Below are positions 1 through 40,186 of a stretch of 40,186 nucleotides of DNA, one piece after another. Each line of letters opens with the position of its first letter. Within the stretch, counting starts at the first letter, position 1. This stretch comes from a virus (taxonomy: Duplodnaviria; Heunggongvirae; Uroviricota; Caudoviricetes), in IMG/VR virus record IMGVR_UViG_2728369554_000009, positions 1 through 40,186 of that record, one strand, 5' to 3'. Position numbers and translations under genes: made by a program. Below the pieces are notes generated by a model. It searched no databases. It was not told the DNA's origin and saw nothing but the letters and a program-made list of their open reading frames with translations.

Positions 1-1251
1 GTGCTTACCGATACAAAATTAAAAAACCTCAAGCCGCAGGACAAACTGTACAAGGTCTCCGATCGTGACGGGCTGTATGTAGCTGTGCTTACGTCAGGCA
101 CGGTCTCGTTTCGCTATGACTACCGTATCAACGGTCGCCGCGAAACACTGGTAATCGGGCAGTATGGGCGTGACGGTATCAGCCTGGCAGAAGCGCGAGA
201 AGAACTGATTGCTGCAAAGAAGCTGCTTAAAGCAGGCCAGTCACCGGCTGCGGCTAAACGTGACGGTATCAAAAAGATTCGTGGTGCCGAGACGTTTGCG
301 GTACATACCGACAGTTATATGAAACACGTCATCCTGGCTGACAGTACCCGCGCAATGAAGCAGGCGGTGATCGACCGTGACATACTTCCTGTTCTTGGTA
401 ACAAAATGATGGCTGAAATTACCACATCGATGGTTCGTGATTTGTGTGACCGGATTGTCGAACGCGGTGGCCGGGCAACAGCAGTGCAGGCCAGGGAGAT
501 CATCAGTAGCGTATACCGTCACGCCAATGACCGTGGTCATGGTTTGTTTAATCCTGCGGCTGACATTAAACCTTCGTCTATCGCCATATTTAAACCACGA
601 GAGCGAACACTGACACCAGAAGAAATTGGCCTGTTCTTCCGCACGCTGGATGCCATTGGTGCTATGGGCACTATGAAAATGGCTTTAAAACTGGTGCTTA
701 TCACTATGGTTCGTAAGGGCGAATTCACCAATGCAACGTGGGATGAAATAGATTTTAAAAAATGGACATGGACAATTCCTCCAGACCGCATGAAGGGAAG
801 CCGGGCGCACGTTATTTACCTGCCTAAACAGGCACAGGATATATTGGTCGGGTTGCAGATGTGCGCTGGTGGAAGTGAATATCTGGTTCCTGGTCGTTAC
901 AATTTCCGGAAGCCATTATCTAATGCCGCGCTGAACTCTCTGATCGACAGAACGGTGAAAATAATAAATGAAGATGGTGAGCATATTCAGGGCTTCACCG
1001 TACACGATATGCGCCGTACAGCCAGTACGTTGTTGCATGAGGCTGGTTATCCTTCAGACTGGATTGAAAAGGCTCTGGCACATGAGCAGAAAGGTGTGCG
1101 CGCCGTATATAACAAAGCGGAATACGCCAGACAGCGCGCCTACATGTTGCAGCAGTGGGCCGATATGATTGATTCATGGATTGACGGGGAGCATACGGAT
1201 CTGATTCCGTTCTCCCCGTCGAAGTTTGAGAAGTGGATGGCGGGGGAATAA
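1..1251 (+). CDS. int: Tyrosine-type site-specific integrase (P4-like prophage integrase)
   Basis: 416-aa ORF; C-terminal catalytic region HDMRRTASTLLHEAGY...VYNKAEY (His-x-x-Arg and Tyr nucleophile) typical of tyrosine recombinases; ORF begins at window base 1 with GTG so the true start may lie upstream. Confidence 0.9.
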   Translation: MLTDTKLKNLKPQDKLYKVSDRDGLYVAVLTSGTVSFRYDYRINGRRETLVIGQYGRDGISLAEAREELIAAKKLLKAGQSPAAAKRDGIKKIRGAETFAVHTDSYMKHVILADSTRAMKQAVIDRDILPVLGNKMMAEITTSMVRDLCDRIVERGGRATAVQAREIISSVYRHANDRGHGLFNPAADIKPSSIAIFKPRERTLTPEEIGLFFRTLDAIGAMGTMKMALKLVLITMVRKGEFTNATWDEIDFKKWTWTIPPDRMKGSRAHVIYLPKQAQDILVGLQMCAGGSEYLVPGRYNFRKPLSNAALNSLIDRTVKIINEDGEHIQGFTVHDMRRTASTLLHEAGYPSDWIEKALAHEQKGVRAVYNKAEYARQRAYMLQQWADMIDSWIDGEHTDLIPFSPSKFEKWMAGE

Positions 1252-1254
1252 CGT

Positions 1255-1398
1255 TTAATAGTTCTGCTGATTTTCTTCCATCTCTGCTTCTGCTGCCAGT
1301 GATTCAATTTTGTTTTCGAATATTGCTGACAGTGTTGCAAATTCAGCATCAGTGACAGCGGGAATTGGAACAAACCTGATCCCGCTGTGTGCAAGCAT
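1255..1398 (-). CDS. Small hypothetical protein (47 aa), very tentative
   Basis: ATG at 1398 gives MLAHSGIRFVPIPAVTDAEFATLSAIFENKIESLAAEAEMEENQQNY, protein-like and acidic; no convincing Shine-Dalgarno; lies between int and the methyltransferase gene. Confidence 0.2.
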   Translation of the reverse strand: MLAHSGIRFVPIPAVTDAEFATLSAIFENKIESLAAEAEMEENQQNY

Positions 1399-1445
1399 GT
1401 TTGCAGTTTCAAGGCATTTTCTTAAATCTGCTGGTGATGCCCTGT

Positions 1446-2096
1446 TCATGCAGCACGCTCCCGCCCCTGGATGTCTGTTGGTGACAGCGGAGCATTGCTG
1501 AATGCATTTGTTAATCCGCCAATATCCAACGCGTATCCAGGGTGTAGTTGCACTGCCGGGTCTTCGCACTGATTACCCCAAACATCGAAGCCATGAGACG
1601 TCTGGCGGGCGAACAGTTCAATGCGAGAAACATCGCCTAATAATTGCACAAGTTTTTCACGAACGATATCTGGCTTTCTTGAATGCTCAAGCCGCGGTGC
1701 GGTAAATGACTGAACGATCCCTGCATTAATGCGCGTAGGTAGTTTTCCCTTTACCGCAAACAGGCAATCTTCACTATTGGCGCGAGTCATGTGTCCCATA
1801 CCCATAACCAGTTTATCTGGTTGTCGACTACCACATTTTATCCACGTGAAGCCCTTCATCGTCATCAGACGAAATCCCCAGGCTTCAACAACTTTTAGTG
1901 CTTCGAGTGGTTGTGTTGGCACCCACCACATGGCCAACAGACAGTTTTCAGCGGTCAAATCCCACACAGGAAGGCGGCAGATATCCAGCACACTCATAAC
2001 TGGATATTTAAAACCGGCACCGCGATTACCATCTGCGGCTTTGTCCCGGTATACCCAGGGTGGATCTGCATAGATTAGTGTGTATTTCTTAGTCAT
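1446..2096 (-). CDS. MT-A70 family DNA N6-adenine methyltransferase (orphan, no adjacent restriction gene)
   Basis: N-terminal MTKKYTLIYADPPW with the DPPW catalytic motif; ATG at 2096 preceded by GGGGTGG; C-terminal ~45 aa of the ORF look atypical, so the true stop or frame is uncertain. Confidence 0.8.
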   Translation of the reverse strand: MTKKYTLIYADPPWVYRDKAADGNRGAGFKYPVMSVLDICRLPVWDLTAENCLLAMWWVPTQPLEALKVVEAWGFRLMTMKGFTWIKCGSRQPDKLVMGMGHMTRANSEDCLFAVKGKLPTRINAGIVQSFTAPRLEHSRKPDIVREKLVQLLGDVSRIELFARQTSHGFDVWGNQCEDPAVQLHPGYALDIGGLTNAFSNAPLSPTDIQGRERAA

Positions 2097-2388
2097 AAAC
2101 CACCCCACAACATCCTATGCCGCTATAGTCGCCACGGCGAAGGCCGTTACCTTTTGTGATACATTGGTCCCTGCGAACCGCGATCCTTGCACGTTCAACA
2201 TCACCAGAAGCAACATCCATACACTGAAGCCAAAGGTGAGCGGCAATGCGGAACTGCCCTTTTTTCTCTCTTTCAATCGCGCGTTTTTCGATCTCTATCG
2301 CCGCAGGAGTAACGGCGACAATCTTTGACGGACTGCGCATTGAAACCTTATTCATGTGGTATTTTTCAAGTCGGCTTAACTTTCTCAC
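2089..2388 (-). CDS. Hypothetical phage protein
   Basis: 99-aa ORF with GTG start at 2388 preceded by GAGAGGG; alternative ATG at 2355; overlaps methyltransferase start by 8 nt. Confidence 0.4.
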   Translation of the reverse strand: MRKLSRLEKYHMNKVSMRSPSKIVAVTPAAIEIEKRAIEREKKGQFRIAAHLWLQCMDVASGDVERARIAVRRDQCITKGNGLRRGDYSGIGCCGVVYD

Positions 2389-2497
2389 TTAATCCAACCC
2401 TCTCTGAAAATTAATGCCAGCAGATAAAGCCATGCTGAAACAGAGGCCAGGAATAAGTACCATCCTGACCATTTGATCCAGTGCCTTAGCAGCGCAC

Positions 2498-2746
2498 TCA
2501 TGCAGCGTTGCTCACGGGACGATATACACGTTGCTGAACAGGAGGTTTTTTACCCTGGAACTCTGCCGGGCTTGCTGCCTGACGTTCATCAAGCCAACGC
2601 TCAACTTCGTCACGGTTCCATGCGCAGCGTTTATCGGTGATATACCAGCGTTTAGGAAATTCCCCTGCGCGCTCCATACGGTCGATAGTGCTCCATGACA
2701 GTGGCACCACCGCCAGGAGTTCCTTCTTACCTAATGCACCTTTCAT
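2498..2746 (-). CDS. AlpA-family excisionase / transcriptional regulator
   Basis: 82 aa; LSWSTIDRMERAGEFPKRWYITDKRCAWNRDEVERWL matches the AlpA/phage Xis-type HTH pattern; SD AGAGAGGT upstream of ATG 2746. Confidence 0.75.
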   Translation of the reverse strand: MKGALGKKELLAVVPLSWSTIDRMERAGEFPKRWYITDKRCAWNRDEVERWLDERQAASPAEFQGKKPPVQQRVYRPVSNAA

Positions 2747-2795
2747 AAATACCTCTCTTGGTTGCAGTGCGGCGCGCGTGGCGCCGCGGTGGTGG

Positions 2796-3677
2796 TTACA
2801 TAGATGTTTCGTTTAATTCTTCCCGACGAACGCTGTAAACGTCGGTGGCTTTTGCCAGCAGTTCGTCATCATCTGAAAGTTTTTGTGCAATGTATTTGTA
2901 AGCCTTATCCAGTTCGGAGACAGTGCTGTAATTCATCGCTGCGCTGGTAAAGGCCATCAGCATTTCTTCTGGATCACGGCTATCCGCTTTACGAGTTTGC
3001 TCATCAGGCTTTTTCACTGGTTTAGCGTTGATCAGACTGTTCATTCCCGCAGCAGTAGTTGTTTGCGGAGTAATGTCTCGCTCAACGCGCGGTGCCGTTT
3101 CCTGTAATTCGTCAGGGGTGTAAACACCGAGAAGCACATCAGGAGCGTGCAGGCGAGCCCATCGTTTCGTGCAAAGATAGGCAAGCTGCTGGCGCGGATC
3201 CTGTTCCCACAATGGAGAGTTACGCACTCCGGCTTGCGCCATACTGATGGTAAGCTCACGGGGTTCTGTTTCACCTTTAAGAACTGCTGACACAGTTACC
3301 GTCAGATTCGGTGATTTATCTGTTTTGCCGTTAACATTCGACCAGTCACCGCTCCAGCGATAATTCAGGCGTGTCGCCAGCAGGCTGGAAGAGGATACGA
3401 CCGCGTTTACCAACTGTGCTTCGTAGCCTAACGTTCCGTTTACCACATGCGTTTTCTGCGCCACGGCGAAAGGGTTCATTCCCCACTGTGCCGCCTGCAT
3501 AGTCACCGCCAGGCAATCGGCAGGTTTGCCTTCAAGATGTTTCGGTACAGTCGCTTTGCTTTGTGACATCAACTCCGCGAAACGCACCAGTTGATTCATG
3601 CCCTCGGGGCTGAAGATTGCCGCAGCAGTGCCTACAGTTGCGCCTGGTTGTGATGTGATTGCGATATCATTGCTCAT
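2796..3677 (-). CDS. recT: RecT-family single-strand annealing recombinase
   Basis: 293 aa; conserved core LAVTMQAAQWGMNPF...NGTLGYEAQLVNAVV resembles RecT/Redbeta-type annealing proteins; translationally coupled (ATGA overlap) to upstream exonuclease gene. Confidence 0.75.
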   Translation of the reverse strand: MSNDIAITSQPGATVGTAAAIFSPEGMNQLVRFAELMSQSKATVPKHLEGKPADCLAVTMQAAQWGMNPFAVAQKTHVVNGTLGYEAQLVNAVVSSSSLLATRLNYRWSGDWSNVNGKTDKSPNLTVTVSAVLKGETEPRELTISMAQAGVRNSPLWEQDPRQQLAYLCTKRWARLHAPDVLLGVYTPDELQETAPRVERDITPQTTTAAGMNSLINAKPVKKPDEQTRKADSRDPEEMLMAFTSAAMNYSTVSELDKAYKYIAQKLSDDDELLAKATDVYSVRREELNETSM

Positions 3678-4495
3678 ACATACATATCCTGTTTACGTGC
3701 CCAGTCAGGGCGTTTAATAATTTCCACGCCGCCCCATTCATCATTTATGCGGCATTCGTGATAGGTATTCAGATCCCGGCGGAACAGAGCGTGCCCGGCA
3801 TCGACATCCGGCGCATCCAACTCGAACACGCGTACCGGATACCGACCACAATCAATGCTTTCGCTCACGGCAAGAAAGAAAAAACCATGCGGTTGACCAG
3901 TAACCCTCGTTGCGCCTTCGCGGTACATTGCGTCCTGCACGTGGTAGCGGAATTCCTCGATGTGGCGTGCAAAACGGTCCATATCTGCAACCTTTTTCAC
4001 GTCGACGATCACGTTGTGCTCGTTCAGCCATTTGTCTGGACGAATTCGGCACAACTCACCCGTCTCTTCATCGTTCCAGTACATTGATGCTTCGCAGTAA
4101 CCAGGTGCTTCCAACATCCAGCGTGCCGCCGGATGAGCCATTGCGCTATCACGCATGAGCTCAAGTTTTCGCCACTGCTCGACATCAAGTACCGTAATAC
4201 CCATATCCGCCACATCACGAAGAAATGCTTCTTCGTCAGCTTTACCTTGTTTTGTCCGACGATCGAATTTCGGTGACACGATGAAGCGTTTGTCGAATTC
4301 TCCAGGTTCCAGAAGCAGGCAGTGCAATGCGGTTCCCATATCCAATGCAGACTTTTTCTCTTCGTCTTCTGGTGCTGCCTGAACCCATTTAAGAAGCGCC
4401 GGATTCTTGGCAACCATGTCCAGTTGCGACTTACTCACGCCGTCACCTGCGTGGTAGTCTTCGTTGCTGATGCCGAAATAAATTCCCGGTTTCAT
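3674..4495 (-). CDS. PD-(D/E)XK exonuclease (RecE/YqaJ-like partner of RecT)
   Basis: 273 aa; RIRPDKW...NVIVDVKK gives a D...(D/E)xK nuclease motif; position immediately upstream of recT with 4-nt overlap. Confidence 0.75.
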   Translation of the reverse strand: MKPGIYFGISNEDYHAGDGVSKSQLDMVAKNPALLKWVQAAPEDEEKKSALDMGTALHCLLLEPGEFDKRFIVSPKFDRRTKQGKADEEAFLRDVADMGITVLDVEQWRKLELMRDSAMAHPAARWMLEAPGYCEASMYWNDEETGELCRIRPDKWLNEHNVIVDVKKVADMDRFARHIEEFRYHVQDAMYREGATRVTGQPHGFFFLAVSESIDCGRYPVRVFELDAPDVDAGHALFRRDLNTYHECRINDEWGGVEIIKRPDWARKQDMYV

Positions 4496-4791
4496 GCCGC
4501 GTCCTTCTGTCCATCAAGCTGATCCGCCAGATCCCAGCGGGCGATAATTGCCATTGCCTCTCGCCGATAGGCATCCATCAGTTCTTCGAACTCAGGGCTG
4601 TCTTTAGCAGCCTCCAGTACTTCCTGACGAACGCCTTTGCCTGTTACAACGTCGAAAGTTGATGACAGTTGATGAAGTCGGATGCTCTCAATCAGTTCAA
4701 CTTGTCGGTCATATAGCTGTTCTGACAGGTGGTAGTCCTTGTCGAATGCCTGCATGATTTTTTGAAGATTTTTCTGCTGATTAACGTTCAT
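4492..4791 (-). CDS. Hypothetical early protein
   Basis: ATG at 4791 (MNVNQQKNLQKIMQAFDKDY...) preceded by GGGAGGG; stop overlaps exonuclease start. Confidence 0.55.
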   Translation of the reverse strand: MNVNQQKNLQKIMQAFDKDYHLSEQLYDRQVELIESIRLHQLSSTFDVVTGKGVRQEVLEAAKDSPEFEELMDAYRREAMAIIARWDLADQLDGQKDAA

Positions 4792-4793
4792 TA

Positions 4794-4946
4794 TCAGCCC
4801 TCCCATATCTCGTTATCGTTGGCCACATCGCGAGCTTCTTTGCTGACGAAAGCCCACTTAATGCCTTCCTGTAAGGTGCGGAACTTCCAGCTCATGAATC
4901 CGCATGCAGTAACGCAGTACCAACCGTTGATGATTTTCCACTGCAT
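4794..4946 (-). CDS. Small hypothetical protein (50 aa), first gene of early-left operon
   Basis: Not in supplied ORF track (<60 aa). MQWKIINGWYCVTACGFMSWKFRTLQEGIKWAFVSKEARDVANDNEIWEG; SD GAGGT 9 nt upstream; stop 3 nt before next ATG. Confidence 0.45.
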   Translation of the reverse strand: MQWKIINGWYCVTACGFMSWKFRTLQEGIKWAFVSKEARDVANDNEIWEG

Positions 4947-4965
4947 AATTTGTTACCTCGGTCTG

Positions 4966-4980
4966 TTACCGTTGAGGTAA
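4966..4980. promoter_or_regulatory. Operator-like palindrome TTACC-N5-GGTAA
   Basis: TTACCGTTGAGGTAA in early-left promoter region; extra half-site at 4953-4957 doubles as SD of 4794-4946 gene. Confidence 0.5.
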
Positions 4981-5027
4981 TGATTATGCGTATCTGGTTT
5001 GATGTCAATAGATATGAGTTAAAAAAA

Positions 5028-5042
5028 TTACCCATAAGGTAA
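5028..5042. promoter_or_regulatory. Operator-like palindrome TTACC-N5-GGTAA
   Basis: TTACCCATAAGGTAA between repressor terminator and early-left operon. Confidence 0.5.
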
Positions 5043-5053
5043 TCTTGCTGGCA

Positions 5054-5079
5054 ATAAAAAAGCCGCCATGAGGCGGCTT
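5054..5079 (-). terminator. Intrinsic terminator after repressor gene
   Basis: AAGCCGCC-ATGA-GGCGGCTT hairpin followed on minus strand by T-run. Confidence 0.7.
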
Positions 5080-5099
5080 ACTTACTGAAAAATATGATT

Positions 5100-5684
5100 T
5101 TATTGTTTGTTTTTTTCGTTCTGGCTGATGACAAATTCAATGTAACTTTCGATCTTTGCCTTCTCTGTTTCGGGTAACAATGCGTAGCGCGAGCGGTCAT
5201 AGTTGATAGTCGCAGGGTCGTGCGGGTGAATCAGTAATTCATAGCCGTGACGCCCGAATGCGGATGCAACATTCTCCAGGGTGGAAATGGAAACGCTGAC
5301 CTCATTGTTTAACAGGCGGCTGATTGTCACCTGGGCGACGCCGGATGCGCGGTGAAGTTTTCCCTGTGTTGAAAGGTAGCGGCTTTCGCTCATCCAGCGT
5401 TCCAGGTTGTGAGCCGCCAGCTGACCAATGTCGCTTGGGCCGACAGGCTGAAAACCTTCCTGAGAAAGCGAGCGATCGATATCAAGCCAGTTACGGGGTT
5501 TATTGGCGGCAGCTTCAATTTTTCGCGCAACCTGGTCGCCGATAACCTTCTTGCCAAGAGCCCAGCGGTTTACCAGATTTGCCTGAGTTCCAAGTTTTTC
5601 TGCCATCCGCGTCTGAACACCATTGAATTCACGGTCGATCAAGTCGTTGAGATTTTGCCTGCGGACGTCCTGGATACTTTTCAT
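5100..5684 (-). CDS. Prophage repressor candidate with two HTH segments and no S24 peptidase domain
   Basis: 194 aa; HTH-like segments (TRMAEKLGTQANLVNRW and ASGVAQVTISRLLNNE); no GDSM/Ser-Lys autocleavage motif seen; divergent from Cro-like gene; intrinsic terminator just downstream; no SD upstream of ATG 5684. Confidence 0.65.
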   Translation of the reverse strand: MKSIQDVRRQNLNDLIDREFNGVQTRMAEKLGTQANLVNRWALGKKVIGDQVARKIEAAANKPRNWLDIDRSLSQEGFQPVGPSDIGQLAAHNLERWMSESRYLSTQGKLHRASGVAQVTISRLLNNEVSVSISTLENVASAFGRHGYELLIHPHDPATINYDRSRYALLPETEKAKIESYIEFVISQNEKNKQ

Positions 5685-5739
5685 TTTCTGGAAAATCGCC
5701 TCATATATGAATCAGTAGATGATTCAATTTAAAGCAATA

Positions 5740-5754
5740 TTACCCAACAGGTAA
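5740..5754. promoter_or_regulatory. Operator-like palindrome TTACC-N5-GGTAA (immunity region)
   Basis: TTACCCAACAGGTAA in repressor/cro divergent region; imperfect copy TTACCTTATGGGTGA at 5788-5802 and half-site 5767-5771. Confidence 0.55.
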
Positions 5755-5838
5755 ATGCACCTCATAGGTAACTATCCTTGATTTTTGTTACCTTATGGGT
5801 GAATATTTATTATCTGAAATAAATATCAGGCAATAGCT

Positions 5839-6069
5839 ATGAGCGATAACGGACATTTCGATTTCAAAAAGCACTGGCTTGCACTTACTCCGGATGAGCG
5901 TGAAGCCTTCGCACAGGAAGCCGGAACGACGAGTCACTATATCCAGACTCACTTAACAGGTAAGCGAAAAATGCCAGGTAAAGTATTGATGAATGGGCTT
6001 TTTAAAGCCTGTAAAACAAGACAATGGCTGCGCTCAAAAGCAGAACTGGCATACTTCTTCTACTCATGA
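5839..6069 (+). CDS. Cro-like small HTH regulator
   Basis: 76 aa; EREAFAQEAGTTSHYIQTHLTGKRKMP HTH-like; divergent from repressor gene across a 154-bp region holding operator-like palindromes; followed by intrinsic terminator. Confidence 0.55.
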   Translation: MSDNGHFDFKKHWLALTPDEREAFAQEAGTTSHYIQTHLTGKRKMPGKVLMNGLFKACKTRQWLRSKAELAYFFYS

Positions 6070-6089
6070 TATCCAGCTACAACCCTCTG

Positions 6090-6113
6090 TAGACCGCCAC
6101 CCGGCGGTCTTTT
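6090..6113 (+). terminator. Intrinsic terminator after Cro-like gene
   Basis: AGACCGCC-ACCC-GGCGGTCT hairpin followed by TTTTC. Confidence 0.7.
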
Positions 6114-6124
6114 CATATCTATTC

Positions 6125-6139
6125 GTACCTCAAAGGTAA
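6125..6139. promoter_or_regulatory. Operator-like palindrome (imperfect, GTACC-N5-GGTAA)
   Basis: GTACCTCAAAGGTAA downstream of cro-like terminator, upstream of 6219 gene. Confidence 0.4.
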
Positions 6140-6218
6140 TAAAAAACCAAATCTGGTTGATCTTTTTTTGTGTCAGCACAAAATAACCGTAATCCCAATA
6201 CTAATAACAGGGCTTACC

Positions 6219-6419
6219 ATGGAAATCATTACACGTATTGATGCCGCAAAGCGCGGACTTAAACGCTACTACACCGGAAAACCATGTAAGCACGGACATG
6301 ACAGTGAACGCTGGGTTTACAACGGACACTGTGTTGAGTGCACCATGGAATCAAACCGTCGCATCAGGGCAGAGATTAAGCAGATCATGATTAATTCCAC
6401 CCCACAACATTCAAGCTGA
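6219..6419 (+). CDS. Small Cys/His-rich protein at the cII position (function unknown)
   Basis: ATG at 6219 (MEIITRIDAAKRGLKRYYTGKPCKHGHDSERWVYNGHCVECT...); C-x-H-x-H...C-x-x-C suggests a zinc-binding fold; the ORF-track start at 6168 is TTG. Confidence 0.45.
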   Translation: MEIITRIDAAKRGLKRYYTGKPCKHGHDSERWVYNGHCVECTMESNRRIRAEIKQIMINSTPQHSS

Positions 6420-6434
6420 TAGCGGAGATTAATC

Positions 6435-7274
6435 ATGAGCAGACATGCAACAGATTGGGCCTGGGAGACAGATCCAGGTAGCTCGTCATTAAAGCTCATA
6501 CTGCTCTCGATGGCTGACAGAGCCGATGAATATAACCTCTGCTACCCCAGCATAGAACGCCTCGTTAAAGACACTTGCCTGAATAAAAAAACCGTGCAGG
6601 CCGGGCTTATATCACTCATGAAAATGGGGCTTATTTCAGATACCGGAGAGAGAAAGGGAGCGACGAAAAGAGTGCGGGTTTTCTCTCTTAATATAACCAA
6701 AAACGGGAACATTAAAGGCAACCGGGAAGGGGGTAATGAACCCGAAAACGGTAATGTTACCGAAAACGGGAATATACCCAAAAACGGGATGTTGAATGAT
6801 CCCAAAAACGGGATGTTGAATGATCCCAAAAACGGGATGTTGAATGATCCCAAAAACGGGATCCAGAACCAGTCATATAACCAGTCATTTAACCAAGAGA
6901 GGGAGAGCAGGACAAAAAGCGGGGATTCTGTGCCTAATGACCCCGGCGCAAACAACGCCGTGATGAATAACTTTGTTCCTCCTGGTGGGCCAGGGCAATT
7001 AGGCAAATTTGTCATGCATGAACAATGGCAACCATCAGATGACTTTCTTCGGAAAAGCTCATTGCAGGGGATCTACCTGGACAGTCTGCCAACGGCACAG
7101 GAACTTGCAGAGTTCAGAATTTACTGGATGGCTGAGGGTAAGGCATACCATCAGGCACAGTGGGAGCAGAAGCTGGCAAGGCGGCTGCAGATTAGCAGAC
7201 AGAAGCAATCAACATTACCTGATAACAACGTTCCGCACTGGAACAGCCCTGAAGCATGGGAGGATTTCTTGTGA
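6435..7274 (+). CDS. Replication initiator (lambda O-like role; N-terminal HTH, repeat-encoding linker, DnaT-like C-terminus)
   Basis: 279 aa; N-terminal HTH-like LKLILLSMADRADEYNLCYPSIERLVKDTCLNKKTVQAGL; central linker encoded by tandem 24-bp repeats (NGMLNDPK x3); position upstream of P-like gene. Confidence 0.7.
   Translation: MSRHATDWAWETDPGSSSLKLILLSMADRADEYNLCYPSIERLVKDTCLNKKTVQAGLISLMKMGLISDTGERKGATKRVRVFSLNITKNGNIKGNREGGNEPENGNVTENGNIPKNGMLNDPKNGMLNDPKNGMLNDPKNGIQNQSYNQSFNQERESRTKSGDSVPNDPGANNAVMNNFVPPGGPGQLGKFVMHEQWQPSDDFLRKSSLQGIYLDSLPTAQELAEFRIYWMAEGKAYHQAQWEQKLARRLQISRQKQSTLPDNNVPHWNSPEAWEDFL
6696..6865. repeat. Iteron array inside the replication initiator gene (putative origin of replication)
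   Basis: Seven direct copies of RAAAACGG(G/T)A incl. three perfect 24-bp units CCCAAAAACGGGATGTTGAATGAT at 6777-6800, 6801-6824, 6825-6848; followed by AT-rich stretch. Confidence 0.65.
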
Positions 7275-8056
7275 ACAACGTTTTTACCGCGATACAAAAC
7301 CGTGACGGAGAAGCCCTTTCTCGCATGTCAGGTTATGAGCATCAGTACGTCAACAATGACAATGTGGTGAACATGTCAGCAGAGAGGCTTGTTGATGCCC
7401 TTTTCAAACAGCTGAAACAACTGTTTCCGGCGGCAGTGGTAACCAACCTGAAGACGCCAGAGCAGGAAGTTGCTGCAAAACAGCAGTGGATTGCTGCGTT
7501 TGCCGAAGGTGGGATCCGAACCCGTGAACAGGTTTCTGCTGGTATGCGCCACGCTCGCGCCAGTGAGTCTCCGTTCTGGCCGTCGCCAGGGCAATTCATC
7601 AAGTGGTGTAAAGACAGCAAGATGGTTCTTGGCGTCACCATTGACGATGTGATGGCGGAGTTTCACCGGTACAGCAAGGAAAAAAGTTTATATCCTGGTG
7701 GTCCCGAAAGATTCCCGTGGCGGCATCCGGTTATGTACTGGGTCGTATGTGATACCCGCCGTGCAATGTATCAGCGCCAGCTTAGCGAGATTGAGGTTGA
7801 GAAACACGCGCGCAGGTTGCTCGATGATTGGGCGAAAAAGGTGGCTTCCGGACAGCAGATACCCGATCCGGTGATCAGCATACAGGCAAAGCCAGAACCC
7901 ATGAGTACACCTCCGGACACAGGGAGAGACGTTTACCATCCACCAGGGCGAAGTTTCGGGTGCATGCCTAACGCCGCCACCCTGGGGGGAATAACACCGG
8001 CGCAGTGGCTGATGGAGGAATACAGGCGAGGAAAGGCAGCAGGATTTATCAAGTAA
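7256..8056 (+). CDS. Lambda P-like replication protein (helicase loader)
   Basis: GGIRTREQVSAGMRHARASESPFWPSPGQFIKWC closely parallels lambda P NGITTMEQVNAGMRVARRQNRPFLPSPGQFVAWC (recalled from memory); start uncertain (ATG 7256 or GTG 7271). Confidence 0.8.
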   Translation: MGGFLVNNVFTAIQNRDGEALSRMSGYEHQYVNNDNVVNMSAERLVDALFKQLKQLFPAAVVTNLKTPEQEVAAKQQWIAAFAEGGIRTREQVSAGMRHARASESPFWPSPGQFIKWCKDSKMVLGVTIDDVMAEFHRYSKEKSLYPGGPERFPWRHPVMYWVVCDTRRAMYQRQLSEIEVEKHARRLLDDWAKKVASGQQIPDPVISIQAKPEPMSTPPDTGRDVYHPPGRSFGCMPNAATLGGITPAQWLMEEYRRGKAAGFIK

Positions 8057-8093
8057 TACCAGCGCGATAGCGCATTTTTTTACGCCTCAATAG

Positions 8094-8108
8094 TTACCCA
8101 ATGGGTAA
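8094..8108. promoter_or_regulatory. Operator-like palindrome TTACC-N5-GGTAA
   Basis: TTACCCAATGGGTAA after P-like gene. Confidence 0.5.
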
Positions 8109-8155
8109 CAAAATGTTCTTAGATCTATTGATTTCGTGTCTTATGTGGTTTTTAA

Positions 8156-8170
8156 TTACCTTAGAGGTAA
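8156..8170. promoter_or_regulatory. Operator-like palindrome TTACC-N5-GGTAA overlapping SD
   Basis: TTACCTTAGAGGTAA ending 3 nt before ATG 8174; right half is the GAGGT Shine-Dalgarno. Confidence 0.5.
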
Positions 8171-8173
8171 ATC

Positions 8174-8518
8174 ATGAGAAAACAGATACAGGCTCTTGGT
8201 CGACTCAAAACAGGCCAGATGAACAAAACAGAATCTGCGTATTGCCAGCACCTTGAGCTGCGTAAACGTGCAGGGGAAATCGCCTGGTATCGATTCGAGG
8301 GTATCAAGCTGCGGTTAGCTGACAACACGTTCTATACGCCAGATTTCGCTGTGATGCTCGCCACCGGAGAGATGGAACTGCACGAAGTGAAAGGTTTCTG
8401 GACCGACGACGCCAGGGTGAAAACCAAAGTCGCCGCAGATCAGTATCCGTTCCGAATCATCGGGGTAACGGTTAAACCAAAGAAAGCAGGTGGCGGCTGG
8501 AACATCGAAGAGTTCTGA
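8174..8518 (+). CDS. DUF1064-family phage protein
   Basis: 114 aa; NKTESAYCQHLELRKRAGEIAWYRFEGIKLRL...YTPDF...HEVKG pattern typical of DUF1064; ATG 3 nt after a TTACC-N5-GGTAA palindrome whose right half supplies the SD. Confidence 0.55.
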   Translation: MRKQIQALGRLKTGQMNKTESAYCQHLELRKRAGEIAWYRFEGIKLRLADNTFYTPDFAVMLATGEMELHEVKGFWTDDARVKTKVAADQYPFRIIGVTVKPKKAGGGWNIEEF

Positions 8519-8579
8519 ATCGACGATCTTTTTAGTTATCAATGTAATCAATAAGTTATGTGGATAAGCGAGGGTAAAG

Positions 8580-9563
8580 ATGGAAAGTAATATCAAAGGG
8601 TTAGTTGCCGCCGGGCATGAGATGGCTTCGGAACTGAACGCAGAATGTGGTGCCGTTGATATGCGCAGTGTGGCAAAGCTGATCAGCGATTTGGCAACGC
8701 AACTGGAAGTGCAACTGGTGCGTGCTAATGCGCTGGCAGCGGAGAATGCTGGGCTTAAGGCCTTCAAAACCGCCGTTTATCAGCAGATGGGCGTCGGATG
8801 TGATGCTCCTGAATTCTCCATTACGACAGGTTTGAGTAACTTACGTCGTTTTGCTGACACACTCCACGCCATTGAACGTGAGTTCTTTACCAAAGAGCTA
8901 CCTGATGAAGAGCACGAAGGCGAAACATTCAATGAATGTCCACTTAGCTGGGGAATGAGCGTCGAACAGTACGTTTCCGAGTTTCGCAAATGCCTGGCTG
9001 AAGTGCGGGCGCAGGGCGTGGATGCTGCTATAGAAGCTGCAAAAAATCTGGTGGCCCAAGAATATGAGTATAAGGATTTCAAAGCGGCGCAGAGTGATTG
9101 CTGTATGCACCCTGGTTCAGACCTAGTAGGGAAGGTTGAAATGACTGAGTGGTTAGTTGACTTTGCTGCCCAGCTTCGCAAAGGAGGCAACCAGGCTGCC
9201 GAATCCAATCGCGGTAATGAGTGGACTGGCAATCCTGATATTGATAACGCCATCATCATGCTCGACCGCATAGATACGCTGGAAAATTGCGATGATGACC
9301 GTATTGAGGCTGTTAAGGCTGTTTTGCGTAGACTGGCTGGCAACTATCCGGTAATTCCGGATGGTTGGATAAGCTGTAGTGAGCGAATGCCGAAAGAAAC
9401 GGGTGACATTATTGTTGTTTCGGATGGCATTGTAATGTCCGGGATTTCTTATTCTCGTCGTGACGGGTTCTATATAGCCGCATTGGAGTACGACGACGAT
9501 GAGCCAATTGGCGGTGTAACCCACTGGATGCCGCTACCGAAACCGCCGCAGGAGGTGAAGTGA
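8580..9563 (+). CDS. Hypothetical protein with C-terminal DUF551-like domain
   Basis: 327 aa; C-terminal WISCSERMP...HWMPLPKPP matches the DUF551 pattern seen in lambdoid nin-region proteins. Confidence 0.55.
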   Translation: MESNIKGLVAAGHEMASELNAECGAVDMRSVAKLISDLATQLEVQLVRANALAAENAGLKAFKTAVYQQMGVGCDAPEFSITTGLSNLRRFADTLHAIEREFFTKELPDEEHEGETFNECPLSWGMSVEQYVSEFRKCLAEVRAQGVDAAIEAAKNLVAQEYEYKDFKAAQSDCCMHPGSDLVGKVEMTEWLVDFAAQLRKGGNQAAESNRGNEWTGNPDIDNAIIMLDRIDTLENCDDDRIEAVKAVLRRLAGNYPVIPDGWISCSERMPKETGDIIVVSDGIVMSGISYSRRDGFYIAALEYDDDEPIGGVTHWMPLPKPPQEVK

Positions 9564-9847
9564 TGGACTCCTTCGCGAAATATACGATTATTGACTGGAT
9601 AGCATTCCTTCAGGTTTTGCTCATCTGGTTTTATATGGCTTACAGGAGTGGACAGTGGATTGTCAGTGTAGCCTGTAGCAAGGGATGGCGTTGGTGGAAC
9701 CGAAAGAATAAAAAAGCACTGGCCTTGGATTCGTTTTACGAAGCATTCAATCTTAACAGTCTTCAGCCTGGTTCTGTCGTTGTAGTCACCACTCAAAGCG
9801 GAATGACGATACAAATTCACAAGCCAAAGGAGGAAGGTCGTGGCTAA
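9563..9847 (+). CDS. Hypothetical small membrane protein
   Basis: ATG 9563 after GGAGGTGAAG; hydrophobic segment IIDWIAFLQVLLIWFYMAY. Confidence 0.4.
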   Translation: MDSFAKYTIIDWIAFLQVLLIWFYMAYRSGQWIVSVACSKGWRWWNRKNKKALALDSFYEAFNLNSLQPGSVVVVTTQSGMTIQIHKPKEEGRG

Positions 9848-10121
9848 CCTGCAACTTGCCGTAAAAGGTGAATACTTCAATGCCATGATTCGCGGAGAGA
9901 AAACGGAAGAGTATCGCTTGTGTAATGACTACTGGAAAAAGCGAATTATGTTCCGGGAGTATGACCGCCTGATTATCACAAGGGGATATCCGAAGCGCGA
10001 CGACTTCAGTCGCAGAATTGACGTCCCGTATGAAGGGTATGAAATCAAGACAATCACACATCCGCACTTCGGCGATAAACCGGTAAAGGTGTTCGCGATA
10101 AAGGTAAATATTGATGGCTAA
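9840..10121 (+). CDS. Hypothetical protein (possible ASCH/PUA-like fold)
   Basis: GTG 9840 after AAAGGAGGAAGG; 93 aa; fold assignment is a weak guess. Confidence 0.4.
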   Translation: MANLQLAVKGEYFNAMIRGEKTEEYRLCNDYWKKRIMFREYDRLIITRGYPKRDDFSRRIDVPYEGYEIKTITHPHFGDKPVKVFAIKVNIDG

Positions 10122-10452
10122 ATCAGCAGCAGAGCGCAAAGCCGCTCAGAGAGCCAGACAAGCTGCATCTGGTGTGCGTAAGCTGGAGATTGTGCTTGAT
10201 GCTCAGGAAATTGAAATGCTTGAGCGGAACTGCGCCGCCCGGCGCCCTGGTCGCGATCCCTATGAAATGGCCGAGTACATCGCGCTGCTGATCCGCCAGG
10301 ATGATGCACGTGTGCGCGGGCGTATAAAATCGATCAGCAGAAAACTTTGCGGTAAGTGCGGCGAGAGAGTTCCCGTTAATTCATGCCCGTGTAATGGTGA
10401 CTCGCAATGCTGGGTGACTAAAGGCTGGCATGAAACGAAATTAATAGTGTGA
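10114..10452 (+). CDS. Hypothetical Cys-rich protein (possible zinc-ribbon regulator upstream of terminase genes)
   Basis: ATG 10114 after AAAGGTAAA; C-terminal CGKCGERVPVNSCPCNGDSQC; stop codon embedded in GTGACATGTCAC palindrome. Confidence 0.5.
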   Translation: MAKSAAERKAAQRARQAASGVRKLEIVLDAQEIEMLERNCAARRPGRDPYEMAEYIALLIRQDDARVRGRIKSISRKLCGKCGERVPVNSCPCNGDSQCWVTKGWHETKLIV

Positions 10453-10460
10453 CATGTCAC
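10449..10460. repeat. 12-bp perfect palindrome GTGACATGTCAC (copy 1)
   Basis: Overlaps stop codon of 10114-10452 gene; ~40 bp upstream of terminator 10502-10528. Confidence 0.8.
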
Positions 10461-10501
10461 GAGTAGATTATGCATGATGAATTTGATGGGTTTTGAATAC
10501 T

Positions 10502-10528
10502 GCCGCCAACTATGGCGGCTTTATTTTG
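10502..10528 (+). terminator. Intrinsic terminator between early region and terS
   Basis: GCCGCC-AACTAT-GGCGGC hairpin followed by TTTATTTT. Confidence 0.7.
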
Positions 10529-10538
10529 CATGGTACTA

Positions 10539-10553
10539 TTACCACAACGGTAA
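10539..10553. promoter_or_regulatory. Operator-like palindrome TTACC-N5-GGTAA upstream of terS
   Basis: TTACCACAACGGTAA; imperfect TTACCACGGTGGTTA at 10557-10571 overlaps terS start. Confidence 0.5.
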
Positions 10554-10570
10554 CTATTACCACGGTGGTT

Positions 10571-11167
10571 ATGATGCCTGCTGAACCTAAAACCTATAAA
10601 CGCAAATCAACGCAATTTAAGCCACTAACAGCAATGCAGGAGGCTTATTGCCAGTCATACATCAAAACGCCTGAAAACCAGACTCAGGCAGCGATTAACG
10701 CAGGATTCTCCCCAAATACAGCGGCAGTTAAAGCCAGTGTCATGATGCGCGATGAACGCATTCAAAAACGGATTGCCGAGTTGATGGAGGAGCGCAACAA
10801 ACGAATGCGCGTCAGTGCTGATTACGTTCTCATGCGCCTGGTGGAGATCGACCAGATGGACGTGATCGACATCCTCAACGACGATGGGAGCCTTAAGCCA
10901 ATCCGCGAGTGGCCGAAAATCTGGCGCACTACGCTTAGCGGCTTTGATCTGTCATCGACCATCATGAACATGAACGAGGATTCGATAGAGACAATCCTCA
11001 AAAAAATTAAATGGCCTGACAAGGTGAAGAACCTCGAACTGATTGGTAAGCACGTCGACGTCAAAGCATTCAAAGAACGCCTGGATGTTAATGTGAATGT
11101 GACAATTGCTGATCGCATAGCAGCAGCCAGGAAGCGACTCAAAGAACGTCAGGATGGTAATCAGTGA
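10571..11167 (+). CDS. terS: Terminase small subunit
   Basis: AYCQSYIKTPENQTQAAINAGFSPNTAAVKASVMMRDERIQKRI resembles Terminase_2-type small subunits; immediately upstream of and overlapping terL. Confidence 0.75.
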   Translation: MMPAEPKTYKRKSTQFKPLTAMQEAYCQSYIKTPENQTQAAINAGFSPNTAAVKASVMMRDERIQKRIAELMEERNKRMRVSADYVLMRLVEIDQMDVIDILNDDGSLKPIREWPKIWRTTLSGFDLSSTIMNMNEDSIETILKKIKWPDKVKNLELIGKHVDVKAFKERLDVNVNVTIADRIAAARKRLKERQDGNQ

Positions 11168-12639
11168 CAGATACAGTGTTATCTCCTGAAGAGCAGTTGA
11201 TCGAGGATATTGCAGGGTTTACTCACGATCCGCTTGGTTATGCCCTCTATGCGTTCCCGTGGGGGGAAGAGGGGACTGAACTGGCACATGCTACTGGCCC
11301 ACGTCAGTGGCAGGCTGATGCGTTCCGAGAGATACGTGATCACCTGCAGAATCCAGAGACGCGCTATCAGCCGCTTATGCTGGCACGCGCTTCTGGTCAC
11401 GGTATTGGTAAATCCGCATTCATCTCAATGCTGATCAACTGGGGCATGTCCACTTGCGAGGATTGTAAGGTCGTGGTGACCGCCAACACCGACAACCAGC
11501 TACGAACGAAGACCTGGCCGGAAATTATCAAGTGGTCGAACCTTGCTATCACGGAAGACTGGTTTACCTGTACCGCTACCGCGATGTACAGCAATGACCC
11601 TGGGCACGACAAGCGGTGGCGTGCTGACGCAATACCCTGGTCTGAGCACAACACTGAGGCGTTCGCCGGACTACACAACGAGCGCAAACGCATCATCGTG
11701 GTGTTTGATGAAGCGTCGAACATTGCGGATCTGGTGTGGGAAGTTGCTGAGGGTGCGCTTACGGACGAAGACACTGAGATTATCTGGGTGGCGTTCGGAA
11801 ACCCGACGCGTAATACCGGACGTTTCCGTGAATGTTTCCGCAAGTATAAACACCGCTGGAAAACTGCGCAGATTGACAGTCGGACGGTGGAAGGTACCAA
11901 CAAACAGCAGTTGCAGAAATGGGTTGATGACTACGGGGAAGACAGCGACTTCGTTAAAATCCGTGTGCGTGGCATATTCCCTGATGCATCTGAATTGCAG
12001 TTTATCCCTACCGGTCTTACTGACGAGGCAATGAAACGGGTGGTAACCGCTGCGCAGGTTGCACATGCTCCGGTGATAATCGGCGTTGACCCGGCATACT
12101 CCGGCGTTGATGACGCTGTGATATACCTGCGGCAGGGGCTACACAGTAAGGTGCTGTGGACTGGCAACAAGACTACCGACGATCTGATTATGGCGAAGCG
12201 TATCGCTGACTTTGAAGACCAGTATCAGGCTGACGCGGTGTTCATCGACTTCGGTTACGGAACCGGTTTGAAGTCAATCGGTGACGGCTGGGGTCGTACA
12301 TGGCAACTTGTTCCGTTCGGTGGCGCGTCTACTGACCCGCAGATGCTTAACAAGCGTGGGGAGATGTTCAACTCATGTAAGACATGGCTGAGGCTGGGCG
12401 GCATGCTGGATGACCAGGAAACTGCAGACGACCTGTCGGCGGCAGAGTACAAAGTTCGCGTGGACGGTAAAATCGTTATCGAACCGAAGGAGGATATCAA
12501 GGAGCGGCTTGGGCGTTCGCCGGGTAAAGGCGATGCGCTACTGCTGACGTTTGCGTTCCCTGTGTCGAAGCGTCTGCGAATTCCCGGTCAGCAGAACCAG
12601 CAAGGCAAGGCCATCACAGATTACGATCCCTATGCTTAA
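11164..12639 (+). CDS. terL: Terminase large subunit
   Basis: 491 aa; Walker A-like ARASGHGIGKS and Walker B-like IIVVFDEAS; GTG start overlapping terS stop. Confidence 0.92.
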   Translation: MTDTVLSPEEQLIEDIAGFTHDPLGYALYAFPWGEEGTELAHATGPRQWQADAFREIRDHLQNPETRYQPLMLARASGHGIGKSAFISMLINWGMSTCEDCKVVVTANTDNQLRTKTWPEIIKWSNLAITEDWFTCTATAMYSNDPGHDKRWRADAIPWSEHNTEAFAGLHNERKRIIVVFDEASNIADLVWEVAEGALTDEDTEIIWVAFGNPTRNTGRFRECFRKYKHRWKTAQIDSRTVEGTNKQQLQKWVDDYGEDSDFVKIRVRGIFPDASELQFIPTGLTDEAMKRVVTAAQVAHAPVIIGVDPAYSGVDDAVIYLRQGLHSKVLWTGNKTTDDLIMAKRIADFEDQYQADAVFIDFGYGTGLKSIGDGWGRTWQLVPFGGASTDPQMLNKRGEMFNSCKTWLRLGGMLDDQETADDLSAAEYKVRVDGKIVIEPKEDIKERLGRSPGKGDALLLTFAFPVSKRLRIPGQQNQQGKAITDYDPYA

Positions 12640-12688
12640 TCCGCTGGTGGGGATAATATCGTTGATATCCTCTGGTGAGGATAAAACA

Positions 12689-12714
12689 AAGCCAGCTCAT
12701 AGGCTGGCTGTTTG
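12689..12714. terminator. Bidirectional intrinsic terminator after terL / after minus-strand moron
   Basis: GCCAGC-TCATAG-GCTGGC hairpin flanked by A-run and T-rich run. Confidence 0.6.
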
Positions 12715-12725
12715 TGACATGTCAC
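12714..12725. repeat. 12-bp perfect palindrome GTGACATGTCAC (copy 2)
   Basis: Abuts bidirectional terminator 12689-12714 between terL and the minus-strand moron. Confidence 0.8.
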
Positions 12726-12729
12726 GGTG

Positions 12730-13062
12730 TTATTTCGGTAGATTGTGTTTGGCATTCGACTCGTCTATCACGTAACGCATTGCAGTTCGACCGAGATTAC
12801 CAGGATCTTCATGCAGACTCACTCGTGCCTTTAGGAGCACACATTCAGCCTTGACATAGTTTGCTGGAATTATTCCTACCTCGGCATTTTTAAATGCCTC
12901 CTTCACCGCCTCACCGTTGTACTGACCGCCAAGCAACTCTGTACATGTCAGGTTGTTATGGATAATTGCAAGGAGATCTTTAATCTCTTCACGCAGGTTT
13001 ACAATCGCCATCGCGGCATTGATAGCTGCGGCATAGCGCTCAGCTGCAGTCTTCTCTTTCAT
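12730..13062 (-). CDS. Hypothetical moron protein (opposite strand to packaging/structural genes)
   Basis: ATG 13062 (MKEKTAAERYAAAINAAMAIVNLREE...) after AAGGTG; own bidirectional terminator downstream; ORF-track start at 13158 less likely (runs through a terminator hairpin). Confidence 0.5.
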   Translation of the reverse strand: MKEKTAAERYAAAINAAMAIVNLREEIKDLLAIIHNNLTCTELLGGQYNGEAVKEAFKNAEVGIIPANYVKAECVLLKARVSLHEDPGNLGRTAMRYVIDESNAKHNLPK

Positions 13063-13073
13063 GATTTTCACCT

Positions 13074-13099
13074 TAAAAAAATGCCCGGACGAACCGGGC
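13074..13099 (-). terminator. Intrinsic terminator (minus orientation) immediately upstream of moron gene
   Basis: GCCCGG-ACGAA-CCGGGC hairpin followed on minus strand by T8; sits between a short hydrophobic ORF and the moron SD. Confidence 0.6.
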
Positions 13100-13803
13100 G
13101 AATGATCAACGGAGTGCCTTCCTTGGCGGGTGATGCAGGGTTTACAGCGCAACGTCATCGGAATGGCGTTCTGCTGTAAAAAGGGCGGTGGTCAGAAGAA
13201 GGAGAACTGCCACCGCCAAAGCTACACGCATTGCCTGGTACTGCCGTATCACGGTCCTAACGTGATTGGGTTGTGGTGGCCGGTGCTGATCTCCGGCTTG
13301 AAATATGCTCAGTGTTAGCTGCCACTCTCTCAAGAGGATATGCGTCATGATTTTCACTGAGTTTGTTGGGTAACCCTGACTTCCGGCTATTCACGCAGCT
13401 TGTCTTCCAACTCAGGCTTATGCCTTACCCATTCCCCCACGTTCACGGGGTGCGCATCAGCCTGCGCATTCACCACAACGGAAAGAGCACTGACTTCGAG
13501 CAGACCTTGGGCCCAGGAACGACGATCAATCTCAATGCTCTTACCTGTTGCATCCTCGTCTCTTCCGAGGTGTCACACCTGATCGCCGGGATGGTGAATC
13601 CCCGTGCGCGGAATAAAACCGCTCGACTTGCACATTCCGGCTACCTGGTTCGTTTGCCCGAGCAAGGGAGGGTGCCCCTTAAACGTATCCAGACCGCTAT
13701 CGGCGCATGTGCCATACGCCGTACTGCTCAAAATAAAAGCTCACTCCACCTGTTCAATTTAACGACAAGCCAGTCAGGTTAGTAACCGGAATGAACTCTT
13801 TGG

Positions 13804-13818
13804 TTACCTGAAAGGTAA
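13804..13818. promoter_or_regulatory. Operator-like palindrome TTACC-N5-GGTAA upstream of portal operon
   Basis: TTACCTGAAAGGTAA ~90 bp upstream of 13909 gene. Confidence 0.5.
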
Positions 13819-13908
13819 TAATTTGTGCGTTAAATGTCAACTACCTACGATAAATAAATCATATGTGGTTAAATTGGTAATAATTTAATTGCGTACGGAG
13901 TCATTGAT

Positions 13909-14115
13909 ATGTGCATGGGTAGCTCACCATCAGTGCCTGCAACACCAGAAGTTCAGGCAGCACCACAGGAGCAGGATGCCGCCGTTGTTGATGCCCGCGA
14001 CGAAGAAACTCGTCGCCGTCGCGCTGCTGCTGGTCGTAGTTCTACGCTGCTTACCGGTTCTCAGGGTGACACATCAACCGCTAATACCAGCGGTAAAACG
14101 CTGCTTGGTCAGTAA
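13909..14115 (+). CDS. Small hypothetical protein upstream of portal
   Basis: 68 aa; translation-initiation region ACGGAGTCATTGATATG nearly identical to that of the portal gene. Confidence 0.4.
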   Translation: MCMGSSPSVPATPEVQAAPQEQDAAVVDARDEETRRRRAAAGRSSTLLTGSQGDTSTANTSGKTLLGQ

Positions 14116-14129
14116 CCGGAGTCATTGAA

Positions 14130-15809
14130 ATGGCGGAAACAACTAAAGAGCGATTGAACAAACAGTTCGCACAACTTGAAAGCGAGCGTCAGTCGTTCGA
14201 GCCGCACTGGCGCGAGTTGAGTGATTACATCAACCCGCGTGGTTCCCGCTTTCTGACTTCTGAGGTCAACCGTAACGATCGACGCAATACACGCATTATT
14301 GATTCGACCGGGACTATGGCGGCGCGCACTCTCGCCAGCGGCATGATGTCAGGCATCACAAGCCCCGCGCGTCCGTGGTTTCGCCTGGCTACGCCAGATC
14401 CTGAAATGATGGATTATGGCCCTGTTAAGTTGTGGCTTGAGGCGGTGCAGAACCGCATGAACGATATGTTCAATAAGTCGAATCTCTATCAGTCGCTGCC
14501 GCAGTTATACGGAAGCCTCGGCACATACAGCACTGGTGCAATGGCAGTGCTGGAGGATGACGAGGACATCATTCGCACAATGCCATTCCCGATAGGCAGT
14601 TACTACCTGGCTAACTCACCTCGTGGCAGTGTGGACACCTGTTTTCGCAAGTTCTCTATGACTGTTCGTCAGCTTGTTCAGGAGTTCGGGCTAAATAACG
14701 TCAGCGAATCCGTAAAAAGCATGTGGGAAAGCGGCACCTACGAGAAGTGGATTGAAGTGATGCATTCGGTTTACCCGAACATTGACCGCGATACATCGAA
14801 GCTGGATAGCAAGAACAAGCCATTCAAATCGGTTTATTACGAGGTTGGTGGCGATAACGACAAGTTGTTGCGTGAGTCCGGATTCGATGAGTTTCCAATT
14901 ATGGCTCCGAGCTGGGAAGTTAACGGCGAAGATGTTTATGGATCATCATGCCCGGGTATGCTGGCGCTTGGACCTGTTAAGGCATTGCAGCTTCTCCAGA
15001 AGCGCAAGTCGCAGTTGATTGATAAAGCCACCAATCCGCCGATGGTTGCTCCGACTTCCCTCAAGAATCAGCGTGCCTCCCTTCTTCCTGGCGACATCAC
15101 GTATATCGATCAGATTACTGGTCAGGATGGTTTCAGGCCTGCTTATCTGGTTAACCCCAGTACAGCAGATTTGGTGGCAGACATTCAGGACACCCGTCAA
15201 ATCATTAACAGCGCCTACTTTGTCGATCTGTTCATGATGTTGCAGAACATCAATACCCGCTCGATGCCTGTTGAAGCGGTGATCGAAATGAAAGAAGAAA
15301 AACTTCTGATGTTGGGGCCGGTTCTGGAGCGTCTGAACGACGAATGTCTTAATCCTCTCATTGACCGCGCTTTCTCGATGATGGTGCGTAAAAACATGCT
15401 GCCGCCACCGCCTGACGCGATGGAAGGTATGCCCCTGAAGGTCGAATACATTTCCGTCATGGCTCAGGCGCAGAAGTCTATCGGCCTGTCCAGTCTGGCG
15501 TCCACGGTTAACTTCATTGGTCAACTTGCGCAAGCGAAACCAGAAGCTCTCGACAAACTCAACGTTGATCAGGCGATCGATGCATTCGCTGATATGTCCG
15601 GAGTGTCTCCAACCGTCATTGTTCCGCAGGAACAGGTTGAGCAGGCTCGCCAGCAACGGGCACAGCAACAACAGCAGCAACAAATGATGGCGATGGGGAT
15701 GGCGGCGGCACAGGGTGCCAAGACGCTAAGCGAAGCTAAAACTTCGGATCCGAGTGTTTTGTCAGCTATGGCGAATGCAGTTAGTGGTCAGGGTGGGCAA
15801 TCACAATGA
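14130..15809 (+). CDS. Portal (head-to-tail connector) protein, T7-like
   Basis: 559 aa; downstream of terL; Q-rich C-terminus QQRAQQQQQQQMMAMGMAAAQGA resembles the T7 gp8 tail (recalled from memory). Confidence 0.88.
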   Translation: MAETTKERLNKQFAQLESERQSFEPHWRELSDYINPRGSRFLTSEVNRNDRRNTRIIDSTGTMAARTLASGMMSGITSPARPWFRLATPDPEMMDYGPVKLWLEAVQNRMNDMFNKSNLYQSLPQLYGSLGTYSTGAMAVLEDDEDIIRTMPFPIGSYYLANSPRGSVDTCFRKFSMTVRQLVQEFGLNNVSESVKSMWESGTYEKWIEVMHSVYPNIDRDTSKLDSKNKPFKSVYYEVGGDNDKLLRESGFDEFPIMAPSWEVNGEDVYGSSCPGMLALGPVKALQLLQKRKSQLIDKATNPPMVAPTSLKNQRASLLPGDITYIDQITGQDGFRPAYLVNPSTADLVADIQDTRQIINSAYFVDLFMMLQNINTRSMPVEAVIEMKEEKLLMLGPVLERLNDECLNPLIDRAFSMMVRKNMLPPPPDAMEGMPLKVEYISVMAQAQKSIGLSSLASTVNFIGQLAQAKPEALDKLNVDQAIDAFADMSGVSPTVIVPQEQVEQARQQRAQQQQQQQMMAMGMAAAQGAKTLSEAKTSDPSVLSAMANAVSGQGGQSQ

Positions 15810-16102
15810 CAGATTACGAAGACGATCAACTGAAAGAAGAAAACGCCCGTAAGCAACGTGACATGGCACAGCGTGAAATTGATGACATTTGCTTTGTCAT
15901 GAGCAGTGAACAGGGGCGTCGCGTTGTCTGGTCGGTGCTGGAGAAAGGCCGTGTGTTTTCCGCTATCTCACCGATGGACGCTATGGCAATGGCATTTAAT
16001 GAGGGGCAACGCAATCTGGCGCTGGAACTGTTTCAGCGCGTTATGGCGCATTGCCCTGAACAGTATTTGAAGATGGCCAAAGAGGCCAGTGAACAGGAGT
16101 GA
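15806..16102 (+). CDS. Hypothetical head-assembly protein
   Basis: 98 aa, overlaps portal stop; between portal and scaffold. Confidence 0.5.
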   Translation: MTDYEDDQLKEENARKQRDMAQREIDDICFVMSSEQGRRVVWSVLEKGRVFSAISPMDAMAMAFNEGQRNLALELFQRVMAHCPEQYLKMAKEASEQE

Positions 16103-16104
16103 TC

Positions 16105-16800
16105 ATGAATTTATTTGAGCGTTTGCTGTATCGCCGTCTTTGCAATGAGCAACCAGTCGATGGTGGAGCAGCTCCGGCTGCGTCAGAACCGTCAGCGCCT
16201 GCAGGTGATAACCCTGCTCCAGTTGGTGATCCATCACAACAGGAAGGTGATAAGCCACAACCTGTTGCTGATGGCGATAAACCTGATGATGAAAAAAAAT
16301 CTGAAAACGATAAGCAGGGTGAAAAAAAGGACGGCGATAAACCAGAGGGTGCGCCGGAGAAGTACGAATTTCATGCTGCCGAAGGCGTAGAGCTGGATAC
16401 AGAAGCGTTGAAGGAATTCGAGCCGGTGGCGCGAGAACTAAACCTGACCAACGAGCAAGCGCAAAAGCTGGTTGATGCTTATCCGAAGATTCTGGCAGGT
16501 GTGCAGCAGCGCCAGGCAGAAGCCTGGCAGAAAACAACCGAGCAGTGGGCTGCTGATGTAAAAGCTGACAAAGAAATTGGTGGCGACAAGTTGATTTCTA
16601 ACCTTAGCGCCGCACAGCGTGCGCTTGACCAGTTCGGGACACCCGAGCTCAAAGAATATCTGAACACCACCGGGCTGGGTAATCACCCTGATCTGGTCAA
16701 AACGTTCGTGAAAATCGGAAAGGCGATGTCTGAAGATGGCATGGTCACCGGTGGTAATGAAGGCCAGCGTAGTGCGGCCGAAGTGCTCTATGGCAAATAA
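16105..16800 (+). CDS. Scaffolding protein
   Basis: Acidic, low-complexity, helix-prone protein directly upstream of major capsid gene; ATG 16105 after CAGGAG. Confidence 0.7.
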   Translation: MNLFERLLYRRLCNEQPVDGGAAPAASEPSAPAGDNPAPVGDPSQQEGDKPQPVADGDKPDDEKKSENDKQGEKKDGDKPEGAPEKYEFHAAEGVELDTEALKEFEPVARELNLTNEQAQKLVDAYPKILAGVQQRQAEAWQKTTEQWAADVKADKEIGGDKLISNLSAAQRALDQFGTPELKEYLNTTGLGNHPDLVKTFVKIGKAMSEDGMVTGGNEGQRSAAEVLYGK

Positions 16801-16814
16801 GAGAGGAAATGACA

Positions 16815-17801
16815 ATGGCTGTTAAAGGCTTAACTGCGCTAACGCTGGCTGACTGGGGTAAGCGCGTCGATCCAAACGGGAAAGTCGATAAGATTATCGA
16901 GCTTCTCAGTCAAACCAACCCAATCCTTCAGGATATGCCTTTTGTTGAAGGAAACCTTCCTACCGGACACCGAACCACCATTCGTTCTGGTTTGCCTTCC
17001 GCTACCTGGCGTTTGCTGAACTATGGCGTACAACCGAGCAAATCAACAACGGTGCAGGTCACTGATTCCATTGGCATGCTGGAAACCTATGCTGAAGTCG
17101 ATAAGTCTCTGGCTGATCTGAACGGTAATACTGCCGAATTCCGCCTGTCTGAAGACCGAGCATTTATTGAAGCGATGAATCAGGCGATGGCGCAGACGCT
17201 GTTTTACGGTGATTCCAGCGTTAACCCTCAGCAGTTTATGGGACTGTCCTCCCGCTATTCCAGCCTGTCTGCGGGTAATGCTCAGAACATCATTGATGCT
17301 GGTGGCACGGGTACAGATAACACTTCAATCTGGTTAGTGGTGTGGGGCGAAAACACCGTGCATGGCATCTTCCCGAAAGGGAAGAAGGCTGGCATCCAGA
17401 TGGAAGATAAAGGCCAGGTGACACTGGAAGATGCTAATGGCGGCAAGTACGAAGGTTATCGTACCCATTATAAGTGGGACAACGGGCTGACATTGCGTGA
17501 CTGGCGCTATGTTGTTCGCATTGCAAACATCGATGTCAGCAATCTTGACGATCCTTCTACTGCTGCGAATATCGCAAAACTGATGATTCGTGCCCTTCAT
17601 CGAATCCCAAATCGTGGGATGGGACGTCCTATTTTCTACATGAACAGAACCATTAACGAAGTGCTTGACCTGCAATCTCTGGAGAAGAGTTCTCTGGCGA
17701 TCAGCGTGAAAGAGACAGAAGGCGAATGGTGGACAGAACTTCGTGGTGTGCCGATTCGCGAAACTGACGCACTTCTGGAAACAGAAGCCCGCGTGGTGTA
17801 A
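16815..17801 (+). CDS. Major capsid protein (HK97-fold type)
   Basis: ~329 aa after scaffold gene; ATG 16815 6 nt after GAGAGGAA; size and position typical of a podovirus major capsid protein. Confidence 0.8.
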   Translation: MAVKGLTALTLADWGKRVDPNGKVDKIIELLSQTNPILQDMPFVEGNLPTGHRTTIRSGLPSATWRLLNYGVQPSKSTTVQVTDSIGMLETYAEVDKSLADLNGNTAEFRLSEDRAFIEAMNQAMAQTLFYGDSSVNPQQFMGLSSRYSSLSAGNAQNIIDAGGTGTDNTSIWLVVWGENTVHGIFPKGKKAGIQMEDKGQVTLEDANGGKYEGYRTHYKWDNGLTLRDWRYVVRIANIDVSNLDDPSTAANIAKLMIRALHRIPNRGMGRPIFYMNRTINEVLDLQSLEKSSLAISVKETEGEWWTELRGVPIRETDALLETEARVV

Positions 17802-17852
17802 CGCCTGTTATTAACCTGTGGGCCGCAACAGGCCCACTAATGGAGAAAGAAG

Positions 17853-18290
17853 ATGATCACCGACAAACTGTTGATGTTCTCCGAAGCTCAGGCGGTTACG
17901 AATACCGCGGCTTCTACTGACGTAATCGATCTCGGTCCAATTGATGGAAACCGTCGCGATATCGGCGTGGGTTATCCGCTTGAGTTTTGGGCGCTGGTTA
18001 ACACAGCCGCCGCGGCAAGCGGTGATGCAACTGTAAACATCCAGTTGCAGACGAGTGAGAATAACAGCTCATGGACCACTATTTATGATAGTGGCGCACT
18101 GGCAAAGACCGCCCTGACAGCAGGTAAACGAGTTGTTTCTGCAAAGGTGCCTGCCGGTGTTCAGCGATATCTGCGTGTTAACTACTCCGTCGCAACTGGC
18201 CCACTAACGGCTGGCGAATTCACTGCTGGTATCAGTCTTGATGTTGATGCCAATACGCCGTATCCGATCCGCTCAAAAGTAACTGGTTAA
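17853..18290 (+). CDS. Hypothetical virion structural protein (possible capsid decoration)
   Basis: 145 aa; SD GGAGAAAG; directly after capsid gene. Confidence 0.5.
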   Translation: MITDKLLMFSEAQAVTNTAASTDVIDLGPIDGNRRDIGVGYPLEFWALVNTAAAASGDATVNIQLQTSENNSSWTTIYDSGALAKTALTAGKRVVSAKVPAGVQRYLRVNYSVATGPLTAGEFTAGISLDVDANTPYPIRSKVTG

Positions 18291-18300
18291 GGTGATATCG

Positions 18301-18636
18301 ATGTCAGGTGAGAAACCAAGATACCGCGTTCTGCGCCTCTCTCATATCCATAACACTCTGTGGCCGGAGGGGGCAGAAATCGAATACGAAGGTGAGCCTG
18401 GTAGCGCACTGGAACCTGTTAACGATGCAGCCAGACAGGCAAAAGCAAAAGTTGCAGGAAAGGTGTCAATGGCAGCAACCAGCACCAAAATCATCAACGA
18501 TGTGTCAGATGATGGTGAACTGGATAAGCTCCGTGAAGAGTACGAATTGCTCTTTAACGAGAAGCCACACCATAATGCCAAAGCAGAAACGCTCCGCGAG
18601 AAGATCGCAGATAAGCGTAAAGAACTGGGCGTGTAA
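18301..18636 (+). CDS. Hypothetical structural-module protein
   Basis: ATG 18301 after AAGGTGA; followed by intrinsic terminator 18654-18674. Confidence 0.5.
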   Translation: MSGEKPRYRVLRLSHIHNTLWPEGAEIEYEGEPGSALEPVNDAARQAKAKVAGKVSMAATSTKIINDVSDDGELDKLREEYELLFNEKPHHNAKAETLREKIADKRKELGV

Positions 18637-18653
18637 GCCTCGCGAATCAGACA

Positions 18654-18674
18654 AGGGGCTTCGGCCCCTTTATT
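18654..18674 (+). terminator. Intrinsic terminator inside structural operon
   Basis: AGGGGC-TTCG-GCCCCT hairpin followed by TTATT. Confidence 0.6.
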
Positions 18675-18686
18675 GCAGGAGTGTAT

Positions 18687-19010
18687 ATGGAACTCGTAAA
18701 CCTCAAAACCGGCACTGACAGCTACCAGGATGAGAGCGGAGAAACCAGAACTCGAGATGAATACCCGTGGGGGCTGTGCATCACTCTTAATAACGACACA
18801 TTGAATAAGCTGAAGGCGCAACCTCAGGGCGTCGGAACAGAAGTGATGATAACTGCAAAAGCTGTTATTCGAGGCCTGTCTGCCAGAGAAACTGACGATG
18901 GTGTTAATCGCAGCGCCGATCTGCAGATCACTGATATGGCGATCGCTCCTGTTTCCGGGGATGTAGAAAAATCAGCGGCTGAAACCCTGTACGGCAATGG
19001 GGGTGAGTAA
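18687..19010 (+). CDS. Hypothetical virion protein carrying scaffold-like C-terminal motif
   Basis: ATG 18687 after AGGAG; C-terminus KSAAETLYG shares motif with scaffold C-terminus RSAAEVLYGK. Confidence 0.5.
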   Translation: MELVNLKTGTDSYQDESGETRTRDEYPWGLCITLNNDTLNKLKAQPQGVGTEVMITAKAVIRGLSARETDDGVNRSADLQITDMAIAPVSGDVEKSAAETLYGNGGE

Positions 19011-19615
19011 TGGCCTCTGTAGTAGAGATCTGCAATCGTGCGCTGTCCAATATTGGCAACAGCCGCAGTATTAACAGCCTGACGGAAGCCAGCAAGGAAG
19101 CGGGGGAATGTTCGCTGCACTTTGAGGCCTGCCGTGATGCTGTGCTTTCTGATTTTGACTGGAACTTTGCTACCAAACGCGTGGCGCTTGCAGATACGAG
19201 CAATCCACCGCCTGACTGGGAATATGCGTATCAGTACCCGTCCGATTGTCTGCGCATTACTGAAATTATGCTTCCTGGTGTACGCAATCCAACAGCAGCA
19301 ATGCGCGTTCAGTACGAAGTTGGTGCAGACACCAACGGAACAGGAAAGTTGATCTACACAGACCAGCCGCAGGCATGGCTCAAGTATGTCTCTCGCGTTT
19401 CAGATGTGAACATGTTTGATGCCATTTTTATGGAGGCGTTGGCCTGGCGTCTTGCGGCAGCTATTAACATGGCGTTGACTGGGAATGCAGACCTCGGTAC
19501 GTTTGCCCTCAATATGTACAATCGCGTGATTCTTAGTGCTGGCTCGCATAGCCAGAATGAATCACAGGAACCACTGCCACCGGTTGACGAGTTTACCATT
19601 GCGAGGTTGTCCTGA
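19010..19615 (+). CDS. Tail adaptor (T7 gp11-like tail tubular protein A)
   Basis: 201 aa; position directly before nozzle gene; loose similarity to T7 gp11; TAATG overlap with upstream gene. Confidence 0.6.
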   Translation: MASVVEICNRALSNIGNSRSINSLTEASKEAGECSLHFEACRDAVLSDFDWNFATKRVALADTSNPPPDWEYAYQYPSDCLRITEIMLPGVRNPTAAMRVQYEVGADTNGTGKLIYTDQPQAWLKYVSRVSDVNMFDAIFMEALAWRLAAAINMALTGNADLGTFALNMYNRVILSAGSHSQNESQEPLPPVDEFTIARLS

Positions 19616-22086
19616 TGGCTATCAGTTGGATCCAGCCCAGCTTTGCCGGTGGTGAGATTGGACCGTCGTTGTACGGTCGTATTGACATGGCGAAGTACCA
19701 GGTGGCATTGCGCAAGTGCGATAACTTTATCGTGCGGCAGTATGGCGGAGTTGAGAATCGACCTGGTACGCGTTTTGTCGGTGCCGCCAAATACCCAAAT
19801 CGGAAATGCCGCCTGATCCCGTTCCAGTTCTCGACGGTTCAGACTTATGCTCTGGAGTTCGGACACCAGTACATGCGCGTTATCAAAGATGGTGCGTTGG
19901 TGCTGAACAGCAGCAATGTTATTTATGAAATTTCCACGCCATATACTGAAGCCGATCTGTTCCGAATTAAATTCACGCAAAGCGCAGACGTGCTTACGCT
20001 GGTTCATCCGGCATACCCGCCGAAAGAGTTGCGCCGCTATGCGCATGACAACTGGCAACTGGTTGATGTGGTAACGAAGAACGGGCCATTTGAAGATATC
20101 AATATTGACGAGTCAGTGACGGTTTATGCCAGCGCCAGCACCGGGACAATTACGCTAACGGCAAGCGCCTCTATTTTTGGCGCGGAGCAGGTAGGCAAAT
20201 TGTTCTATCTGGAACAGCCTGCAGTGGATTCTGTGCCGGTATGGGAAACCAGTAAGAGTACGTCGATTGGCGATATTCGCCGTGCAGACAGTAACTACTA
20301 TCGCGCCGTTACAGCAGGCAAAACAGGTACTTTGCGCCCTTCGCATACAGAAGGCACATCATGGGATGGCTGGGGCGGATCCGGTGATGATGATACTGGC
20401 ATTGAGTGGGAATATCTGCACAGTGGTTTTGGCATTGCCCGTATCACTGCTGCAAATGGAACTACTGCAACTGCCGAGGTGATTTCCTATATCCCTTCGC
20501 AGGTCGTGGGCGAGGATAATGCCAGCTATAAATGGGCTAAATATGCCTGGAACAGTGTTAATGGTTATCCTGGCACTGTTGTTTATTATCAACAACGTCT
20601 TTACTTCGCCGCATCGACTGCGTTTCCTCAGACTATCTGGGCCAGCCGTACCGGGGATTATAAGGATTTTGGCAAAAGCAATCCTACGCAGGATGACGAC
20701 AGAATTATCTACACCTATGCCGGACGTCAGGTTAATGAGATCCGCCACCTGATTGATGTTGGTTCTCTGGTGGCGCTGACTTCCGGAGGTGAGTACGTCA
20801 TCACCGGCGACCAGAACAAAGTGTTAACCCCATCATCATTTGCATTCAGCTCTCAGGGATCAAATGGCTCAAGCAACGTCCCGCCAATTGCCGTGGCGAA
20901 TATTGCTCTGTTCGTCCAGGAGAAAGGCAGCGTTGTCCGTGATCTGGCCTACTCATTCGATGTTGACGGCTATCAGGGGAACGACCTGACCATCCTTGCC
21001 AATCATCTTTTTCAGAAGCACAGCATTGTTGACTGGTGCTTCTCGATTGTCCCTTACTCCAGTGCCTTCTGCATTCGTGATGACGGTAAATTACTGGTGA
21101 TGACCTATTTGCGTGATCAGCAGGTTTTTGCATGGGCACCACAATCCAGTACCGGAAAATATGAAAGCACATGCAGTATCAGCGAAGGCAATGAAGATGC
21201 GGTGTATTTCGTCGTTAACCGAACCGTTAACGGGCAAACAGTGAGATACATCGAGCGACTGTCCAGCCGTTTATTTACCAGCGATGAAGATGCTTTCTTT
21301 GTTGATTCTGGCCTTAGCTATGATGGAAGAAATACGTCTGACAGAACGATGATCATCACTGGTGGTTCTGGCGAATGGGATTACCGCGCGGAATATACAA
21401 TCAGTGTTTCTGGTGGTGCGTACTTCACCAGTAGTGATGTCGGCGCGCAACTACAGTTCCCTTATACCGGAACGGATCCTGATACTGGCGATGAAGTGTC
21501 AAAAGAATTACGTTGCGACATTATTTCTGTAACCAGCAATACCGCTGTAGTGGTTCGTCCTAACAGGAACGTCCCGCCATCCCTCAGGAATGTGGCCACC
21601 ACGAACTGGCAGATGGCGCGCCGGGCATTTGGCGGCTTGTCTCATCTTGAAGGTCAGACCGTAAACATTCTCTCTGATGCGAACGTGGAACCACAGAAAG
21701 TGGTTTCCGGAGGTGCCGTCACGCTGGAATCTACGGGGGCTGTAGTGCACATCGGCCTGCCAATAACTGCTGAATTCGAAACACTGGATATCAACATTAA
21801 CGGACAGGAAACGCTGCTGGACAAAAAACAGGTGATCCCCTCCGTTACTCTGGTTGTGAATGCCAGTCGCGGCATCTGGGCGACTACGCCCGGCGGTAAA
21901 TGGTACGAATATCCACAGCGTGAATTCGAGTTCTACGATGATCCTGTTGATGATGCTACCGGAAAAGTAGAAGTGAAACTGGACAGTAACTGGGGCAAAA
22001 ACGGACGTGTAAAAATCCGTCAGCTTGACCCGTTGCCGCTGTCTGTTCTTGCCGTTATTCCTCGCCTTACTGTTGGGGGATTCTGA
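19615..22086 (+). CDS. Tail nozzle (T7 gp12-like tail tubular protein B)
   Basis: 823 aa; N-terminal GGEIGPSLYGR and central SRTGDYKDF...DDD segments parallel T7 gp12 (recalled). Confidence 0.75.
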   Translation: MAISWIQPSFAGGEIGPSLYGRIDMAKYQVALRKCDNFIVRQYGGVENRPGTRFVGAAKYPNRKCRLIPFQFSTVQTYALEFGHQYMRVIKDGALVLNSSNVIYEISTPYTEADLFRIKFTQSADVLTLVHPAYPPKELRRYAHDNWQLVDVVTKNGPFEDINIDESVTVYASASTGTITLTASASIFGAEQVGKLFYLEQPAVDSVPVWETSKSTSIGDIRRADSNYYRAVTAGKTGTLRPSHTEGTSWDGWGGSGDDDTGIEWEYLHSGFGIARITAANGTTATAEVISYIPSQVVGEDNASYKWAKYAWNSVNGYPGTVVYYQQRLYFAASTAFPQTIWASRTGDYKDFGKSNPTQDDDRIIYTYAGRQVNEIRHLIDVGSLVALTSGGEYVITGDQNKVLTPSSFAFSSQGSNGSSNVPPIAVANIALFVQEKGSVVRDLAYSFDVDGYQGNDLTILANHLFQKHSIVDWCFSIVPYSSAFCIRDDGKLLVMTYLRDQQVFAWAPQSSTGKYESTCSISEGNEDAVYFVVNRTVNGQTVRYIERLSSRLFTSDEDAFFVDSGLSYDGRNTSDRTMIITGGSGEWDYRAEYTISVSGGAYFTSSDVGAQLQFPYTGTDPDTGDEVSKELRCDIISVTSNTAVVVRPNRNVPPSLRNVATTNWQMARRAFGGLSHLEGQTVNILSDANVEPQKVVSGGAVTLESTGAVVHIGLPITAEFETLDININGQETLLDKKQVIPSVTLVVNASRGIWATTPGGKWYEYPQREFEFYDDPVDDATGKVEVKLDSNWGKNGRVKIRQLDPLPLSVLAVIPRLTVGGF

Positions 22087-22550
22087 TGATTGACGTTCAA
22101 ATTATTCCCGCTACCGAAGAGCATCTTCAGATGATTTTGCCGGATGTTCGTCAGGCTGATATTGACGAACTGTATGCGGTATCGCTGATGACTACCGAAG
22201 ATGCACTGCGTGTTGGCCTGCGTACTGCGACTATGGCTTGGTCAGGGTTCGCGAACGGAGAACTGGTAACCATGTTTGGTGTATCTCCGGCGTCAATGAT
22301 CGGTGGCAATGGTACGCCCTGGCTGGTCGGAACCAGCCGTATTGAAAAATATCAGAAGACATTTCTGCGCCACTGCCGCCCTGTATTGCAGCAGATGCTG
22401 GCAGTTTATCCGCGCCTGGAAAACTATGTCGACGAGCGAAACCATGTTGCCAAAGCATGGCTGCACTGGCTTGGATTCAGGCTTGAAGAAGCCGCGCCTT
22501 ATGGTGCTCTTGGTCTTAATTTCCACAGATTTCACATGGAGAGAAAATAA
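22086..22550 (+). CDS. Internal virion protein (gp13 position)
   Basis: 154 aa; ATGA overlap with nozzle gene. Confidence 0.5.
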   Translation: MIDVQIIPATEEHLQMILPDVRQADIDELYAVSLMTTEDALRVGLRTATMAWSGFANGELVTMFGVSPASMIGGNGTPWLVGTSRIEKYQKTFLRHCRPVLQQMLAVYPRLENYVDERNHVAKAWLHWLGFRLEEAAPYGALGLNFHRFHMERK

Positions 22551-23125
22551 TGTGCGATCCGGTTATTGCTGGTGGCGCAATGCTCGCCATGAGTGGCATT
22601 CAGGCATACACCCAGTACCAACAGGGAAAGTATGCCTCGAAGGTTGCAGAAGCGAACGCAGATATAGCCACTGCTCAGGCAAATGATGCAATAAACAGAG
22701 GTAACGCTGAAGCTGAGCAACGGCGCAGAGAGACCCGACAGCGGCTTGGTACACAGGCGGCGACAATGGGGGCTACCGGCGCTGATTTATCTACAGGTAA
22801 CGCGCTGGATATATTTGGCGACACTGCCCAGTTTGGCGCTCTTGATTCTCTGACGACGGTGAATAACGCGCAACGCGAGGCTTACGGTTATCAGGTTCAG
22901 GCTGCCAACTATAAAGCAGAAGCCAGTTCAGCCCGTAAACAGGGGAATGTGGGAGCAGCAACAACATTGCTCACTGCGCCTCTGAAGGCATACGGTGCGT
23001 ACCAGATGTTTGGTGGGACGTGGAGTCCGTTCTCTAAAGGAAGTACATCTAGTGGTGGGACGCCAATGTTATCTAACTCAGGTTTTATGAATTCTGACTC
23101 CCGATTCAAAATAGGAGGTTACTGA
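22550..23125 (+). CDS. Internal virion / ejection protein (gp14 position)
   Basis: 191 aa, Ala/Gln-rich low complexity. Confidence 0.55.
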   Translation: MCDPVIAGGAMLAMSGIQAYTQYQQGKYASKVAEANADIATAQANDAINRGNAEAEQRRRETRQRLGTQAATMGATGADLSTGNALDIFGDTAQFGALDSLTTVNNAQREAYGYQVQAANYKAEASSARKQGNVGAATTLLTAPLKAYGAYQMFGGTWSPFSKGSTSSGGTPMLSNSGFMNSDSRFKIGGY

Positions 23126-25833
23126 TGCCTGTTGTTCCTACTACATCCGGACGCCAGGTGCAAAGTCGTGGTGTGCAAACCGGTGGTTTTCAAACCTTCG
23201 ATGTTCCTCAGGCAGGTCAGGTGCTGGCGAATGTCGCAGATCAGTATGCGGTGGCATATGGTGAAGCCAGGCAGAAAGCGAATGTTGCATTGTCTCAGGA
23301 TGCCATCCTTCAGCTTAATCAGCGCAGCAATGAACGTCTTTATAACCCTCAAACCGGTTTTTATGCACAACAAGGCAAAAATGCGATTGGTAAGGGGCAA
23401 GAGTACATATCTGGATTTGATCAGGATGTGGAAGAAATAGCTGCTTCATTGACTGATGAAGCAGCAAGAAATATGTTTTTGCAACAAGCCAGAACACAGA
23501 AAATTCAGTTCAGTACTGGAGTTCTCAGACATGAGATAGGGCAGACAAATGCCTATGAAGATGAGCAATATCAGGCAACGAGAAAATTATGGATACAAAA
23601 TGAAGCGGATGCCTGGAATGACCCGCAAACTGCCACTTTAGCCAGAAATTCCAGAATGGTAGCCATTGCCAGATATGGAGCAGCCAGGGGATGGTCACAA
23701 GAACGCATTCTGGAAGAAATAGAAAGTGATGATCGCAGTGCCACAGAAATGCGGGCGAAGAATTATGCCGCTGCTAATCCGGAAGGATGGTTAAATGGTC
23801 AGTTTCAGAAAAATGATTCTGGAGGCATGGACATGCGTGCCATACGCCTTGTTGAATCAGGTGATCGTCATTTTAATCCTGATGGTAGTATTCTTGAAGG
23901 ACCGAAAACATCTTCTGGAGAGAGGGCCCAGGGGAAATACCAGTTAATGCCGGGCACAGGGAAAGAACTGGCGGCCAAACGTGGCGTTGAATACAACCCT
24001 ACGGACGAACAACAGCATGAAATGCTCGCCAGTGACTATGTAAATCAACTGTATGGTAAGTACGGTTCCGAAATATTGACCGGAGCAGCATATAACTGGG
24101 GGATGGGTAACGTGGATAAACTGATCGCCAAAGTCGGTGATCCACGTAAAGGTGAAATATCAGAAGAAGAATTTATCCGAAATCTTCCATCAGAAACACA
24201 AGGGTGGCTTTCCCGATATAGAAAAAATAAAACTGGAATGGATCCGCTGACTATTTATCAAATAGATAACCTTGCTAATAGTCAGATAGAAAAGCAAAGG
24301 AAGTTAATATTAGAACAGCTTGAGCCAGCTATTAATAACACCATGGCCCAGCTATATAACGGTGAGGTTCCAGATTATATACCGGCTCAGGAGACCATCA
24401 TCAGGGGGTATGGAAAAAACGCAGATAAAATAATCAATCAACTGGATATAGCGATTGATAACGCGAGAATATTCCAGACAATTCAGTATTTGCCTCCTTC
24501 TCAGCAGCAAGAAGAAATGCAGAAAGTGAAGCCTGAGGTTAACGATCCTCACTATGCGTTAAAACTCGATGCTTACGGAAAATTGTCTGCATTGCTTCAG
24601 AGATCAAATGAAGCAATTCAGGCGCAACGGGATTCACGCAGATTTAATGAGGCGCTGACAATAGGTGAAAAATTAGACCCAAGCAACAAGTCAATGCAGA
24701 AAGCTGCTGATTACACAGAAATGGCGCAGAACTTTCGTATTAATGATGCCTCCACTCATGATGGGGTTGTTCGGCTTGTGGCTCAGACTGGCATAATGCC
24801 TTCGCAGGTCATCACGCAGCTTTCAGCAGTATCCCGATCCAGCAATCAGGAAGTGGTTAAAAATGCGGCGGAACTGTTTAGTCGGTTATATGAAACAGAC
24901 AATGCATCTATTGGAAATATGCCGAAGGATATGCAGGGTTTTTATCTGACTGTTAAGCAACTAACTGATGCAGGGATGTCTTCAGATGCTGCTATTGTGG
25001 AAGCGCAGAGTAAGACATACAACCAGACAGATGCACTAAGGGCGCAGCTCTCATCTGTTCAGAGTACAAGAGAATACAAAAAAGAGCGTGACAGCGCAGC
25101 CAATTCTGCTGTCAGTAATATGACTCACTGGCTTCGCTGGGATCCGTCTGCGGATGACCAGACACCGGAAGCAGCGCTCTTTCGCAATGACTATCAGATG
25201 CTGTATGACGTTAACTATCGCCTTGCTGGTGGTAACGCTGACGTAGCGAAGCAAATGACCAACCAGCAGATAGCCCGCACTTGGAGTATCAGCGAGGTCA
25301 ACGGGGAAGCACAGTTTATGAAATATGCACCGGAGGCGCTTTATCAATATGGGCCGTCAGGCTGGATTGCAGCGCAATGGAAGGCTGAAAAAGAAAAAAT
25401 CATGTATGGCGATGACTTACATAAACCGGCTCCTTCATTTAACCGACCTTCAACTGAGGCTGGTGCATTGGGACTGAATAAGCCACGCTCACTGGTTGGA
25501 GGTGAGTTGATTCTCGTTCCTGACTTATCAACTCCGAGAGATAAGCTTTATTCAGTTGTGATCAGAACAAAAGATAAAGATGGTATTACGAGGGATGATT
25601 TATTTTATGACAAGCATGGAAGACAGATGCGCTGGGGGCCATCACTAGAAGATTGGGAACCTTATAAGAAAATGCAGCAGGAACGGGAGCAGCACGAGCA
25701 GGAAGAAATTATGCGTGGACAGGCTATACGAAACTTCAAAGACAAGCATCGCGCTCTGGATGAGCAGTATCAGCGCCTGCATAACGAACGTATGGACAAA
25801 TTTAAAGATTACTTTTCGTGGGGATCTAAATAA
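23125..25833 (+). CDS. Internal core protein with soluble lytic transglycosylase (SLT) domain
   Basis: 902 aa; ERAQGKYQLMPGTGKELAAKRGVEYNP...AYNWGMGNV matches the SLT catalytic region (E...Q.MP.T...Y.WG). Confidence 0.75.
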   Translation: MPVVPTTSGRQVQSRGVQTGGFQTFDVPQAGQVLANVADQYAVAYGEARQKANVALSQDAILQLNQRSNERLYNPQTGFYAQQGKNAIGKGQEYISGFDQDVEEIAASLTDEAARNMFLQQARTQKIQFSTGVLRHEIGQTNAYEDEQYQATRKLWIQNEADAWNDPQTATLARNSRMVAIARYGAARGWSQERILEEIESDDRSATEMRAKNYAAANPEGWLNGQFQKNDSGGMDMRAIRLVESGDRHFNPDGSILEGPKTSSGERAQGKYQLMPGTGKELAAKRGVEYNPTDEQQHEMLASDYVNQLYGKYGSEILTGAAYNWGMGNVDKLIAKVGDPRKGEISEEEFIRNLPSETQGWLSRYRKNKTGMDPLTIYQIDNLANSQIEKQRKLILEQLEPAINNTMAQLYNGEVPDYIPAQETIIRGYGKNADKIINQLDIAIDNARIFQTIQYLPPSQQQEEMQKVKPEVNDPHYALKLDAYGKLSALLQRSNEAIQAQRDSRRFNEALTIGEKLDPSNKSMQKAADYTEMAQNFRINDASTHDGVVRLVAQTGIMPSQVITQLSAVSRSSNQEVVKNAAELFSRLYETDNASIGNMPKDMQGFYLTVKQLTDAGMSSDAAIVEAQSKTYNQTDALRAQLSSVQSTREYKKERDSAANSAVSNMTHWLRWDPSADDQTPEAALFRNDYQMLYDVNYRLAGGNADVAKQMTNQQIARTWSISEVNGEAQFMKYAPEALYQYGPSGWIAAQWKAEKEKIMYGDDLHKPAPSFNRPSTEAGALGLNKPRSLVGGELILVPDLSTPRDKLYSVVIRTKDKDGITRDDLFYDKHGRQMRWGPSLEDWEPYKKMQQEREQHEQEEIMRGQAIRNFKDKHRALDEQYQRLHNERMDKFKDYFSWGSK

Positions 25834-28800
25834 TGCCGTTCTATCCTGTATCTGAATCAAACAATAACGGATTTATTTCTGCTGGTCTCGCCATTCCTGA
25901 ACCTGATGAACAGAGTTTTGATGTGCATCCGCCAGAAGGTAAGAACCCTGAACCTCGTCCCAAAGAGCCTTCATTGCTTGCCGCAGCAATACGACAGAAC
26001 AATATTCTGGCTGGTTTTTTCCGTCCTGCCAGACAGTTTGAACCGGTCGAAGGTTATAACCCATATGCTGATAAAAATGAGTTGCACGGTTATGAATACT
26101 GGGGGGCGAAATTTGCAGATTCCCGATCGCCAGAGGAAACGGCGTGGATTAAGCAGCAGATAGATGATGAAAATGAAGACAGACGTTTATTGTCTGATGC
26201 TGGCGTAGTTGGAACTCTTGCCAGTATTGCTGCAGGAATGGATCCGGTTACCGTTGCGTCAATGTTTATCCCCGGTGCTCAAGGAGGGGCACTGGCGCGT
26301 ATTGGCTCACAGATTGCGATTGGTGCTGCCGGTACAGCATTAAGCGAGGTTGTGCTGAATAATCAGCAAATAACACGCTCATGGGGTGAAAGTGCCGCTC
26401 ACGTTGCAGCGGGTGCGATGATGAGCGGCGTGTTTGCCAGTGCTGGTGTTGCGCTTTCGCCATCCGTCCGGGCTGCAGCCACGCGTGAGGTTGCTGATGC
26501 TCTTGATAATATGAGCATTACATCAGCGACTGACAGGGCTGCCGCTTCGCTTTCTGATGGTGGTAGTGTTGGTGCTATGAAAATTGATACAGCGACTCTG
26601 GATGATTTAACCCCTGTTTCCGGTGGGTGGGTTGGAAAGGCTGCATGGAAAGCAGGGAGCTATCTTACTCCTTTGACAAGGTTAATGGAGTCTCCGTCCA
26701 AGACAGTGCGAAAAACAACGCTGGAGTTAGCCGAAAATAATTTCACCCTTAAAGGAAATGAAAGGGGGATTGAAACACCGGTAGCTGTAGAAACCCGTAC
26801 ACGTGGATGGCAGCGTGAAGAAGCTGCTGTTGTTGTCGGAAATAAACAGGCATACGCAAAGTATAAAGCTGATGGTGGTGACATGAGTTTTGATTCATTT
26901 CGTCAGCAGGTTGGGAATGCTATGCGAAGCGGTGATGTGCATGCTAATCCTGTTGTTCAGGAAACGGCGCAGGCGATGCGAACTGTATTAAATCGGGTGA
27001 AAGTTGAAATGCAAAAGCTTGGTTTATTGCCGCCAGATGAAGAACTGAAAGCATTAGGCCAGGCAAGCTATTTCCCACGCATATATAAAGTTGGAAAAAT
27101 AATCAGTGAACGCGATAAATTTCGACGTATTTTGGTTGACTGGTGGTCGAGAGGAAATAAAACACTGGATCCTGAGGATGCTGAAATTGCAGCGGATATC
27201 GTAATTAATAAAATTACTGGTGCTAAGGTTCCACAGGATTTTGTCAGCGTATTTTCTGTAAAAGCCGCAGGTAGTACGAAAGAAAGAACATTAAATGTTC
27301 CTGATAGTCTTATCGGTGATTATCTTGAAAGTGATGTGAATTACGTGCTGCAACGTCATATCCGTGAAGCGGCAGCAGAAATTGAGTTGATGAGAACATT
27401 TGGCAAACGAACTATGACTGAGCGTCTGCAATTAATTGAGGACGAATATGACAGTCTGTTACGGGAAGTGCCTGAAAAAATAAAGGCGAAATATGACGAA
27501 AGTGTGGCAAATCTGAAAGCACGTTATGAGAGCAATGGTGAAGTTGTTCCTCAGGGTAAACTCGATTCATTAATGCGAAAGTACGAAAAGGAATTACGGA
27601 AAGAACAGTCCAGACTTTCAAAATCAAGAGCAAATGATCTCAGAGACATAACAGCATTACGCGATCGTCTTGTTGGTACATATGGGATGCCTGATGATCC
27701 GTCTTCGTTTTTTGTTCGTGCTGGCGCTTTTCTGCGGGATGTGAACTTCACGACCAAACTCGGTGGAATGACAGTATCAGCTATTCCAGATCTGGCCAGA
27801 GGGGTTATGGTTAATGGTTTCCGTAACACCATGAAAGGCTATGCTTCTCAGATATCCCAATCACCGGCATTTAAGGCCAGCAAAGAAGATATGTTGAAGA
27901 TGGGGATTGGATTGGAAGCTGTACTACATTCACGTTCTCGTGCAATTGGTGATCTTGTTGACAGTTCTTCCAGGACAACAGCAGTCGAAGCAGGAATGGA
28001 GCGAATTACTGATGCCTTCGGCAAGCTGACACTCATGGATCGATTTAATGACATAAACAAATCCATGAACGGAATGCTCACGTCAGACGGTATTTTGTCC
28101 GGTGCGTTTTCTGCACGTCGCATGGCAAAACTCGGTATCAACGACAATATGGCTGCGCGTATTCGCAGTGAGTTCGAGAAACATGGTGAGGTAATTGATG
28201 GATGGCACATTGGTAACTTTGATAAATGGGACGATCAGTACGTTGCCGGAGTATTCCAGTCAGCGGTTCTGAAAGACGTTAATAACACTATCATCACCCC
28301 CGGTATTGGTGACACACCTTTATGGGCGAGTACTCCAATGGGGCGAACGATATTTCAGTTTAAATCATTCACAACGGCTTCATACAACCGTGCGCTACTT
28401 GGTGGGTTACAGGAAGGAACTGCGCAATTTTATTATGGCACTGCATTTCAGATTGCTCTTGGCTCACTGGTCTATGCGCTTAAAGAAGCATCGAAAGGGA
28501 AAAATGTTGACTGGTCACCAGAGAAGCTGGTGCTTGAGGGTATAGATAGATCCGGTATTCTTGGGCCATTGATGGAATATAACAACATGGCTGAAAAGGC
28601 GACTGGTGGTGCTGTTGGGCTGGGGGCTTTATTTGGCACTGGCACACAGTCCAGGTATGCCAGTCGTGGATTCGTAGGATCTCTATTCGGACCGTCATTT
28701 GGTCTTGCGGATAGCATCATTGATGTGACCTCAGGAGTGTTGAATGGTGATGCCGGTGATCGTATTGTGCATAATGTCCGAACCCTGATACCCGGCAATA

Positions 28801-28853
28801 ACCTGTTCTGGATTGCGCCACTAATAAACCAAGTGGATCCGGTGATGCGTTAA
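25833..28853 (+). CDS. Large internal core / ejection protein (gp16 position)
   Basis: 1006 aa; last of the coupled run of large virion proteins. Confidence 0.65.
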   Translation: MPFYPVSESNNNGFISAGLAIPEPDEQSFDVHPPEGKNPEPRPKEPSLLAAAIRQNNILAGFFRPARQFEPVEGYNPYADKNELHGYEYWGAKFADSRSPEETAWIKQQIDDENEDRRLLSDAGVVGTLASIAAGMDPVTVASMFIPGAQGGALARIGSQIAIGAAGTALSEVVLNNQQITRSWGESAAHVAAGAMMSGVFASAGVALSPSVRAAATREVADALDNMSITSATDRAAASLSDGGSVGAMKIDTATLDDLTPVSGGWVGKAAWKAGSYLTPLTRLMESPSKTVRKTTLELAENNFTLKGNERGIETPVAVETRTRGWQREEAAVVVGNKQAYAKYKADGGDMSFDSFRQQVGNAMRSGDVHANPVVQETAQAMRTVLNRVKVEMQKLGLLPPDEELKALGQASYFPRIYKVGKIISERDKFRRILVDWWSRGNKTLDPEDAEIAADIVINKITGAKVPQDFVSVFSVKAAGSTKERTLNVPDSLIGDYLESDVNYVLQRHIREAAAEIELMRTFGKRTMTERLQLIEDEYDSLLREVPEKIKAKYDESVANLKARYESNGEVVPQGKLDSLMRKYEKELRKEQSRLSKSRANDLRDITALRDRLVGTYGMPDDPSSFFVRAGAFLRDVNFTTKLGGMTVSAIPDLARGVMVNGFRNTMKGYASQISQSPAFKASKEDMLKMGIGLEAVLHSRSRAIGDLVDSSSRTTAVEAGMERITDAFGKLTLMDRFNDINKSMNGMLTSDGILSGAFSARRMAKLGINDNMAARIRSEFEKHGEVIDGWHIGNFDKWDDQYVAGVFQSAVLKDVNNTIITPGIGDTPLWASTPMGRTIFQFKSFTTASYNRALLGGLQEGTAQFYYGTAFQIALGSLVYALKEASKGKNVDWSPEKLVLEGIDRSGILGPLMEYNNMAEKATGGAVGLGALFGTGTQSRYASRGFVGSLFGPSFGLADSIIDVTSGVLNGDAGDRIVHNVRTLIPGNNLFWIAPLINQVDPVMR

Positions 28854-28874
28854 TCAATATTTATTGGAGTTCTT

Positions 28875-29402
28875 TCAATGGCTGTTTATGGCTTCTAAAG
28901 AAGCTTCTGCACTTATCGGCAAAGCAATAGTATCCTTGTTAGATGTGCTATTGCTTTCCAGAACTATGGAAATCCAATCCTCTTGGTTTTCATTAATTGT
29001 GCTGACAGCCATGATAGCATTCAAATCATTTTTATATATTTCTGATCGAATAAGACCTTTCCTGAATAATTTAGTTAAGTTTTCAGCTATCGACATCGCA
29101 CGAATGCTAACTTTACTAAGCTCAATTGCGTCACTACCTGCGACTTTGGCGTGTTGAGAAAGAGCCATCAAAGCTATATGTGAAAATGTTTCTTCTTTTG
29201 AAAAACCGTTACTTAAAGACATGAGTGATACACCAGCTCCGTATGGGGTGAGTTTATATCCTGATACATTCAGTGCATGCTCTACAAAGGTAAGATCATC
29301 AGTTGTAGAAACATGCATATCGTTACTTTTTTGTTTTTTTGCAATAAATAAAAAAACAAAATTAATAATCACGATGCCGACGATGATTAAGAAAACTTCC
29401 AT
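28875..29402 (-). CDS. Membrane-anchored hypothetical moron protein
   Basis: 175 aa; N-terminal TM helix MEVFLIIVGIVIINFVFLFIA; gene is AT-rich relative to neighbours; SD GAGGAA; operator-like palindrome 29423-29437 just upstream. Confidence 0.55.
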   Translation of the reverse strand: MEVFLIIVGIVIINFVFLFIAKKQKSNDMHVSTTDDLTFVEHALNVSGYKLTPYGAGVSLMSLSNGFSKEETFSHIALMALSQHAKVAGSDAIELSKVSIRAMSIAENLTKLFRKGLIRSEIYKNDLNAIMAVSTINENQEDWISIVLESNSTSNKDTIALPISAEASLEAINSH

Positions 29403-29422
29403 TGCTTTTCCTCACAATAACA

Positions 29423-29437
29423 TTACCTTAAAGGTAA
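29423..29437. promoter_or_regulatory. Operator-like palindrome TTACC-N5-GGTAA
   Basis: TTACCTTAAAGGTAA ~20 bp upstream of membrane-protein moron start (29402). Confidence 0.5.
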
Positions 29438-29462
29438 TATTTTGTGCTAATGTGATCAAGTG

Positions 29463-29861
29463 TTAAGTGTATACCTCCTGCTGTTCAGTCGTGATTTTAC
29501 CCGGCAACACCTTTTTAGCTTTGCGCGGGTTAACCACATGGCCTTTAGTCCAGTACTCGTAGAGCACATCATCACACTCTTCCTGATACTGGATTACCTT
29601 ATCGCGGATTTCAGGGCGGACTTTGTTTGGACTGATGCTGTTCAACCAAGCTGCCAATTTTCGTAAAGCCATACAAATCATGGCTTGCACCCCTCCGGCA
29701 GAAGGTATGGTGATTTCCACCATACCCTTCGAGAAGCGTTGAGAAATCTTCTTATGTTGAGATTTCCAGTCTAGACCCATTCCCTCAACGATAGGTTTCA
29801 TTGGGGTGTACGGTTCGCCGTTGTGATTGACAACATAAAGTTCTACGCCGTGGAATGGCAC
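29463..29861 (-). CDS. Hypothetical phage protein (possibly regulatory)
   Basis: 132-aa protein-like ORF; start ambiguous (GTG 29861 or ATG 29801); divergent from antirepressor leader. Confidence 0.45.
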   Translation of the reverse strand: MPFHGVELYVVNHNGEPYTPMKPIVEGMGLDWKSQHKKISQRFSKGMVEITIPSAGGVQAMICMALRKLAAWLNSISPNKVRPEIRDKVIQYQEECDDVLYEYWTKGHVVNPRKAKKVLPGKITTEQQEVYT

Positions 29862-30008
29862 GTTGATAGTAGTGACAAGTTTGAAACATCGCTGGTTGTA
29901 AGCCAGCAGATGCTCGTTATTTTACATCGCGGTACAATTTCTCGCTGGTGGCTCTTTTATACACCTTAACCAAATATGGTTGATTTTGATATTTATCTTC
30001 GTCTATTA

Positions 30009-30023
30009 TTACCTTTTCGGTAA
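30009..30023. promoter_or_regulatory. Operator-like palindrome TTACC-N5-GGTAA at head of Bro-N antirepressor leader
   Basis: TTACCTTTTCGGTAA, followed by TTTACA-N17-CATAGT promoter-like hexamers. Confidence 0.5.
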
Positions 30024-30103
30024 ATTTACATCGCACTCCTCTTGTGCCATAGTAATCGGGCACTGGCAAAATCCAGTGCCGGGATTGGTCTCCCGGATTA
30101 CTA
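30009..30103. repeat. Left arm of perfect 95-bp inverted repeat (antirepressor leader)
   Basis: Reverse complement of 33103-33197 with no mismatches by eye; includes palindrome 30009-30023, -35-like TTTACA and two hairpins. Confidence 0.85.
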
Positions 30104-30290
30104 CAGAGGCACATATGCCGCATAAGCGGTTTTTTTATGTGTAAAGCGCACCTATTCTATGGTGGGCTGTGTGGGGGCACCGAAAGGTGCGCCGGGTTCC
30201 TTTGTAGCCGGTAAGACCAACTCTGCACAGTTCACCACCATCTGATTGGTCTCAGCGGTGGTGATTAACCTAACTACAAAGGTGATCGCC
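30024..30290 (+). ncRNA. Structured 5' leader / candidate sRNA upstream of Bro-N antirepressor gene
   Basis: Hairpins at 30059-30080, 30079-30096, terminator hairpin+T7 at 30118-30136, GAAA-tetraloop hairpin 30177-30190, 8-bp-stem hairpin 30232-30264; mirrored with compensatory changes in the AntA leader. Confidence 0.45.
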
Positions 30291-30983
30291 ATGAATACCA
30301 AACCTTCCATCTTTTCCTTTGAGTCATCCTGCCAGATCCGTATGTTCATGATTGACGGAGAACCTTGGTTTGTCACCAAAGATGTGTGCAATGCTTTGAA
30401 TATTGATGTTACACAAGCGAGAAAACTTGATAAAAAAGGCTGGAACAAAAAGGGGCTGTATTCAATACAGACCCCTGGTGGAATACAAGAACTATCCATC
30501 GTTTCAGAATCAGGTCTCTACATCCTTATTCTGCGTTGCAAAGAGGCAATGACTGAGGGAACGAGAGCATTCAGATTTCTTGAATGGGTTACAGGTGAGG
30601 TTCTTCCTCAGATCCGCCGCACCGGAAGTTACATTAAAAACTCGCTCCCGCAGGAAGAACGCATAAAGATGGTTGCCGACCAGGTAGCCAACGCCACGGC
30701 GTCAGCAGTAATGCAGGCGATGAAGATAGAGAACAAAACCTACAGTGCCCCGCTGAAGCCCGGCTACCGCAGCCTGATTCATTCTCCGTCTGGTGTTCTC
30801 GGCCTGACGGAGAACTCACTGCTGATGAATCTGCTGAACCAGTTACAGGAAGACGGGCACGATGTATCGGGCGCGGCGGCGGAGCTGACCACCATGTTCT
30901 GCTACATCGTCGGTGTGAGCAAATGCCTGCGTGATATCCAGACGCACGCGGAATACATCAACGACAAGGCAGGGTTCTTCTGA
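30291..30983 (+). CDS. Antirepressor-family protein: Bro-N domain fused to shared C-terminal (KilAC-like) domain
   Basis: N-terminus FSFESSCQIRMFMIDGEPWFVTKDVCNAL...ESGLYILILR fits Bro-N; C-terminal ~78 aa near-identical to C-terminus of 32255-32911 gene; ATG 30291 after AAAGGTGA. Confidence 0.7.
   Translation: MNTKPSIFSFESSCQIRMFMIDGEPWFVTKDVCNALNIDVTQARKLDKKGWNKKGLYSIQTPGGIQELSIVSESGLYILILRCKEAMTEGTRAFRFLEWVTGEVLPQIRRTGSYIKNSLPQEERIKMVADQVANATASAVMQAMKIENKTYSAPLKPGYRSLIHSPSGVLGLTENSLLMNLLNQLQEDGHDVSGAAAELTTMFCYIVGVSKCLRDIQTHAEYINDKAGFF
30741..30983. repeat. Left copy of ~243-bp inverted repeat encoding the shared antirepressor C-terminal domain
   Basis: Near-identical (a handful of substitutions) to reverse complement of 32255-32497. 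Confidence 0.85.
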
Positions 30984-31021
30984 CAGAACGGCGGCACAGG
31001 GACGTGCAAAACGAAACTAGC

Positions 31022-31033
31022 GTGACATGTCAC
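31022..31033. repeat. 12-bp perfect palindrome GTGACATGTCAC (copy 3)
   Basis: Between Bro-N antirepressor stop and terminator 31034-31058. Confidence 0.8.
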
Positions 31034-31058
31034 AGGCCGCTTTCGCGGCCTTGTTTTT
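31034..31058 (+). terminator. Intrinsic terminator after Bro-N antirepressor gene
   Basis: AGGCCGC-TTTC-GCGGCCT hairpin followed by TGTTTTT. Confidence 0.65.
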
Positions 31059-31218
31059 AACGAATGCCACCGCCACCCGGGCGGGAATCCGCAGAACGCC
31101 CACCGCAGCGGGAGCCGTCAGCAGCAGTGTCGCTGTCGTGCTGACAACGACCGGCAAAGGCCTGAGTTGAAGCTACCAGAGACAACAAAACGAACAGTGC
31201 AGCAAATGCTTTTTTCAT
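31057..31218 (-). CDS. Small predicted secreted peptide (tentative)
   Basis: MKKAFAALFVLLSLVASTQAFA signal-peptide-like N-terminus followed by ~31 aa with two Cys; weak SD; 3' end runs into the terminator hairpin. Confidence 0.3.
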   Translation of the reverse strand: MKKAFAALFVLLSLVASTQAFAGRCQHDSDTAADGSRCGGRSADSRPGGGGIR

Positions 31219-31299
31219 TGTGAAATTTCCATCTATAAACCACCTCAATGTGGCGTCAATGAGTGTAGCACTGACTTTTGTTTCGTCCATAAAAAACTA

Positions 31300-31812
31300 C
31301 TATGCAGGCTTTTTGGATTTGTACGAATAATCCCACGGATAAACATTTCTACTAAGTGGAGCTGTATTCGTTCGTTCATGAAATAATTTTGTGAAATTCA
31401 ATACGGAATCCATCCAAACTTTTGCGTTAGCTTTGGTGTGTGCGGGCGGGTCCCAATAAGCTAGTAAGGCTGCATCTCTTATTTCATTGACTGCATATAT
31501 GAGATATGCGTTACTGGTTGGTTTTGGCCTGTAATTTCCTTGTTCATCAATCAATCCATATGACCACTCATCCCAACACTGTTCAGTACATGAGTATGAA
31601 TATGATGCATATTCACCAATATTGACATGAACCTTTCTGAGATGGAAGCCTAATACTTCCTCTGGTCTTTCAAAAAGAGTATCTTTTCCCAGATCAGGAT
31701 GATGACCATGACGCCAGTGTTGTTTAAAAGCATCTTTTAGCGAAATCAGAAAGTCATCAGTTTTAAACTCACCAGTAGGTATAACCTTCCCGCTATACTC
31801 ACTCAAAAACAT
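31300..31812 (-). CDS. YafO-like putative toxin (AT-rich moron)
   Basis: 170 aa; PDLGKDTLFERPEEV...AYLIYAVNEIRDAALLAYWDPPAH parallels my recollection of E. coli YafO (PDTFGRDALYDD...AHLVYCQGAFDEQAWLLIAILKPEPH); SD GGAAGAGG; overlaps upstream gene by 14 nt. Confidence 0.45.
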   Translation of the reverse strand: MFLSEYSGKVIPTGEFKTDDFLISLKDAFKQHWRHGHHPDLGKDTLFERPEEVLGFHLRKVHVNIGEYASYSYSCTEQCWDEWSYGLIDEQGNYRPKPTSNAYLIYAVNEIRDAALLAYWDPPAHTKANAKVWMDSVLNFTKLFHERTNTAPLSRNVYPWDYSYKSKKPA

Positions 31813-32125
31813 CGAATTCCTCTTCCTTCATATGCGTTTCTAATGAGTTAAGCTGGCGGAAAGATATCTCTTTTGATTCTGCAGATGAGAGCTTTTTTAT
31901 CCGCTTTATATTCTTTGTGATAGGAATAGACATTGTATGCACATCAGCGGATGCTCTTGGCTTTGTGCTGATAAAAATATGGCGCAATGCCGCATTTTCA
32001 CTATTGAACGAGCCAATAGCTGATTTACGTGCTACAACCTTACCAGTAAAAATACGACTCTTGCTACGCTTTGCATGAGTTCCGCTTCTTACCGGACCTC
32101 TCATCACGAATCCAAGTTTTGTCAT
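31799..32125 (-). CDS. Basic hypothetical protein, upstream partner of YafO-like gene
   Basis: 108 aa, Lys/Arg-rich with acidic C-terminus EEEFDVFE; SD GGAGAT; operator-like palindrome 32168-32182 upstream; not recognisably a known antitoxin. Confidence 0.4.
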   Translation of the reverse strand: MTKLGFVMRGPVRSGTHAKRSKSRIFTGKVVARKSAIGSFNSENAALRHIFISTKPRASADVHTMSIPITKNIKRIKKLSSAESKEISFRQLNSLETHMKEEEFDVFE

Positions 32126-32167
32126 CTTTAATCTCCGGTAAGTTACAGGTATAAAATAAAAACAGGT

Positions 32168-32182
32168 TTACCTTTAAGGTAA
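32168..32182. promoter_or_regulatory. Operator-like palindrome TTACC-N5-GGTAA
   Basis: TTACCTTTAAGGTAA ~45 bp upstream of 32125 gene start. Confidence 0.5.
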
Positions 32183-32254
32183 TAGTACGCTATTCACCCC
32201 CGGTCTGCAATCTGTACAGAATTATTTAAAGGCACATCCCTGTGCCACCGCCCG

Positions 32255-32497
32255 TCAGAAGAACCCTGCCTTGTCGTTGATGTACTCCGCGTGGGTCTGG
32301 ATATCACGCAGGCATTTGCTCACACCGACGATGTAGCAGAACATGGTGGTCAGCTCCGCCGCCGCGCCCGATACGTCGTGCCCGTCGTCCTGTAACTGGT
32401 TCAGCAGATTCATCAGCAGTGAGTTCTCCGTCAGGCCGAGAACACCAGACGGCGAATGAATCAGGCTGCGGTAGCCGGGCTTCAGTGGGGCGCTGTA
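32255..32497. repeat. Right copy of ~243-bp inverted repeat encoding the shared antirepressor C-terminal domain
   Basis: Near-identical to reverse complement of 30741-30983. Confidence 0.85.
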
Positions 32498-32911
32498 TTC
32501 TTTTTTGTCTTCCAGCTTGATCGCCTCCATTATGGCGGGCATGAAGCCTGACAAGACCTTCTCCACTTTTGTTTCTTGTTGTCTTAAACGTTTCTCGCAT
32601 TCAATGAAGTAGCGTCGCACCTGGCGACCTTTTTCGTTACGCTCGACCATCGCCAGCTCTTTGGCTGTATCAAGGGTGAGGTGGTACTCTTTGCGGTTGT
32701 GGCCGCCTCTACCAGATGTTTGCTTTCCCAAATTGGAAAGCAAAATATAGTCTTGATTTTCAATGAATTCGTATTCTGATATGCGATTTGTAATCCATGC
32801 TGCAAACACCTTTTTAACACCTAAAAAAGCGTGCAGATCGCGGGCATTACAAAGTAGGGCTGTTTCGTTAGATATAGTGCCGTTGAATACGGGGATGAGT
32901 TGAGCGTTCAT
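32255..32911 (-). CDS. Antirepressor-family protein: AntA-like N-terminal domain fused to shared C-terminal (KilAC-like) domain
   Basis: N-terminus [28 protein letters not shown]...[22 protein letters not shown] fits AntA; C-terminal ~78 aa near-identical to the Bro-N gene. Confidence 0.7.
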
Positions 32912-33182
32912 GATGGCGTCTCCACTTAGCGAATTACATCACCACCGCTGAGACCAATCAGATGGTGGTGAACTGAACGGAGTTGGTCTTACCGGCCTAA
33001 GTGGTACCGGCGTCCTTTCGGACCCCCATTCAGCCCACCATAATTCTGGCATGACTGTGCTATACGCATAAAAAAACCACGTCTGGCGTGGTATGCGCCA
33101 CTTAGTAATCCGGGAGACCAATCCCGGCACTGGATTTTGCCAGTGCCCGATTACTATGGCACAAGAGGAGTGCGATGTAAAT
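32912..33182 (-). ncRNA. Structured 5' leader / candidate sRNA upstream of AntA antirepressor gene
   Basis: Mirror of the Bro-N leader: same hairpins, terminator stem CCACG-CCAGA-CGTGG+T7 (33076-33090), GTCC-GAAA-GGAC (33012-33023), conserved hairpin 32939-32971. Confidence 0.45.
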
Positions 33183-33197
33183 TTACCGAAAAGGTAA
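33103..33197. repeat. Right arm of perfect 95-bp inverted repeat (antirepressor leader)
   Basis: Reverse complement of 30009-30103. Confidence 0.85.
33183..33197. promoter_or_regulatory. Operator-like palindrome TTACC-N5-GGTAA at head of AntA antirepressor leader
   Basis: TTACCGAAAAGGTAA; mirror of 30009-30023. Confidence 0.5.
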
Positions 33198-33228
33198 ATA
33201 TAAGCACTCCACTTGGTAATTGCAAACC

Positions 33229-33486
33229 TTATCTGGTTTGTTTTCGTAATTGTTCGGCACAATAGTCGAGATGTGTTTGCAGATCCTGCATAGACATCTG
33301 TGAGCTGGTGACGTAGTTAATCAGTGCAGTCAGTTCGGCAAGTGGGCCATCGACATTAAATCCATCCTTATCGAGATCCCGGAGTAATTTCATCAAGTGC
33401 GATCCCTCCACCAGTGACCTGACGCCTCCCGGCGTGTGAATCCTTTCGGTAAATCCGTCTTCCAGTGGATAGTGATACTGCTGCAT
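33229..33486 (-). CDS. Stand-alone paralogue of the antirepressor C-terminal domain
   Basis: ATG 33486 after GGAGAA; MQQYHYPLEDGFTERIHTPGGVRSLVEGSHLMKLLRDL...QTHLDY aligns at ~40% identity by eye with the shared C-terminal domain of the two antirepressor genes. Confidence 0.5.
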   Translation of the reverse strand: MQQYHYPLEDGFTERIHTPGGVRSLVEGSHLMKLLRDLDKDGFNVDGPLAELTALINYVTSSQMSMQDLQTHLDYCAEQLRKQTR

Positions 33487-33562
33487 CTTATCTTCTCCAT
33501 GCAATAACTGTATATTTATACAGTAGCAAATAATTTGTTTGCTATCCAGCACGTTTTGCAAA

Positions 33563-33577
33563 TTACCTGAAAGGTAA
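33563..33577. promoter_or_regulatory. Operator-like palindrome TTACC-N5-GGTAA
   Basis: TTACCTGAAAGGTAA upstream of stand-alone C-terminal-domain gene (start 33486). Confidence 0.5.
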
Positions 33578-33681
33578 TATCTATTCGTATTTACAGCCTT
33601 TCTATCCATATGTGGTTTTCCAGGTAATAGAATAACCAGATATGCGGCGCAACGGGTGCTGCGACTATCTGGAGATTTAAC

Positions 33682-36600
33682 ATGACGGTCTCAACCGAAG
33701 TTGACCACAACGAATACACCGGTAACGGCGTTACGACATCGTTTCCGTATACTTTTCGAATTTTCAGAAAATCAGACCTGGTTGTTCAGGTGTCTGACCT
33801 GAACGGAAACGTAACAGAATTGGTTCTGGATACCGGTTATACGGTAACTGGGGCGGGCACTTATAGTGGCGGTTCTGTGGTTCTTCCGTCTCCGCTTGCT
33901 ACTGGATGGCGAATTACGATAGATCGTGTGCTTGATGTAGTGCAGGAGACAGACCTTCGCAATCAGGGAAAATTTTTCCCCGAAGTGCATGAAGATGCCT
34001 TTGACTACCTGACGATGCTGATCCAGCAATGTTTTGGGTGGTTCAGACGTGCATTGATGAAACCATCTTTGCTTGCAAAATATTACGATGCAAAGCAAAA
34101 CAAAATTTCTAACCTTGCAGATCCATCATTTGAGCAGGACGCTGTAAATAATCGCTCAATGCGTAATTATGTCGATGCTGCAATCGCCGGGGTTGTTGGT
34201 GGTTTTGGTTGGTTTATTCAGTATGGTTCTGGGGCTGTGTACCGAACGTTCCAGGATAAAATGCGTGATGCTATTAGCCCCAAAGATTTTGGAGCTGTTG
34301 GTGATGGTATAAATGACGATTCCACTGCAATAAGCGCGTGCCTTGAAGCCTCATCTCCAGGTTATAAAATTGACGGATTAGGGCTTACTTTTAAAGTATC
34401 AACTCTTCCGGATGTCAGTCGATTTAAAAATGCTCGTTTTTTATTTGAGAGAATACCGGGCCAGCCTCTTTTTTATGCTTCTGAAGATTTTATCCAGGGA
34501 GAGTTATTTAAAATTACAGATACACCGTGGTACAACGCCTGGACGCAGGATAAAACGTTTGTATATGACAATGTCATCTATGCGCCTTTTATGGCTGGAG
34601 ACCGCCATGGTGTAAATAACCTCCATGTTGCATGGGTTCGCTCAGGAGATGACGGGAAGACCTGGACAACGCCGGAATGGCTTACAGATTTACATGAAAA
34701 CTATCCCACAGTTAACTATCACTGCATGAGTATGGGGGTTGTCAGAAATCGCCTTTTTGCTGTAATTGAGACGCGGACCGTGAGCGGAAATAAACTGCAG
34801 GTTGCAGAGTTGTGGGATCGCCCAATGAGTCGCAGCCTTCGCGTTTATGGTGGTATAACGAAAGCAGCAAATCAGCAAGTCGCTTATATTCGCATTACTG
34901 ATCACGGATTATTTGCTGGTGATTTTGTCAACTTCTCAAACTCTGGTGTTACAGGTGTTACCGGGAATATGACGGTGACTACTGTTATTGATAAAAATAC
35001 TTTTACAGTTACGACGCAAAATACCCAGGATGTGGATCAGAATAACGAGGGTAGATACTGGAGTTTTGGTACATCATTTCACTCGTCACCATGGAGAAAA
35101 ACCAGTCTTGGAACTATTCCTTCTTTTGTTGACGGAAGCACTCCTGTTACTGAGATTCACAGTTTTGCGACGATTAGCGATAACAGTTTTGCTGTTGGCT
35201 ACCATAATGGTGATATTGGTCCACGCGAGCTTGGGATACTCTATTTCTCTGATGCTTTCGGTTCTCCTGGTAGCTTTATTCGCAGACGCATACCTGCAGA
35301 ATATGAGGCGAATGCATCTGAGCCATGTGTAAAATATTATGATGGCATTCTGTATCTGACGACCAGGGGGACATTAAGTACTCAACCCGGTAGTTCATTG
35401 CACAGAAGCTCTGATTTAGGTACATCATGGAATTCTCTTCGCTTCCCAAATAATGTTCATCACTCAAACCTTCCTTTTGCCAAAGTTGGCGATGAGCTGA
35501 TTATTTTTGGCAGTGAGCGCGCATTTGGTGAGTGGGAAGGAGGAGAACCTGATAACCGTTATGCAGGAAATTATCCAAGAACATTTATGACCAGAGTTAA
35601 CGTCAATGAGTGGAGTCTGGATAATGTAGAGTGGGTTAATGTTACTGATCAGATTTATCAGGGCGGAATAGTTAACTCTGCGGTTGGTGTTGGTTCAGTT
35701 TGTATCAAAGACAACTGGCTGTACTACATTTTCGGTGGGGAAGACTTTCTAAACCCATGGAGCATAGGGGATAACAACAGAAAATATCCTTATGTTCACG
35801 ATGGTCACCCGGCTGATTTATATTGTTTCAGGGTGAAAATCAAACAGGAAGAATTTGTTTCAAGGGATTTTGTCTACGGAGCCACTCCTAACAGAACGCT
35901 TCCTACTTTTATGTCGACGTCAGGCGTGAGGACGGTTCCTGTACCCGTTGATTTCACAGATGATGTTGCCGTCCAGTCACTGACTGTCCATGCAGGTACA
36001 TCAGGACAAGTTCGCGCGGAAGTCAAACTTGAGGGTAATTACGCCATTATTGCGAAGAAAGTACCGTCTGATGATGTTACCGCTCAGAGATTAATCGTTA
36101 GCGGCGGTGAAACAACGTCTTCAGCAGATGGTGCAATGATAACGTTGCATGGTTCCGGAAGCAGTACTCCACGTCGCGCGGTATATAACGCACTCGAACA
36201 TCTTTTTGAGAACGGAGATGTTAAACCTTATCTTGATAATGTAAATGCTCTTGGTGGTCCGGGAAACAGGTTCTCGACAGTTTATCTTGGCTCCAATCCT
36301 GTGGTTACCAGTGACGGAACATTAAAGACAGAGCCGGTCTCTCCTGACGAAGCATTGCTGGATGCCTGGGGTGACGTCAGGTATATCGCTTATAAATGGC
36401 TGAACGCTGTCGCTATAAAGGGGGAAGAAGGGGCGAGGATACATCATGGTGTAATCGCGCAGCAACTTCGTGATGTTCTTATTTCTCACGGACTCATGGA
36501 AGAAGAAAGCACAACATGCCGCTATGCCTTTCTTTGCTATGACGATTATCCCGCAGTATATGATGACGTCATTACTGGCCAAAGGGAAATGCCGCTGACT

Positions 36601-36801
36601 GATAATGAAGGGAGCATCATTGTTGATGAGGATGATAATCCAGTGATGGTAATGGAAGACATCATTGAGCGCGTTGAAATAACGCCAGCAGGATCTAGAT
36701 GGGGGGTCAGACCTGATCTCTTATTCTATATCGAGGCAGCATGGCAGCGCAGAGAAATGGATAAGATAAAAGAGCGGATTCAGTCTCTGGAAGAACGTTA
36801 A
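33682..36801 (+). CDS. Tailspike / tail fibre with beta-helix depolymerase-like domain and C-terminal intramolecular chaperone (peptidase S74-type) domain
   Basis: 1039 aa; DFGAVGDGINDDSTAI pectate-lyase-like beta-helix signature; C-terminal ...ARIHHGVIAQQLRDVL... matches the GVIAQE-type chaperone domain of endosialidase-like fibres. Confidence 0.8.
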   Translation: MTVSTEVDHNEYTGNGVTTSFPYTFRIFRKSDLVVQVSDLNGNVTELVLDTGYTVTGAGTYSGGSVVLPSPLATGWRITIDRVLDVVQETDLRNQGKFFPEVHEDAFDYLTMLIQQCFGWFRRALMKPSLLAKYYDAKQNKISNLADPSFEQDAVNNRSMRNYVDAAIAGVVGGFGWFIQYGSGAVYRTFQDKMRDAISPKDFGAVGDGINDDSTAISACLEASSPGYKIDGLGLTFKVSTLPDVSRFKNARFLFERIPGQPLFYASEDFIQGELFKITDTPWYNAWTQDKTFVYDNVIYAPFMAGDRHGVNNLHVAWVRSGDDGKTWTTPEWLTDLHENYPTVNYHCMSMGVVRNRLFAVIETRTVSGNKLQVAELWDRPMSRSLRVYGGITKAANQQVAYIRITDHGLFAGDFVNFSNSGVTGVTGNMTVTTVIDKNTFTVTTQNTQDVDQNNEGRYWSFGTSFHSSPWRKTSLGTIPSFVDGSTPVTEIHSFATISDNSFAVGYHNGDIGPRELGILYFSDAFGSPGSFIRRRIPAEYEANASEPCVKYYDGILYLTTRGTLSTQPGSSLHRSSDLGTSWNSLRFPNNVHHSNLPFAKVGDELIIFGSERAFGEWEGGEPDNRYAGNYPRTFMTRVNVNEWSLDNVEWVNVTDQIYQGGIVNSAVGVGSVCIKDNWLYYIFGGEDFLNPWSIGDNNRKYPYVHDGHPADLYCFRVKIKQEEFVSRDFVYGATPNRTLPTFMSTSGVRTVPVPVDFTDDVAVQSLTVHAGTSGQVRAEVKLEGNYAIIAKKVPSDDVTAQRLIVSGGETTSSADGAMITLHGSGSSTPRRAVYNALEHLFENGDVKPYLDNVNALGGPGNRFSTVYLGSNPVVTSDGTLKTEPVSPDEALLDAWGDVRYIAYKWLNAVAIKGEEGARIHHGVIAQQLRDVLISHGLMEEESTTCRYAFLCYDDYPAVYDDVITGQREMPLTDNEGSIIVDEDDNPVMVMEDIIERVEITPAGSRWGVRPDLLFYIEAAWQRREMDKIKERIQSLEER

Positions 36802-36827
36802 AAAAAAGCCCGCAATATTTTGCGGGT
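36801..36827. terminator. Terminator-like hairpin after tailspike gene (T-run on minus strand side)
   Basis: A7 then CCCGCAA-TATT-TTGCGGG; U-run only when read on minus strand, so efficiency for the plus-strand tailspike transcript is uncertain. Confidence 0.45.
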
Positions 36828-37107
36828 ATCAAAAACGGAGTTTGTGAAAAGTTATCTTTGAATTCTATCATGAATCAGTACGTATTTTAAATACATGTTC
36901 AGGTTTATTACACCATAGCATTATTAAATACAAAATTAAGTCTATGGTTCCTGTACAACTGCCCCCACTCTGCTGGCTCGTTCTGTAAAATCATTAGTAC
37001 TTTTATTGAGATATATGATATGGAACAATAATGATTTATATATGGTTTACTATGCGGGTTTAGTCATCAATAATTGACTGGCTTATAGATAGTAAACAGG
37101 AGAAAGT

Positions 37108-37512
37108 ATGTCTGCTCAAGTAACAAGTGAGCAATTAAATCAGTTGCTTAGTTTTAGTTCTCTTGCTGCGGTTATTGCAGGTGCCCCTCCGGAGGTTGCT
37201 TTAGGGGCTTTGGCTGGGGCGGTAATTTTTGTTACCTCTGCAGTAGAGTACCCCATCCGTCGCCGGGTGCTCCTGTCGATGCTCAGCTTTCTTTGCGGCC
37301 TTCTCTTTTACAAACCAGCAGCATCAATTCTTATCGGCATAGCCAGCCTGATCCCTACCATCACGCAGGACTCTTTTGAAAAAGGGATTGTTTTCTCTGC
37401 AGGCGCATTCGTGTCAGCAATTGTCGCTGTGCGTATTGGTATATGGCTCTATCACCGTTCCGATAATCCACGCGAGTTAATTCTGGGGAGAAAAGACGAT
37501 GGTAACGCATGA
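37108..37512 (+). CDS. Holin-like multi-pass membrane protein
   Basis: 134 aa with several hydrophobic helices; first gene of lysis cassette; SD AGGAGAAAG. Confidence 0.55.
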   Translation: MSAQVTSEQLNQLLSFSSLAAVIAGAPPEVALGALAGAVIFVTSAVEYPIRRRVLLSMLSFLCGLLFYKPAASILIGIASLIPTITQDSFEKGIVFSAGAFVSAIVAVRIGIWLYHRSDNPRELILGRKDDGNA

Positions 37513-37807
37513 GTTTTTTTTGCTTATCACCAATGCAGTTATTTGCACTGGCATAGCAATTCGCGTTGTCACATTCCGGCGTAACGGCTCTCAACATCGA
37601 AGGTGGGGAGGATGGCTTGCTTATTTCCTGATTGTTGCTGCGGCCAGTATTCCTGTTCGAGTCGCCTATGCAATCTGGTTACGTACGCCAATGGCTGTGG
37701 ATTTATCTGAGGTCATTATCAACGCTGTCATGCTGGCTGCGGTTATTAAAACGCGCGGTAACGTCGTTCAAATTTTTAAAGTATCGAGGTCTAAACATGG
37801 AGATTAA
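37499..37807 (+). CDS. Second small membrane protein (holin or antiholin)
   Basis: 102 aa, ~3 predicted TM segments; overlaps holin-like gene stop; immediately upstream of endolysin. Confidence 0.5.
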
Positions 37808-38426
37808 ACAATTCCAGCGAGCTGCTGGTATCAGCGAGGCACTGGCCGCACGCTGGTTCTCGCATATAACTTCTGCGATGAAAGAGTTTGGTATCAGCAA
37901 AGCAGAAGATCAGGCAATGTTTATTGCTCAAGTCGGGCATGAGTCTGGGGGCTTCACCAGGTTGCAGGAGAATTTCAACTACAGTGTCAGCGGACTGGCT
38001 AACTTCGTTCGGGCTGGGCGTCTCACTCAGGGGCAGGCTAATGCACTGGGGCGCCGTGCTGGTGAACCACCATTGCCACTTGAGCGCCAGCGCGTGATCG
38101 CAAATCTGGTATACAGCAAACGCATGGGGAACAATGCCCCTGGTGATGGCTGGAATTACCGAGGGCGCGGACTTATCCAGATTACCGGTTTGAATAACTA
38201 TCGTGATTGCGGAAACGGTCTGAAGGTTGACCTGCTGGAGAGCCCTGAACTGCTGGCGCAGGACGAATATGCGGCTCGTAGCGCGGCGTGGTTCTTCGCC
38301 AGCAAAGGATGCATGAAGTATACCGGCGATATTGCACGTGTAACTCTGATTATCAATGGTGGCCGGAACGGCATCGACGACCGGCGAGCGCGGTACATCA
38401 CTGCCAGTAAGGTGCTGGCGGTATGA
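37797..38426 (+). CDS. Endolysin, glycoside hydrolase family 19-type
   Basis: ATG 37797 after GAGGT; [19 protein letters not shown]...[15 protein letters not shown] matches GH19 phage endolysins of Salmonella/E. coli phages (recalled); ORF-track start 37632 is inside the preceding gene. Confidence 0.85.
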
Positions 38427-38920
38427 TCTGGGCATTCGTAAAAGCATACTGGAAACAGTTGCTTATCGTGGCAGTGCTTGCTGTTCTGGTCATATCAGGA
38501 GTGGTTGCCTGGAATATACACGGCAGTCGCCAGTACGATGCCGGGTATGCTCAGGCGAAGGAAGATCAGAAACAGGCTGATGATAAGTTAAGGTCACAGC
38601 GTGAACAGGAGAAAACACAAATTGAACGTGAAGCACAATCCCGTATCGATGCGGCGCGTGCTGATGCTGAGTATGCTAATTCCGCTGCTGACAGCATGCG
38701 CGCCGAGCTTGACAAAACCAGGCGGCTCGCCGAACACTATACCGGATCTTTCCTCCCTGGCACGCCAGCCAGCAAGGTCATCGGTGTGCTCGCCGACATG
38801 CTTGAAGAAAGCAACCGAGTTTACAACGCAACAGCAGCTGAGGCTGAAAAGTATCGTATCGCAGGGGAATTCTGCGAGCAGCAATACGATTCACTGAAGA
38901 AGCAAAAATCGTGGCACTGA
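38423..38920 (+). CDS. Rz: Rz-like inner-membrane spanin (i-spanin)
   Basis: 165 aa; N-terminal [20 protein letters not shown] then charged coiled-coil; start overlaps endolysin stop. Confidence 0.75.
38649..38897 (+). CDS. Rz1: Rz1-like outer-membrane lipoprotein spanin embedded in +1 frame of Rz
   Basis: [17 protein letters not shown] with lipobox LTAC; Pro-rich mature region; wholly inside the Rz gene in another frame. Confidence 0.6.
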   Translation: MRRVLMLSMLIPLLTACAPSLTKPGGSPNTIPDLSSLARQPARSSVCSPTCLKKATEFTTQQQLRLKSIVSQGNSASSNTIH

Positions 38921-39044
38921 TTTCCGGTGACGGTATATAAAACGGTACGGGAAAAGTTGAGGTTTGTAAAAGTGTTATCACTCAATTGGTTATGGTTGTC
39001 GTAAATAATAGAGTGGGAATGATTTGACCCTGCACTATGAATGA

Positions 39045-39077
39045 ACAAAACCCTCTGTTACTACAGAGGGTTTTTTT
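39045..39077. terminator. Bidirectional intrinsic terminator at prophage/host junction
   Basis: AAAA-CCCTCTG-TTACTA-CAGAGGG-TTTTTTT; serves spanin gene (+) and host-like gene (-). Confidence 0.8.
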
Positions 39078-39115
39078 ATCCTAAAGAATTATAGGTTTGA
39101 AGTTACTAACATCGT

Positions 39116-39655
39116 TTAGTTAAACCAGCTATCTGATTTATTCTCTTCTGCTTTACCCACGCTTTTCATCAGATCGCGACCGCCTTCAGTCATATTTCTG
39201 TTTGCGTCAGCTTCAGATTGCACCACATCGGTTTGCGCAGCTTTGTGCTTCAGTTCCTGATCGATAAATTCGTTTTCGCGCTTGACGCGGGCTTCTTCTT
39301 TCGCCAGCGCCAGTTTTTGTTTCTGAATCTCTAAGCTACGTAGCTCATCTTCATAACTTTGATCGCGTTTTTTGTCCGCAGTGGCTTCGGCGTCCAGTTT
39401 ATCCTGACGAGCTTTCTTATTCGCTGCTGCCGTTGCCGCTCTTTTATTAGCCGCGGCCTGGGCGTTTGCGCGACGTTGCTTCTCTTGCTGGATTTCCCTG
39501 TTGCGCTCCGCGACCCATTCGTCATGCTGCCTTTGCTCTTCATTTTTACCTTGCTGTTCCGCTTCTGCGACAGCCGAGAGTTGATCCTGCAATGATGAGG
39601 CGATAGCCGGATAGCTTAAGGAGGCTAAGATGGCGCAAAGAAAAACTTTCTTCAT
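39116..39655 (-). CDS. Periplasmic coiled-coil protein with signal peptide (host-like)
   Basis: 179 aa; MKKVFLCAILASLSYPAIAS signal peptide then Lys/Glu/Gln/Ala-rich helical region; beyond the phage lysis terminator. Confidence 0.6.
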   Translation of the reverse strand: MKKVFLCAILASLSYPAIASSLQDQLSAVAEAEQQGKNEEQRQHDEWVAERNREIQQEKQRRANAQAAANKRAATAAANKKARQDKLDAEATADKKRDQSYEDELRSLEIQKQKLALAKEEARVKRENEFIDQELKHKAAQTDVVQSEADANRNMTEGGRDLMKSVGKAEENKSDSWFN

Positions 39656-39670
39656 GACTCCTCCTGATTA

Positions 39671-40186
39671 TTAGCTCTTTTCAGGACATTTGGTATTTGG
39701 CTGAATACGCGTTTCGTTATACGTCGTGGTAATAACAACGGCTAAACCTGTCGTAAACTGGCACTCTTTACCCACCTGGGTGGAGGTATACACTTTGGTG
39801 CCTTCCTTATATGTTAAAGAAACACCTTCCACTAAGGTTTTATCATTCACCATAGAACCCGCTGCCGCGCCTACAGCTCCGCCGCCAACTGCACCTGCCG
39901 TCGTTCCGGAATTGCTGCCAGACCCGACGTTGTGGCCGATAACACCGCCAGCGACAGCGCCAATAAGCGCGCCGAAGGCTTGTGCGTTCCGTTTATTTTG
40001 GGCGTTGTCTACGGCAACTTTTGCGGGAAGAATGGAAATAATATTAACGGTTTTAGTTTCTTGTTTGGTATTCAGTTGATCGGTTTGATAAACATCGGCG
40101 GCATGATCATCAGCATTTGACTGGCATCCTGCCAGAGTGAATGACGCTAACATTGCCACAGGCAGAAGACATTTTTTAAATTTCAT
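39671..40186 (-). CDS. Outer-membrane lipoprotein with glycine-zipper domain (SlyB/Pcp-like, host-like)
   Basis: 171 aa; lipobox LAGC; glycine-zipper GALIGAVAGGVIGHNVG...GAVGGGAVGAAAG; start codon ends at window edge. Confidence 0.7.
   Translation of the reverse strand: MKFKKCLLPVAMLASFTLAGCQSNADDHAADVYQTDQLNTKQETKTVNIISILPAKVAVDNAQNKRNAQAFGALIGAVAGGVIGHNVGSGSNSGTTAGAVGGGAVGAAAGSMVNDKTLVEGVSLTYKEGTKVYTSTQVGKECQFTTGLAVVITTTYNETRIQPNTKCPEKS

Follow-up and report, generated by a model that had tools for sequence, protein, structure and literature searches.

A rare membrane-anchored gene beside the ejection genes of an epsilon15-like prophage is probably a member of the prophage repressor regulon

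The gene that lies directly after the internal-virion genes of this Escherichia coli prophage is a genuine and uncharacterised accessory gene for a 175-aa protein, and it probably belongs to the regulon of the prophage repressor. The original prediction had described it as a membrane-anchored moron of the lysogenic-conversion or superinfection-exclusion kind. The gene was correctly observed and the proposed functional class is plausible; however, the assumption that it is expressed in the prophage state is probably wrong. We hypothesize, at a probability of roughly 0.4, that it is a dispensable gene of epsilon15/phiV10-like prophages that is controlled by the repressor and whose product would exclude superinfecting podophages by acting at the inner membrane, on its cytoplasmic side.

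The window, i.e., the whole stretch of 40,186 nt that was analysed, was compared with phage genomes by megablast. For its right half, the best match was Escherichia phage TL-2011b (65% coverage, 95.6% identity), followed in order by phiv142-3, ZX5 and phiV10 and then by remoter Salmonella and Enterobacter relatives. Therefore, the window is the genome of a temperate podophage of E. coli of the epsilon15/phiV10-like (Uetakevirus) type. Its T7-type internal-virion (ejection) genes occupy 22086-28853 and comprise matches to the T7_gp14 family, an SLT-domain protein and PHROG 342/16310; their products include a 902-aa core protein, and the last of these genes encodes 1006 aa (25833-28853) and matches PHROG 342/16310. 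The CDS of the 175-aa protein begins with ATG and lies at 28875-29402 on the minus strand, opposite to the structural operon as had been predicted, and it converges on the 1006-aa gene across a gap of 21 nt, in which no terminator-like site was found. The product is identical to WP_000451652.1, which RefSeq names a hypothetical protein. The tailspike gene (33682-36801) is situated further downstream of the ejection genes; its counterpart in MS8345, also of 1039 aa, is annotated in RefSeq with an endosialidase catalytic beta-propeller domain.

The ORF at 28875-29402 is a genuine gene, because the dN/dS between its two E. coli alleles, which carry 24 nt differences, was 0.26, because 109 clusters of homologs were recovered, and because the AlphaFold2 (AF2) model of its product reached a pLDDT of 94. 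The gene has its own Shine-Dalgarno (SD) sequence, as the original prediction stated; GAGGA (29409-29413, minus strand), with GAGG at 29410-29413, stands 7 nt before the ATG and is invariant in the nucleotide alignment of the upstream region (A2). An alternative in which the ORF is spurious, or a decaying remnant in AT-rich junk DNA, could draw on its junction with a truncated antirepressor (ant) pseudogene and on an annotation that is hypothetical only; however, the alternative is effectively refuted by the dN/dS value, the homolog clusters, the confident model, the conserved SD and start, and the intactness of the gene in every locus examined. The composition of the ORF was distinct, which bore out the claim of an AT-rich segment in a sliding-GC check. 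Its GC content was 35.4% (GC3, 29.5%), compared with 48.2% for the window and 46.2% for the flanking virion gene, and the minimum among all 528-bp windows of the 40 kb was at 28921, on the ORF, with 0.4% of windows as low.

Hydropathy analysis and the AF2 model supported the predicted architecture of a single N-terminal transmembrane (TM) helix followed by a soluble domain. The TM helix covers residues ~3-21 (29340-29396, minus strand) within an AF2 helix of residues 2-45; the Kyte-Doolittle mean over 19 residues reached up to 3.18, and KKQK follows directly after the segment. Hydropathy gave no second TM segment, the sole hydrophobic stretch being residues 1-26 at its widest. The soluble domain, all-alpha by AF2 and delimited with phmmer, comprises ~125-140 aa (residues ~35-175; 28878-29300, minus strand). 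AF2 with a 61-sequence alignment gave a pTM of 0.80 and a pLDDT above 93 throughout the domain; the input of the model and of alignments A1 and A3 was residues 2-175, and the model numbering equals the protein numbering minus 1. We predict an N-out, C-in topology that places the domain in the cytoplasm, against the inner membrane, because every anchored homolog has basic residues behind its TM helix, because the Klebsiella and Serratia homologs have neither a TM helix nor a signal peptide, and because one relative carries the domain ahead of a C-terminal tail anchor.

The conserved unit of the family is the soluble domain at residues ~35-160. With phmmer, the 109 homolog clusters were found among 1.84 billion representatives, and the matches spanned query residues ~35-160. 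The domain occurs alone (130-150 aa), after N-terminal TM anchors, after MarR-like winged helix-turn-helix (wHTH) regions, and in duplicate. As judged from these comparisons, the ~125-aa domain, which is predicted to be all-alpha, defines an undescribed family. The most conserved positions are mostly Gly, Ala and Leu, together with E71, S74, N125-D126, Q140 and W143. Where the wider family has D84 and H101, the phage subfamily has H and R; therefore, no catalytic signature can be claimed. The neighbouring small 2-TM ORFs were also compared with the N-termini of family members, and a Rosetta-stone link was rejected because there was no similarity.

The original prediction recognised no family, and our searches led to the same result. 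Pfam, NCBIfam and PADLOC scans of the 175-aa protein gave no family match, and neither this protein nor its 47%-identical homolog matched the PADLOC-DB defence profiles at E ≤ 1. The only family match was PHROG 21690 (E 7.5e-104, positions 1-175 of 175), which has no function annotation; the protein is a member, yet its membership says nothing about function. A Pfam scan of 61 family members showed no consistent family, with a single relative having a MarR-like N-terminus and with MksE matches that were scattered and sub-threshold. The sequence-profile search of the PDB with the 175-aa protein returned chance matches only. Structure prediction had been proposed as a check of the soluble domain; the AF2 model was confident, and Foldseek of this model against PDB and BFVD gave nothing below E 0.2. 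In the literature, we found no mention of the protein accessions, PHROG 21690 or the operator motif.

We then consider the regulatory sequences. The operator-like palindrome that had been noted about 20 bp upstream of the start proved to be a perfect 17-bp palindrome, ATTACCTTTAAGGTAAT, at 29422-29438, which is predicted to be an epsilon15-type repressor operator. Its arms extend over 29419-29441, and 10 of 11 positions pair between 29419-29429 and 29431-29441. The palindrome spans 17-39 nt upstream of the ATG, with its near edge at 17-20 nt and its centre at 28 nt. A scan of the window with ATTACCTTTAAGGTAAT allowing ≤3 mismatches gave 15 matches over the two strands, i.e., 9 distinct sites, against 0.08 expected. 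The core TTACC-N5-GGTAA occurs 12 times perfectly (0.05 expected), the site of the 175-aa gene being one of these, and three times with one mismatch (1.2 expected), and all of these occurrences are intergenic.

The ATTACC-N5-GGTAAT operator is dispersed over every transcription unit of the phage. Two sites 62 bp apart (4966 and 5028) flank a TTGACA (PL-like) promoter downstream of the repressor gene, and three with a spacing of 24 bp (5740, 5764 with two mismatches, and 5788) lie between the repressor and cro-like genes. A site at 6125 is intergenic, upstream of the ORF at 6168-6419, and sites at 8094 and 8156, again 62 bp apart, flank a promoter. Further sites precede the small terminase gene (10539 and 10557), the portal gene (13804), the 175-aa gene (29423), an operon with a YafO-like toxin gene (32168) and the tailspike gene (33563), and those at 30009 and 33183 are at the two ant promoters. 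The presumed binder is the prophage repressor, a 194-aa dual-HTH protein (5100-5684, minus strand; Pfam HTH_3) that is 99% identical to the repressor of phiV10 and ZX5. Overexpression of the ZX5 repressor abolished lytic transcription, which was described as a global shut-down only (PMC9782041). The epsilon15 record carries seven sites of the identical motif at equivalent places, annotated 'protein_bind: repressor, lysogeny', and the operator was conserved at all loci of the 175-aa gene examined.

A consensus scan located a promoter-like sequence, TTAACA-16 nt-CAAAAT (9/12 matches), at 29439-29466 on the minus strand. The operator begins about one base after the predicted -10 and, if this promoter is used, would cover the likely transcription start; the interval between the operator and the SD is too short for another promoter. 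The same layout, a -10 followed by an operator, was seen at the PL-like promoter, at the promoter by 8156 and at the ant promoter (TTGATT-18-TATTAT). Because a perfect operator stands at the predicted -10 in the layout shared with the ant, PL-like and 8156 promoters, we infer that the 175-aa gene is probably in the prophage repressor regulon, with binding of the repressor predicted. Its expression in the repressed prophage is predicted to be low.

Membership in the regulon argues against a constitutive lysogenic-conversion moron, i.e., a gene whose own promoter is constantly active in the lysogen and which confers superinfection exclusion or another lysogenic-conversion phenotype. The composition and placement of the gene had been called typical of morons, and part of this claim stood: the GC content deviates from that of the flanks, the gene runs against the late operon and has a promoter-like sequence to itself, the position matches exactly that of sieA of P22, which is expressed from the prophage (PMC10883804), and one Proteus homolog adjoins a cI-like repressor gene. 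The other part is doubtful, as there was no terminator and the perfect 17-bp operator sits at the predicted -10 and over the likely start, in the geometry of the lytic PL-like and ant promoters. In addition, TL-2011b has no operator near its O-acetyltransferase gene oac or near gp39 or gp40, as found in a scan for perfect matches only. However, epsilon15 has a perfect site also 28-42 nt upstream of its lysogenic-conversion operon gp22-gp21, a distance similar to that found here, and this operon is active in lysogens; therefore, an operator near a start codon need not mean silence, and such sites may not silence the gene. On balance, we consider constitutive expression in the lysogen unlikely.

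The promoter, the operator and the SD, together with codons 1-4 (MEVF), form a head module of ~76 nt (29390-29466, minus strand). A stretch of 71 nt (29390-29460), which runs from the MEVF codons through the SD and the operator to the -10, was 91.5% identical in 126 further complete E. coli genomes, and in alignment A2 the similarity of the head extended through the -35. In those further genomes, the gene behind the module is an unrelated one, for a 242-aa protein with a similar TM start and a Cys-rich C-terminus. Some prophages contain both the 175-aa and the 242-aa genes, one at each end of the antirepressor region and oriented oppositely. The upstream neighbour of the 175-aa gene is an antirepressor remnant of 132 aa (29463-29861, minus strand), which has the N-terminal domain only (P22_AR_N, PF10547, E 5e-44), is annotated in RefSeq as a pseudogene 'missing C-terminus' and is 96% identical to CUS-3 ant. 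The -35 of the 175-aa gene overlaps the stop codon of this remnant. As read from the sequence, this arrangement shows the gene and its putative head module joined onto the 3' end of a broken ant gene. The ant paralogs in the window are preceded by the operator plus isrK and C4 antisense RNAs (Rfam matches).

We next describe the distribution of the gene. A tblastn search with the protein against 50,697 phage records, which included all isolated epsilon15-like phages, gave no match, and a scan of viral contigs found no relative. Among 5,426 complete E. coli genomes, six carried the gene, and nine close clusters were found among 5.8 billion proteins, with E. coli and E. albertii as their sources. 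It is a rare, dispensable accessory gene; its dispensability follows from its absence from all phage isolates and its presence in these six genomes. The original view of an accessory gene rather than a virion protein agrees with the tblastn result and the deviant composition. In every E. coli locus examined, the gene was convergent with the last core-protein gene and had the 132-aa P22_AR_N remnant upstream; the tailspikes and further accessory genes differed among these loci.

In epsilon15-like prophages outside Escherichia, remoter homologs with 32-40% identity fill the slot after the ejection genes. The homolog of Proteus terrae is TM-anchored and convergent with the ejection gene, that of Serratia marcescens is TM-less and convergent, and that of Klebsiella pneumoniae (134 aa) is TM-less and in the late-operon orientation, being the last gene, 22 nt past a 102-aa 2-TM ORF. 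That is, the slot right after the ejection gene cluster is shared by homologs in Escherichia, Proteus, Klebsiella and Serratia. A uniform membrane-exclusion model fits poorly with the anchorless Klebsiella and Serratia homologs and with the co-orientation of the Klebsiella gene with the late operon. Between E. coli and Proteus, the domain was 39% identical and the neighbouring ejection-protein genes 49% and 35%; between Klebsiella and Serratia, the values were 58% for the domain and 72% and 52% for the neighbours. Between the Escherichia/Proteus and Klebsiella/Serratia clades, the gene was still recognisable, whereas the last core protein was not. The AT bias relative to the flanks was present in all four genera. 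Because the divergence of the gene follows that of the neighbouring ejection genes and the AT bias recurs in four genera, these data suggest that the gene has long resided next to the ejection module, and they speak against recent random acquisition. The earlier description of the gene as horizontally acquired is too simple in view of the common slot and the parallel divergence.

The family is also found in other settings. In a Proteus prophage, another homolog lies directly downstream of the cI-like repressor gene, in the position of lambda rexAB; further homologs were found near Ogr/Delta and Psu genes and in an ordinary chromosomal neighbourhood, and one relative neighbours a type I restriction-modification (R-M) system within an integrative island. 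The occurrence of wider family members in ordinary chromosomal contexts and the promoter match of only 9/12 are observations that run against the exclusion reading. In the related phages, the slot holds other genes, namely, gp39 (a TM segment and a weak TIR-like match, E 0.005) and gp40 in TL-2011b, a 46-aa 2-TM protein in phiV10 and gp18 in epsilon15.

The constant neighbourhood could also mean that the protein serves ejection or morphogenesis, either by chaperoning the membrane-active internal virion proteins or giving self-immunity to them, or as a protein that is itself packaged and ejected. The adjacency to internal-virion genes kept in four genera, the co-divergence, and the Klebsiella gene, which is co-oriented after the small 2-TM ORF where the late operon ends, are in line with such a role. 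However, no sequenced phage isolate has the gene, and these isolates include the viable epsilon15, phiV10, ZX5 and TL-2011b; in E. coli, Proteus and Serratia its strand is not that of the late operon; and its homologs also occur beside a cI-like gene and in non-phage contexts. We therefore regard this role as quite improbable.

Comparison with P22 provided a positional reference. In the P22 record, gene 16 on the plus strand is followed, after a gap of 22 nt, by sieA (minus strand, 164 aa, own promoter), the immI genes mnt/arc/ant and the tailspike gene. The 175-aa gene resembles sieA in that the products are of similar size (164 vs 175 aa), both genes converge at ~21-22 nt on the last ejection gene, and the antirepressor region and the tailspike gene lie beyond. 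In addition, both products are membrane proteins and both genes have a promoter of their own, which in the window is a promoter-like sequence. SieA is expressed from the prophage and blocks DNA injection, and escape mutants map to the ejection proteins gp16 and gp20 (PMC10883804, Leavitt et al. 2024). Members of the SieA family share the cytoplasmic motif FxRYPxEAxxFNK and have three TM helices in type A and four in types B and C (PMC10883804). In contrast, the 175-aa protein has one TM helix and a large soluble domain and lacks this motif, and homology to SieA was rejected, since BLASTP gave E 0.21 over 7 residues, a chance match. The host phage also differs, being epsilon15-like with T7-type core proteins and not P22-like, and its gene has a prophage repressor operator in the promoter, whereas sieA is expressed from the prophage. 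That is, the 175-aa protein is an analogue of SieA by position only and not a member of its family.

We propose that repressor control and the ejection-module slot are to be read together, as exclusion under repressor control. The 194-aa repressor would bind the operator at the -10 of the 175-aa gene, and the gene would be held down in the established lysogen. Upon infection or induction, it would be switched on alongside the early and antirepressor genes. The protein, acting from the cytoplasmic side of the inner membrane, may then keep superinfecting podophages from completing their DNA-ejection conduit. Exclusion would thus fall in the lytic or establishment phase, with a predicted timing closer to that of T4 Imm than to that of SieA and a target like that of P22 SieA. 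The function itself is a guess, which we rank first because of the linkage to the ejection module, the analogy with sieA, the tethering to the membrane, and the use of this slot by further small genes of a membrane or defence-like kind. Against it, there was no homology link to exclusion, and the fold and profile searches were empty. A wider version, in which the domain represents a new family of exclusion proteins that target the ejection conduit and have moved with the internal-virion module of epsilon15-like podophages through at least four enterobacterial genera, the E. coli version being membrane-anchored and placed under the immunity repressor so that it protects the infected or induced cell and not the quiescent lysogen, seems doubtful to us.

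The same regulatory evidence could also fit an early lytic factor for host takeover or counter-defence, i.e., a repressor-controlled, membrane-tethered protein directed, after infection or induction, at a host target in the inner membrane or cytoplasm and not at incoming phages. Examples of such targets would be cell division, a membrane-bound abortive-infection effector, or a transporter. The repressor regulon is shared with the antirepressors, the domain is predicted to face the cytoplasm, its fusion to many N-terminal parts, including a MarR-like wHTH, is as for a protein-binding module, and one relative, as mentioned above, adjoins a type I R-M system. However, no similarity to known inhibitor or anti-defence families was found, and a host target leaves the linkage to the ejection cluster in four genera unexplained. 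We consider this account less probable than repressor-controlled exclusion.

T4 Imm, a protein of ~83 aa from a virulent myovirus, offers a second comparison. It is mentioned in PMC12373910. The 175-aa protein is like it in having one membrane anchor, at the N-terminus, in its predicted expression during infection rather than from a silent prophage, and in a hypothesised block to DNA entry; sequence similarity between the two is not expected. For the regulon, the C1 repressor of P1 offers a parallel: operators for this one repressor are dispersed across many transcription units, including the antirepressor operon (immI, c4-icd-ant). The dispersed operators of the window likewise take in the ant paralogs and the 175-aa gene. 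The two systems differ in that the operator here is a symmetric 17-mer with a dual-HTH repressor as its predicted binder, and in that the phage is a podovirus; P1 also has no counterpart of the 175-aa gene. Nothing at the locus departs from known kinds of phage accessory systems.

If exclusion is its function, the gene would encode a structurally new exclusion protein for temperate podophages with T7-type cores, linked to its probable target, the ejection proteins. If exclusion is switched on by the lytic decision, the protein would be a temperate-phage counterpart of T4 Imm. The domain also represents an uncurated family of ~110 clusters that has neither a Pfam entry nor a solved structure, and the portable module of promoter, operator, SD and MEVF codons appears to be reused by unrelated membrane-protein genes. 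Regardless of function, an AT-rich, opposite-strand gene that looks like a moron is probably wired into the prophage repressor regulon; composition and orientation alone are thus poor ground for inferring expression in the prophage state.

A perfect TTACC-N5-GGTAA motif was found 12 times in a scan of the window, against 0.05 expected occurrences. Together with three one-mismatch copies, the predicted operators (15-mer starts at 4966, 5028, 5740, 5788, 6125, 8094, 8156, 10539, 10557, 13804, 29423, 30009, 32168, 33183 and 33563) are all intergenic and are distributed genome-wide, with one or two per transcription unit. The repressor gene is adjoined by a tripartite cluster of these sites with 24-bp spacing, and two promoters are each flanked by a pair of sites spaced exactly 62 bp apart. 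In phage P1, C1 operators are dispersed in a similar layout.

Rfam detected the isrK Hfq-binding sRNA followed by the C4 antisense RNA in two inverted copies (30060-30242, plus strand; 32961-33146, minus strand; 61-79 bits). Both copies are flanked by a predicted repressor operator on one side and an antirepressor gene on the other (Bro-N, 30246-30983; AntA, 32255-32911). The arrangement is a duplicated P1-type immI (c4-ant) control region within a podophage. Directly upstream of the 175-aa gene lies a truncated P22_AR_N antirepressor of 132 aa (29463-29861, minus strand), which retains the N-terminal domain only and is 96% identical to CUS-3 ant. This remnant marks a recombination scar, the joining point of the 175-aa cassette.

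The promoter-operator-SD-MEVF head of the 175-aa gene is also used by an unrelated 242-aa protein (WP_000451762/764) at three loci (L002 3285-4013, minus strand; L003 10200-10928; L005 3525-4253), and 126 other complete E. coli genomes carry this head, ETEC H10407 among them. The 242-aa protein combines an N-terminal TM helix with a zinc-ribbon-like C-terminal region containing repeated CxxC pairs, and showed no family match. In TL-2011b, the position behind the ejection genes that the 175-aa gene takes here holds gp39 instead (L001 9339-9902, minus strand). This different protein of 187 aa also begins with a TM helix, and PADLOC gives it a weak TIR-like (ThsB) match (E 0.005), a hint that defence or exclusion cargo has a hotspot in this slot. 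In Klebsiella, Proteus and Serratia prophages and in phiV10, the last internal-virion gene is directly trailed by a co-oriented gene for a small 2-TM protein of 46-114 aa (L015 9670-9978; L014 10606-10902, minus strand; L018 10395-10739, minus strand; L023 5346-5486). A weak relationship links the Klebsiella protein to the Proteus one (31% identity, E 2e-8). One such protein could be a membrane partner for the TM-less homologs of the 175-aa protein.

The predicted operator at 32168 precedes an AT-rich two-gene cassette (31300-32125, minus strand) encoding a 108-aa ORF and then a 170-aa protein (PHROG 1651) with a weak, below-cut-off match to the YafO toxin (Pfam E 7e-4). The cassette could act as a module for abortive infection or as a toxin-antitoxin pair. 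Farther along, the MS8345 counterpart of the 1039-aa tailspike (33682-36801, plus strand) is annotated in RefSeq with an endosialidase catalytic beta-propeller domain. This annotation points to K1-capsule specificity in the host range of this epsilon15-like prophage. The tailspikes of sister prophages that share the 175-aa gene are of quite other kinds (Pect-lyase, Peptidase_S74 and Phage_tail_beta).

In epsilon15 itself, the stretch that separates the serotype-conversion operon gp22-gp21 from the lysis cassette contains a perfect TTACC-N5-GGTAA site (L026 24704-24718), which carries no repressor-site annotation in the record. The identity of the promoter that this site would control matters for the question of whether lysogens keep accessory genes with such an operator silent.

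What the first reader, a model, noticed from the sequence alone, without database searches (positions are those of the whole stretch)
29463..33609. Three antirepressor-family paralogues sharing one C-terminal domain, two of them convergent inside nested inverted repeats
The 30291-30983 gene has a Bro-N-type N-terminus and the 32255-32911 gene an AntA-type N-terminus, yet their last ~78 codons are near-identical at the nucleotide level (30741-30983 vs reverse complement of 32255-32497, only a few substitutions). A third, stand-alone copy of that domain (~40% identity by eye) is encoded at 33229-33486. The two fused genes face each other, with identical leaders at the outer edges and identical 3' ends at the inner edges, enclosing an AT-rich cassette. 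Near-identity of the 3' ends despite unrelated 5' halves implies recent gene conversion or domain shuffling. I infer the shared domain is KilAC/ANT-like but could not verify this.
Basis: partly seen in the sequence, partly recalled or inferred. Interest (0 to 1): 0.7.

Follow-up and report, generated by a model that had tools for sequence, protein, structure and literature searches.

The report
Three RNA- and SOS-gated prophage antirepressors
An E. coli phiV10/epsilon15-type prophage carries three copies of a known repressor-neutralising domain, one alone behind an SOS (LexA) switch and two fused to swappable front domains behind small-RNA switches; this is a tidy mosaic of known parts, not a new kind of system.

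Summary
The Bro-N gene (30291-30983, +) and the AntA gene (32255-32911, -) share their last ~85 codons (257 nt, 95%). They face each other inside nested inverted repeats. A stand-alone copy (33229-33486, 40% identical) lies next to them.

- The shared domain is not Pfam ANT/KilA-C. It is the antirepressor Ant of Salmonella phage SPC32H (PDB 5D50 chain E). Its partner repressor Rep is encoded at 5100-5684.
- The "identical leaders" are two Rfam RNA genes in tandem, IsrK then C4 antisense RNA. The C4 loop pairs with the Shine-Dalgarno region of its own ant gene. This pairing, and a matching decoy sequence in IsrK, co-vary across five leader classes. The window's two modules therefore differ in RNA specificity.
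- A palindrome, TTACC-N5-GGTAA, occurs 15 times in the window (0.8 expected). It sits at every promoter of the region and around rep. I infer it is the Rep operator.
- The small ant also has a near-consensus LexA box.
- The near-identity of the two 3' halves is population-wide (93-99.6% in 470 of 5426 E. coli genomes). Copies group by their linked N-domain, not by genome. Domain shuffling is supported; recent in-genome conversion is not.
- One genome carries the segment inverted, and the window has no invertase.

Verdict: new variant of a known kind, moderate interest.

The parts
5100..5684 (-). rep: prophage repressor, the presumed target of the Ant domains
   Evidence: homologous to SPC32H Rep, PDB 5D50_A, E=1.4e-41 over residues 1-190. 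It is flanked by operator palindromes at 4966, 5028, 5740, 5788 and 6125.
28875..29402 (-). 175-aa protein with a hydrophobic N-terminus, function unknown; leftmost unit of the region
   Evidence: PHROG 21690. No Pfam, NCBIfam or PADLOC hit. A TTAACA-16-CAAAAT promoter-like site is followed at once by the operator at 29423-29437.
29423..29437 (.). Operator palindrome TTACCTTAAAGGTAA, just downstream of the -10 of the 175-aa gene
29463..29861 (-). Truncated P22-type antirepressor N-domain (relic or pseudogene)
   Evidence: Pfam P22_AR_N E=5e-44. PHROG 524 matches profile positions 13-136 of 317. RefSeq marks the equivalent gene 'incomplete, missing C-terminus'. It is 95.7% identical to CUS-3 ant over 397 nt.
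30009..30023 (.). Operator palindrome TTACCTTTTCGGTAA, abutting the -35 of the left isrK promoter
   Evidence: The promoter TTTACA-17-CATAGT with TG lies at 30025-30053.
30060..30136 (+). IsrK-type sRNA, left copy. It carries b1 (UUGGUCU, 30085-30091), a1 (CUACAGAGG, 30101-30109) and its own terminator.
   Evidence: Rfam RF01394, 74.7 bits against a gathering score of 50. Terminator at 30117-30130. Element coordinates.
30155..30242 (+). C4 antisense RNA, left copy. Loop a' is CCUUUGUAG (30199-30207); b' is AGACCAA (30214-30220).
   Evidence: Rfam RF01695, 78.6 bits against a gathering score of 45. Predicted fold -43.6 kcal/mol. The long stem shows compensatory changes.
30246..30282 (+). C4 target in the ant leader: b2 UUGGUCU (30246-30252) and a2 CUACAAAGG (30274-30282). 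a2 overlaps the Shine-Dalgarno sequence of the Bro-N gene.
   Evidence: The a'-a2 pairing is a 9-bp exact complement ending 9 nt before the ATG at 30291.
30291..30983 (+). Bro-N::Ant-domain fusion antirepressor (230 aa)
   Evidence: Pfam Bro-N. The C-terminal domain is 97.6% identical to that of the AntA fusion, which matches PDB 5D50_E. PHROG 450/130. It is 81% identical to vB_EcoP_ZX5 ORF4, and identical over the last ~125 aa. ZX5 ORF4 pushed that phage towards lysis when overexpressed (PMC9782041).
31034..31051 (+). GC-rich hairpin with a T run, between the convergent transcription units
31057..31218 (-). 53-aa protein with a signal-peptide-like N-terminus; conserved last gene of the cassette
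   Evidence: PHROG 14503 'membrane associated protein'. The same protein, WP_000708858.1, is present in all the E. coli loci examined.
31300..32125 (-). Variable two-gene cargo. A 108-aa gene (31799-32125) overlaps a 170-aa YafO-like gene (31300-31812).
   Evidence: Pfam YafO_toxin E=7e-4, 20.1 bits, below the 25-bit cutoff. RefSeq names it a YafO family toxin. No PADLOC or NCBIfam hit. It is replaced by other gene pairs in CE0007a and MS8345.
32168..32182 (.). Operator palindrome TTACCTTTAAGGTAA. It overlaps the end of a TTGCAG-17-TACTAT promoter for the cargo genes.
   Evidence: The promoter was read from the sequence.
32255..32911 (-). AntA::Ant-domain fusion antirepressor (218 aa)
   Evidence: Pfam AntA E=4e-26. 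Residues 137-213 match PDB 5D50_E residues 3-79 with E=8e-14.
32922..32957 (-). C4 target in the right leader: b2 (32951-32957) and a2 CUAAGUGG (32922-32929). a2 overlaps the Shine-Dalgarno sequence of the AntA gene.
32961..33045 (-). C4 antisense RNA, right copy. Loop a' is CCACUUAG (32997-33004); b' is AGACCAA (32983-32989).
   Evidence: Rfam RF01695, 61.2 bits. Predicted fold -41.2 kcal/mol.
33070..33146 (-). IsrK-type sRNA, right copy. b1 lies at 33115-33121 and a1 (CUAAGUGG) at 33098-33105.
   Evidence: Rfam RF01394, 67.7 bits. Element coordinates. Terminator at 33092-33076.
33183..33197 (.). Operator palindrome abutting the -35 of the right isrK promoter (33181-33153)
33229..33486 (-). 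Stand-alone Ant (85 aa), orthologue of the SPC32H antirepressor
   Evidence: PDB 5D50_E, E=4e-47. 88% identity to SPC32H ant. It sits in the same place, just before the tail-spike gene.
33508..33523 (.). LexA box CTGTATATTTATACAG, 22 nt upstream of the small ant ATG
   Evidence: A similar box, TACTGTATGTTTATACAGTG, occupies the same place in SPC32H.
33563..33577 (.). Operator palindrome abutting the TTGCAA -35-like hexamer of the small ant promoter
   Evidence: SPC32H has the same layout.

Best explanation
This is the anti-immunity region of a phiV10/epsilon15-type (Uetakevirus) prophage. It lies between the last internal virion gene and the tail-spike gene, and it holds three genes for one Rep-directed antirepressor domain, each behind a different gate.

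1. Stand-alone Ant (33229-33486). It is the orthologue of SPC32H Ant. In that phage Ant is made after LexA cleavage, binds the Rep repressor and breaks up its DNA-binding tetramer. Here it sits behind a LexA box and a Rep-type operator.

2 and 3. Two fusion proteins, Bro-N::Ant and AntA::Ant. Each is transcribed from an operator-controlled promoter through a leader that encodes two RNAs, IsrK and then C4. The C4 loop a' and the segment b' pair with a2 and b2 in the same leader. a2 overlaps the Shine-Dalgarno sequence, so C4 should block ant translation, as c4 RNA does in phage P1. IsrK carries copies of the same target sequences (a1, b1). It can therefore soak up C4 and release translation, as shown for IsrK and anrP in Gifsy-1. 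The two modules share the b element but differ in the a element, so each C4 is tuned to its own gene.

Origin of the arrangement. I explain the inverted-repeat layout as a by-product of modular evolution. The conserved leader blocks and the conserved C-domain act as homology arms. Homologous recombination between them exchanges N-domains and the enclosed two-gene cargo among prophages, and occasionally inverts the segment.

Shown here: the homologies, the RNA family matches, the complementarities and their covariation, the operator statistics, the LexA box, the population pattern and one inversion.

Inferred: that the fused proteins bind this Rep, that Rep binds the palindrome, the direction of RNA control, and the role of the N-domains.
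For: Domain identity:
- PDB 5D50_E matches the small copy with E=4e-47 and the fused copy with E=8e-14.
- Rep matches PDB 5D50_A with E=1.4e-41.
- The SPC32H mechanism (an Ant tetramer binds two Rep dimers and breaks the tetramer) is summarised in PMC9638917. LexA-dependent Ant production is cited for Kim & Ryu 2013 in PMC7380047.

Function of a fused copy: vB_EcoP_ZX5 ORF4 is identical to the window's Bro-N fusion over the last ~125 aa. Overexpressing it lowered lysogens from 1e9 to 1e6 and repressor mRNA by 75% (PMC9782041).

RNA gates:
- Rfam IsrK and C4 both score above their gathering thresholds in both leaders, and in every fused-ant leader of eight related loci.
- a'-a2 pairing is 9 bp exact in the left module and 8 bp exact in the right one, in both cases over the Shine-Dalgarno sequence.
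- Cognate duplex energies are -18.0 and -14.1 kcal/mol; non-cognate ones are -11.1 and -10.2.
- a1/a'/a2 (four types) and b1/b'/b2 (two types) co-vary three ways across five leader classes.
- The C4 stem shows compensatory changes.
- In Gifsy-1, trans IsrK activates translation of the downstream antirepressor (PMC4825925). In P1, c4 RNA represses Ant synthesis (PMC8546580).

Operator: 15 sites against 0.8 expected in the window and 18 against 0.75 in SPC32H. In both genomes they cluster around rep and lie at the ant promoter.

LexA box.

Modularity.

Inversion. The only recombinase in the window is the integrase at 1-1251.
Against: - No binding data exist for this Rep with any of the three proteins. 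The fused domain is only ~40% identical to the structurally characterised Ant.
- This Rep is only 42% identical to SPC32H Rep.
- The ZX5 experiment used a GST-tagged, overexpressed protein and did not test the domains separately.
- All three ant promoters carry the presumed Rep operator. In a stable lysogen the fused genes should therefore be off, so their contribution beyond the SOS-controlled copy is unclear.
- The leaders have no icd- or orf45-like upstream ORF conserved between the two copies (read). The coupling step of the P1 and Gifsy-1 models is therefore absent.
- I could not assign a convincing -10 element for the small ant promoter.
- The roles of Bro-N and AntA remain unknown.
Confidence: 0.7

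Rival explanations
1. The fused proteins are not Rep antagonists. The Ant-like C-domain serves only as an oligomerisation (tetramer) module. The real activity lies in the Bro-N or AntA N-domains, which could be DNA-binding regulators, host-takeover factors, or proteins acting on other prophages' repressors.
For: - SPC32H Ant is a tetramer (PMC9638917).
- The N-domains belong to widely shuffled families of unknown role. The ZX5 paper notes that Bro function is unclear.
- The same AntA N-domain works with a different C-domain in a lambdoid phage.
- The fused C-domain is only ~40% identical to the proven Ant.
Against: - The C-domain is the constant part, and it tracks the phage's repressor type: SPC32H-type in Uetakeviruses, P22_AR_C in the lambdoid Stx2a phage. 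That is what one expects of the repressor-specific part.
- 32 columns are invariant between the small Ant and the fused domains, spread across the whole domain.
- ZX5 ORF4 overexpression lowered lysogeny and rep mRNA.
Confidence: 0.15
2. The nested inverted repeats form a programmed invertible switch, like a shufflon or G segment. It would flip the cassette or swap which antirepressor lies next to which promoter.
For: - There are long inverted repeats (257 nt, and about 260 nt of leader).
- One genome, MS 196-1, carries window 30009-32254 in the opposite orientation at 98.5% identity.
Against: - The only recombinase gene in the window is the integrase at 1-1251.
- 28 genomes have the native orientation and 1 the inverted one. 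This fits a rare RecA-type event fixed in one lineage.
- Both promoters and leaders are alike, so inversion at the leaders changes little. Inversion at the C-domain arms would only flip the cargo, which has its own promoter.
Confidence: 0.05
3. The extra copies are redundant leftovers of past recombination, on their way to decay like the P22_AR_N relic. They contribute nothing to the phage.
For: - A truncated antirepressor gene sits next door at 29463-29861.
- phiV10 carries a frameshifted fused copy.
- phiv142-3 has only one fused copy, and SPC32H and epsilon15 have none.
Against: - Both ORFs are intact.
- Within the core domain the two copies differ by 6 synonymous and 1 conservative change.
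- The RNA elements keep perfect, co-varying complementarity.
- The fused domain is present in 470 of 5426 E. coli genomes.
Confidence: 0.1

Closest known systems
SPC32H Rep-Ant antirepression system (Salmonella Uetakevirus; PDB 5D50 and 5D4Z; Kim & Ryu 2013, Kim et al. 2016)
   Same: - The small Ant is 88% identical and sits in the same position before the tail-spike gene.
- A LexA box and the same operator palindrome lie in its promoter.
- A homologous Rep is present, with the same palindrome clustered around its gene.
   Different: - SPC32H and epsilon15 have only the stand-alone Ant.
- Here the domain also occurs twice as the C-terminal half of larger proteins. Those copies have RNA-based control and no LexA box.
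Phage P1/P7 immI operon (c4 antisense RNA - icd - ant1/2), and the related N15 anti-immunity locus
   Same: - A C4-family RNA lies in the leader of an antirepressor gene.
- Its a' and b' segments are complementary to a downstream target at the ribosome-binding site and to an upstream copy.
- The promoter is also under the primary repressor. P1 c4 represses Ant synthesis (PMC8546580).
- That P1 and P7 differ in c4 specificity is from my own knowledge (Citron & Schuster 1990), which I could not re-read here.
   Different: - There is no icd-like ORF; the target is the ant Shine-Dalgarno sequence itself.
- The antirepressor's effector domain is SPC32H-type.
- Two modules of different a-specificity coexist in one genome, in inverted orientation.
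Gifsy-1 isrK-orf45-anrP locus (Hershko-Shalev et al. 2016, PMC4825925)
   Same: IsrK has its own terminator and is followed, on read-through, by a C4-like stable RNA (STnc1160) and an antirepressor gene. Short IsrK in trans activates translation. The architecture here is the same.
   Different: - No orf45 equivalent is conserved between the two leaders.
- The antirepressor here has a different C-domain.
- Here the complementarity suggests a simple reading: IsrK mimics the C4 target.
vB_EcoP_ZX5 ORF4 'anti-repressor' (PMC9782041)
   Same: It is a Bro-N::Ant-domain fusion, 81% identical overall and identical over the last ~125 aa, in the same kind of phage. Overexpression favoured the lytic state.
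   Different: The paper did not recognise the C-domain's relation to SPC32H Ant, the small ant gene, or the RNA leader. ZX5 has a single fused copy.
P22 immI region (mnt-arc-sar-ant) and the Bro-N/KilA-N domain-shuffling families
   Same: - It occupies the same genome position, between the injection proteins and the tail spike.
- A P22_AR_N relic is present in the window.
- TL-2011b carries an arc + sar RNA + P22_AR_N gene that ends in this same C-domain.
   Different: In the window the P22-type unit is only a truncated relic, and control is by IsrK/C4 rather than Arc/Mnt/sar.

Membership tests
SPC32H-type Ant (PDB 5D50 chain E; PHROG 450) | Sequence homology over the whole ~80-residue domain | tested here: met
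   Small copy: E=4e-47, residues 2-84 vs 3-85. Fused copy: E=8e-14, residues 137-213 vs 3-79. PHROG 450: E=9e-48, 3e-37 and 6e-36.
SPC32H-type Ant (PDB 5D50 chain E; PHROG 450) | Cognate Rep-type repressor encoded in the same genome | tested here: met
   5100-5684 matches PDB 5D50_A with E=1.4e-41.
SPC32H-type Ant (PDB 5D50 chain E; PHROG 450) | LexA box in the promoter (SOS control) | tested here: met
   Met for the stand-alone copy only (33508-33523; same place in SPC32H). The only other exact CTGT-N8-ACAG match in the window is far away at 17816, so the two fused genes have no such box.
SPC32H-type Ant (PDB 5D50 chain E; PHROG 450) | Physical binding to Rep and disassembly of its tetramer | not testable with these tools
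   Needs pull-down, EMSA or complex modelling. The only indirect support is the ZX5 ORF4 overexpression.
   No Pfam family other than Bro-N, AntA and a weak P22_AR_N match was found at E<=0.1 on either fused protein. Only a sub-threshold DUF724 match was found on the 126-aa ORF that contains the small copy.
C4 antisense RNA (Rfam RF01695; P1 immI type) | Covariance-model match at or above the gathering score | tested here: met
   78.6 and 61.2 bits against a gathering score of 45.
C4 antisense RNA (Rfam RF01695; P1 immI type) | a'/b' complementary to a downstream target that covers the ribosome-binding site | tested here: met
   9-bp and 8-bp exact a'-a2 pairing over the Shine-Dalgarno sequence, plus 7-bp b'-b2 pairing. 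Both co-vary in five classes.
C4 antisense RNA (Rfam RF01695; P1 immI type) | Upstream ORF (icd) whose translation is blocked and coupled to ant | tested here: not met
   No ORF is shared by the two leaders. The short ATG frames differ and stop early in the right copy (read).
C4 antisense RNA (Rfam RF01695; P1 immI type) | Processing of C4 out of the leader transcript | not testable with these tools
   Needs Northern blotting or RNA-seq.
IsrK (Rfam RF01394; Gifsy-1) | Covariance-model match, own intrinsic terminator, and an antirepressor gene downstream on read-through | tested here: met
   74.7 and 67.7 bits against a gathering score of 50. Terminators at 30117-30130 and 33092-33076. The ant genes lie downstream.
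IsrK (Rfam RF01394; Gifsy-1) | orf45-type small ORF that mediates coupling | tested here: not met
   As for icd, no such ORF is conserved between the two leaders.
Bro-N (PF02498) and AntA (PF08346) N-domains | HMM match above the gathering score | tested here: met
   Bro-N: 51.4 bits against a cutoff of 25.6. AntA: 91.8 bits against a cutoff of 27.
Site-specific invertible segment (Gin/Cin/Hin type or shufflon) | Dedicated invertase gene next to the inverted repeats | tested here: not met
   The ORFs across the region and both ends of the window include only a tyrosine integrase, at 1-1251.
Site-specific invertible segment (Gin/Cin/Hin type or shufflon) | Both orientations found | tested here: inconclusive
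   1 genome is inverted and 28 are native. These are fixed differences between strains, not isomers within one culture.
Type II toxin YafO (PF13957) | HMM match above the gathering score, with an adjacent antitoxin | tested here: inconclusive
   20.1 bits against a cutoff of 25. RefSeq calls it a YafO family toxin. The overlapping upstream 108-aa gene has no family.

The most novel reading that the evidence does not exclude
The prophage runs a three-input induction circuit.
- An SOS-gated Ant fires first.
- Two RNA-gated fusion antirepressors, each with its own C4/IsrK specificity, add separate inputs. These could be growth-phase or stress signals that raise IsrK, as in Gifsy-1, or cross-talk from other prophages that carry matching IsrK or C4 classes.
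- Their exchangeable N-domains (Bro-N, AntA, ORF6N, P22_AR_N) direct the Rep-binding domain to different partners or DNA sites.

On this reading the conserved leader and C-domain sequences work as built-in recombination arms. They would make this locus a population-wide exchange site for antirepressor heads and for two-gene cargo.
Probability: 0.25. Interest if true: 0.65.

Novelty: new variant of a known kind. Interest (0 to 1): 0.45.

Why it matters
The region links three literatures that have been treated separately: the structurally solved SPC32H Rep-Ant switch, the P1-type C4 antisense control, and Gifsy-1 IsrK.

- The three-way covariation (IsrK a1/b1, C4 a'/b', mRNA a2/b2) gives a simple, testable rule. 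IsrK mimics the C4 target, and the a and b elements set the specificity class of each module.
- The pattern of a constant C-domain with variable N-domains suggests that the C-domain is the repressor-specific part of Bro-N- and AntA-type antirepressors. That would help annotate a large and poorly understood protein group.
- About 9% of complete E. coli genomes carry the fused domain, including K1 and STEC-associated phiV10-like prophages. The circuit therefore bears on prophage induction in pathogens.

Each component is already known, so this refines existing knowledge and does not add a new kind of system.

Tried and rejected
- Pfam, NCBIfam and PADLOC scans gave no family for the shared C-domain, the cargo genes or the 175-aa gene. 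KilA-C/ANT is rejected for the shared domain.
- A large-database protein search with the 83-aa fused domain returned only 24 short, stand-alone-length proteins and no fusion architectures. It was uninformative on fusions, so I used annotated E. coli and phage loci instead.
- I could not retrieve Kim & Ryu 2013, Kim et al. 2016 or Citron & Schuster 1992. The SPC32H mechanism is taken from later papers that summarise it. The P1/P7 c4 specificity differences rest on my own knowledge.
- Recent gene conversion within this genome is rejected as unnecessary, on the basis of the distance matrix and the population identity range.
- A programmed inversion switch is rejected as the main reading, because there is no invertase and the orientations split 28:1.
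- I tried to assign -35 and -10 elements for the small ant promoter by eye. Only the operator-plus-TTGCAA arrangement is clear, and the -10 is not.
- I asked whether the two C4 classes in one prophage always differ. They do in 6 of 6 loci, but with four a-types this is not statistically meaningful.
- I did not run structure prediction, because the sequence match to 5D50_E already covers the whole domain.

Full report
CONTEXT. The window is essentially one complete phiV10/epsilon15-type (Uetakevirus) prophage of E. coli. It starts with an integrase at 1-1251 and ends with a lysis module near 37-39 kb, followed by host genes. The closest phage records are phiv142-3, TL-2011b, vB_EcoP_ZX5 and phiV10. 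The finding lies between the last large virion or injection-type gene (25833-28853) and the tail-spike gene (33682-36801). In P22 that position holds the immI anti-immunity region.

OBSERVATION. The repeats are real.
- I1: 30728-30984 vs 32254-32510, 257 nt, 95%.
- I2: 30004-30103 vs 33103-33202, 100 nt, 98%.
- I3: 30207-30265 vs 32938-32996, 59 nt, 95%.
- Shorter collinear pieces fill the gaps between them.

Pfam confirms Bro-N on 30291-30983 and AntA on 32255-32911. The two proteins are identical in all but a few residues over their last ~85 residues. The 85-aa product of 33229-33486 is about 40% identical to that domain, with 32 invariant columns spread along it. The enclosed two-gene core is 39.6% GC against 48.2% for the window. 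The gene at the left edge of the finding (29463-29861) is a truncated P22_AR_N antirepressor relic. RefSeq flags it as a pseudogene in relatives.

WHAT THE SHARED DOMAIN IS.
- A search of solved structures identifies the domain as the antirepressor Ant of Salmonella phage SPC32H (PDB 5D50 chain E). The stand-alone copy scores E=4e-47. The fused copy scores E=8e-14 and is aligned over 77 of 86 residues.
- Later papers summarise that work as follows. Rep binds palindromic sites as a tetramer, and a tetrameric Ant binds two Rep dimers and breaks the tetramer (PMC9638917; PMC9986798). Ant is made after LexA cleavage (PMC7380047).
- SPC32H and epsilon15 have only the stand-alone gene, in the same place just before the tail spike.

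WHAT THE LEADERS ARE. Rfam finds an IsrK sRNA followed by a C4 antisense RNA in each leader, all above the gathering scores: 30060-30136 and 30155-30242 on the + strand, 33070-33146 and 32961-33045 on the - strand. Each leader starts at a TTTACA-17-CATAGT promoter with an extended -10, and each IsrK has its own hairpin and T-run terminator.

Aligning the two leaders shows that the differences are concentrated in a few blocks, and these blocks correspond to one another.
- Left module: the C4 hairpin loop reads CCUUUGUAG. Its exact complement CUACAAAGG lies at 30274-30282, over the Shine-Dalgarno sequence of the Bro-N gene.
- Right module: the loop reads CCACUUAG. Its complement CUAAGUGG lies over the Shine-Dalgarno sequence of the AntA gene.
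- Both modules: a second element, b' (AGACCAA), pairs with UUGGUCU just 3' of C4.
- IsrK carries the same two target sequences: b1 in its second hairpin loop and a1 just after it.

Across eight related loci every fused ant gene except TL-2011b's left P22_AR_N copy, which uses arc and sar RNA instead, has this IsrK-C4 leader. The leaders fall into five classes, with four a-types and two b-types. In each class a1, a' and a2 match one another, and so do b1, b' and b2. The long C4 stem also shows compensatory changes.

This is the logic of the P1 immI operon, where c4 RNA represses Ant synthesis (PMC8546580). It also matches the Gifsy-1 isrK locus, where short IsrK supplied in trans opens the ribosome-binding site on the read-through transcript that encodes an antirepressor (PMC4825925). 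The simplest reading is that C4 blocks the ant ribosome-binding site and IsrK mimics the C4 target. The window's two modules share the b element and differ in the a element. Unlike P1 and Gifsy-1, the two leaders share no small upstream ORF.

OPERATORS AND SOS CONTROL. The palindrome TTACC-N5-GGTAA occurs 15 times in the window against 0.8 expected.
- Five sites flank rep and its divergent neighbour.
- Five lie in this region, one at each promoter: 29423, 30009, 32168, 33183 and 33563.
- SPC32H shows the same pattern: 18 sites against 0.75 expected, clustered round rep, and one in the ant promoter.

I infer that this is the Rep operator. That step is an inference from site distribution, not a measurement. 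The small ant also has a near-consensus LexA box (CTGTATATTTATACAG, 33508-33523), as does SPC32H ant. The fused genes have no LexA box.

POPULATION PICTURE.
- The fused C-domain occurs in 470 of 5426 complete E. coli genomes (583 copies), always at 93-99.6% nucleotide identity.
- In six of eight loci examined, two fused genes converge on a cassette, and the small ant follows.
- The N-domains differ from locus to locus. They include several Bro-N types, AntA, ORF6N, and in TL-2011b a P22_AR_N domain with P22-style arc and sar RNA.
- Conversely, the AntA N-domain of the window (about 92% identical over the first 110 residues) is joined to a P22_AR_C domain in a lambdoid Stx2a phage. The C-domain therefore tracks the type of phage, and presumably of repressor, while the N-domain moves freely.
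- The window's left C-domain differs at 1-4 positions from left copies in other genomes but at 10 of 249 from its own right copy. Recent conversion within this genome is therefore not indicated.
- The differences between the two copies are mostly synonymous once past the junction, so both appear to be under purifying selection.

INVERSION. I searched with two chimeric queries that join the cassette, in either orientation, to the small-ant and tail-spike flank. They gave 28 genomes with the native orientation and one, MS 196-1, with the opposite orientation. In MS 196-1, window 30009-32254 is inverted at 98.5% identity while both outer flanks keep their orientation. One breakpoint lies in the leader repeat. 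The window has no invertase. The event looks like rare homologous recombination fixed in one lineage, not a switch.

EXPERIMENTAL ANCHOR. vB_EcoP_ZX5 ORF4 is a Bro-N fusion that is identical to the window's over the last ~125 residues. When overexpressed it lowered lysogens a thousand-fold and repressor mRNA by 75% (PMC9782041). That paper did not recognise the relation of the C-domain to SPC32H Ant, the small ant gene, or the RNA leader.

VERDICT. The best explanation is a modular anti-immunity region with one SOS-gated and two RNA-gated Rep-directed antirepressors. Homologous recombination at conserved leader and C-domain sequences assembled and reshuffled it. Not shown are Rep binding by the fused proteins, Rep binding to the palindrome, the direction of RNA control in this phage, and the role of the N-domains. 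This is a new variant built from known components, and its interest is moderate.

Noticed in passing
window 31297-32166; compare L005 3417-4492 and L007 3417-3939: Only the two-gene core of the cassette varies between prophages. Homology to relatives stops just after the YafO-like stop codon and resumes at the operator and promoter at about 32157-32167. The alternative cargos are also small-plus-large gene pairs, overlapping or abutting, and they have no Pfam or PADLOC match. This looks like a cargo slot under a conserved repressor-controlled promoter.
   Followed up: partly
window 28875-29402 (-): A 175-aa protein with a hydrophobic N-terminus (PHROG 21690) and 35% GC is conserved in E. coli relatives as WP_000451652.1. 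It occupies the position of P22 sieA, and an operator follows its -10 directly. Its function is unknown.
   Followed up: partly
window 29916-29930 vs 30020-30034 and 33172-33186: A third, partial copy of the isrK promoter core (GTTATTTTACATCGC) lies between the P22_AR_N relic and the left leader. It is probably debris from an earlier rearrangement.
   Followed up: no
L011 1779-1892 (ZX5 'ash family protein'); L004 4884-5153 ('hypothetical protein'): Annotation pipelines call short protein genes in the leader just upstream of the fused ant genes in relatives, where the homologous leaders hold C4 and IsrK. These calls are probably RNA genes mis-annotated as CDS. For A_5 the CDS overlaps C4 (5115-5198); I did not run Rfam on the ZX5 locus.
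   Followed up: no
L001 (TL-2011b) 2046-3230: A P22-style arc gene, sar RNA (Rfam RF00262, 44.8 bits) and a P22_AR_N gene end in the same SPC32H-type Ant domain (95% identical). A third kind of regulatory front end is therefore attached to the same effector domain.
   Followed up: partly
L012 (Stx2a_WGPS6) 1188-1948: The lambdoid Stx2a phage Ant has the same AntA N-domain but a P22_AR_C C-domain. Its leader matches Rfam sRNA-Xcc1 (RF02221, 69.3 bits), not C4.
   Followed up: partly
window 8094-8170, 10539-10571 and 13804-13818: Further operator palindromes lie far from the immunity region, two of them as close pairs. I did not examine which genes they control.
   Followed up: no
window 33682-36801 (+): The tail spike has an epsilon15/phiV10-type N-terminus. 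RefSeq annotates its equivalent in relatives (MS8345, MS 196-1) as an endosialidase beta-propeller protein, which suggests a K1-capsule-specific phage.
   Followed up: no
window 6435-7274 (+): This protein contains a tandem peptide repeat, NDPKNGML x3, within an Asn/Gly-rich stretch. The opposite strand carries a mirror-image repetitive ORF at 6542-7015.
   Followed up: no
L003 (phiV10) 3062-3741: The fused antirepressor of phiV10 is split by a frameshift into p23 (Bro-N) and p22 (the last 29 codons of the Ant domain). The type phage may therefore lack a functional fused copy.
   Followed up: partly

Follow-up and report, generated by a model that had tools for sequence, protein, structure and literature searches.

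Two convergent antirepressor genes lie in the window (the whole 40,186-nt stretch of viral DNA that we analysed). The left one (30291..30983, + strand; Pfam PF02498, 1.8e-13; PHROG 130 'anti-repressor Ant', 3.5e-51) encodes a Bro-N N-terminal domain and the right one (32255..32911, − strand; Pfam PF08346, 4.2e-26; PHROG 377, 2.8e-66) an AntA N-terminal domain, both joined to the same phrog_450 C-terminal domain, where the DNA forms a repeat that is 95% identical (30728-30984 and 32254-32510). A Uetakevirus Bro-N protein drove a shift from the lysogenic to the lytic state when overexpressed (PMC9782041). Neither copy of the leader in front of these genes holds an icd gene or an orf45-type upstream ORF. 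Of a P22-type ant, only a truncated N-terminus is left, at 29463-29861.

An earlier note had described the two leaders as mirror-image structured RNAs, and all the hairpins, terminators, repeats and motifs that it listed are present where it placed them. The leaders begin within a 100-nt inverted repeat of the window (30004-30103 and 33103-33202, 98%), of which the 95 bp that had been called perfect (30009-30103) are indeed identical in both copies upon pairwise alignment. This stretch opens with the palindrome TTACC-N5-GGTAA, present as TTACCTTTTCGGTAA at 30009-30023, where a single base separates it from the left leader promoter's −35 hexamer, and as TTACCGAAAAGGTAA at 33183-33197. The palindrome occurs at 15 sites in the window, where 0.8 are expected, two of them in the gap that separates the HTH repressor and cro-like genes, and 63 of 121 homologous leaders retain a palindrome at −51..−37, its spacer bases varying; the palindrome is probably the operator of the prophage repressor. 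The −35-like TTTACA belongs to a predicted promoter, TTTACA-17-CATAGT with TG before the −10 element, at 30025-30053 (+) and 33181-33153 (−). In the region as a whole the promoter scan returned matches at chance level (9 found, 7.8 expected), and other leaders carry −35/−10-like hexamers at equal distance within unrelated upstream sequences. The predicted start of the left promoter, ∼30060, is also position 1 of the Rfam isrK model in that leader.

In each leader, two Rfam families are matched above their gathering scores. The promoter-proximal halves match isrK (RF01394; 74.7 bits left and 67.7 bits right, gathering score 50) and the distal halves match the C4 antisense RNA (RF01695; 78.6 and 61.2 bits, gathering score 45), with E-values of 1e-9 to 7e-14 and fold z-scores of −2.8 to −5.5; the c4-a1b1 model stayed below its threshold (39.9 bits, gathering score 46.7). 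Judged by sequence, the leaders are members of the described P1-type C4 antisense RNA/IsrK system, which silences antirepressor genes. The suggestion that they form an undescribed system is thereby withdrawn; since the known function is a related one, antirepressor control, the biology that had been proposed stands and only its novelty falls. An isrK and C4 pair upstream of a BRO-N gene has been reported before, in APSE phages (PMC7313666), and the sole unusual point here is the presence of two copies in one prophage that differ in target specificity.

The left IsrK-like sRNA (30060..30136, +; fold z = −2.8) consists of hairpin 1 (30060-30079), hairpin 2 (30080-30095), a spacer and an intrinsic terminator found by the terminator scan (30117-30136), and its first two hairpins, GCACUGG/CCAGUGC and CGGGA/UCCCG, are those of the minimum-free-energy fold. 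Its counterpart on the − strand (33070..33146) ends in the terminator at 33092-33070. A promoter-proximal sRNA of ∼80 nt ending at the internal terminator, as had been envisaged, is implied by the isrK match in both leaders, and the short IsrK of the Gifsy-1 homologue was shown experimentally to be 77 nt long (PMC4825925). The left C4 (30155..30242, +; z = −4.5) has a 17-bp closing stem and a GAAA hairpin, and the right C4 occupies 32961..33045 (−; z = −5.5). The noted hairpins GCACC-GAAA-GGUGC and GUCC-GAAA-GGAC are thus real, but they are hairpin 1 of an 85-88-nt C4 and not free-standing elements. Directly downstream, the 8-bp-stem hairpin UCACCACC...GGUGGUGA is present at 30232-30264 (+; z = −3.8) and 32971-32939 (−; z = −3.5). 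The 5′ arm of this hairpin also serves the C4 closing stem as its 3′ strand (6 alignment columns in common), so the two structures are partly mutually exclusive.

What the first reading of the sequence overlooked is the logic that joins these elements, namely that GATTGGTCTC and the divergent 8-9-mers of the leaders are antisense targets of two unpaired C4 regions; following P1 usage we name the sites a1, b1, a2 and b2. Each leader holds two copies of GATTGGTCTC (30083-30092 and 30244-30253; 33123-33114 and 32959-32950), and these repeats are, on the evidence of complementarity, the C4 target sites a1 and a2. Their UUGGUCU, displayed on the left in the loops of IsrK hairpin 2 (a1, 30085-30091) and of the hairpin 3′ of C4 (a2, 30246-30252) and located on the right at 33121-33115 and 32957-32951, is complementary to a′ AGACCAA in the 3′ bulge of both C4 copies (30214-30220 and 32989-32983). 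The left b′ loop in C4 hairpin 2, CCUUUGUAG (30199-30207), is complementary to b1 CUACAGAGG (30101-30109) and to b2 CUACAAAGG (30274..30282, 9 nt), and the right b′ CCACUUAG (33004-32997) is complementary to CUAAGUGG at both b1 (33105-33098) and b2 (32922..32929). The b2 site lies 8-9 nt ahead of each antirepressor ATG and overlaps the Shine-Dalgarno sequence, on the left at a distance of 9 nt from the ATG at 30291 and on the right (GUGGAG) before the ATG at 32911. The predicted free energy of the left cognate b′/b2 duplex is −15.5 kcal/mol, and that of the right one is −13.3 kcal/mol, compared with −5.9 kcal/mol when the right C4 is paired with the left b2. As a is common to both modules while b and b′ are different, each C4 should fully repress its own antirepressor only.

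Among 85 leader sequences from viral contigs we found 33 distinct b′ loops, each complemented over 7-12 nt by a b1 and a b2 of its own, and b2 adjoins the start codon in every case. The mean longest match of a b′ loop to its own sites is 8.8 (b1) and 9.1 (b2), versus 5.0 and 6.3 in non-cognate leaders, and a′ falls into four classes, with which a1 and a2 covary. Within the RNAs, 96.9% of helix cells are paired versus 37-45% with partners slid, and two-sided changes occur in 20 helix pairs, values reached by 0 of 500 shuffles. The a2 hairpin shows two-sided changes in 5 of 8 outer and 3 of 4 inner pairs across 82 aligned, diverse leaders. The structure-preserving covariation from which the earlier note had argued for functional RNAs is borne out for both, and family membership, anatomy and three-way complementarity are, like this covariation, direct observations. 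All seven prophages with two convergent modules have unlike specificities in the two.

We put the probability at roughly 85% that both leaders are full immI control regions of the P1 type, each located immediately upstream of its antirepressor gene. In such a model the sigma-70 promoter next to the probable operator would fire, and most transcripts would end at the intrinsic terminator, giving a 77-nt IsrK-like sRNA that may present a1 in a hairpin loop and b1 in a single-stranded spacer. Read-through RNA would carry C4, which by analogy with P1 would be excised by RNase P and accumulate. The a′ bulge of C4 would then pair with a2, in the hairpin loop just 3′ of C4, and the b′ loop with b2 on the Shine-Dalgarno sequence, blocking antirepressor translation and keeping the lysogen repressed and immune. 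Because a1 and b1 mimic a2 and b2, IsrK could bind C4 in trans and lift the block. For processing, termination efficiency, translational repression and activation by IsrK in this prophage we extrapolate from homologues: P1 c4 pairs around the ribosome-binding site and so represses Ant synthesis (PMC12197685, PMC8546580), and in Gifsy-1 a ∼80-nt STnc1160 RNA is processed out of the read-through transcript and anrP translation rises >100-fold with IsrK in trans (PMC4825925). The compensatory pairs of Gifsy-1, G28-C162 and G31-C159 (PMC4825925), are exactly a1-a′ pairs. In cis, the a1 mutations G28A and G31A raised basal anrP translation and did not lower it (PMC4825925, Table 1D), which is not predicted if a1/b1 is only a decoy, and pairing of a1/b1 with C4 in cis must therefore also matter. 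The icd-dependent steps of P1, translational coupling and Rho-dependent termination, are not literally applicable here, as there is no icd or other upstream ORF.

As an intrinsic terminator lies between promoter and gene in both copies and b1 ends only 7 nt before its stem, the leader might instead be mainly a cis terminator/antiterminator (attenuator) switch, in which the frequency of read-through sets antirepressor expression and binding of b1, by C4 or some other factor, tunes termination in the manner of CI RNA in P4. The Gifsy-1 authors brought up this idea for STnc1160, comparing the locus with CI/seqA/seqC of P4, and IsrK supplied in trans increased the expression of transcription fusions 8-fold (PMC4825925). 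However, the translational effect in Gifsy-1 is well above this figure, and growth arrest mediated by IsrK still occurred under constitutive STnc1160, in even more pronounced form (PMC4825925). Moreover, the strongest conserved signal, that of b′ with the Shine-Dalgarno region (b2) in 33 of 33 specificity classes, is one that termination control does not need, and among the leaders no conserved antiterminator pairing was found to compete with the terminator stem. We consider attenuation unlikely as the main mode of control; of the switch that had been suggested, the gating of antirepressor expression stands, whereas its purely cis terminator/antiterminator form is unsupported by the covariation.

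The published Gifsy-1 model holds that the read-through mRNA adopts an inactive structure A until short IsrK in trans opens it and ribosomes can translate the upstream ORF orf45, which is translationally coupled to the antirepressor, and would make the C4-like segment chiefly coding or structural mRNA and not a trans-acting repressor. It is based on direct genetics and in vitro probing in Gifsy-1 (PMC4825925), whose isrK-then-C4 order the window's leaders share. Yet of 82 aligned leaders, that of Gifsy-1 is the only one in which an upstream ORF begins with ATG and ends at the antirepressor start, and both copies here lack such an ORF; the segment fits the covariance model of C4 and shows RNA covariation, and according to its own paper orf45 is conserved at the nucleotide but not at the protein level (PMC4825925). 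That this model describes the window's leaders is very improbable. Finally, a mere scar of recent inverted duplication or recombination with chance compensatory changes, as the 98-100% identity of the first 100 bp and 95% identity of the gene 3′ ends might suggest, is effectively refuted, since each copy independently scores above the curated cut-offs of both Rfam families and the divergent regions retain every helix and the b′/b1/b2 complementarity, as do 82 diverse leaders with covarying helices.

The P1-type reading is also consistent with the closest known systems, the isrK-then-C4 order being found in phiV10, phiv142-3, TL-2011b, Gifsy-1 and P1. The P1/P7 immI operon (Oc4 operator, P51a/b promoters, a1-b1, c4 RNA, a2-b2, icd, ant1/2) resembles the window's modules in its operator, promoter, a1, b1, terminator-like hairpin, C4, a2 hairpin, b2 on the ribosome-binding site and antirepressor, as well as in C4 fold and b′/a′ placement, and all pass RF01695. 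The P1 record annotates Oc4, two promoters, a1, b1, c4, a2 and b2 before icd-ant, and its sequence has b′ in the loop of C4 hairpin 2 and a′ in the bulge on the 3′ side. In contrast to P1, icd is absent here and b2 covers the antirepressor's own Shine-Dalgarno sequence; the P1 recognition sequences (a = UUGACAG, b = GUUAGUGA) differ, its antirepressors are Ant1/Ant2 and not Bro-N and AntA proteins, and it is a plasmid prophage whereas the window is an integrated Uetakevirus prophage with two modules per genome. Gifsy-1 isrK-orf45(STnc1160)-anrP has isrK, c4-a1b1 and C4 matches in the same order before its antirepressor, its 77-nt form ends at the same terminator, and its a1-a′ pairing was tested by compensatory mutation (PMC4825925); that paper does not name the downstream RNA C4, the link being made by Rfam. 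Unlike Gifsy-1, the window has no orf45-type ORF and no adjoining antQ, and its a and b specificities differ. The APSE phages of Hamiltonella likewise combine the c4 and isrK families, with a′/b′ matching the region upstream of a BRO-N gene (PMC7313666), and the APSE-1/2 leaders are ∼70% identical to the left leader, but they have a single module, another host clade and other recognition sequences. The P4 CI RNA with seqA/seqC is alike in logic, as a processed leader RNA pairs with its own upstream and downstream sites and turns lytic/anti-immunity genes off (PMC4825925), although CI acts through premature transcription termination and the conserved target here is the Shine-Dalgarno sequence. 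Translation of an antirepressor (ant) is likewise blocked by the small antisense RNA sar of P22 immI, but sar is encoded in cis on the opposite strand and has an unrelated fold. The Rfam search gave no sar match in the window, and the relative TL-2011b has both sar-arc-ant and an isrK/C4 module.

Each of the two convergent antirepressor genes (30291-30983, + and 32255-32911, -) is preceded by a leader of ∼230 nt, and the whole window holds exactly four Rfam matches at curated thresholds, two per leader. The isrK family (RF01394, gathering score 50 bits) is matched at 30060-30136 (+, 74.7 bits) in the left leader and at 33146-33070 (-, 67.7 bits) in the right, and the C4 antisense RNA (RF01695, gathering score 45 bits) gives full-length model matches at 30155-30242 (+, 78.6 bits) and 33045-32961 (-, 61.2 bits). 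The c4-a1b1 family (RF03163) scores 39.9 bits (E = 9e-8) at 30047-30099 and 33159-33107, which is below the gathering score of 46.7 bits that P1 (51.0 bits) and Gifsy-1 (48.1 bits) pass, and in the window its match covers bases already under the stronger isrK match. The Rfam isrK and c4-a1b1 models cover the same element, with isrK standing outside the C4 clan; both match Gifsy-1 (L123, 1482-1680), and P1 (L122, 3218-3423) is matched by c4-a1b1 and, at 35 bits, by isrK. The sar RNA of the P22 immI region (RF00262) had no Rfam match in the window; the same model does detect sar in TL-2011b.

The sequence is that of an E. coli prophage of the phiV10/epsilon15-like group (Uetakevirus), and phiV10, phiv142-3 and TL-2011b each carry one isrK + C4 leader in the equivalent place, before an antirepressor adjoining the tail-fibre gene. 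The isrK-then-C4 order is also found 5′ of anrP in Gifsy-1 and 5′ of icd-ant in P1. Together with the family matches this demonstrates that the leader is a known kind of RNA, the control region of a P1-type immI system. The earlier note, made from the sequence alone, had proposed that the leaders are functional RNAs with conserved structure, that they may give a short sRNA ending at the internal terminator, and that they gate antirepressor expression; these points stand, but its claim of an undescribed system does not, given the Rfam matches to isrK and C4.

The leader heads form an inverted repeat of 100 nt (30004-30103 versus 33103-33202, 98%) that is identical over 30009-30103. The elements listed in the earlier note were confirmed in both leaders, namely the palindrome, the TTTACA-17-CATAGT site, two 5′ hairpins, the GAAA hairpins and the 8-bp hairpin, as were the two different hairpin-plus-T7 terminators, one per leader (30117-30136 left, 33092-33070 right), and the occurrence of GATTGGTCTC twice per leader. 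In both copies IsrK folds into a pair of 5′ hairpins with a Rho-independent terminator 3′ of them, the minimum-free-energy fold of C4 is the model structure in both (z = -4.5 and -5.5), and the leader fold energies lie 2.8 to 5.5 SD below those of shuffled sequence. The closing stem of C4 is tRNA-like and is followed in the sequence by CCACCA.

In both copies C4 has two unpaired regions, each of which is complementary to one upstream and one downstream site. In P1 naming, a′ (AGACCAA, in the C4 3′ bulge; 30214-30220 left, 32989-32983 right) faces UUGGUCU at two sites: a1, held in the IsrK hairpin-2 loop (30085-30091 and 33121-33115), and a2, held in the loop of the 8-bp hairpin (30246-30252 and 32957-32951). 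The hairpin-2 loop of C4 provides b′ (CCUUUGUAG, 30199-30207 left; CCACUUAG, 33004-32997 right), which faces b1 (CUACAGAGG, 30101-30109 left; CUAAGUGG, 33105-33098 right) and, on the Shine-Dalgarno sequence, b2 (CUACAAAGG, 30274-30282 left; CUAAGUGG, 32929-32922 right). The left b1-b′ pairing includes one G-U pair, and b2 ends 8-9 nt 5′ of the ATG in both copies (start codons at 30291 and 32911). The P1 sequence likewise has b′ in the C4 hairpin-2 loop and a′ in the 3′ bulge, and the P1 record gives the order operator Oc4, promoters P2c4 and P1c4, a1, b1, c4, a2, b2, icd, ant; the window has the same parts, minus icd. As the sites map onto the P1 anatomy, the motif repeated twice in each leader is the a1/a2 pair of C4 targets. 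Differences between the two copies are mostly co-ordinated b1/b′/b2 triplets, helix-preserving changes in C4, and the terminator.

Just as the C1 operator Oc4 of P1 lies immediately 5′ of the c4 promoters, one copy of the palindrome TTACC-N5-GGTAA ends one base 5′ of the -35 hexamer in each leader promoter. The window contains 15 such sites versus 0.8 expected (starting at 4966, 5028, 5740, 5788, 6125, 8094, 8156, 10539, 10557, 13804, 29423, 30009, 32168, 33183 and 33563), and because two of them fall in the gap that separates a gene for a 194-aa HTH repressor (5100-5684, -) from a cro-like gene (5839-6069, +) the palindrome most likely serves as operator for the prophage repressor. The 15 copies look like a dispersed set of operators for this repressor, as C1 has in P1. 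Among 121 homologous leaders the palindrome is kept at -51 to -37 in 63, with conserved arms and a variable spacer. The predicted sigma-70 promoter, TTTACA-17-CATAGT, ends 7 nt 5′ of isrK model position 1. Leader lineages whose upstream sequence is unrelated keep -35/-10-like hexamers at this spacing, which supports a predicted transcription start at model position 1, from which a primary transcript of ∼77 nt would run to the terminator. LexA control, as in the Gifsy antirepressors, was considered and rejected, as inspection by eye found no CTGT-N8-ACAG box in the promoter region, which has TTACC-N5-GGTAA instead. A 15-nt near-copy (GTTATTTTACATCGC, 29916-29930) of the -35 region (GTAAATTTACATCGC, 30020-30034) is found on the same strand 104 bp further upstream and may be a recombination remnant or chance.

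Viral contigs were scanned once with a pattern, giving 118 loci that reduced to 95 unique leaders; target sites were analysed in the 85 leader sequences where a simple pattern located C4. These 85 contain 33 distinct b′ loops, each with a complementary b1 and b2 of 7-12 nt, and the longest b′ match averages 8.8 at b1 and 9.1 at b2 within the same leader, compared with 5.0 and 6.3 against non-cognate leaders. The b2 site lies directly 5′ of the start codon in all classes examined, and the a′ bulge falls into four classes (GACCAA, CGCCAA, UUCCAA and UGCCAA), each matched at both a1 and a2. In an alignment of 82 leaders pairing across the helices of IsrK and C4 amounts to 96.9%, versus 37-45% when the partners are slid by 1-3 columns, and 20 intramolecular pairs have changed on both sides, with 0 of 500 shuffles reaching the observed values. 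The 17-bp closing stem of C4 reaches 99.9% pairing and has 9 pairs in which both sides have changed; two-sided changes are also seen in all 5 pairs of C4 hairpin 1 and, in the a2 hairpin, in 5 of the 8 outer pairs and 3 of the 4 inner ones. Covariation here means pair counts with shuffle and slide controls rather than a formal test such as R-scape, and by this measure the signal is large and consistent.

The 5′ arm of the a2 hairpin and the 3′ strand of the C4 closing stem share six alignment columns, an arrangement also present in P1, and the two helices are therefore partly exclusive. In the window the a2 hairpin (30232-30264 and 32939-32971) and the C4 stem (30225-30241 and 32962-32978) compete for the same CACCACC strand. 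Such competition may act as a conserved switch, with a C4 fit for processing as one state and a2 presented in a loop as the other.

Family membership, anatomy, complementarities and covariation are thus established for these leaders. In the mechanism we propose, most transcripts would end as the IsrK-like sRNA, and read-through would yield C4, which would pair first through a′ with the loop-displayed a2 and then through b′ with b2, masking the Shine-Dalgarno sequence. IsrK, bearing mimics of both targets, would in turn titrate C4. In P1 the c4 precursor is cleaved by RNase P, and icd coupling and Rho-dependent termination play roles. P1 c4 is an antisense RNA, described as processed to 77 bases; by base-pairing in the region of the ribosome-binding site it represses the synthesis of Ant, and the heteroimmunity of P1 and P7 rests on it (PMC12197685; references in PMC8546580). 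In Gifsy-1 the short IsrK is 77 nt, an RNA of ∼80 nt (STnc1160) is processed from the read-through transcript, and IsrK supplied in trans raises anrP translation >100-fold (PMC4825925); Hfq binding and the presence of short and long isoforms in vivo are known only for this IsrK (PMC4825925). Placing +1 at L123:1495 fits the numbering of that work, and the compensatory pairs G28-C162 and G31-C159 (PMC4825925) are then a1-a′ pairs, with the derepressing ‘orf45’ mutations C159U and C162U (PMC4825925) falling in a′ of C4. The tRNA-like stem with CCACCA and the Gifsy-1 STnc1160 (PMC4825925) are pointers to a possible excision of C4 from the leader by RNase P, as a stable trans-acting RNA of ∼77 nt. 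For the antirepressor itself, overexpression of a Uetakevirus Bro-N protein pushed lysogens towards lysis (PMC9782041).

The Gifsy-1 experiments also qualify this mechanism, as basal expression went up, not down, when a1 was mutated in cis (PMC4825925), so that cis pairing of a1/b1 with C4 must also contribute and a simple decoy picture of a1/b1 is incomplete. Since b1 abuts the terminator, a mainly cis-acting attenuator is possible as an added layer, but it would leave the universal pairing of b′ with the Shine-Dalgarno sequence unexplained. The published Gifsy-1 mechanism, in which translation of an upstream ORF is involved, cannot apply here: the orf45 stop codon overlaps the antirepressor start codon, and neither window copy has such an ORF. 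Of the 82 aligned leaders just 1, that of Gifsy-1 itself, has an upstream ORF that begins with ATG and stops at the antirepressor start. Coupling through icd is rejected for the window in the same way, as P1 has icd between c4 and ant with translational coupling whereas in the window the antirepressor start follows C4 with no intervening ORF, and a coupled upstream ORF is likewise absent; icd is a feature of the P1 operon and not of the RNA family. That the mirror-image similarity is a meaningless duplication is excluded by the family matches and the covariation.

Antisense control by C4 would have different specificities in the two modules of the window, which have a/a′ in common and differ in b/b′. 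Pairing was assessed by ungapped complement searches of the unpaired C4 regions and by duplex energies of short segments; folding C4 against whole target RNAs gave uninformative duplexes, all against all. The left b′ pairs with its own b2 at -15.5 kcal/mol and with that of the other copy at -10.0 kcal/mol with a large internal loop, and the right b′ at -13.3 and -5.9 kcal/mol, respectively. Six further convergent two-module prophages (L019, L087 and L124-L127) have unlike b′ loops and, in some, unlike a′; a divergent pair in another prophage (L060) shares b′ and differs in a′. The module types seen in convergent two-module prophages are Bro-N/CCUUUGUAG, AntA/CCACUUAG, ORF6N/CCUACUAG and Bro-N/CCUUUUAG, with the Bro-N/CCUUUGUAG and AntA/CCACUUAG modules found on either side, and in E. 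coli MS 196-1 (L124) the segment from Bro-N to YafO is inverted relative to the tail gene.

The N-terminal domains of the two window antirepressors are unrelated (Bro-N left, AntA right), and their common C-terminal domain (phrog_450) is encoded by a 257-nt inverted repeat of 95% identity (30728-30984 and 32254-32510). In this small sample the arrangement points to modular exchange via the conserved leader heads and gene tails and suggests recombination or inversion through the identical 100-bp heads; heads and 257-bp tails may be handles for module swap, or for inversion of the 3-kb cassette, between prophages. All seven convergent two-module prophages (7/7) pair unlike specificities, with modules in either position. 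On this sequence evidence the two modules could form an undescribed dual-channel anti-immunity circuit that combines unlike b with a common a site and repressor operator, Bro-N and AntA proteins with the same C-terminal domain, and heads and tails as recombination handles, a tentative reading that we put at roughly one chance in three. P1 and P7 have unlike b specificities in two separate phages; the window has them in one prophage.

P1 c4 was described in 1990 and IsrK in 2008/2016. The discovery value is accordingly small, as this is antisense immunity control of the textbook type (P1 c4, 1990), already modelled in Rfam; the element belongs to known families, and what is new, modestly and within a known kind, is the pairing of two modules that differ in specificity. 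Descriptions of the C4 and c4-a1b1 motifs date from 2010 (PMC2864571), and the joint occurrence of isrK and C4 adjoining BRO-N genes is already in print (PMC7313666). The assignment does serve annotation, as Uetakevirus (phiV10/epsilon15-like) records give the leader regions only as ‘terminator’ or ‘hypothetical’, and it joins two literatures, in that the Gifsy-1 ‘orf45/STnc1160’ segment matches C4 and the P1 a1/b1 sites are carried by IsrK. The 33 b-site classes and the prophages with unlike modules also form a test set that could probe antisense specificity by two short contacts (7 nt for a, 8-9 nt for b).

The interval between the modules holds a gene for a YafO-like toxin together with two small genes. 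The YafO-like gene (31300-31812, -; weak Pfam match, 7e-4, with RefSeq relatives annotated as YafO-family toxin) overlaps an upstream 108-aa gene (31799-32125, -; phrog_5933) that has one palindrome 43 nt 5′ of it, and the two may constitute a toxin-antitoxin pair. The convergent units have between them a strong GC hairpin terminator (31034-31051); beside it, a 54-aa ORF (31057-31221, -) has a signal-peptide-like N-terminus (MKKAFAALFVLLSLVASTQA...) and is a 162-bp hypothetical gene in relatives. To the left of the modules lies a truncated P22-type ant (29463-29861, -) of 132 aa with the P22_AR_N domain only, annotated as incomplete in relatives; P22-type sar control of this gene was rejected, there being no Rfam match. 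To the right, an 85-aa gene (33229-33486, -), a homologue of epsilon15 gp19, is a stand-alone third copy of the phrog_450 domain, and the tail-fibre gene (33682-36801, +) encodes a protein of 1039 aa. In MS 196-1 the tail gene at the corresponding position next to this cassette carries the RefSeq annotation endosialidase beta-propeller protein; the Uetakevirus-type prophage of the window may therefore target the K1 capsule.

Follow-up and report, generated by a model that had tools for sequence, protein, structure and literature searches.

Two overlapping minus-strand genes, located in the antirepressor region of a K1 Escherichia coli prophage of the epsilon15/phiV10-like (Uetakevirus) kind, probably form a swappable, bicistronic type II toxin-antitoxin (TA)-like module. 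The genes were studied within a window, by which we mean the whole analyzed stretch of 40,186 nucleotides (IMG/VR virus record IMGVR_UViG_2728369554_000009). The downstream gene encodes a long-form relative of the toxin YafO, and the upstream gene encodes a small basic protein that we regard as its putative antitoxin.

Organization and Mobility of the Cassette

The toxin candidate gene occupies positions 31300 to 31812 on the minus strand. Its product of 170 amino acids falls into PHROG 1651 and was assigned to a long YafO subfamily with a predicted RelE/HigB (BECR) fold. The gene for the partner is located at 31799 to 32125 on the same strand and encodes 108 residues with a pI of 10.6 that belong to PHROG 5933 (E-value 2e-73). 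As read from the sequence, the stop of the partner gene and the start of the toxin gene overlap by 14 nt (31799–31812, minus strand), an arrangement that suggests translational coupling of the two genes. Both genes and their overlap had been described in the same way in an earlier note made from the sequence alone, and the Shine-Dalgarno sites that it had reported were likewise found. The partner gene is preceded by GGAG (32133–32136, minus strand), which lies 7 nt 5′ of the ATG and is embedded in the conserved leader motif ACCGGAGAT. The Shine-Dalgarno-like sequence of the toxin gene, AGGAAGAGGA (31827–31818, minus strand), lies within the partner gene, 5 nt before the toxin ATG. A leader stem sequestering the Shine-Dalgarno site, with CUUACCGGA paired with UCCGGUAAG (codons 11–13), was also considered and was dropped because it was unconserved in other type-1 loci. 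The GC content of the cassette is 39.6%, compared with 48.2% for the window and 49–52% for the flanking genes, and equally AT-rich intervals of 826 bp account for 1.5% of all intervals of this size. The calculation shows the cassette to be compositionally distinct, as had been supposed.

The cassette is situated between two antirepressor genes in an immI-like region. In blastn comparisons with phages TL-2011b and phiv142-3, homology ended at position 31296, immediately beyond the stop codon of the toxin gene, and restarted at 32166–32167, at a palindrome described below. These junctions imply that a unit of 869 bp (31297–32165, minus strand), made up of the leader and the two genes, is exchanged in a fixed slot. 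Related phages carry other cassettes in place of 31297–32165. Among the type-1 loci examined, the pair and its 14-nt overlap were kept in no fewer than three different genomic settings, i.e. Uetakevirus-like and P22-like antirepressor (ant) regions, a lambdoid prophage in which the pair is placed between the Q antiterminator and lysis genes, and a site that adjoins one AlpA-type and one integrase-domain gene. The whole cassette was present in 69 of 5426 complete E. coli genomes, both genes being present in every case, and the E. coli copies were at least 99.6% identical among the matches listed. A further 45 E. coli genomes matched the operator and promoter stub only and were devoid of the cassette. 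Preserved as it is, overlap included, in several prophage contexts, the pair is a mobile, swappable accessory cassette. The unit that the earlier note had seen between antirepressor genes does behave in this manner.

A Long-form YafO Toxin Candidate

The resemblance of the downstream protein to E. coli YafO, originally noticed at the level of motifs, was borne out at the level of family, profile, and fold. The only Pfam family matched by the 170-aa protein was PF13957 (YafO_toxin), over profile positions 7–100 of 101. This search, which had been proposed before, gave the anticipated match, but only a marginal one, as the score of 20.1 bits (E-value 7e-4) was below the gathering threshold of 25 bits. 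Two relatives were above this cut-off, the close relative P0008 with 25.1 bits and gp44 of TL-2011b with 26.3 bits, and 21 of 36 diverse family members matched PF13957 at E < 0.01. When 1.84 billion representative proteins were searched exhaustively with the family profile, 55 relatives (clusters at 50% identity) were retrieved, most of them with lengths of 160–200 residues; in a profile search of genome contigs no relatives were confirmed.

Comparison of the single 170-aa sequence with E. coli YafO by BLASTP was not significant (15 bits, E-value 0.55). A profile of 36 family members aligned by hhalign with YafO of E. coli K-12 over YafO residues 11–128 of 132 with a probability of 91.9% (E-value 7e-7), and the corresponding 36-member hidden Markov model (HMM) gave 26 bits (E-value 3e-10) against YafO in HMMER. 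A bridging sequence of 133 residues, P0072, matched the family profile with an E-value of 5.7e-5 among the 1.84 billion proteins and matched YafO directly with an E-value of 1e-15. The remote homology search recommended for both proteins was productive for the toxin candidate; for the partner, no homologue among known antitoxins was detected. No chain was matched when PDB sequences were searched with the toxin-family profile, and NCBIfam and PADLOC returned nothing meaningful for either protein.

Within the family, residues F29, G42, H62, W80, Y106, and H125 are invariant, and D44, W33, G36, and P50 are nearly so. Five of the six invariant residues, together with D44, are identical in YafO (F29/F25, G42/G39, D44/D41, H62/H62, Y106/Y88, and H125/H109) and represent a candidate active site. 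The sixth, W80, falls within an insertion absent from YafO. The additional length of the protein had been attributed to an N-terminal extension of about 40 residues, and this did not hold. YafO residue 11 aligns with about residue 15–19 of the 170-aa protein, and the extra 38 residues relative to YafO are made up of an internal insertion and a C-terminal tail of about 20 residues. The insertion comprises about 18 residues, contains W80 and W83, and is located at about residues 64–98, between the second and third core strands.

An AlphaFold2 model calculated from 36 diverse sequences (pLDDT 95.3, pTM 0.90) displayed a RelE-like α/β fold, and its top fold matches were all bona fide TA toxins. 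An earlier run from 16 close homologues was poor (pLDDT 54) and was discarded. The model agrees with the published placement of YafO in the RelE/BECR superfamily (PMC2814082, PMC11980606). For the toxin gene, which is subject to strong purifying selection, dN ranged from 0.12 to 0.28 and dS was saturated in most pairs. By its profile matches and its predicted fold, the 170-aa protein is a genuine but distant relative of YafO that defines a long-form branch. This identity is already anticipated by public annotation. The RefSeq entry for the identical protein, WP_001555163.1, is named "type II toxin-antitoxin system YafO family toxin," so that the idea put forward in the earlier note was already contained there. 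No experimental work on the prophage YafO-like subfamily was found in the literature.

The Partner, Its Counterparts in Sister Cassettes, and the Palindrome

The partner contains 21 lysine and arginine versus 10 aspartate and glutamate residues and is named "hypothetical" in RefSeq. Searches of Pfam, NCBIfam, PADLOC, and PDB sequences gave no match, in accordance with the former description of the protein as basic and not of the YafN/Phd type, and no DNA-binding domain was detectable in profile searches of Pfam and PDB sequences. The partner was always found directly upstream of the toxin gene. Mean identity in matched pairs was 43% for the partner versus 74% for the toxin, i.e. the partner diverges much faster. 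Its first 24 residues were 63% identical, the middle 22%, and the last 30 residues 68%. The conserved N terminus reads MTKLGFVMRG..KRRK (pattern MTKLGFVMRG...KR.K), the basic middle is hypervariable, and the protein ends in a conserved acidic/aromatic C-terminal module, ..SFRxLNSLExxMKEEEFDVFE (end of the sequence in the window, SFRMLNSLEDRMKEEEFDVFE). The partner is probably the cognate antidote to the toxin. A likeness between its C terminus (MKEEEFDVFE) and that of YafN (MTDDDFNDFKE) was not significant by HMM or hhalign (E-value 0.077, probability 0.7%) and was kept as a lead only.

Sister cassettes were also analyzed. In those from IMG/VR, the toxins were 43–49% identical, and the partners were otherwise unrelated. 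When gp45-gp44 of TL-2011b was considered along with the type-2 and type-3 cassettes, all toxins belonged to the same long-YafO family as that of the window, with 33–49% identity. The partners, in contrast, differed from the window partner in length and were unrelated to it outside the C-terminal module. They comprise 113–115 residues in type 2, about 150 in type 2b, and 152–171 in type 3, and gp45 of TL-2011b, a further type taken from the annotated phage record, has 59 residues. The gp45-gp44 pair uses the same insertion slot as the cassette of the window. Partner and toxin genes overlapped by 14 nt in all of the type-1 and type-2 loci that were examined, by 11 nt in type 3, and by 26 nt, as annotated, in gp45/gp44. 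A weakly similar C-terminal module, S/T-x6-L/I-S-x-R..acidic..F/Y-D-x-x-E, was common to all partner types, and short N-terminal motifs (MTKLGFVMR, MTKLVALIA, and TKRVAAMR) recurred across types. For the C-terminal module, HMM comparisons between three of the partner types gave individual E-values from 1e-6 to 1e-3. A module shared in this way by interchangeable scaffolds is what a toxin-binding module would be expected to look like.

The palindrome at the right-hand junction of the cassette (32168–32182, TTACCTTAAAGGTAA) has the form TTACC-N5-GGTAA, its 7-nt arms being separated by one central base. An operator-like palindrome belonging to the two genes had been claimed at this position; it is present, but it is not their own, being one of 15 copies and occurring in cassette-less relatives as well. 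With 12 exact copies among the 15, TTACC-N5-GGTAA is far above the 0.8 copies expected in the window, and 100 shuffles gave at most 3 matches. Two pairs of copies (4966/5028 and 5740/5788) flank a gene for an HTH repressor-like protein of 194 residues (5100–5684), and another copy is found near 6125. Copies 8094 and 8156 precede replication-region genes, 10539 and 10557 lie at the small terminase gene, and 13804 lies before the portal gene. The accessory region contributes copies at 29423, 30009, 32168, 33183, and 33563. Given this distribution across the window, the palindrome does not belong to the cassette alone. It precedes the partner gene in all three types, including sister cassettes such as that of Combat2C1 (L003:8068-9079) and those of IMG/VR loci L037 to L047. 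In the lambdoid cassettes and those adjacent to AlpA and integrase genes, one copy was found in the 10.5 kb fetched.

The arms of the palindrome are invariant without covariation, and the 5-nt center varies freely, which favors recognition by a sequence-specific dimeric DNA-binding protein over an RNA hairpin. The hairpin interpretation was rejected on these grounds. TTACC-N5-GGTAA is probably a phage-wide operator of the prophage master regulator. An overexpressed repressor of the homologous class reduces lytic transcription in the related phage ZX5 by more than 99.9% (PMC9782041). Several copies abut −10-like hexamers. At copy 4966, TTGACA is followed after 16 nt by TAATCA and then by TTACC, and at copy 8156, TTGATT is followed after 17 nt by TTTAAT and then by TACC. 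A similar geometry is provided by a candidate σ70 promoter of the cassette (32182–32210, minus strand), with a −35 element TTGCAG (32210–32205), a 17-nt spacer, and a −10 element TACTAT (32187–32182) whose last base is the first base of the palindrome. The match to the consensus is weak (7 of 12 positions), and a consensus scan missed it. An alternative candidate (32221–32248, minus strand) consists of GTGGCA, 16 nt, and AATAAT, the latter being part of a TATAAAATAAT-like motif whose conservation extends to the upstream regions of type-1 cassettes elsewhere. With this promoter, the palindrome would fall at about +32 to +46 in the leader. The assignment is uncertain between the two candidates, and with either of them transcription would be blocked by a protein occupying the palindrome.

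Proposed Mode of Action and Relation to Known Systems

YafO cleaves mRNA and arrests translation (PMC2814082, PMC7781912), and its ribosome dependence is still debated (PMC11980606). By analogy, the 170-aa protein would most likely arrest translation through mRNA cleavage, probably on or near the ribosome. The partner would most likely neutralize it by wrapping its two conserved ends around the toxin, with the C-terminal module making the main contribution. Because the partner has no recognizable DNA-binding domain and the palindrome is prophage-wide, transcription of the cassette is probably tied to the master repressor network of the prophage, instead of, or possibly besides, antitoxin autoregulation. 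The most plausible biological roles would be abortive infection or superinfection defense and stabilization of the element. The curated defense models of PADLOC did not match either protein, even at E-values up to 1. If the repressor does keep the cassette promoter silent in lysogens, the module could defend the lysogen only through leaky or derepressed expression.

Type II TA systems are as a rule autoregulated, and a classical module could be envisaged in which the partner, with or without the toxin, binds the palindrome via its basic N terminus and represses its own operon, the other phage-wide copies being bound by a different protein or by a moonlighting partner. Basic N termini with short motifs recurring across partner types would suit such a scheme, as would the observation that the palindrome accompanies the cassette in its lambdoid setting and beside AlpA-type and integrase-domain genes, being the sole copy in 10.5 kb there. 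We nevertheless judge it unlikely, as the half-sites are invariant even though, for most of their length, partners of different types show no relationship, the copies extend to early, replication, terminase, and portal regions, phiv142-3-type relatives and the 45 E. coli genomes lacking the cassette retain the palindrome, and a DNA-binding domain is not detectable in the partner. Dispensability of the cassette, which is freely exchanged among otherwise near-identical phages, speaks against its being a tool of the lytic cycle, i.e. a repressor-silenced RNase made after induction or infection that degrades host mRNA or remodels translation, with the partner acting as a timing inhibitor or chaperone. 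Co-expression of a stoichiometric inhibitor is also hard to square with a shut-off weapon, and the cassette is found at classic moron positions in unrelated prophages, where the 10.5 kb fetched contained no further operator copy. An operator-like palindrome at or just downstream of the promoter is nonetheless what is seen at lytic promoters, the neighboring antirepressor genes must be off in the lysogen, and the repressor of ZX5, when overexpressed, silences lytic transcription almost completely; even so, a lytic function appears improbable to us.

Still less can be said for the view that the pair is not a TA system at all, the YafO-like protein being a non-toxic or domesticated RNA-binding protein or RNase and the partner an independent nucleic acid-binding accessory. 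It would accommodate the label "unknown function" of both PHROG 1651 and PHROG 5933, the strong basicity of the partner, which is common among nucleic acid binders, and the insertion and tail that YafO lacks. It conflicts with the strictly conserved gene order and overlap, the invariance within the family of residues shared with YafO, the exclusive occurrence of bona fide TA toxins among the top fold matches, and a fast-evolving partner with conserved termini, which is the usual pattern of antitoxins; we consider it highly improbable. A more elaborate form of the TA interpretation is speculative and carries a low probability. According to it, the long-YafO cassettes would constitute a TA family whose antitoxins lack a DNA-binding domain and whose transcription is wired into the TTACC-N5-GGTAA repressor network; its modules would guard the integrity of the repressor and be swapped at palindromes. 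If this were true, the module would be released only upon inactivation of the repressor, e.g. by induction or by the antirepressor of an incoming relative, and the palindromes would double as recombination junctions for cassette swaps.

The preferred interpretation as a swappable TA-like module bears on one of the less understood toxins of the RelE superfamily. The toxin of the cassette marks a compact prophage-borne branch of YafO, with a confident model and with H62, H125, D44, and Y106 as mutable residues. Long-YafO toxins are paired with at least three unrelated putative antitoxin scaffolds that have only a short C-terminal module in common, and the combination of one toxin family with several scaffolds carrying one module offers a convenient natural system for antitoxin-module shuffling. 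The practical consequence is modest, as the toxin is named in RefSeq and the "hypothetical" partner could become a cognate antitoxin once tested. As a by-product, the phage-wide operator suggests that accessory cassettes of K1-specific prophages are under master-repressor control and that operator sites serve as exchange points for these cassettes.

Like type II TA systems in general, the cassette consists of a small, adjacent, co-oriented gene pair that is conserved across genomic contexts. Among the closest known counterparts is the type II TA system YafN-YafO of E. coli K-12, whose toxin is classed as a ribosome-associated mRNA interferase. The toxins are homologous over YafO residues 11–128, with F, G-x-D, H, Y, and H common to both, and a RelE-superfamily fold is expected for both, from the literature for YafO (PMC2814082) and from the model for the toxin of the cassette. 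In both systems the antitoxin gene, or putative antitoxin gene, comes first, and the genes abut or overlap. This is the order listed for the YafO family, whereas the toxin gene comes first in higBA (PMC11980606). The toxin of the cassette is longer (170 versus 132 residues), and the antitoxins differ in kind. YafN is of the Phd/YefM type, whereas the partner belongs to a basic, unannotated family without a match to PhdYeFM or any other Pfam or NCBIfam family. The regulatory settings are also different, as yafNO is part of the SOS-controlled dinB operon, and the cassette resides in a prophage accessory locus with a phage-wide operator-like site at its promoter or leader. HigB2 of Vibrio cholerae (PDB 5mje/5jaa) and HigB1 of Mycobacterium tuberculosis (7nbu), both ribosome-dependent mRNases of the RelE superfamily, share 11–14% identity with the toxin of the cassette. 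HigA antitoxins carry HTH DNA-binding domains, and none is detectable in the partner. The cassette follows the well-known design of a RelE-superfamily toxin combined with a shuffled antitoxin, and its variant features are the long-form YafO toxin, the unannotated putative antitoxin scaffolds without a recognizable DNA-binding domain, and the prophage-wide putative operator at the promoter.

A phage-wide palindrome and the repressor region

The palindrome TTACC-N5-GGTAA occurred 15 times in the window, compared with 0.8 expected copies. The 15-nt sites lie at positions 4966, 5028, 5740, 5788, 6125, 8094, 8156, 10539, 10557, 13804, 29423, 30009, 32168, 33183, and 33563, and all were read as lying between genes. 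Hexamers resembling -10 elements adjoin several of the copies, and two pairs (4966/5028 and 8094/8156) are spaced by exactly 62 bp. The junctions at which the cassette was swapped coincide with the palindrome. Taken as a set, these copies are probably the operators of the prophage master regulator. A description of the palindrome was not found in the literature searched.

Pairs of the palindrome stand on either side of a gene for a repressor-like protein of 194 aa (5100-5684, minus strand), which matched HTH_3/HTH_26 and, weakly at its N terminus, YdaS; no Pfam match to a peptidase S24 domain was obtained for this protein. Divergently oriented and opposite to it lies an ORF for a Cro-like protein of 76 aa (5839-6069, plus strand). 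Together, the repressor-like gene, the Cro-like ORF, and the palindrome pairs fit an antirepressor-controlled switch. A homologous layout was seen in the related locus L015, where palindrome sites at 8788, 9506, and 9568 surround an HTH gene.

The cassette, its neighbors, and a paralogous module

Codons 1-24 of the gene for the toxin's basic partner (32054-32125, minus strand) had unusually low dS values of 0.12-0.97, as compared with 0.55 to >2 in the C-terminal part, and the motif ACCGGAGAT in the leader (32126-32145, minus strand) was nearly invariant across genera. These two features suggest constraint at the nucleotide level, for example by translation initiation or an RNA element. The window also has a candidate SD-sequestering stem, but other loci do not conserve it.

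Directly downstream of the toxin gene, the minus strand carries a small GC-rich (52%) gene (31057-31218; ORF listed as 31057-31290). Its product of ~53 aa has a signal peptide-like N terminus (MKKAFAALFVLLSLVASTQAFA...) and belongs to PHROG 14503, annotated as "membrane associated protein / moron." Because homology to the related phages TL-2011b and phiv142-3 covers 31057-31218, this gene is part of the conserved backbone and lies outside the swapped cassette.

A paralog of the YafO-like cassette, designated type 3, is present as a second such cassette in related prophages, namely, in Escherichia coli Combat2C1 (L003:8068-9079), in L015 (2417-3404), and in the IMG/VR loci L045-L047. It encodes a partner of 152-171 aa and a toxin of 168 aa that is 46% identical to the window toxin. 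The type 3 cassette occupies a different position in the same accessory region, adjoining the tail-fiber gene; thus, two such modules are possible in one prophage. The window has an antirepressor C-terminal fragment (33229-33609) there instead. The tailspike encoded at 33682-36801 (plus strand) is an endosialidase with End_N_terminal, End_beta_propel, End_beta_barrel, and End_tail_spike domains and a Peptidase_S74 chaperone domain, and the prophage, whose backbone is epsilon15/phiV10-like (Uetakevirus), is therefore specific for the K1 (polysialic acid) capsule.

Antirepressor operons and inverted repeats around the cassette

The cassette region is enclosed by inverted repeats, three in number and nested within one another: 30728-30984/32254-32510 (257 nt, 95%), 30004-30103/33103-33202 (100 nt, 98%), and 30207-30265/32938-32996 (59 nt, 95%). 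The 257-nt repeat represents the C-terminal domain common to both antirepressors. The segment between the repeats (31000-32250), comprising the cassette and the small membrane-protein gene, could be inverted by homologous recombination between them. In Combat2C1, a blastn match to the left antirepressor arm (window 30004-31007) was found in inverted orientation.

Two ORFs on the minus strand look like antirepressor gene remnants, each with a palindrome copy nearby: one of 132 aa (29463-29861) has only the P22_AR_N N-terminal domain, and that at 33229-33609 retains nothing but the C-terminal domain that both full-length genes have in common (PHROG 450).

The cassette marks the point where two antirepressor operons converge. 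Both the Bro-N type gene (30246-30983) and the AntA type gene (32255-32911) are preceded by an RNA leader that begins right after a palindrome copy. The leaders matched Rfam isrK and C4 antisense RNA with 74.7 and 78.6 bits at 30060-30242 (plus strand) and with 67.7 and 61.2 bits at 33146-32961 (minus strand). Both are RNA-controlled antirepressor leaders that resemble immI of P1 and P7.
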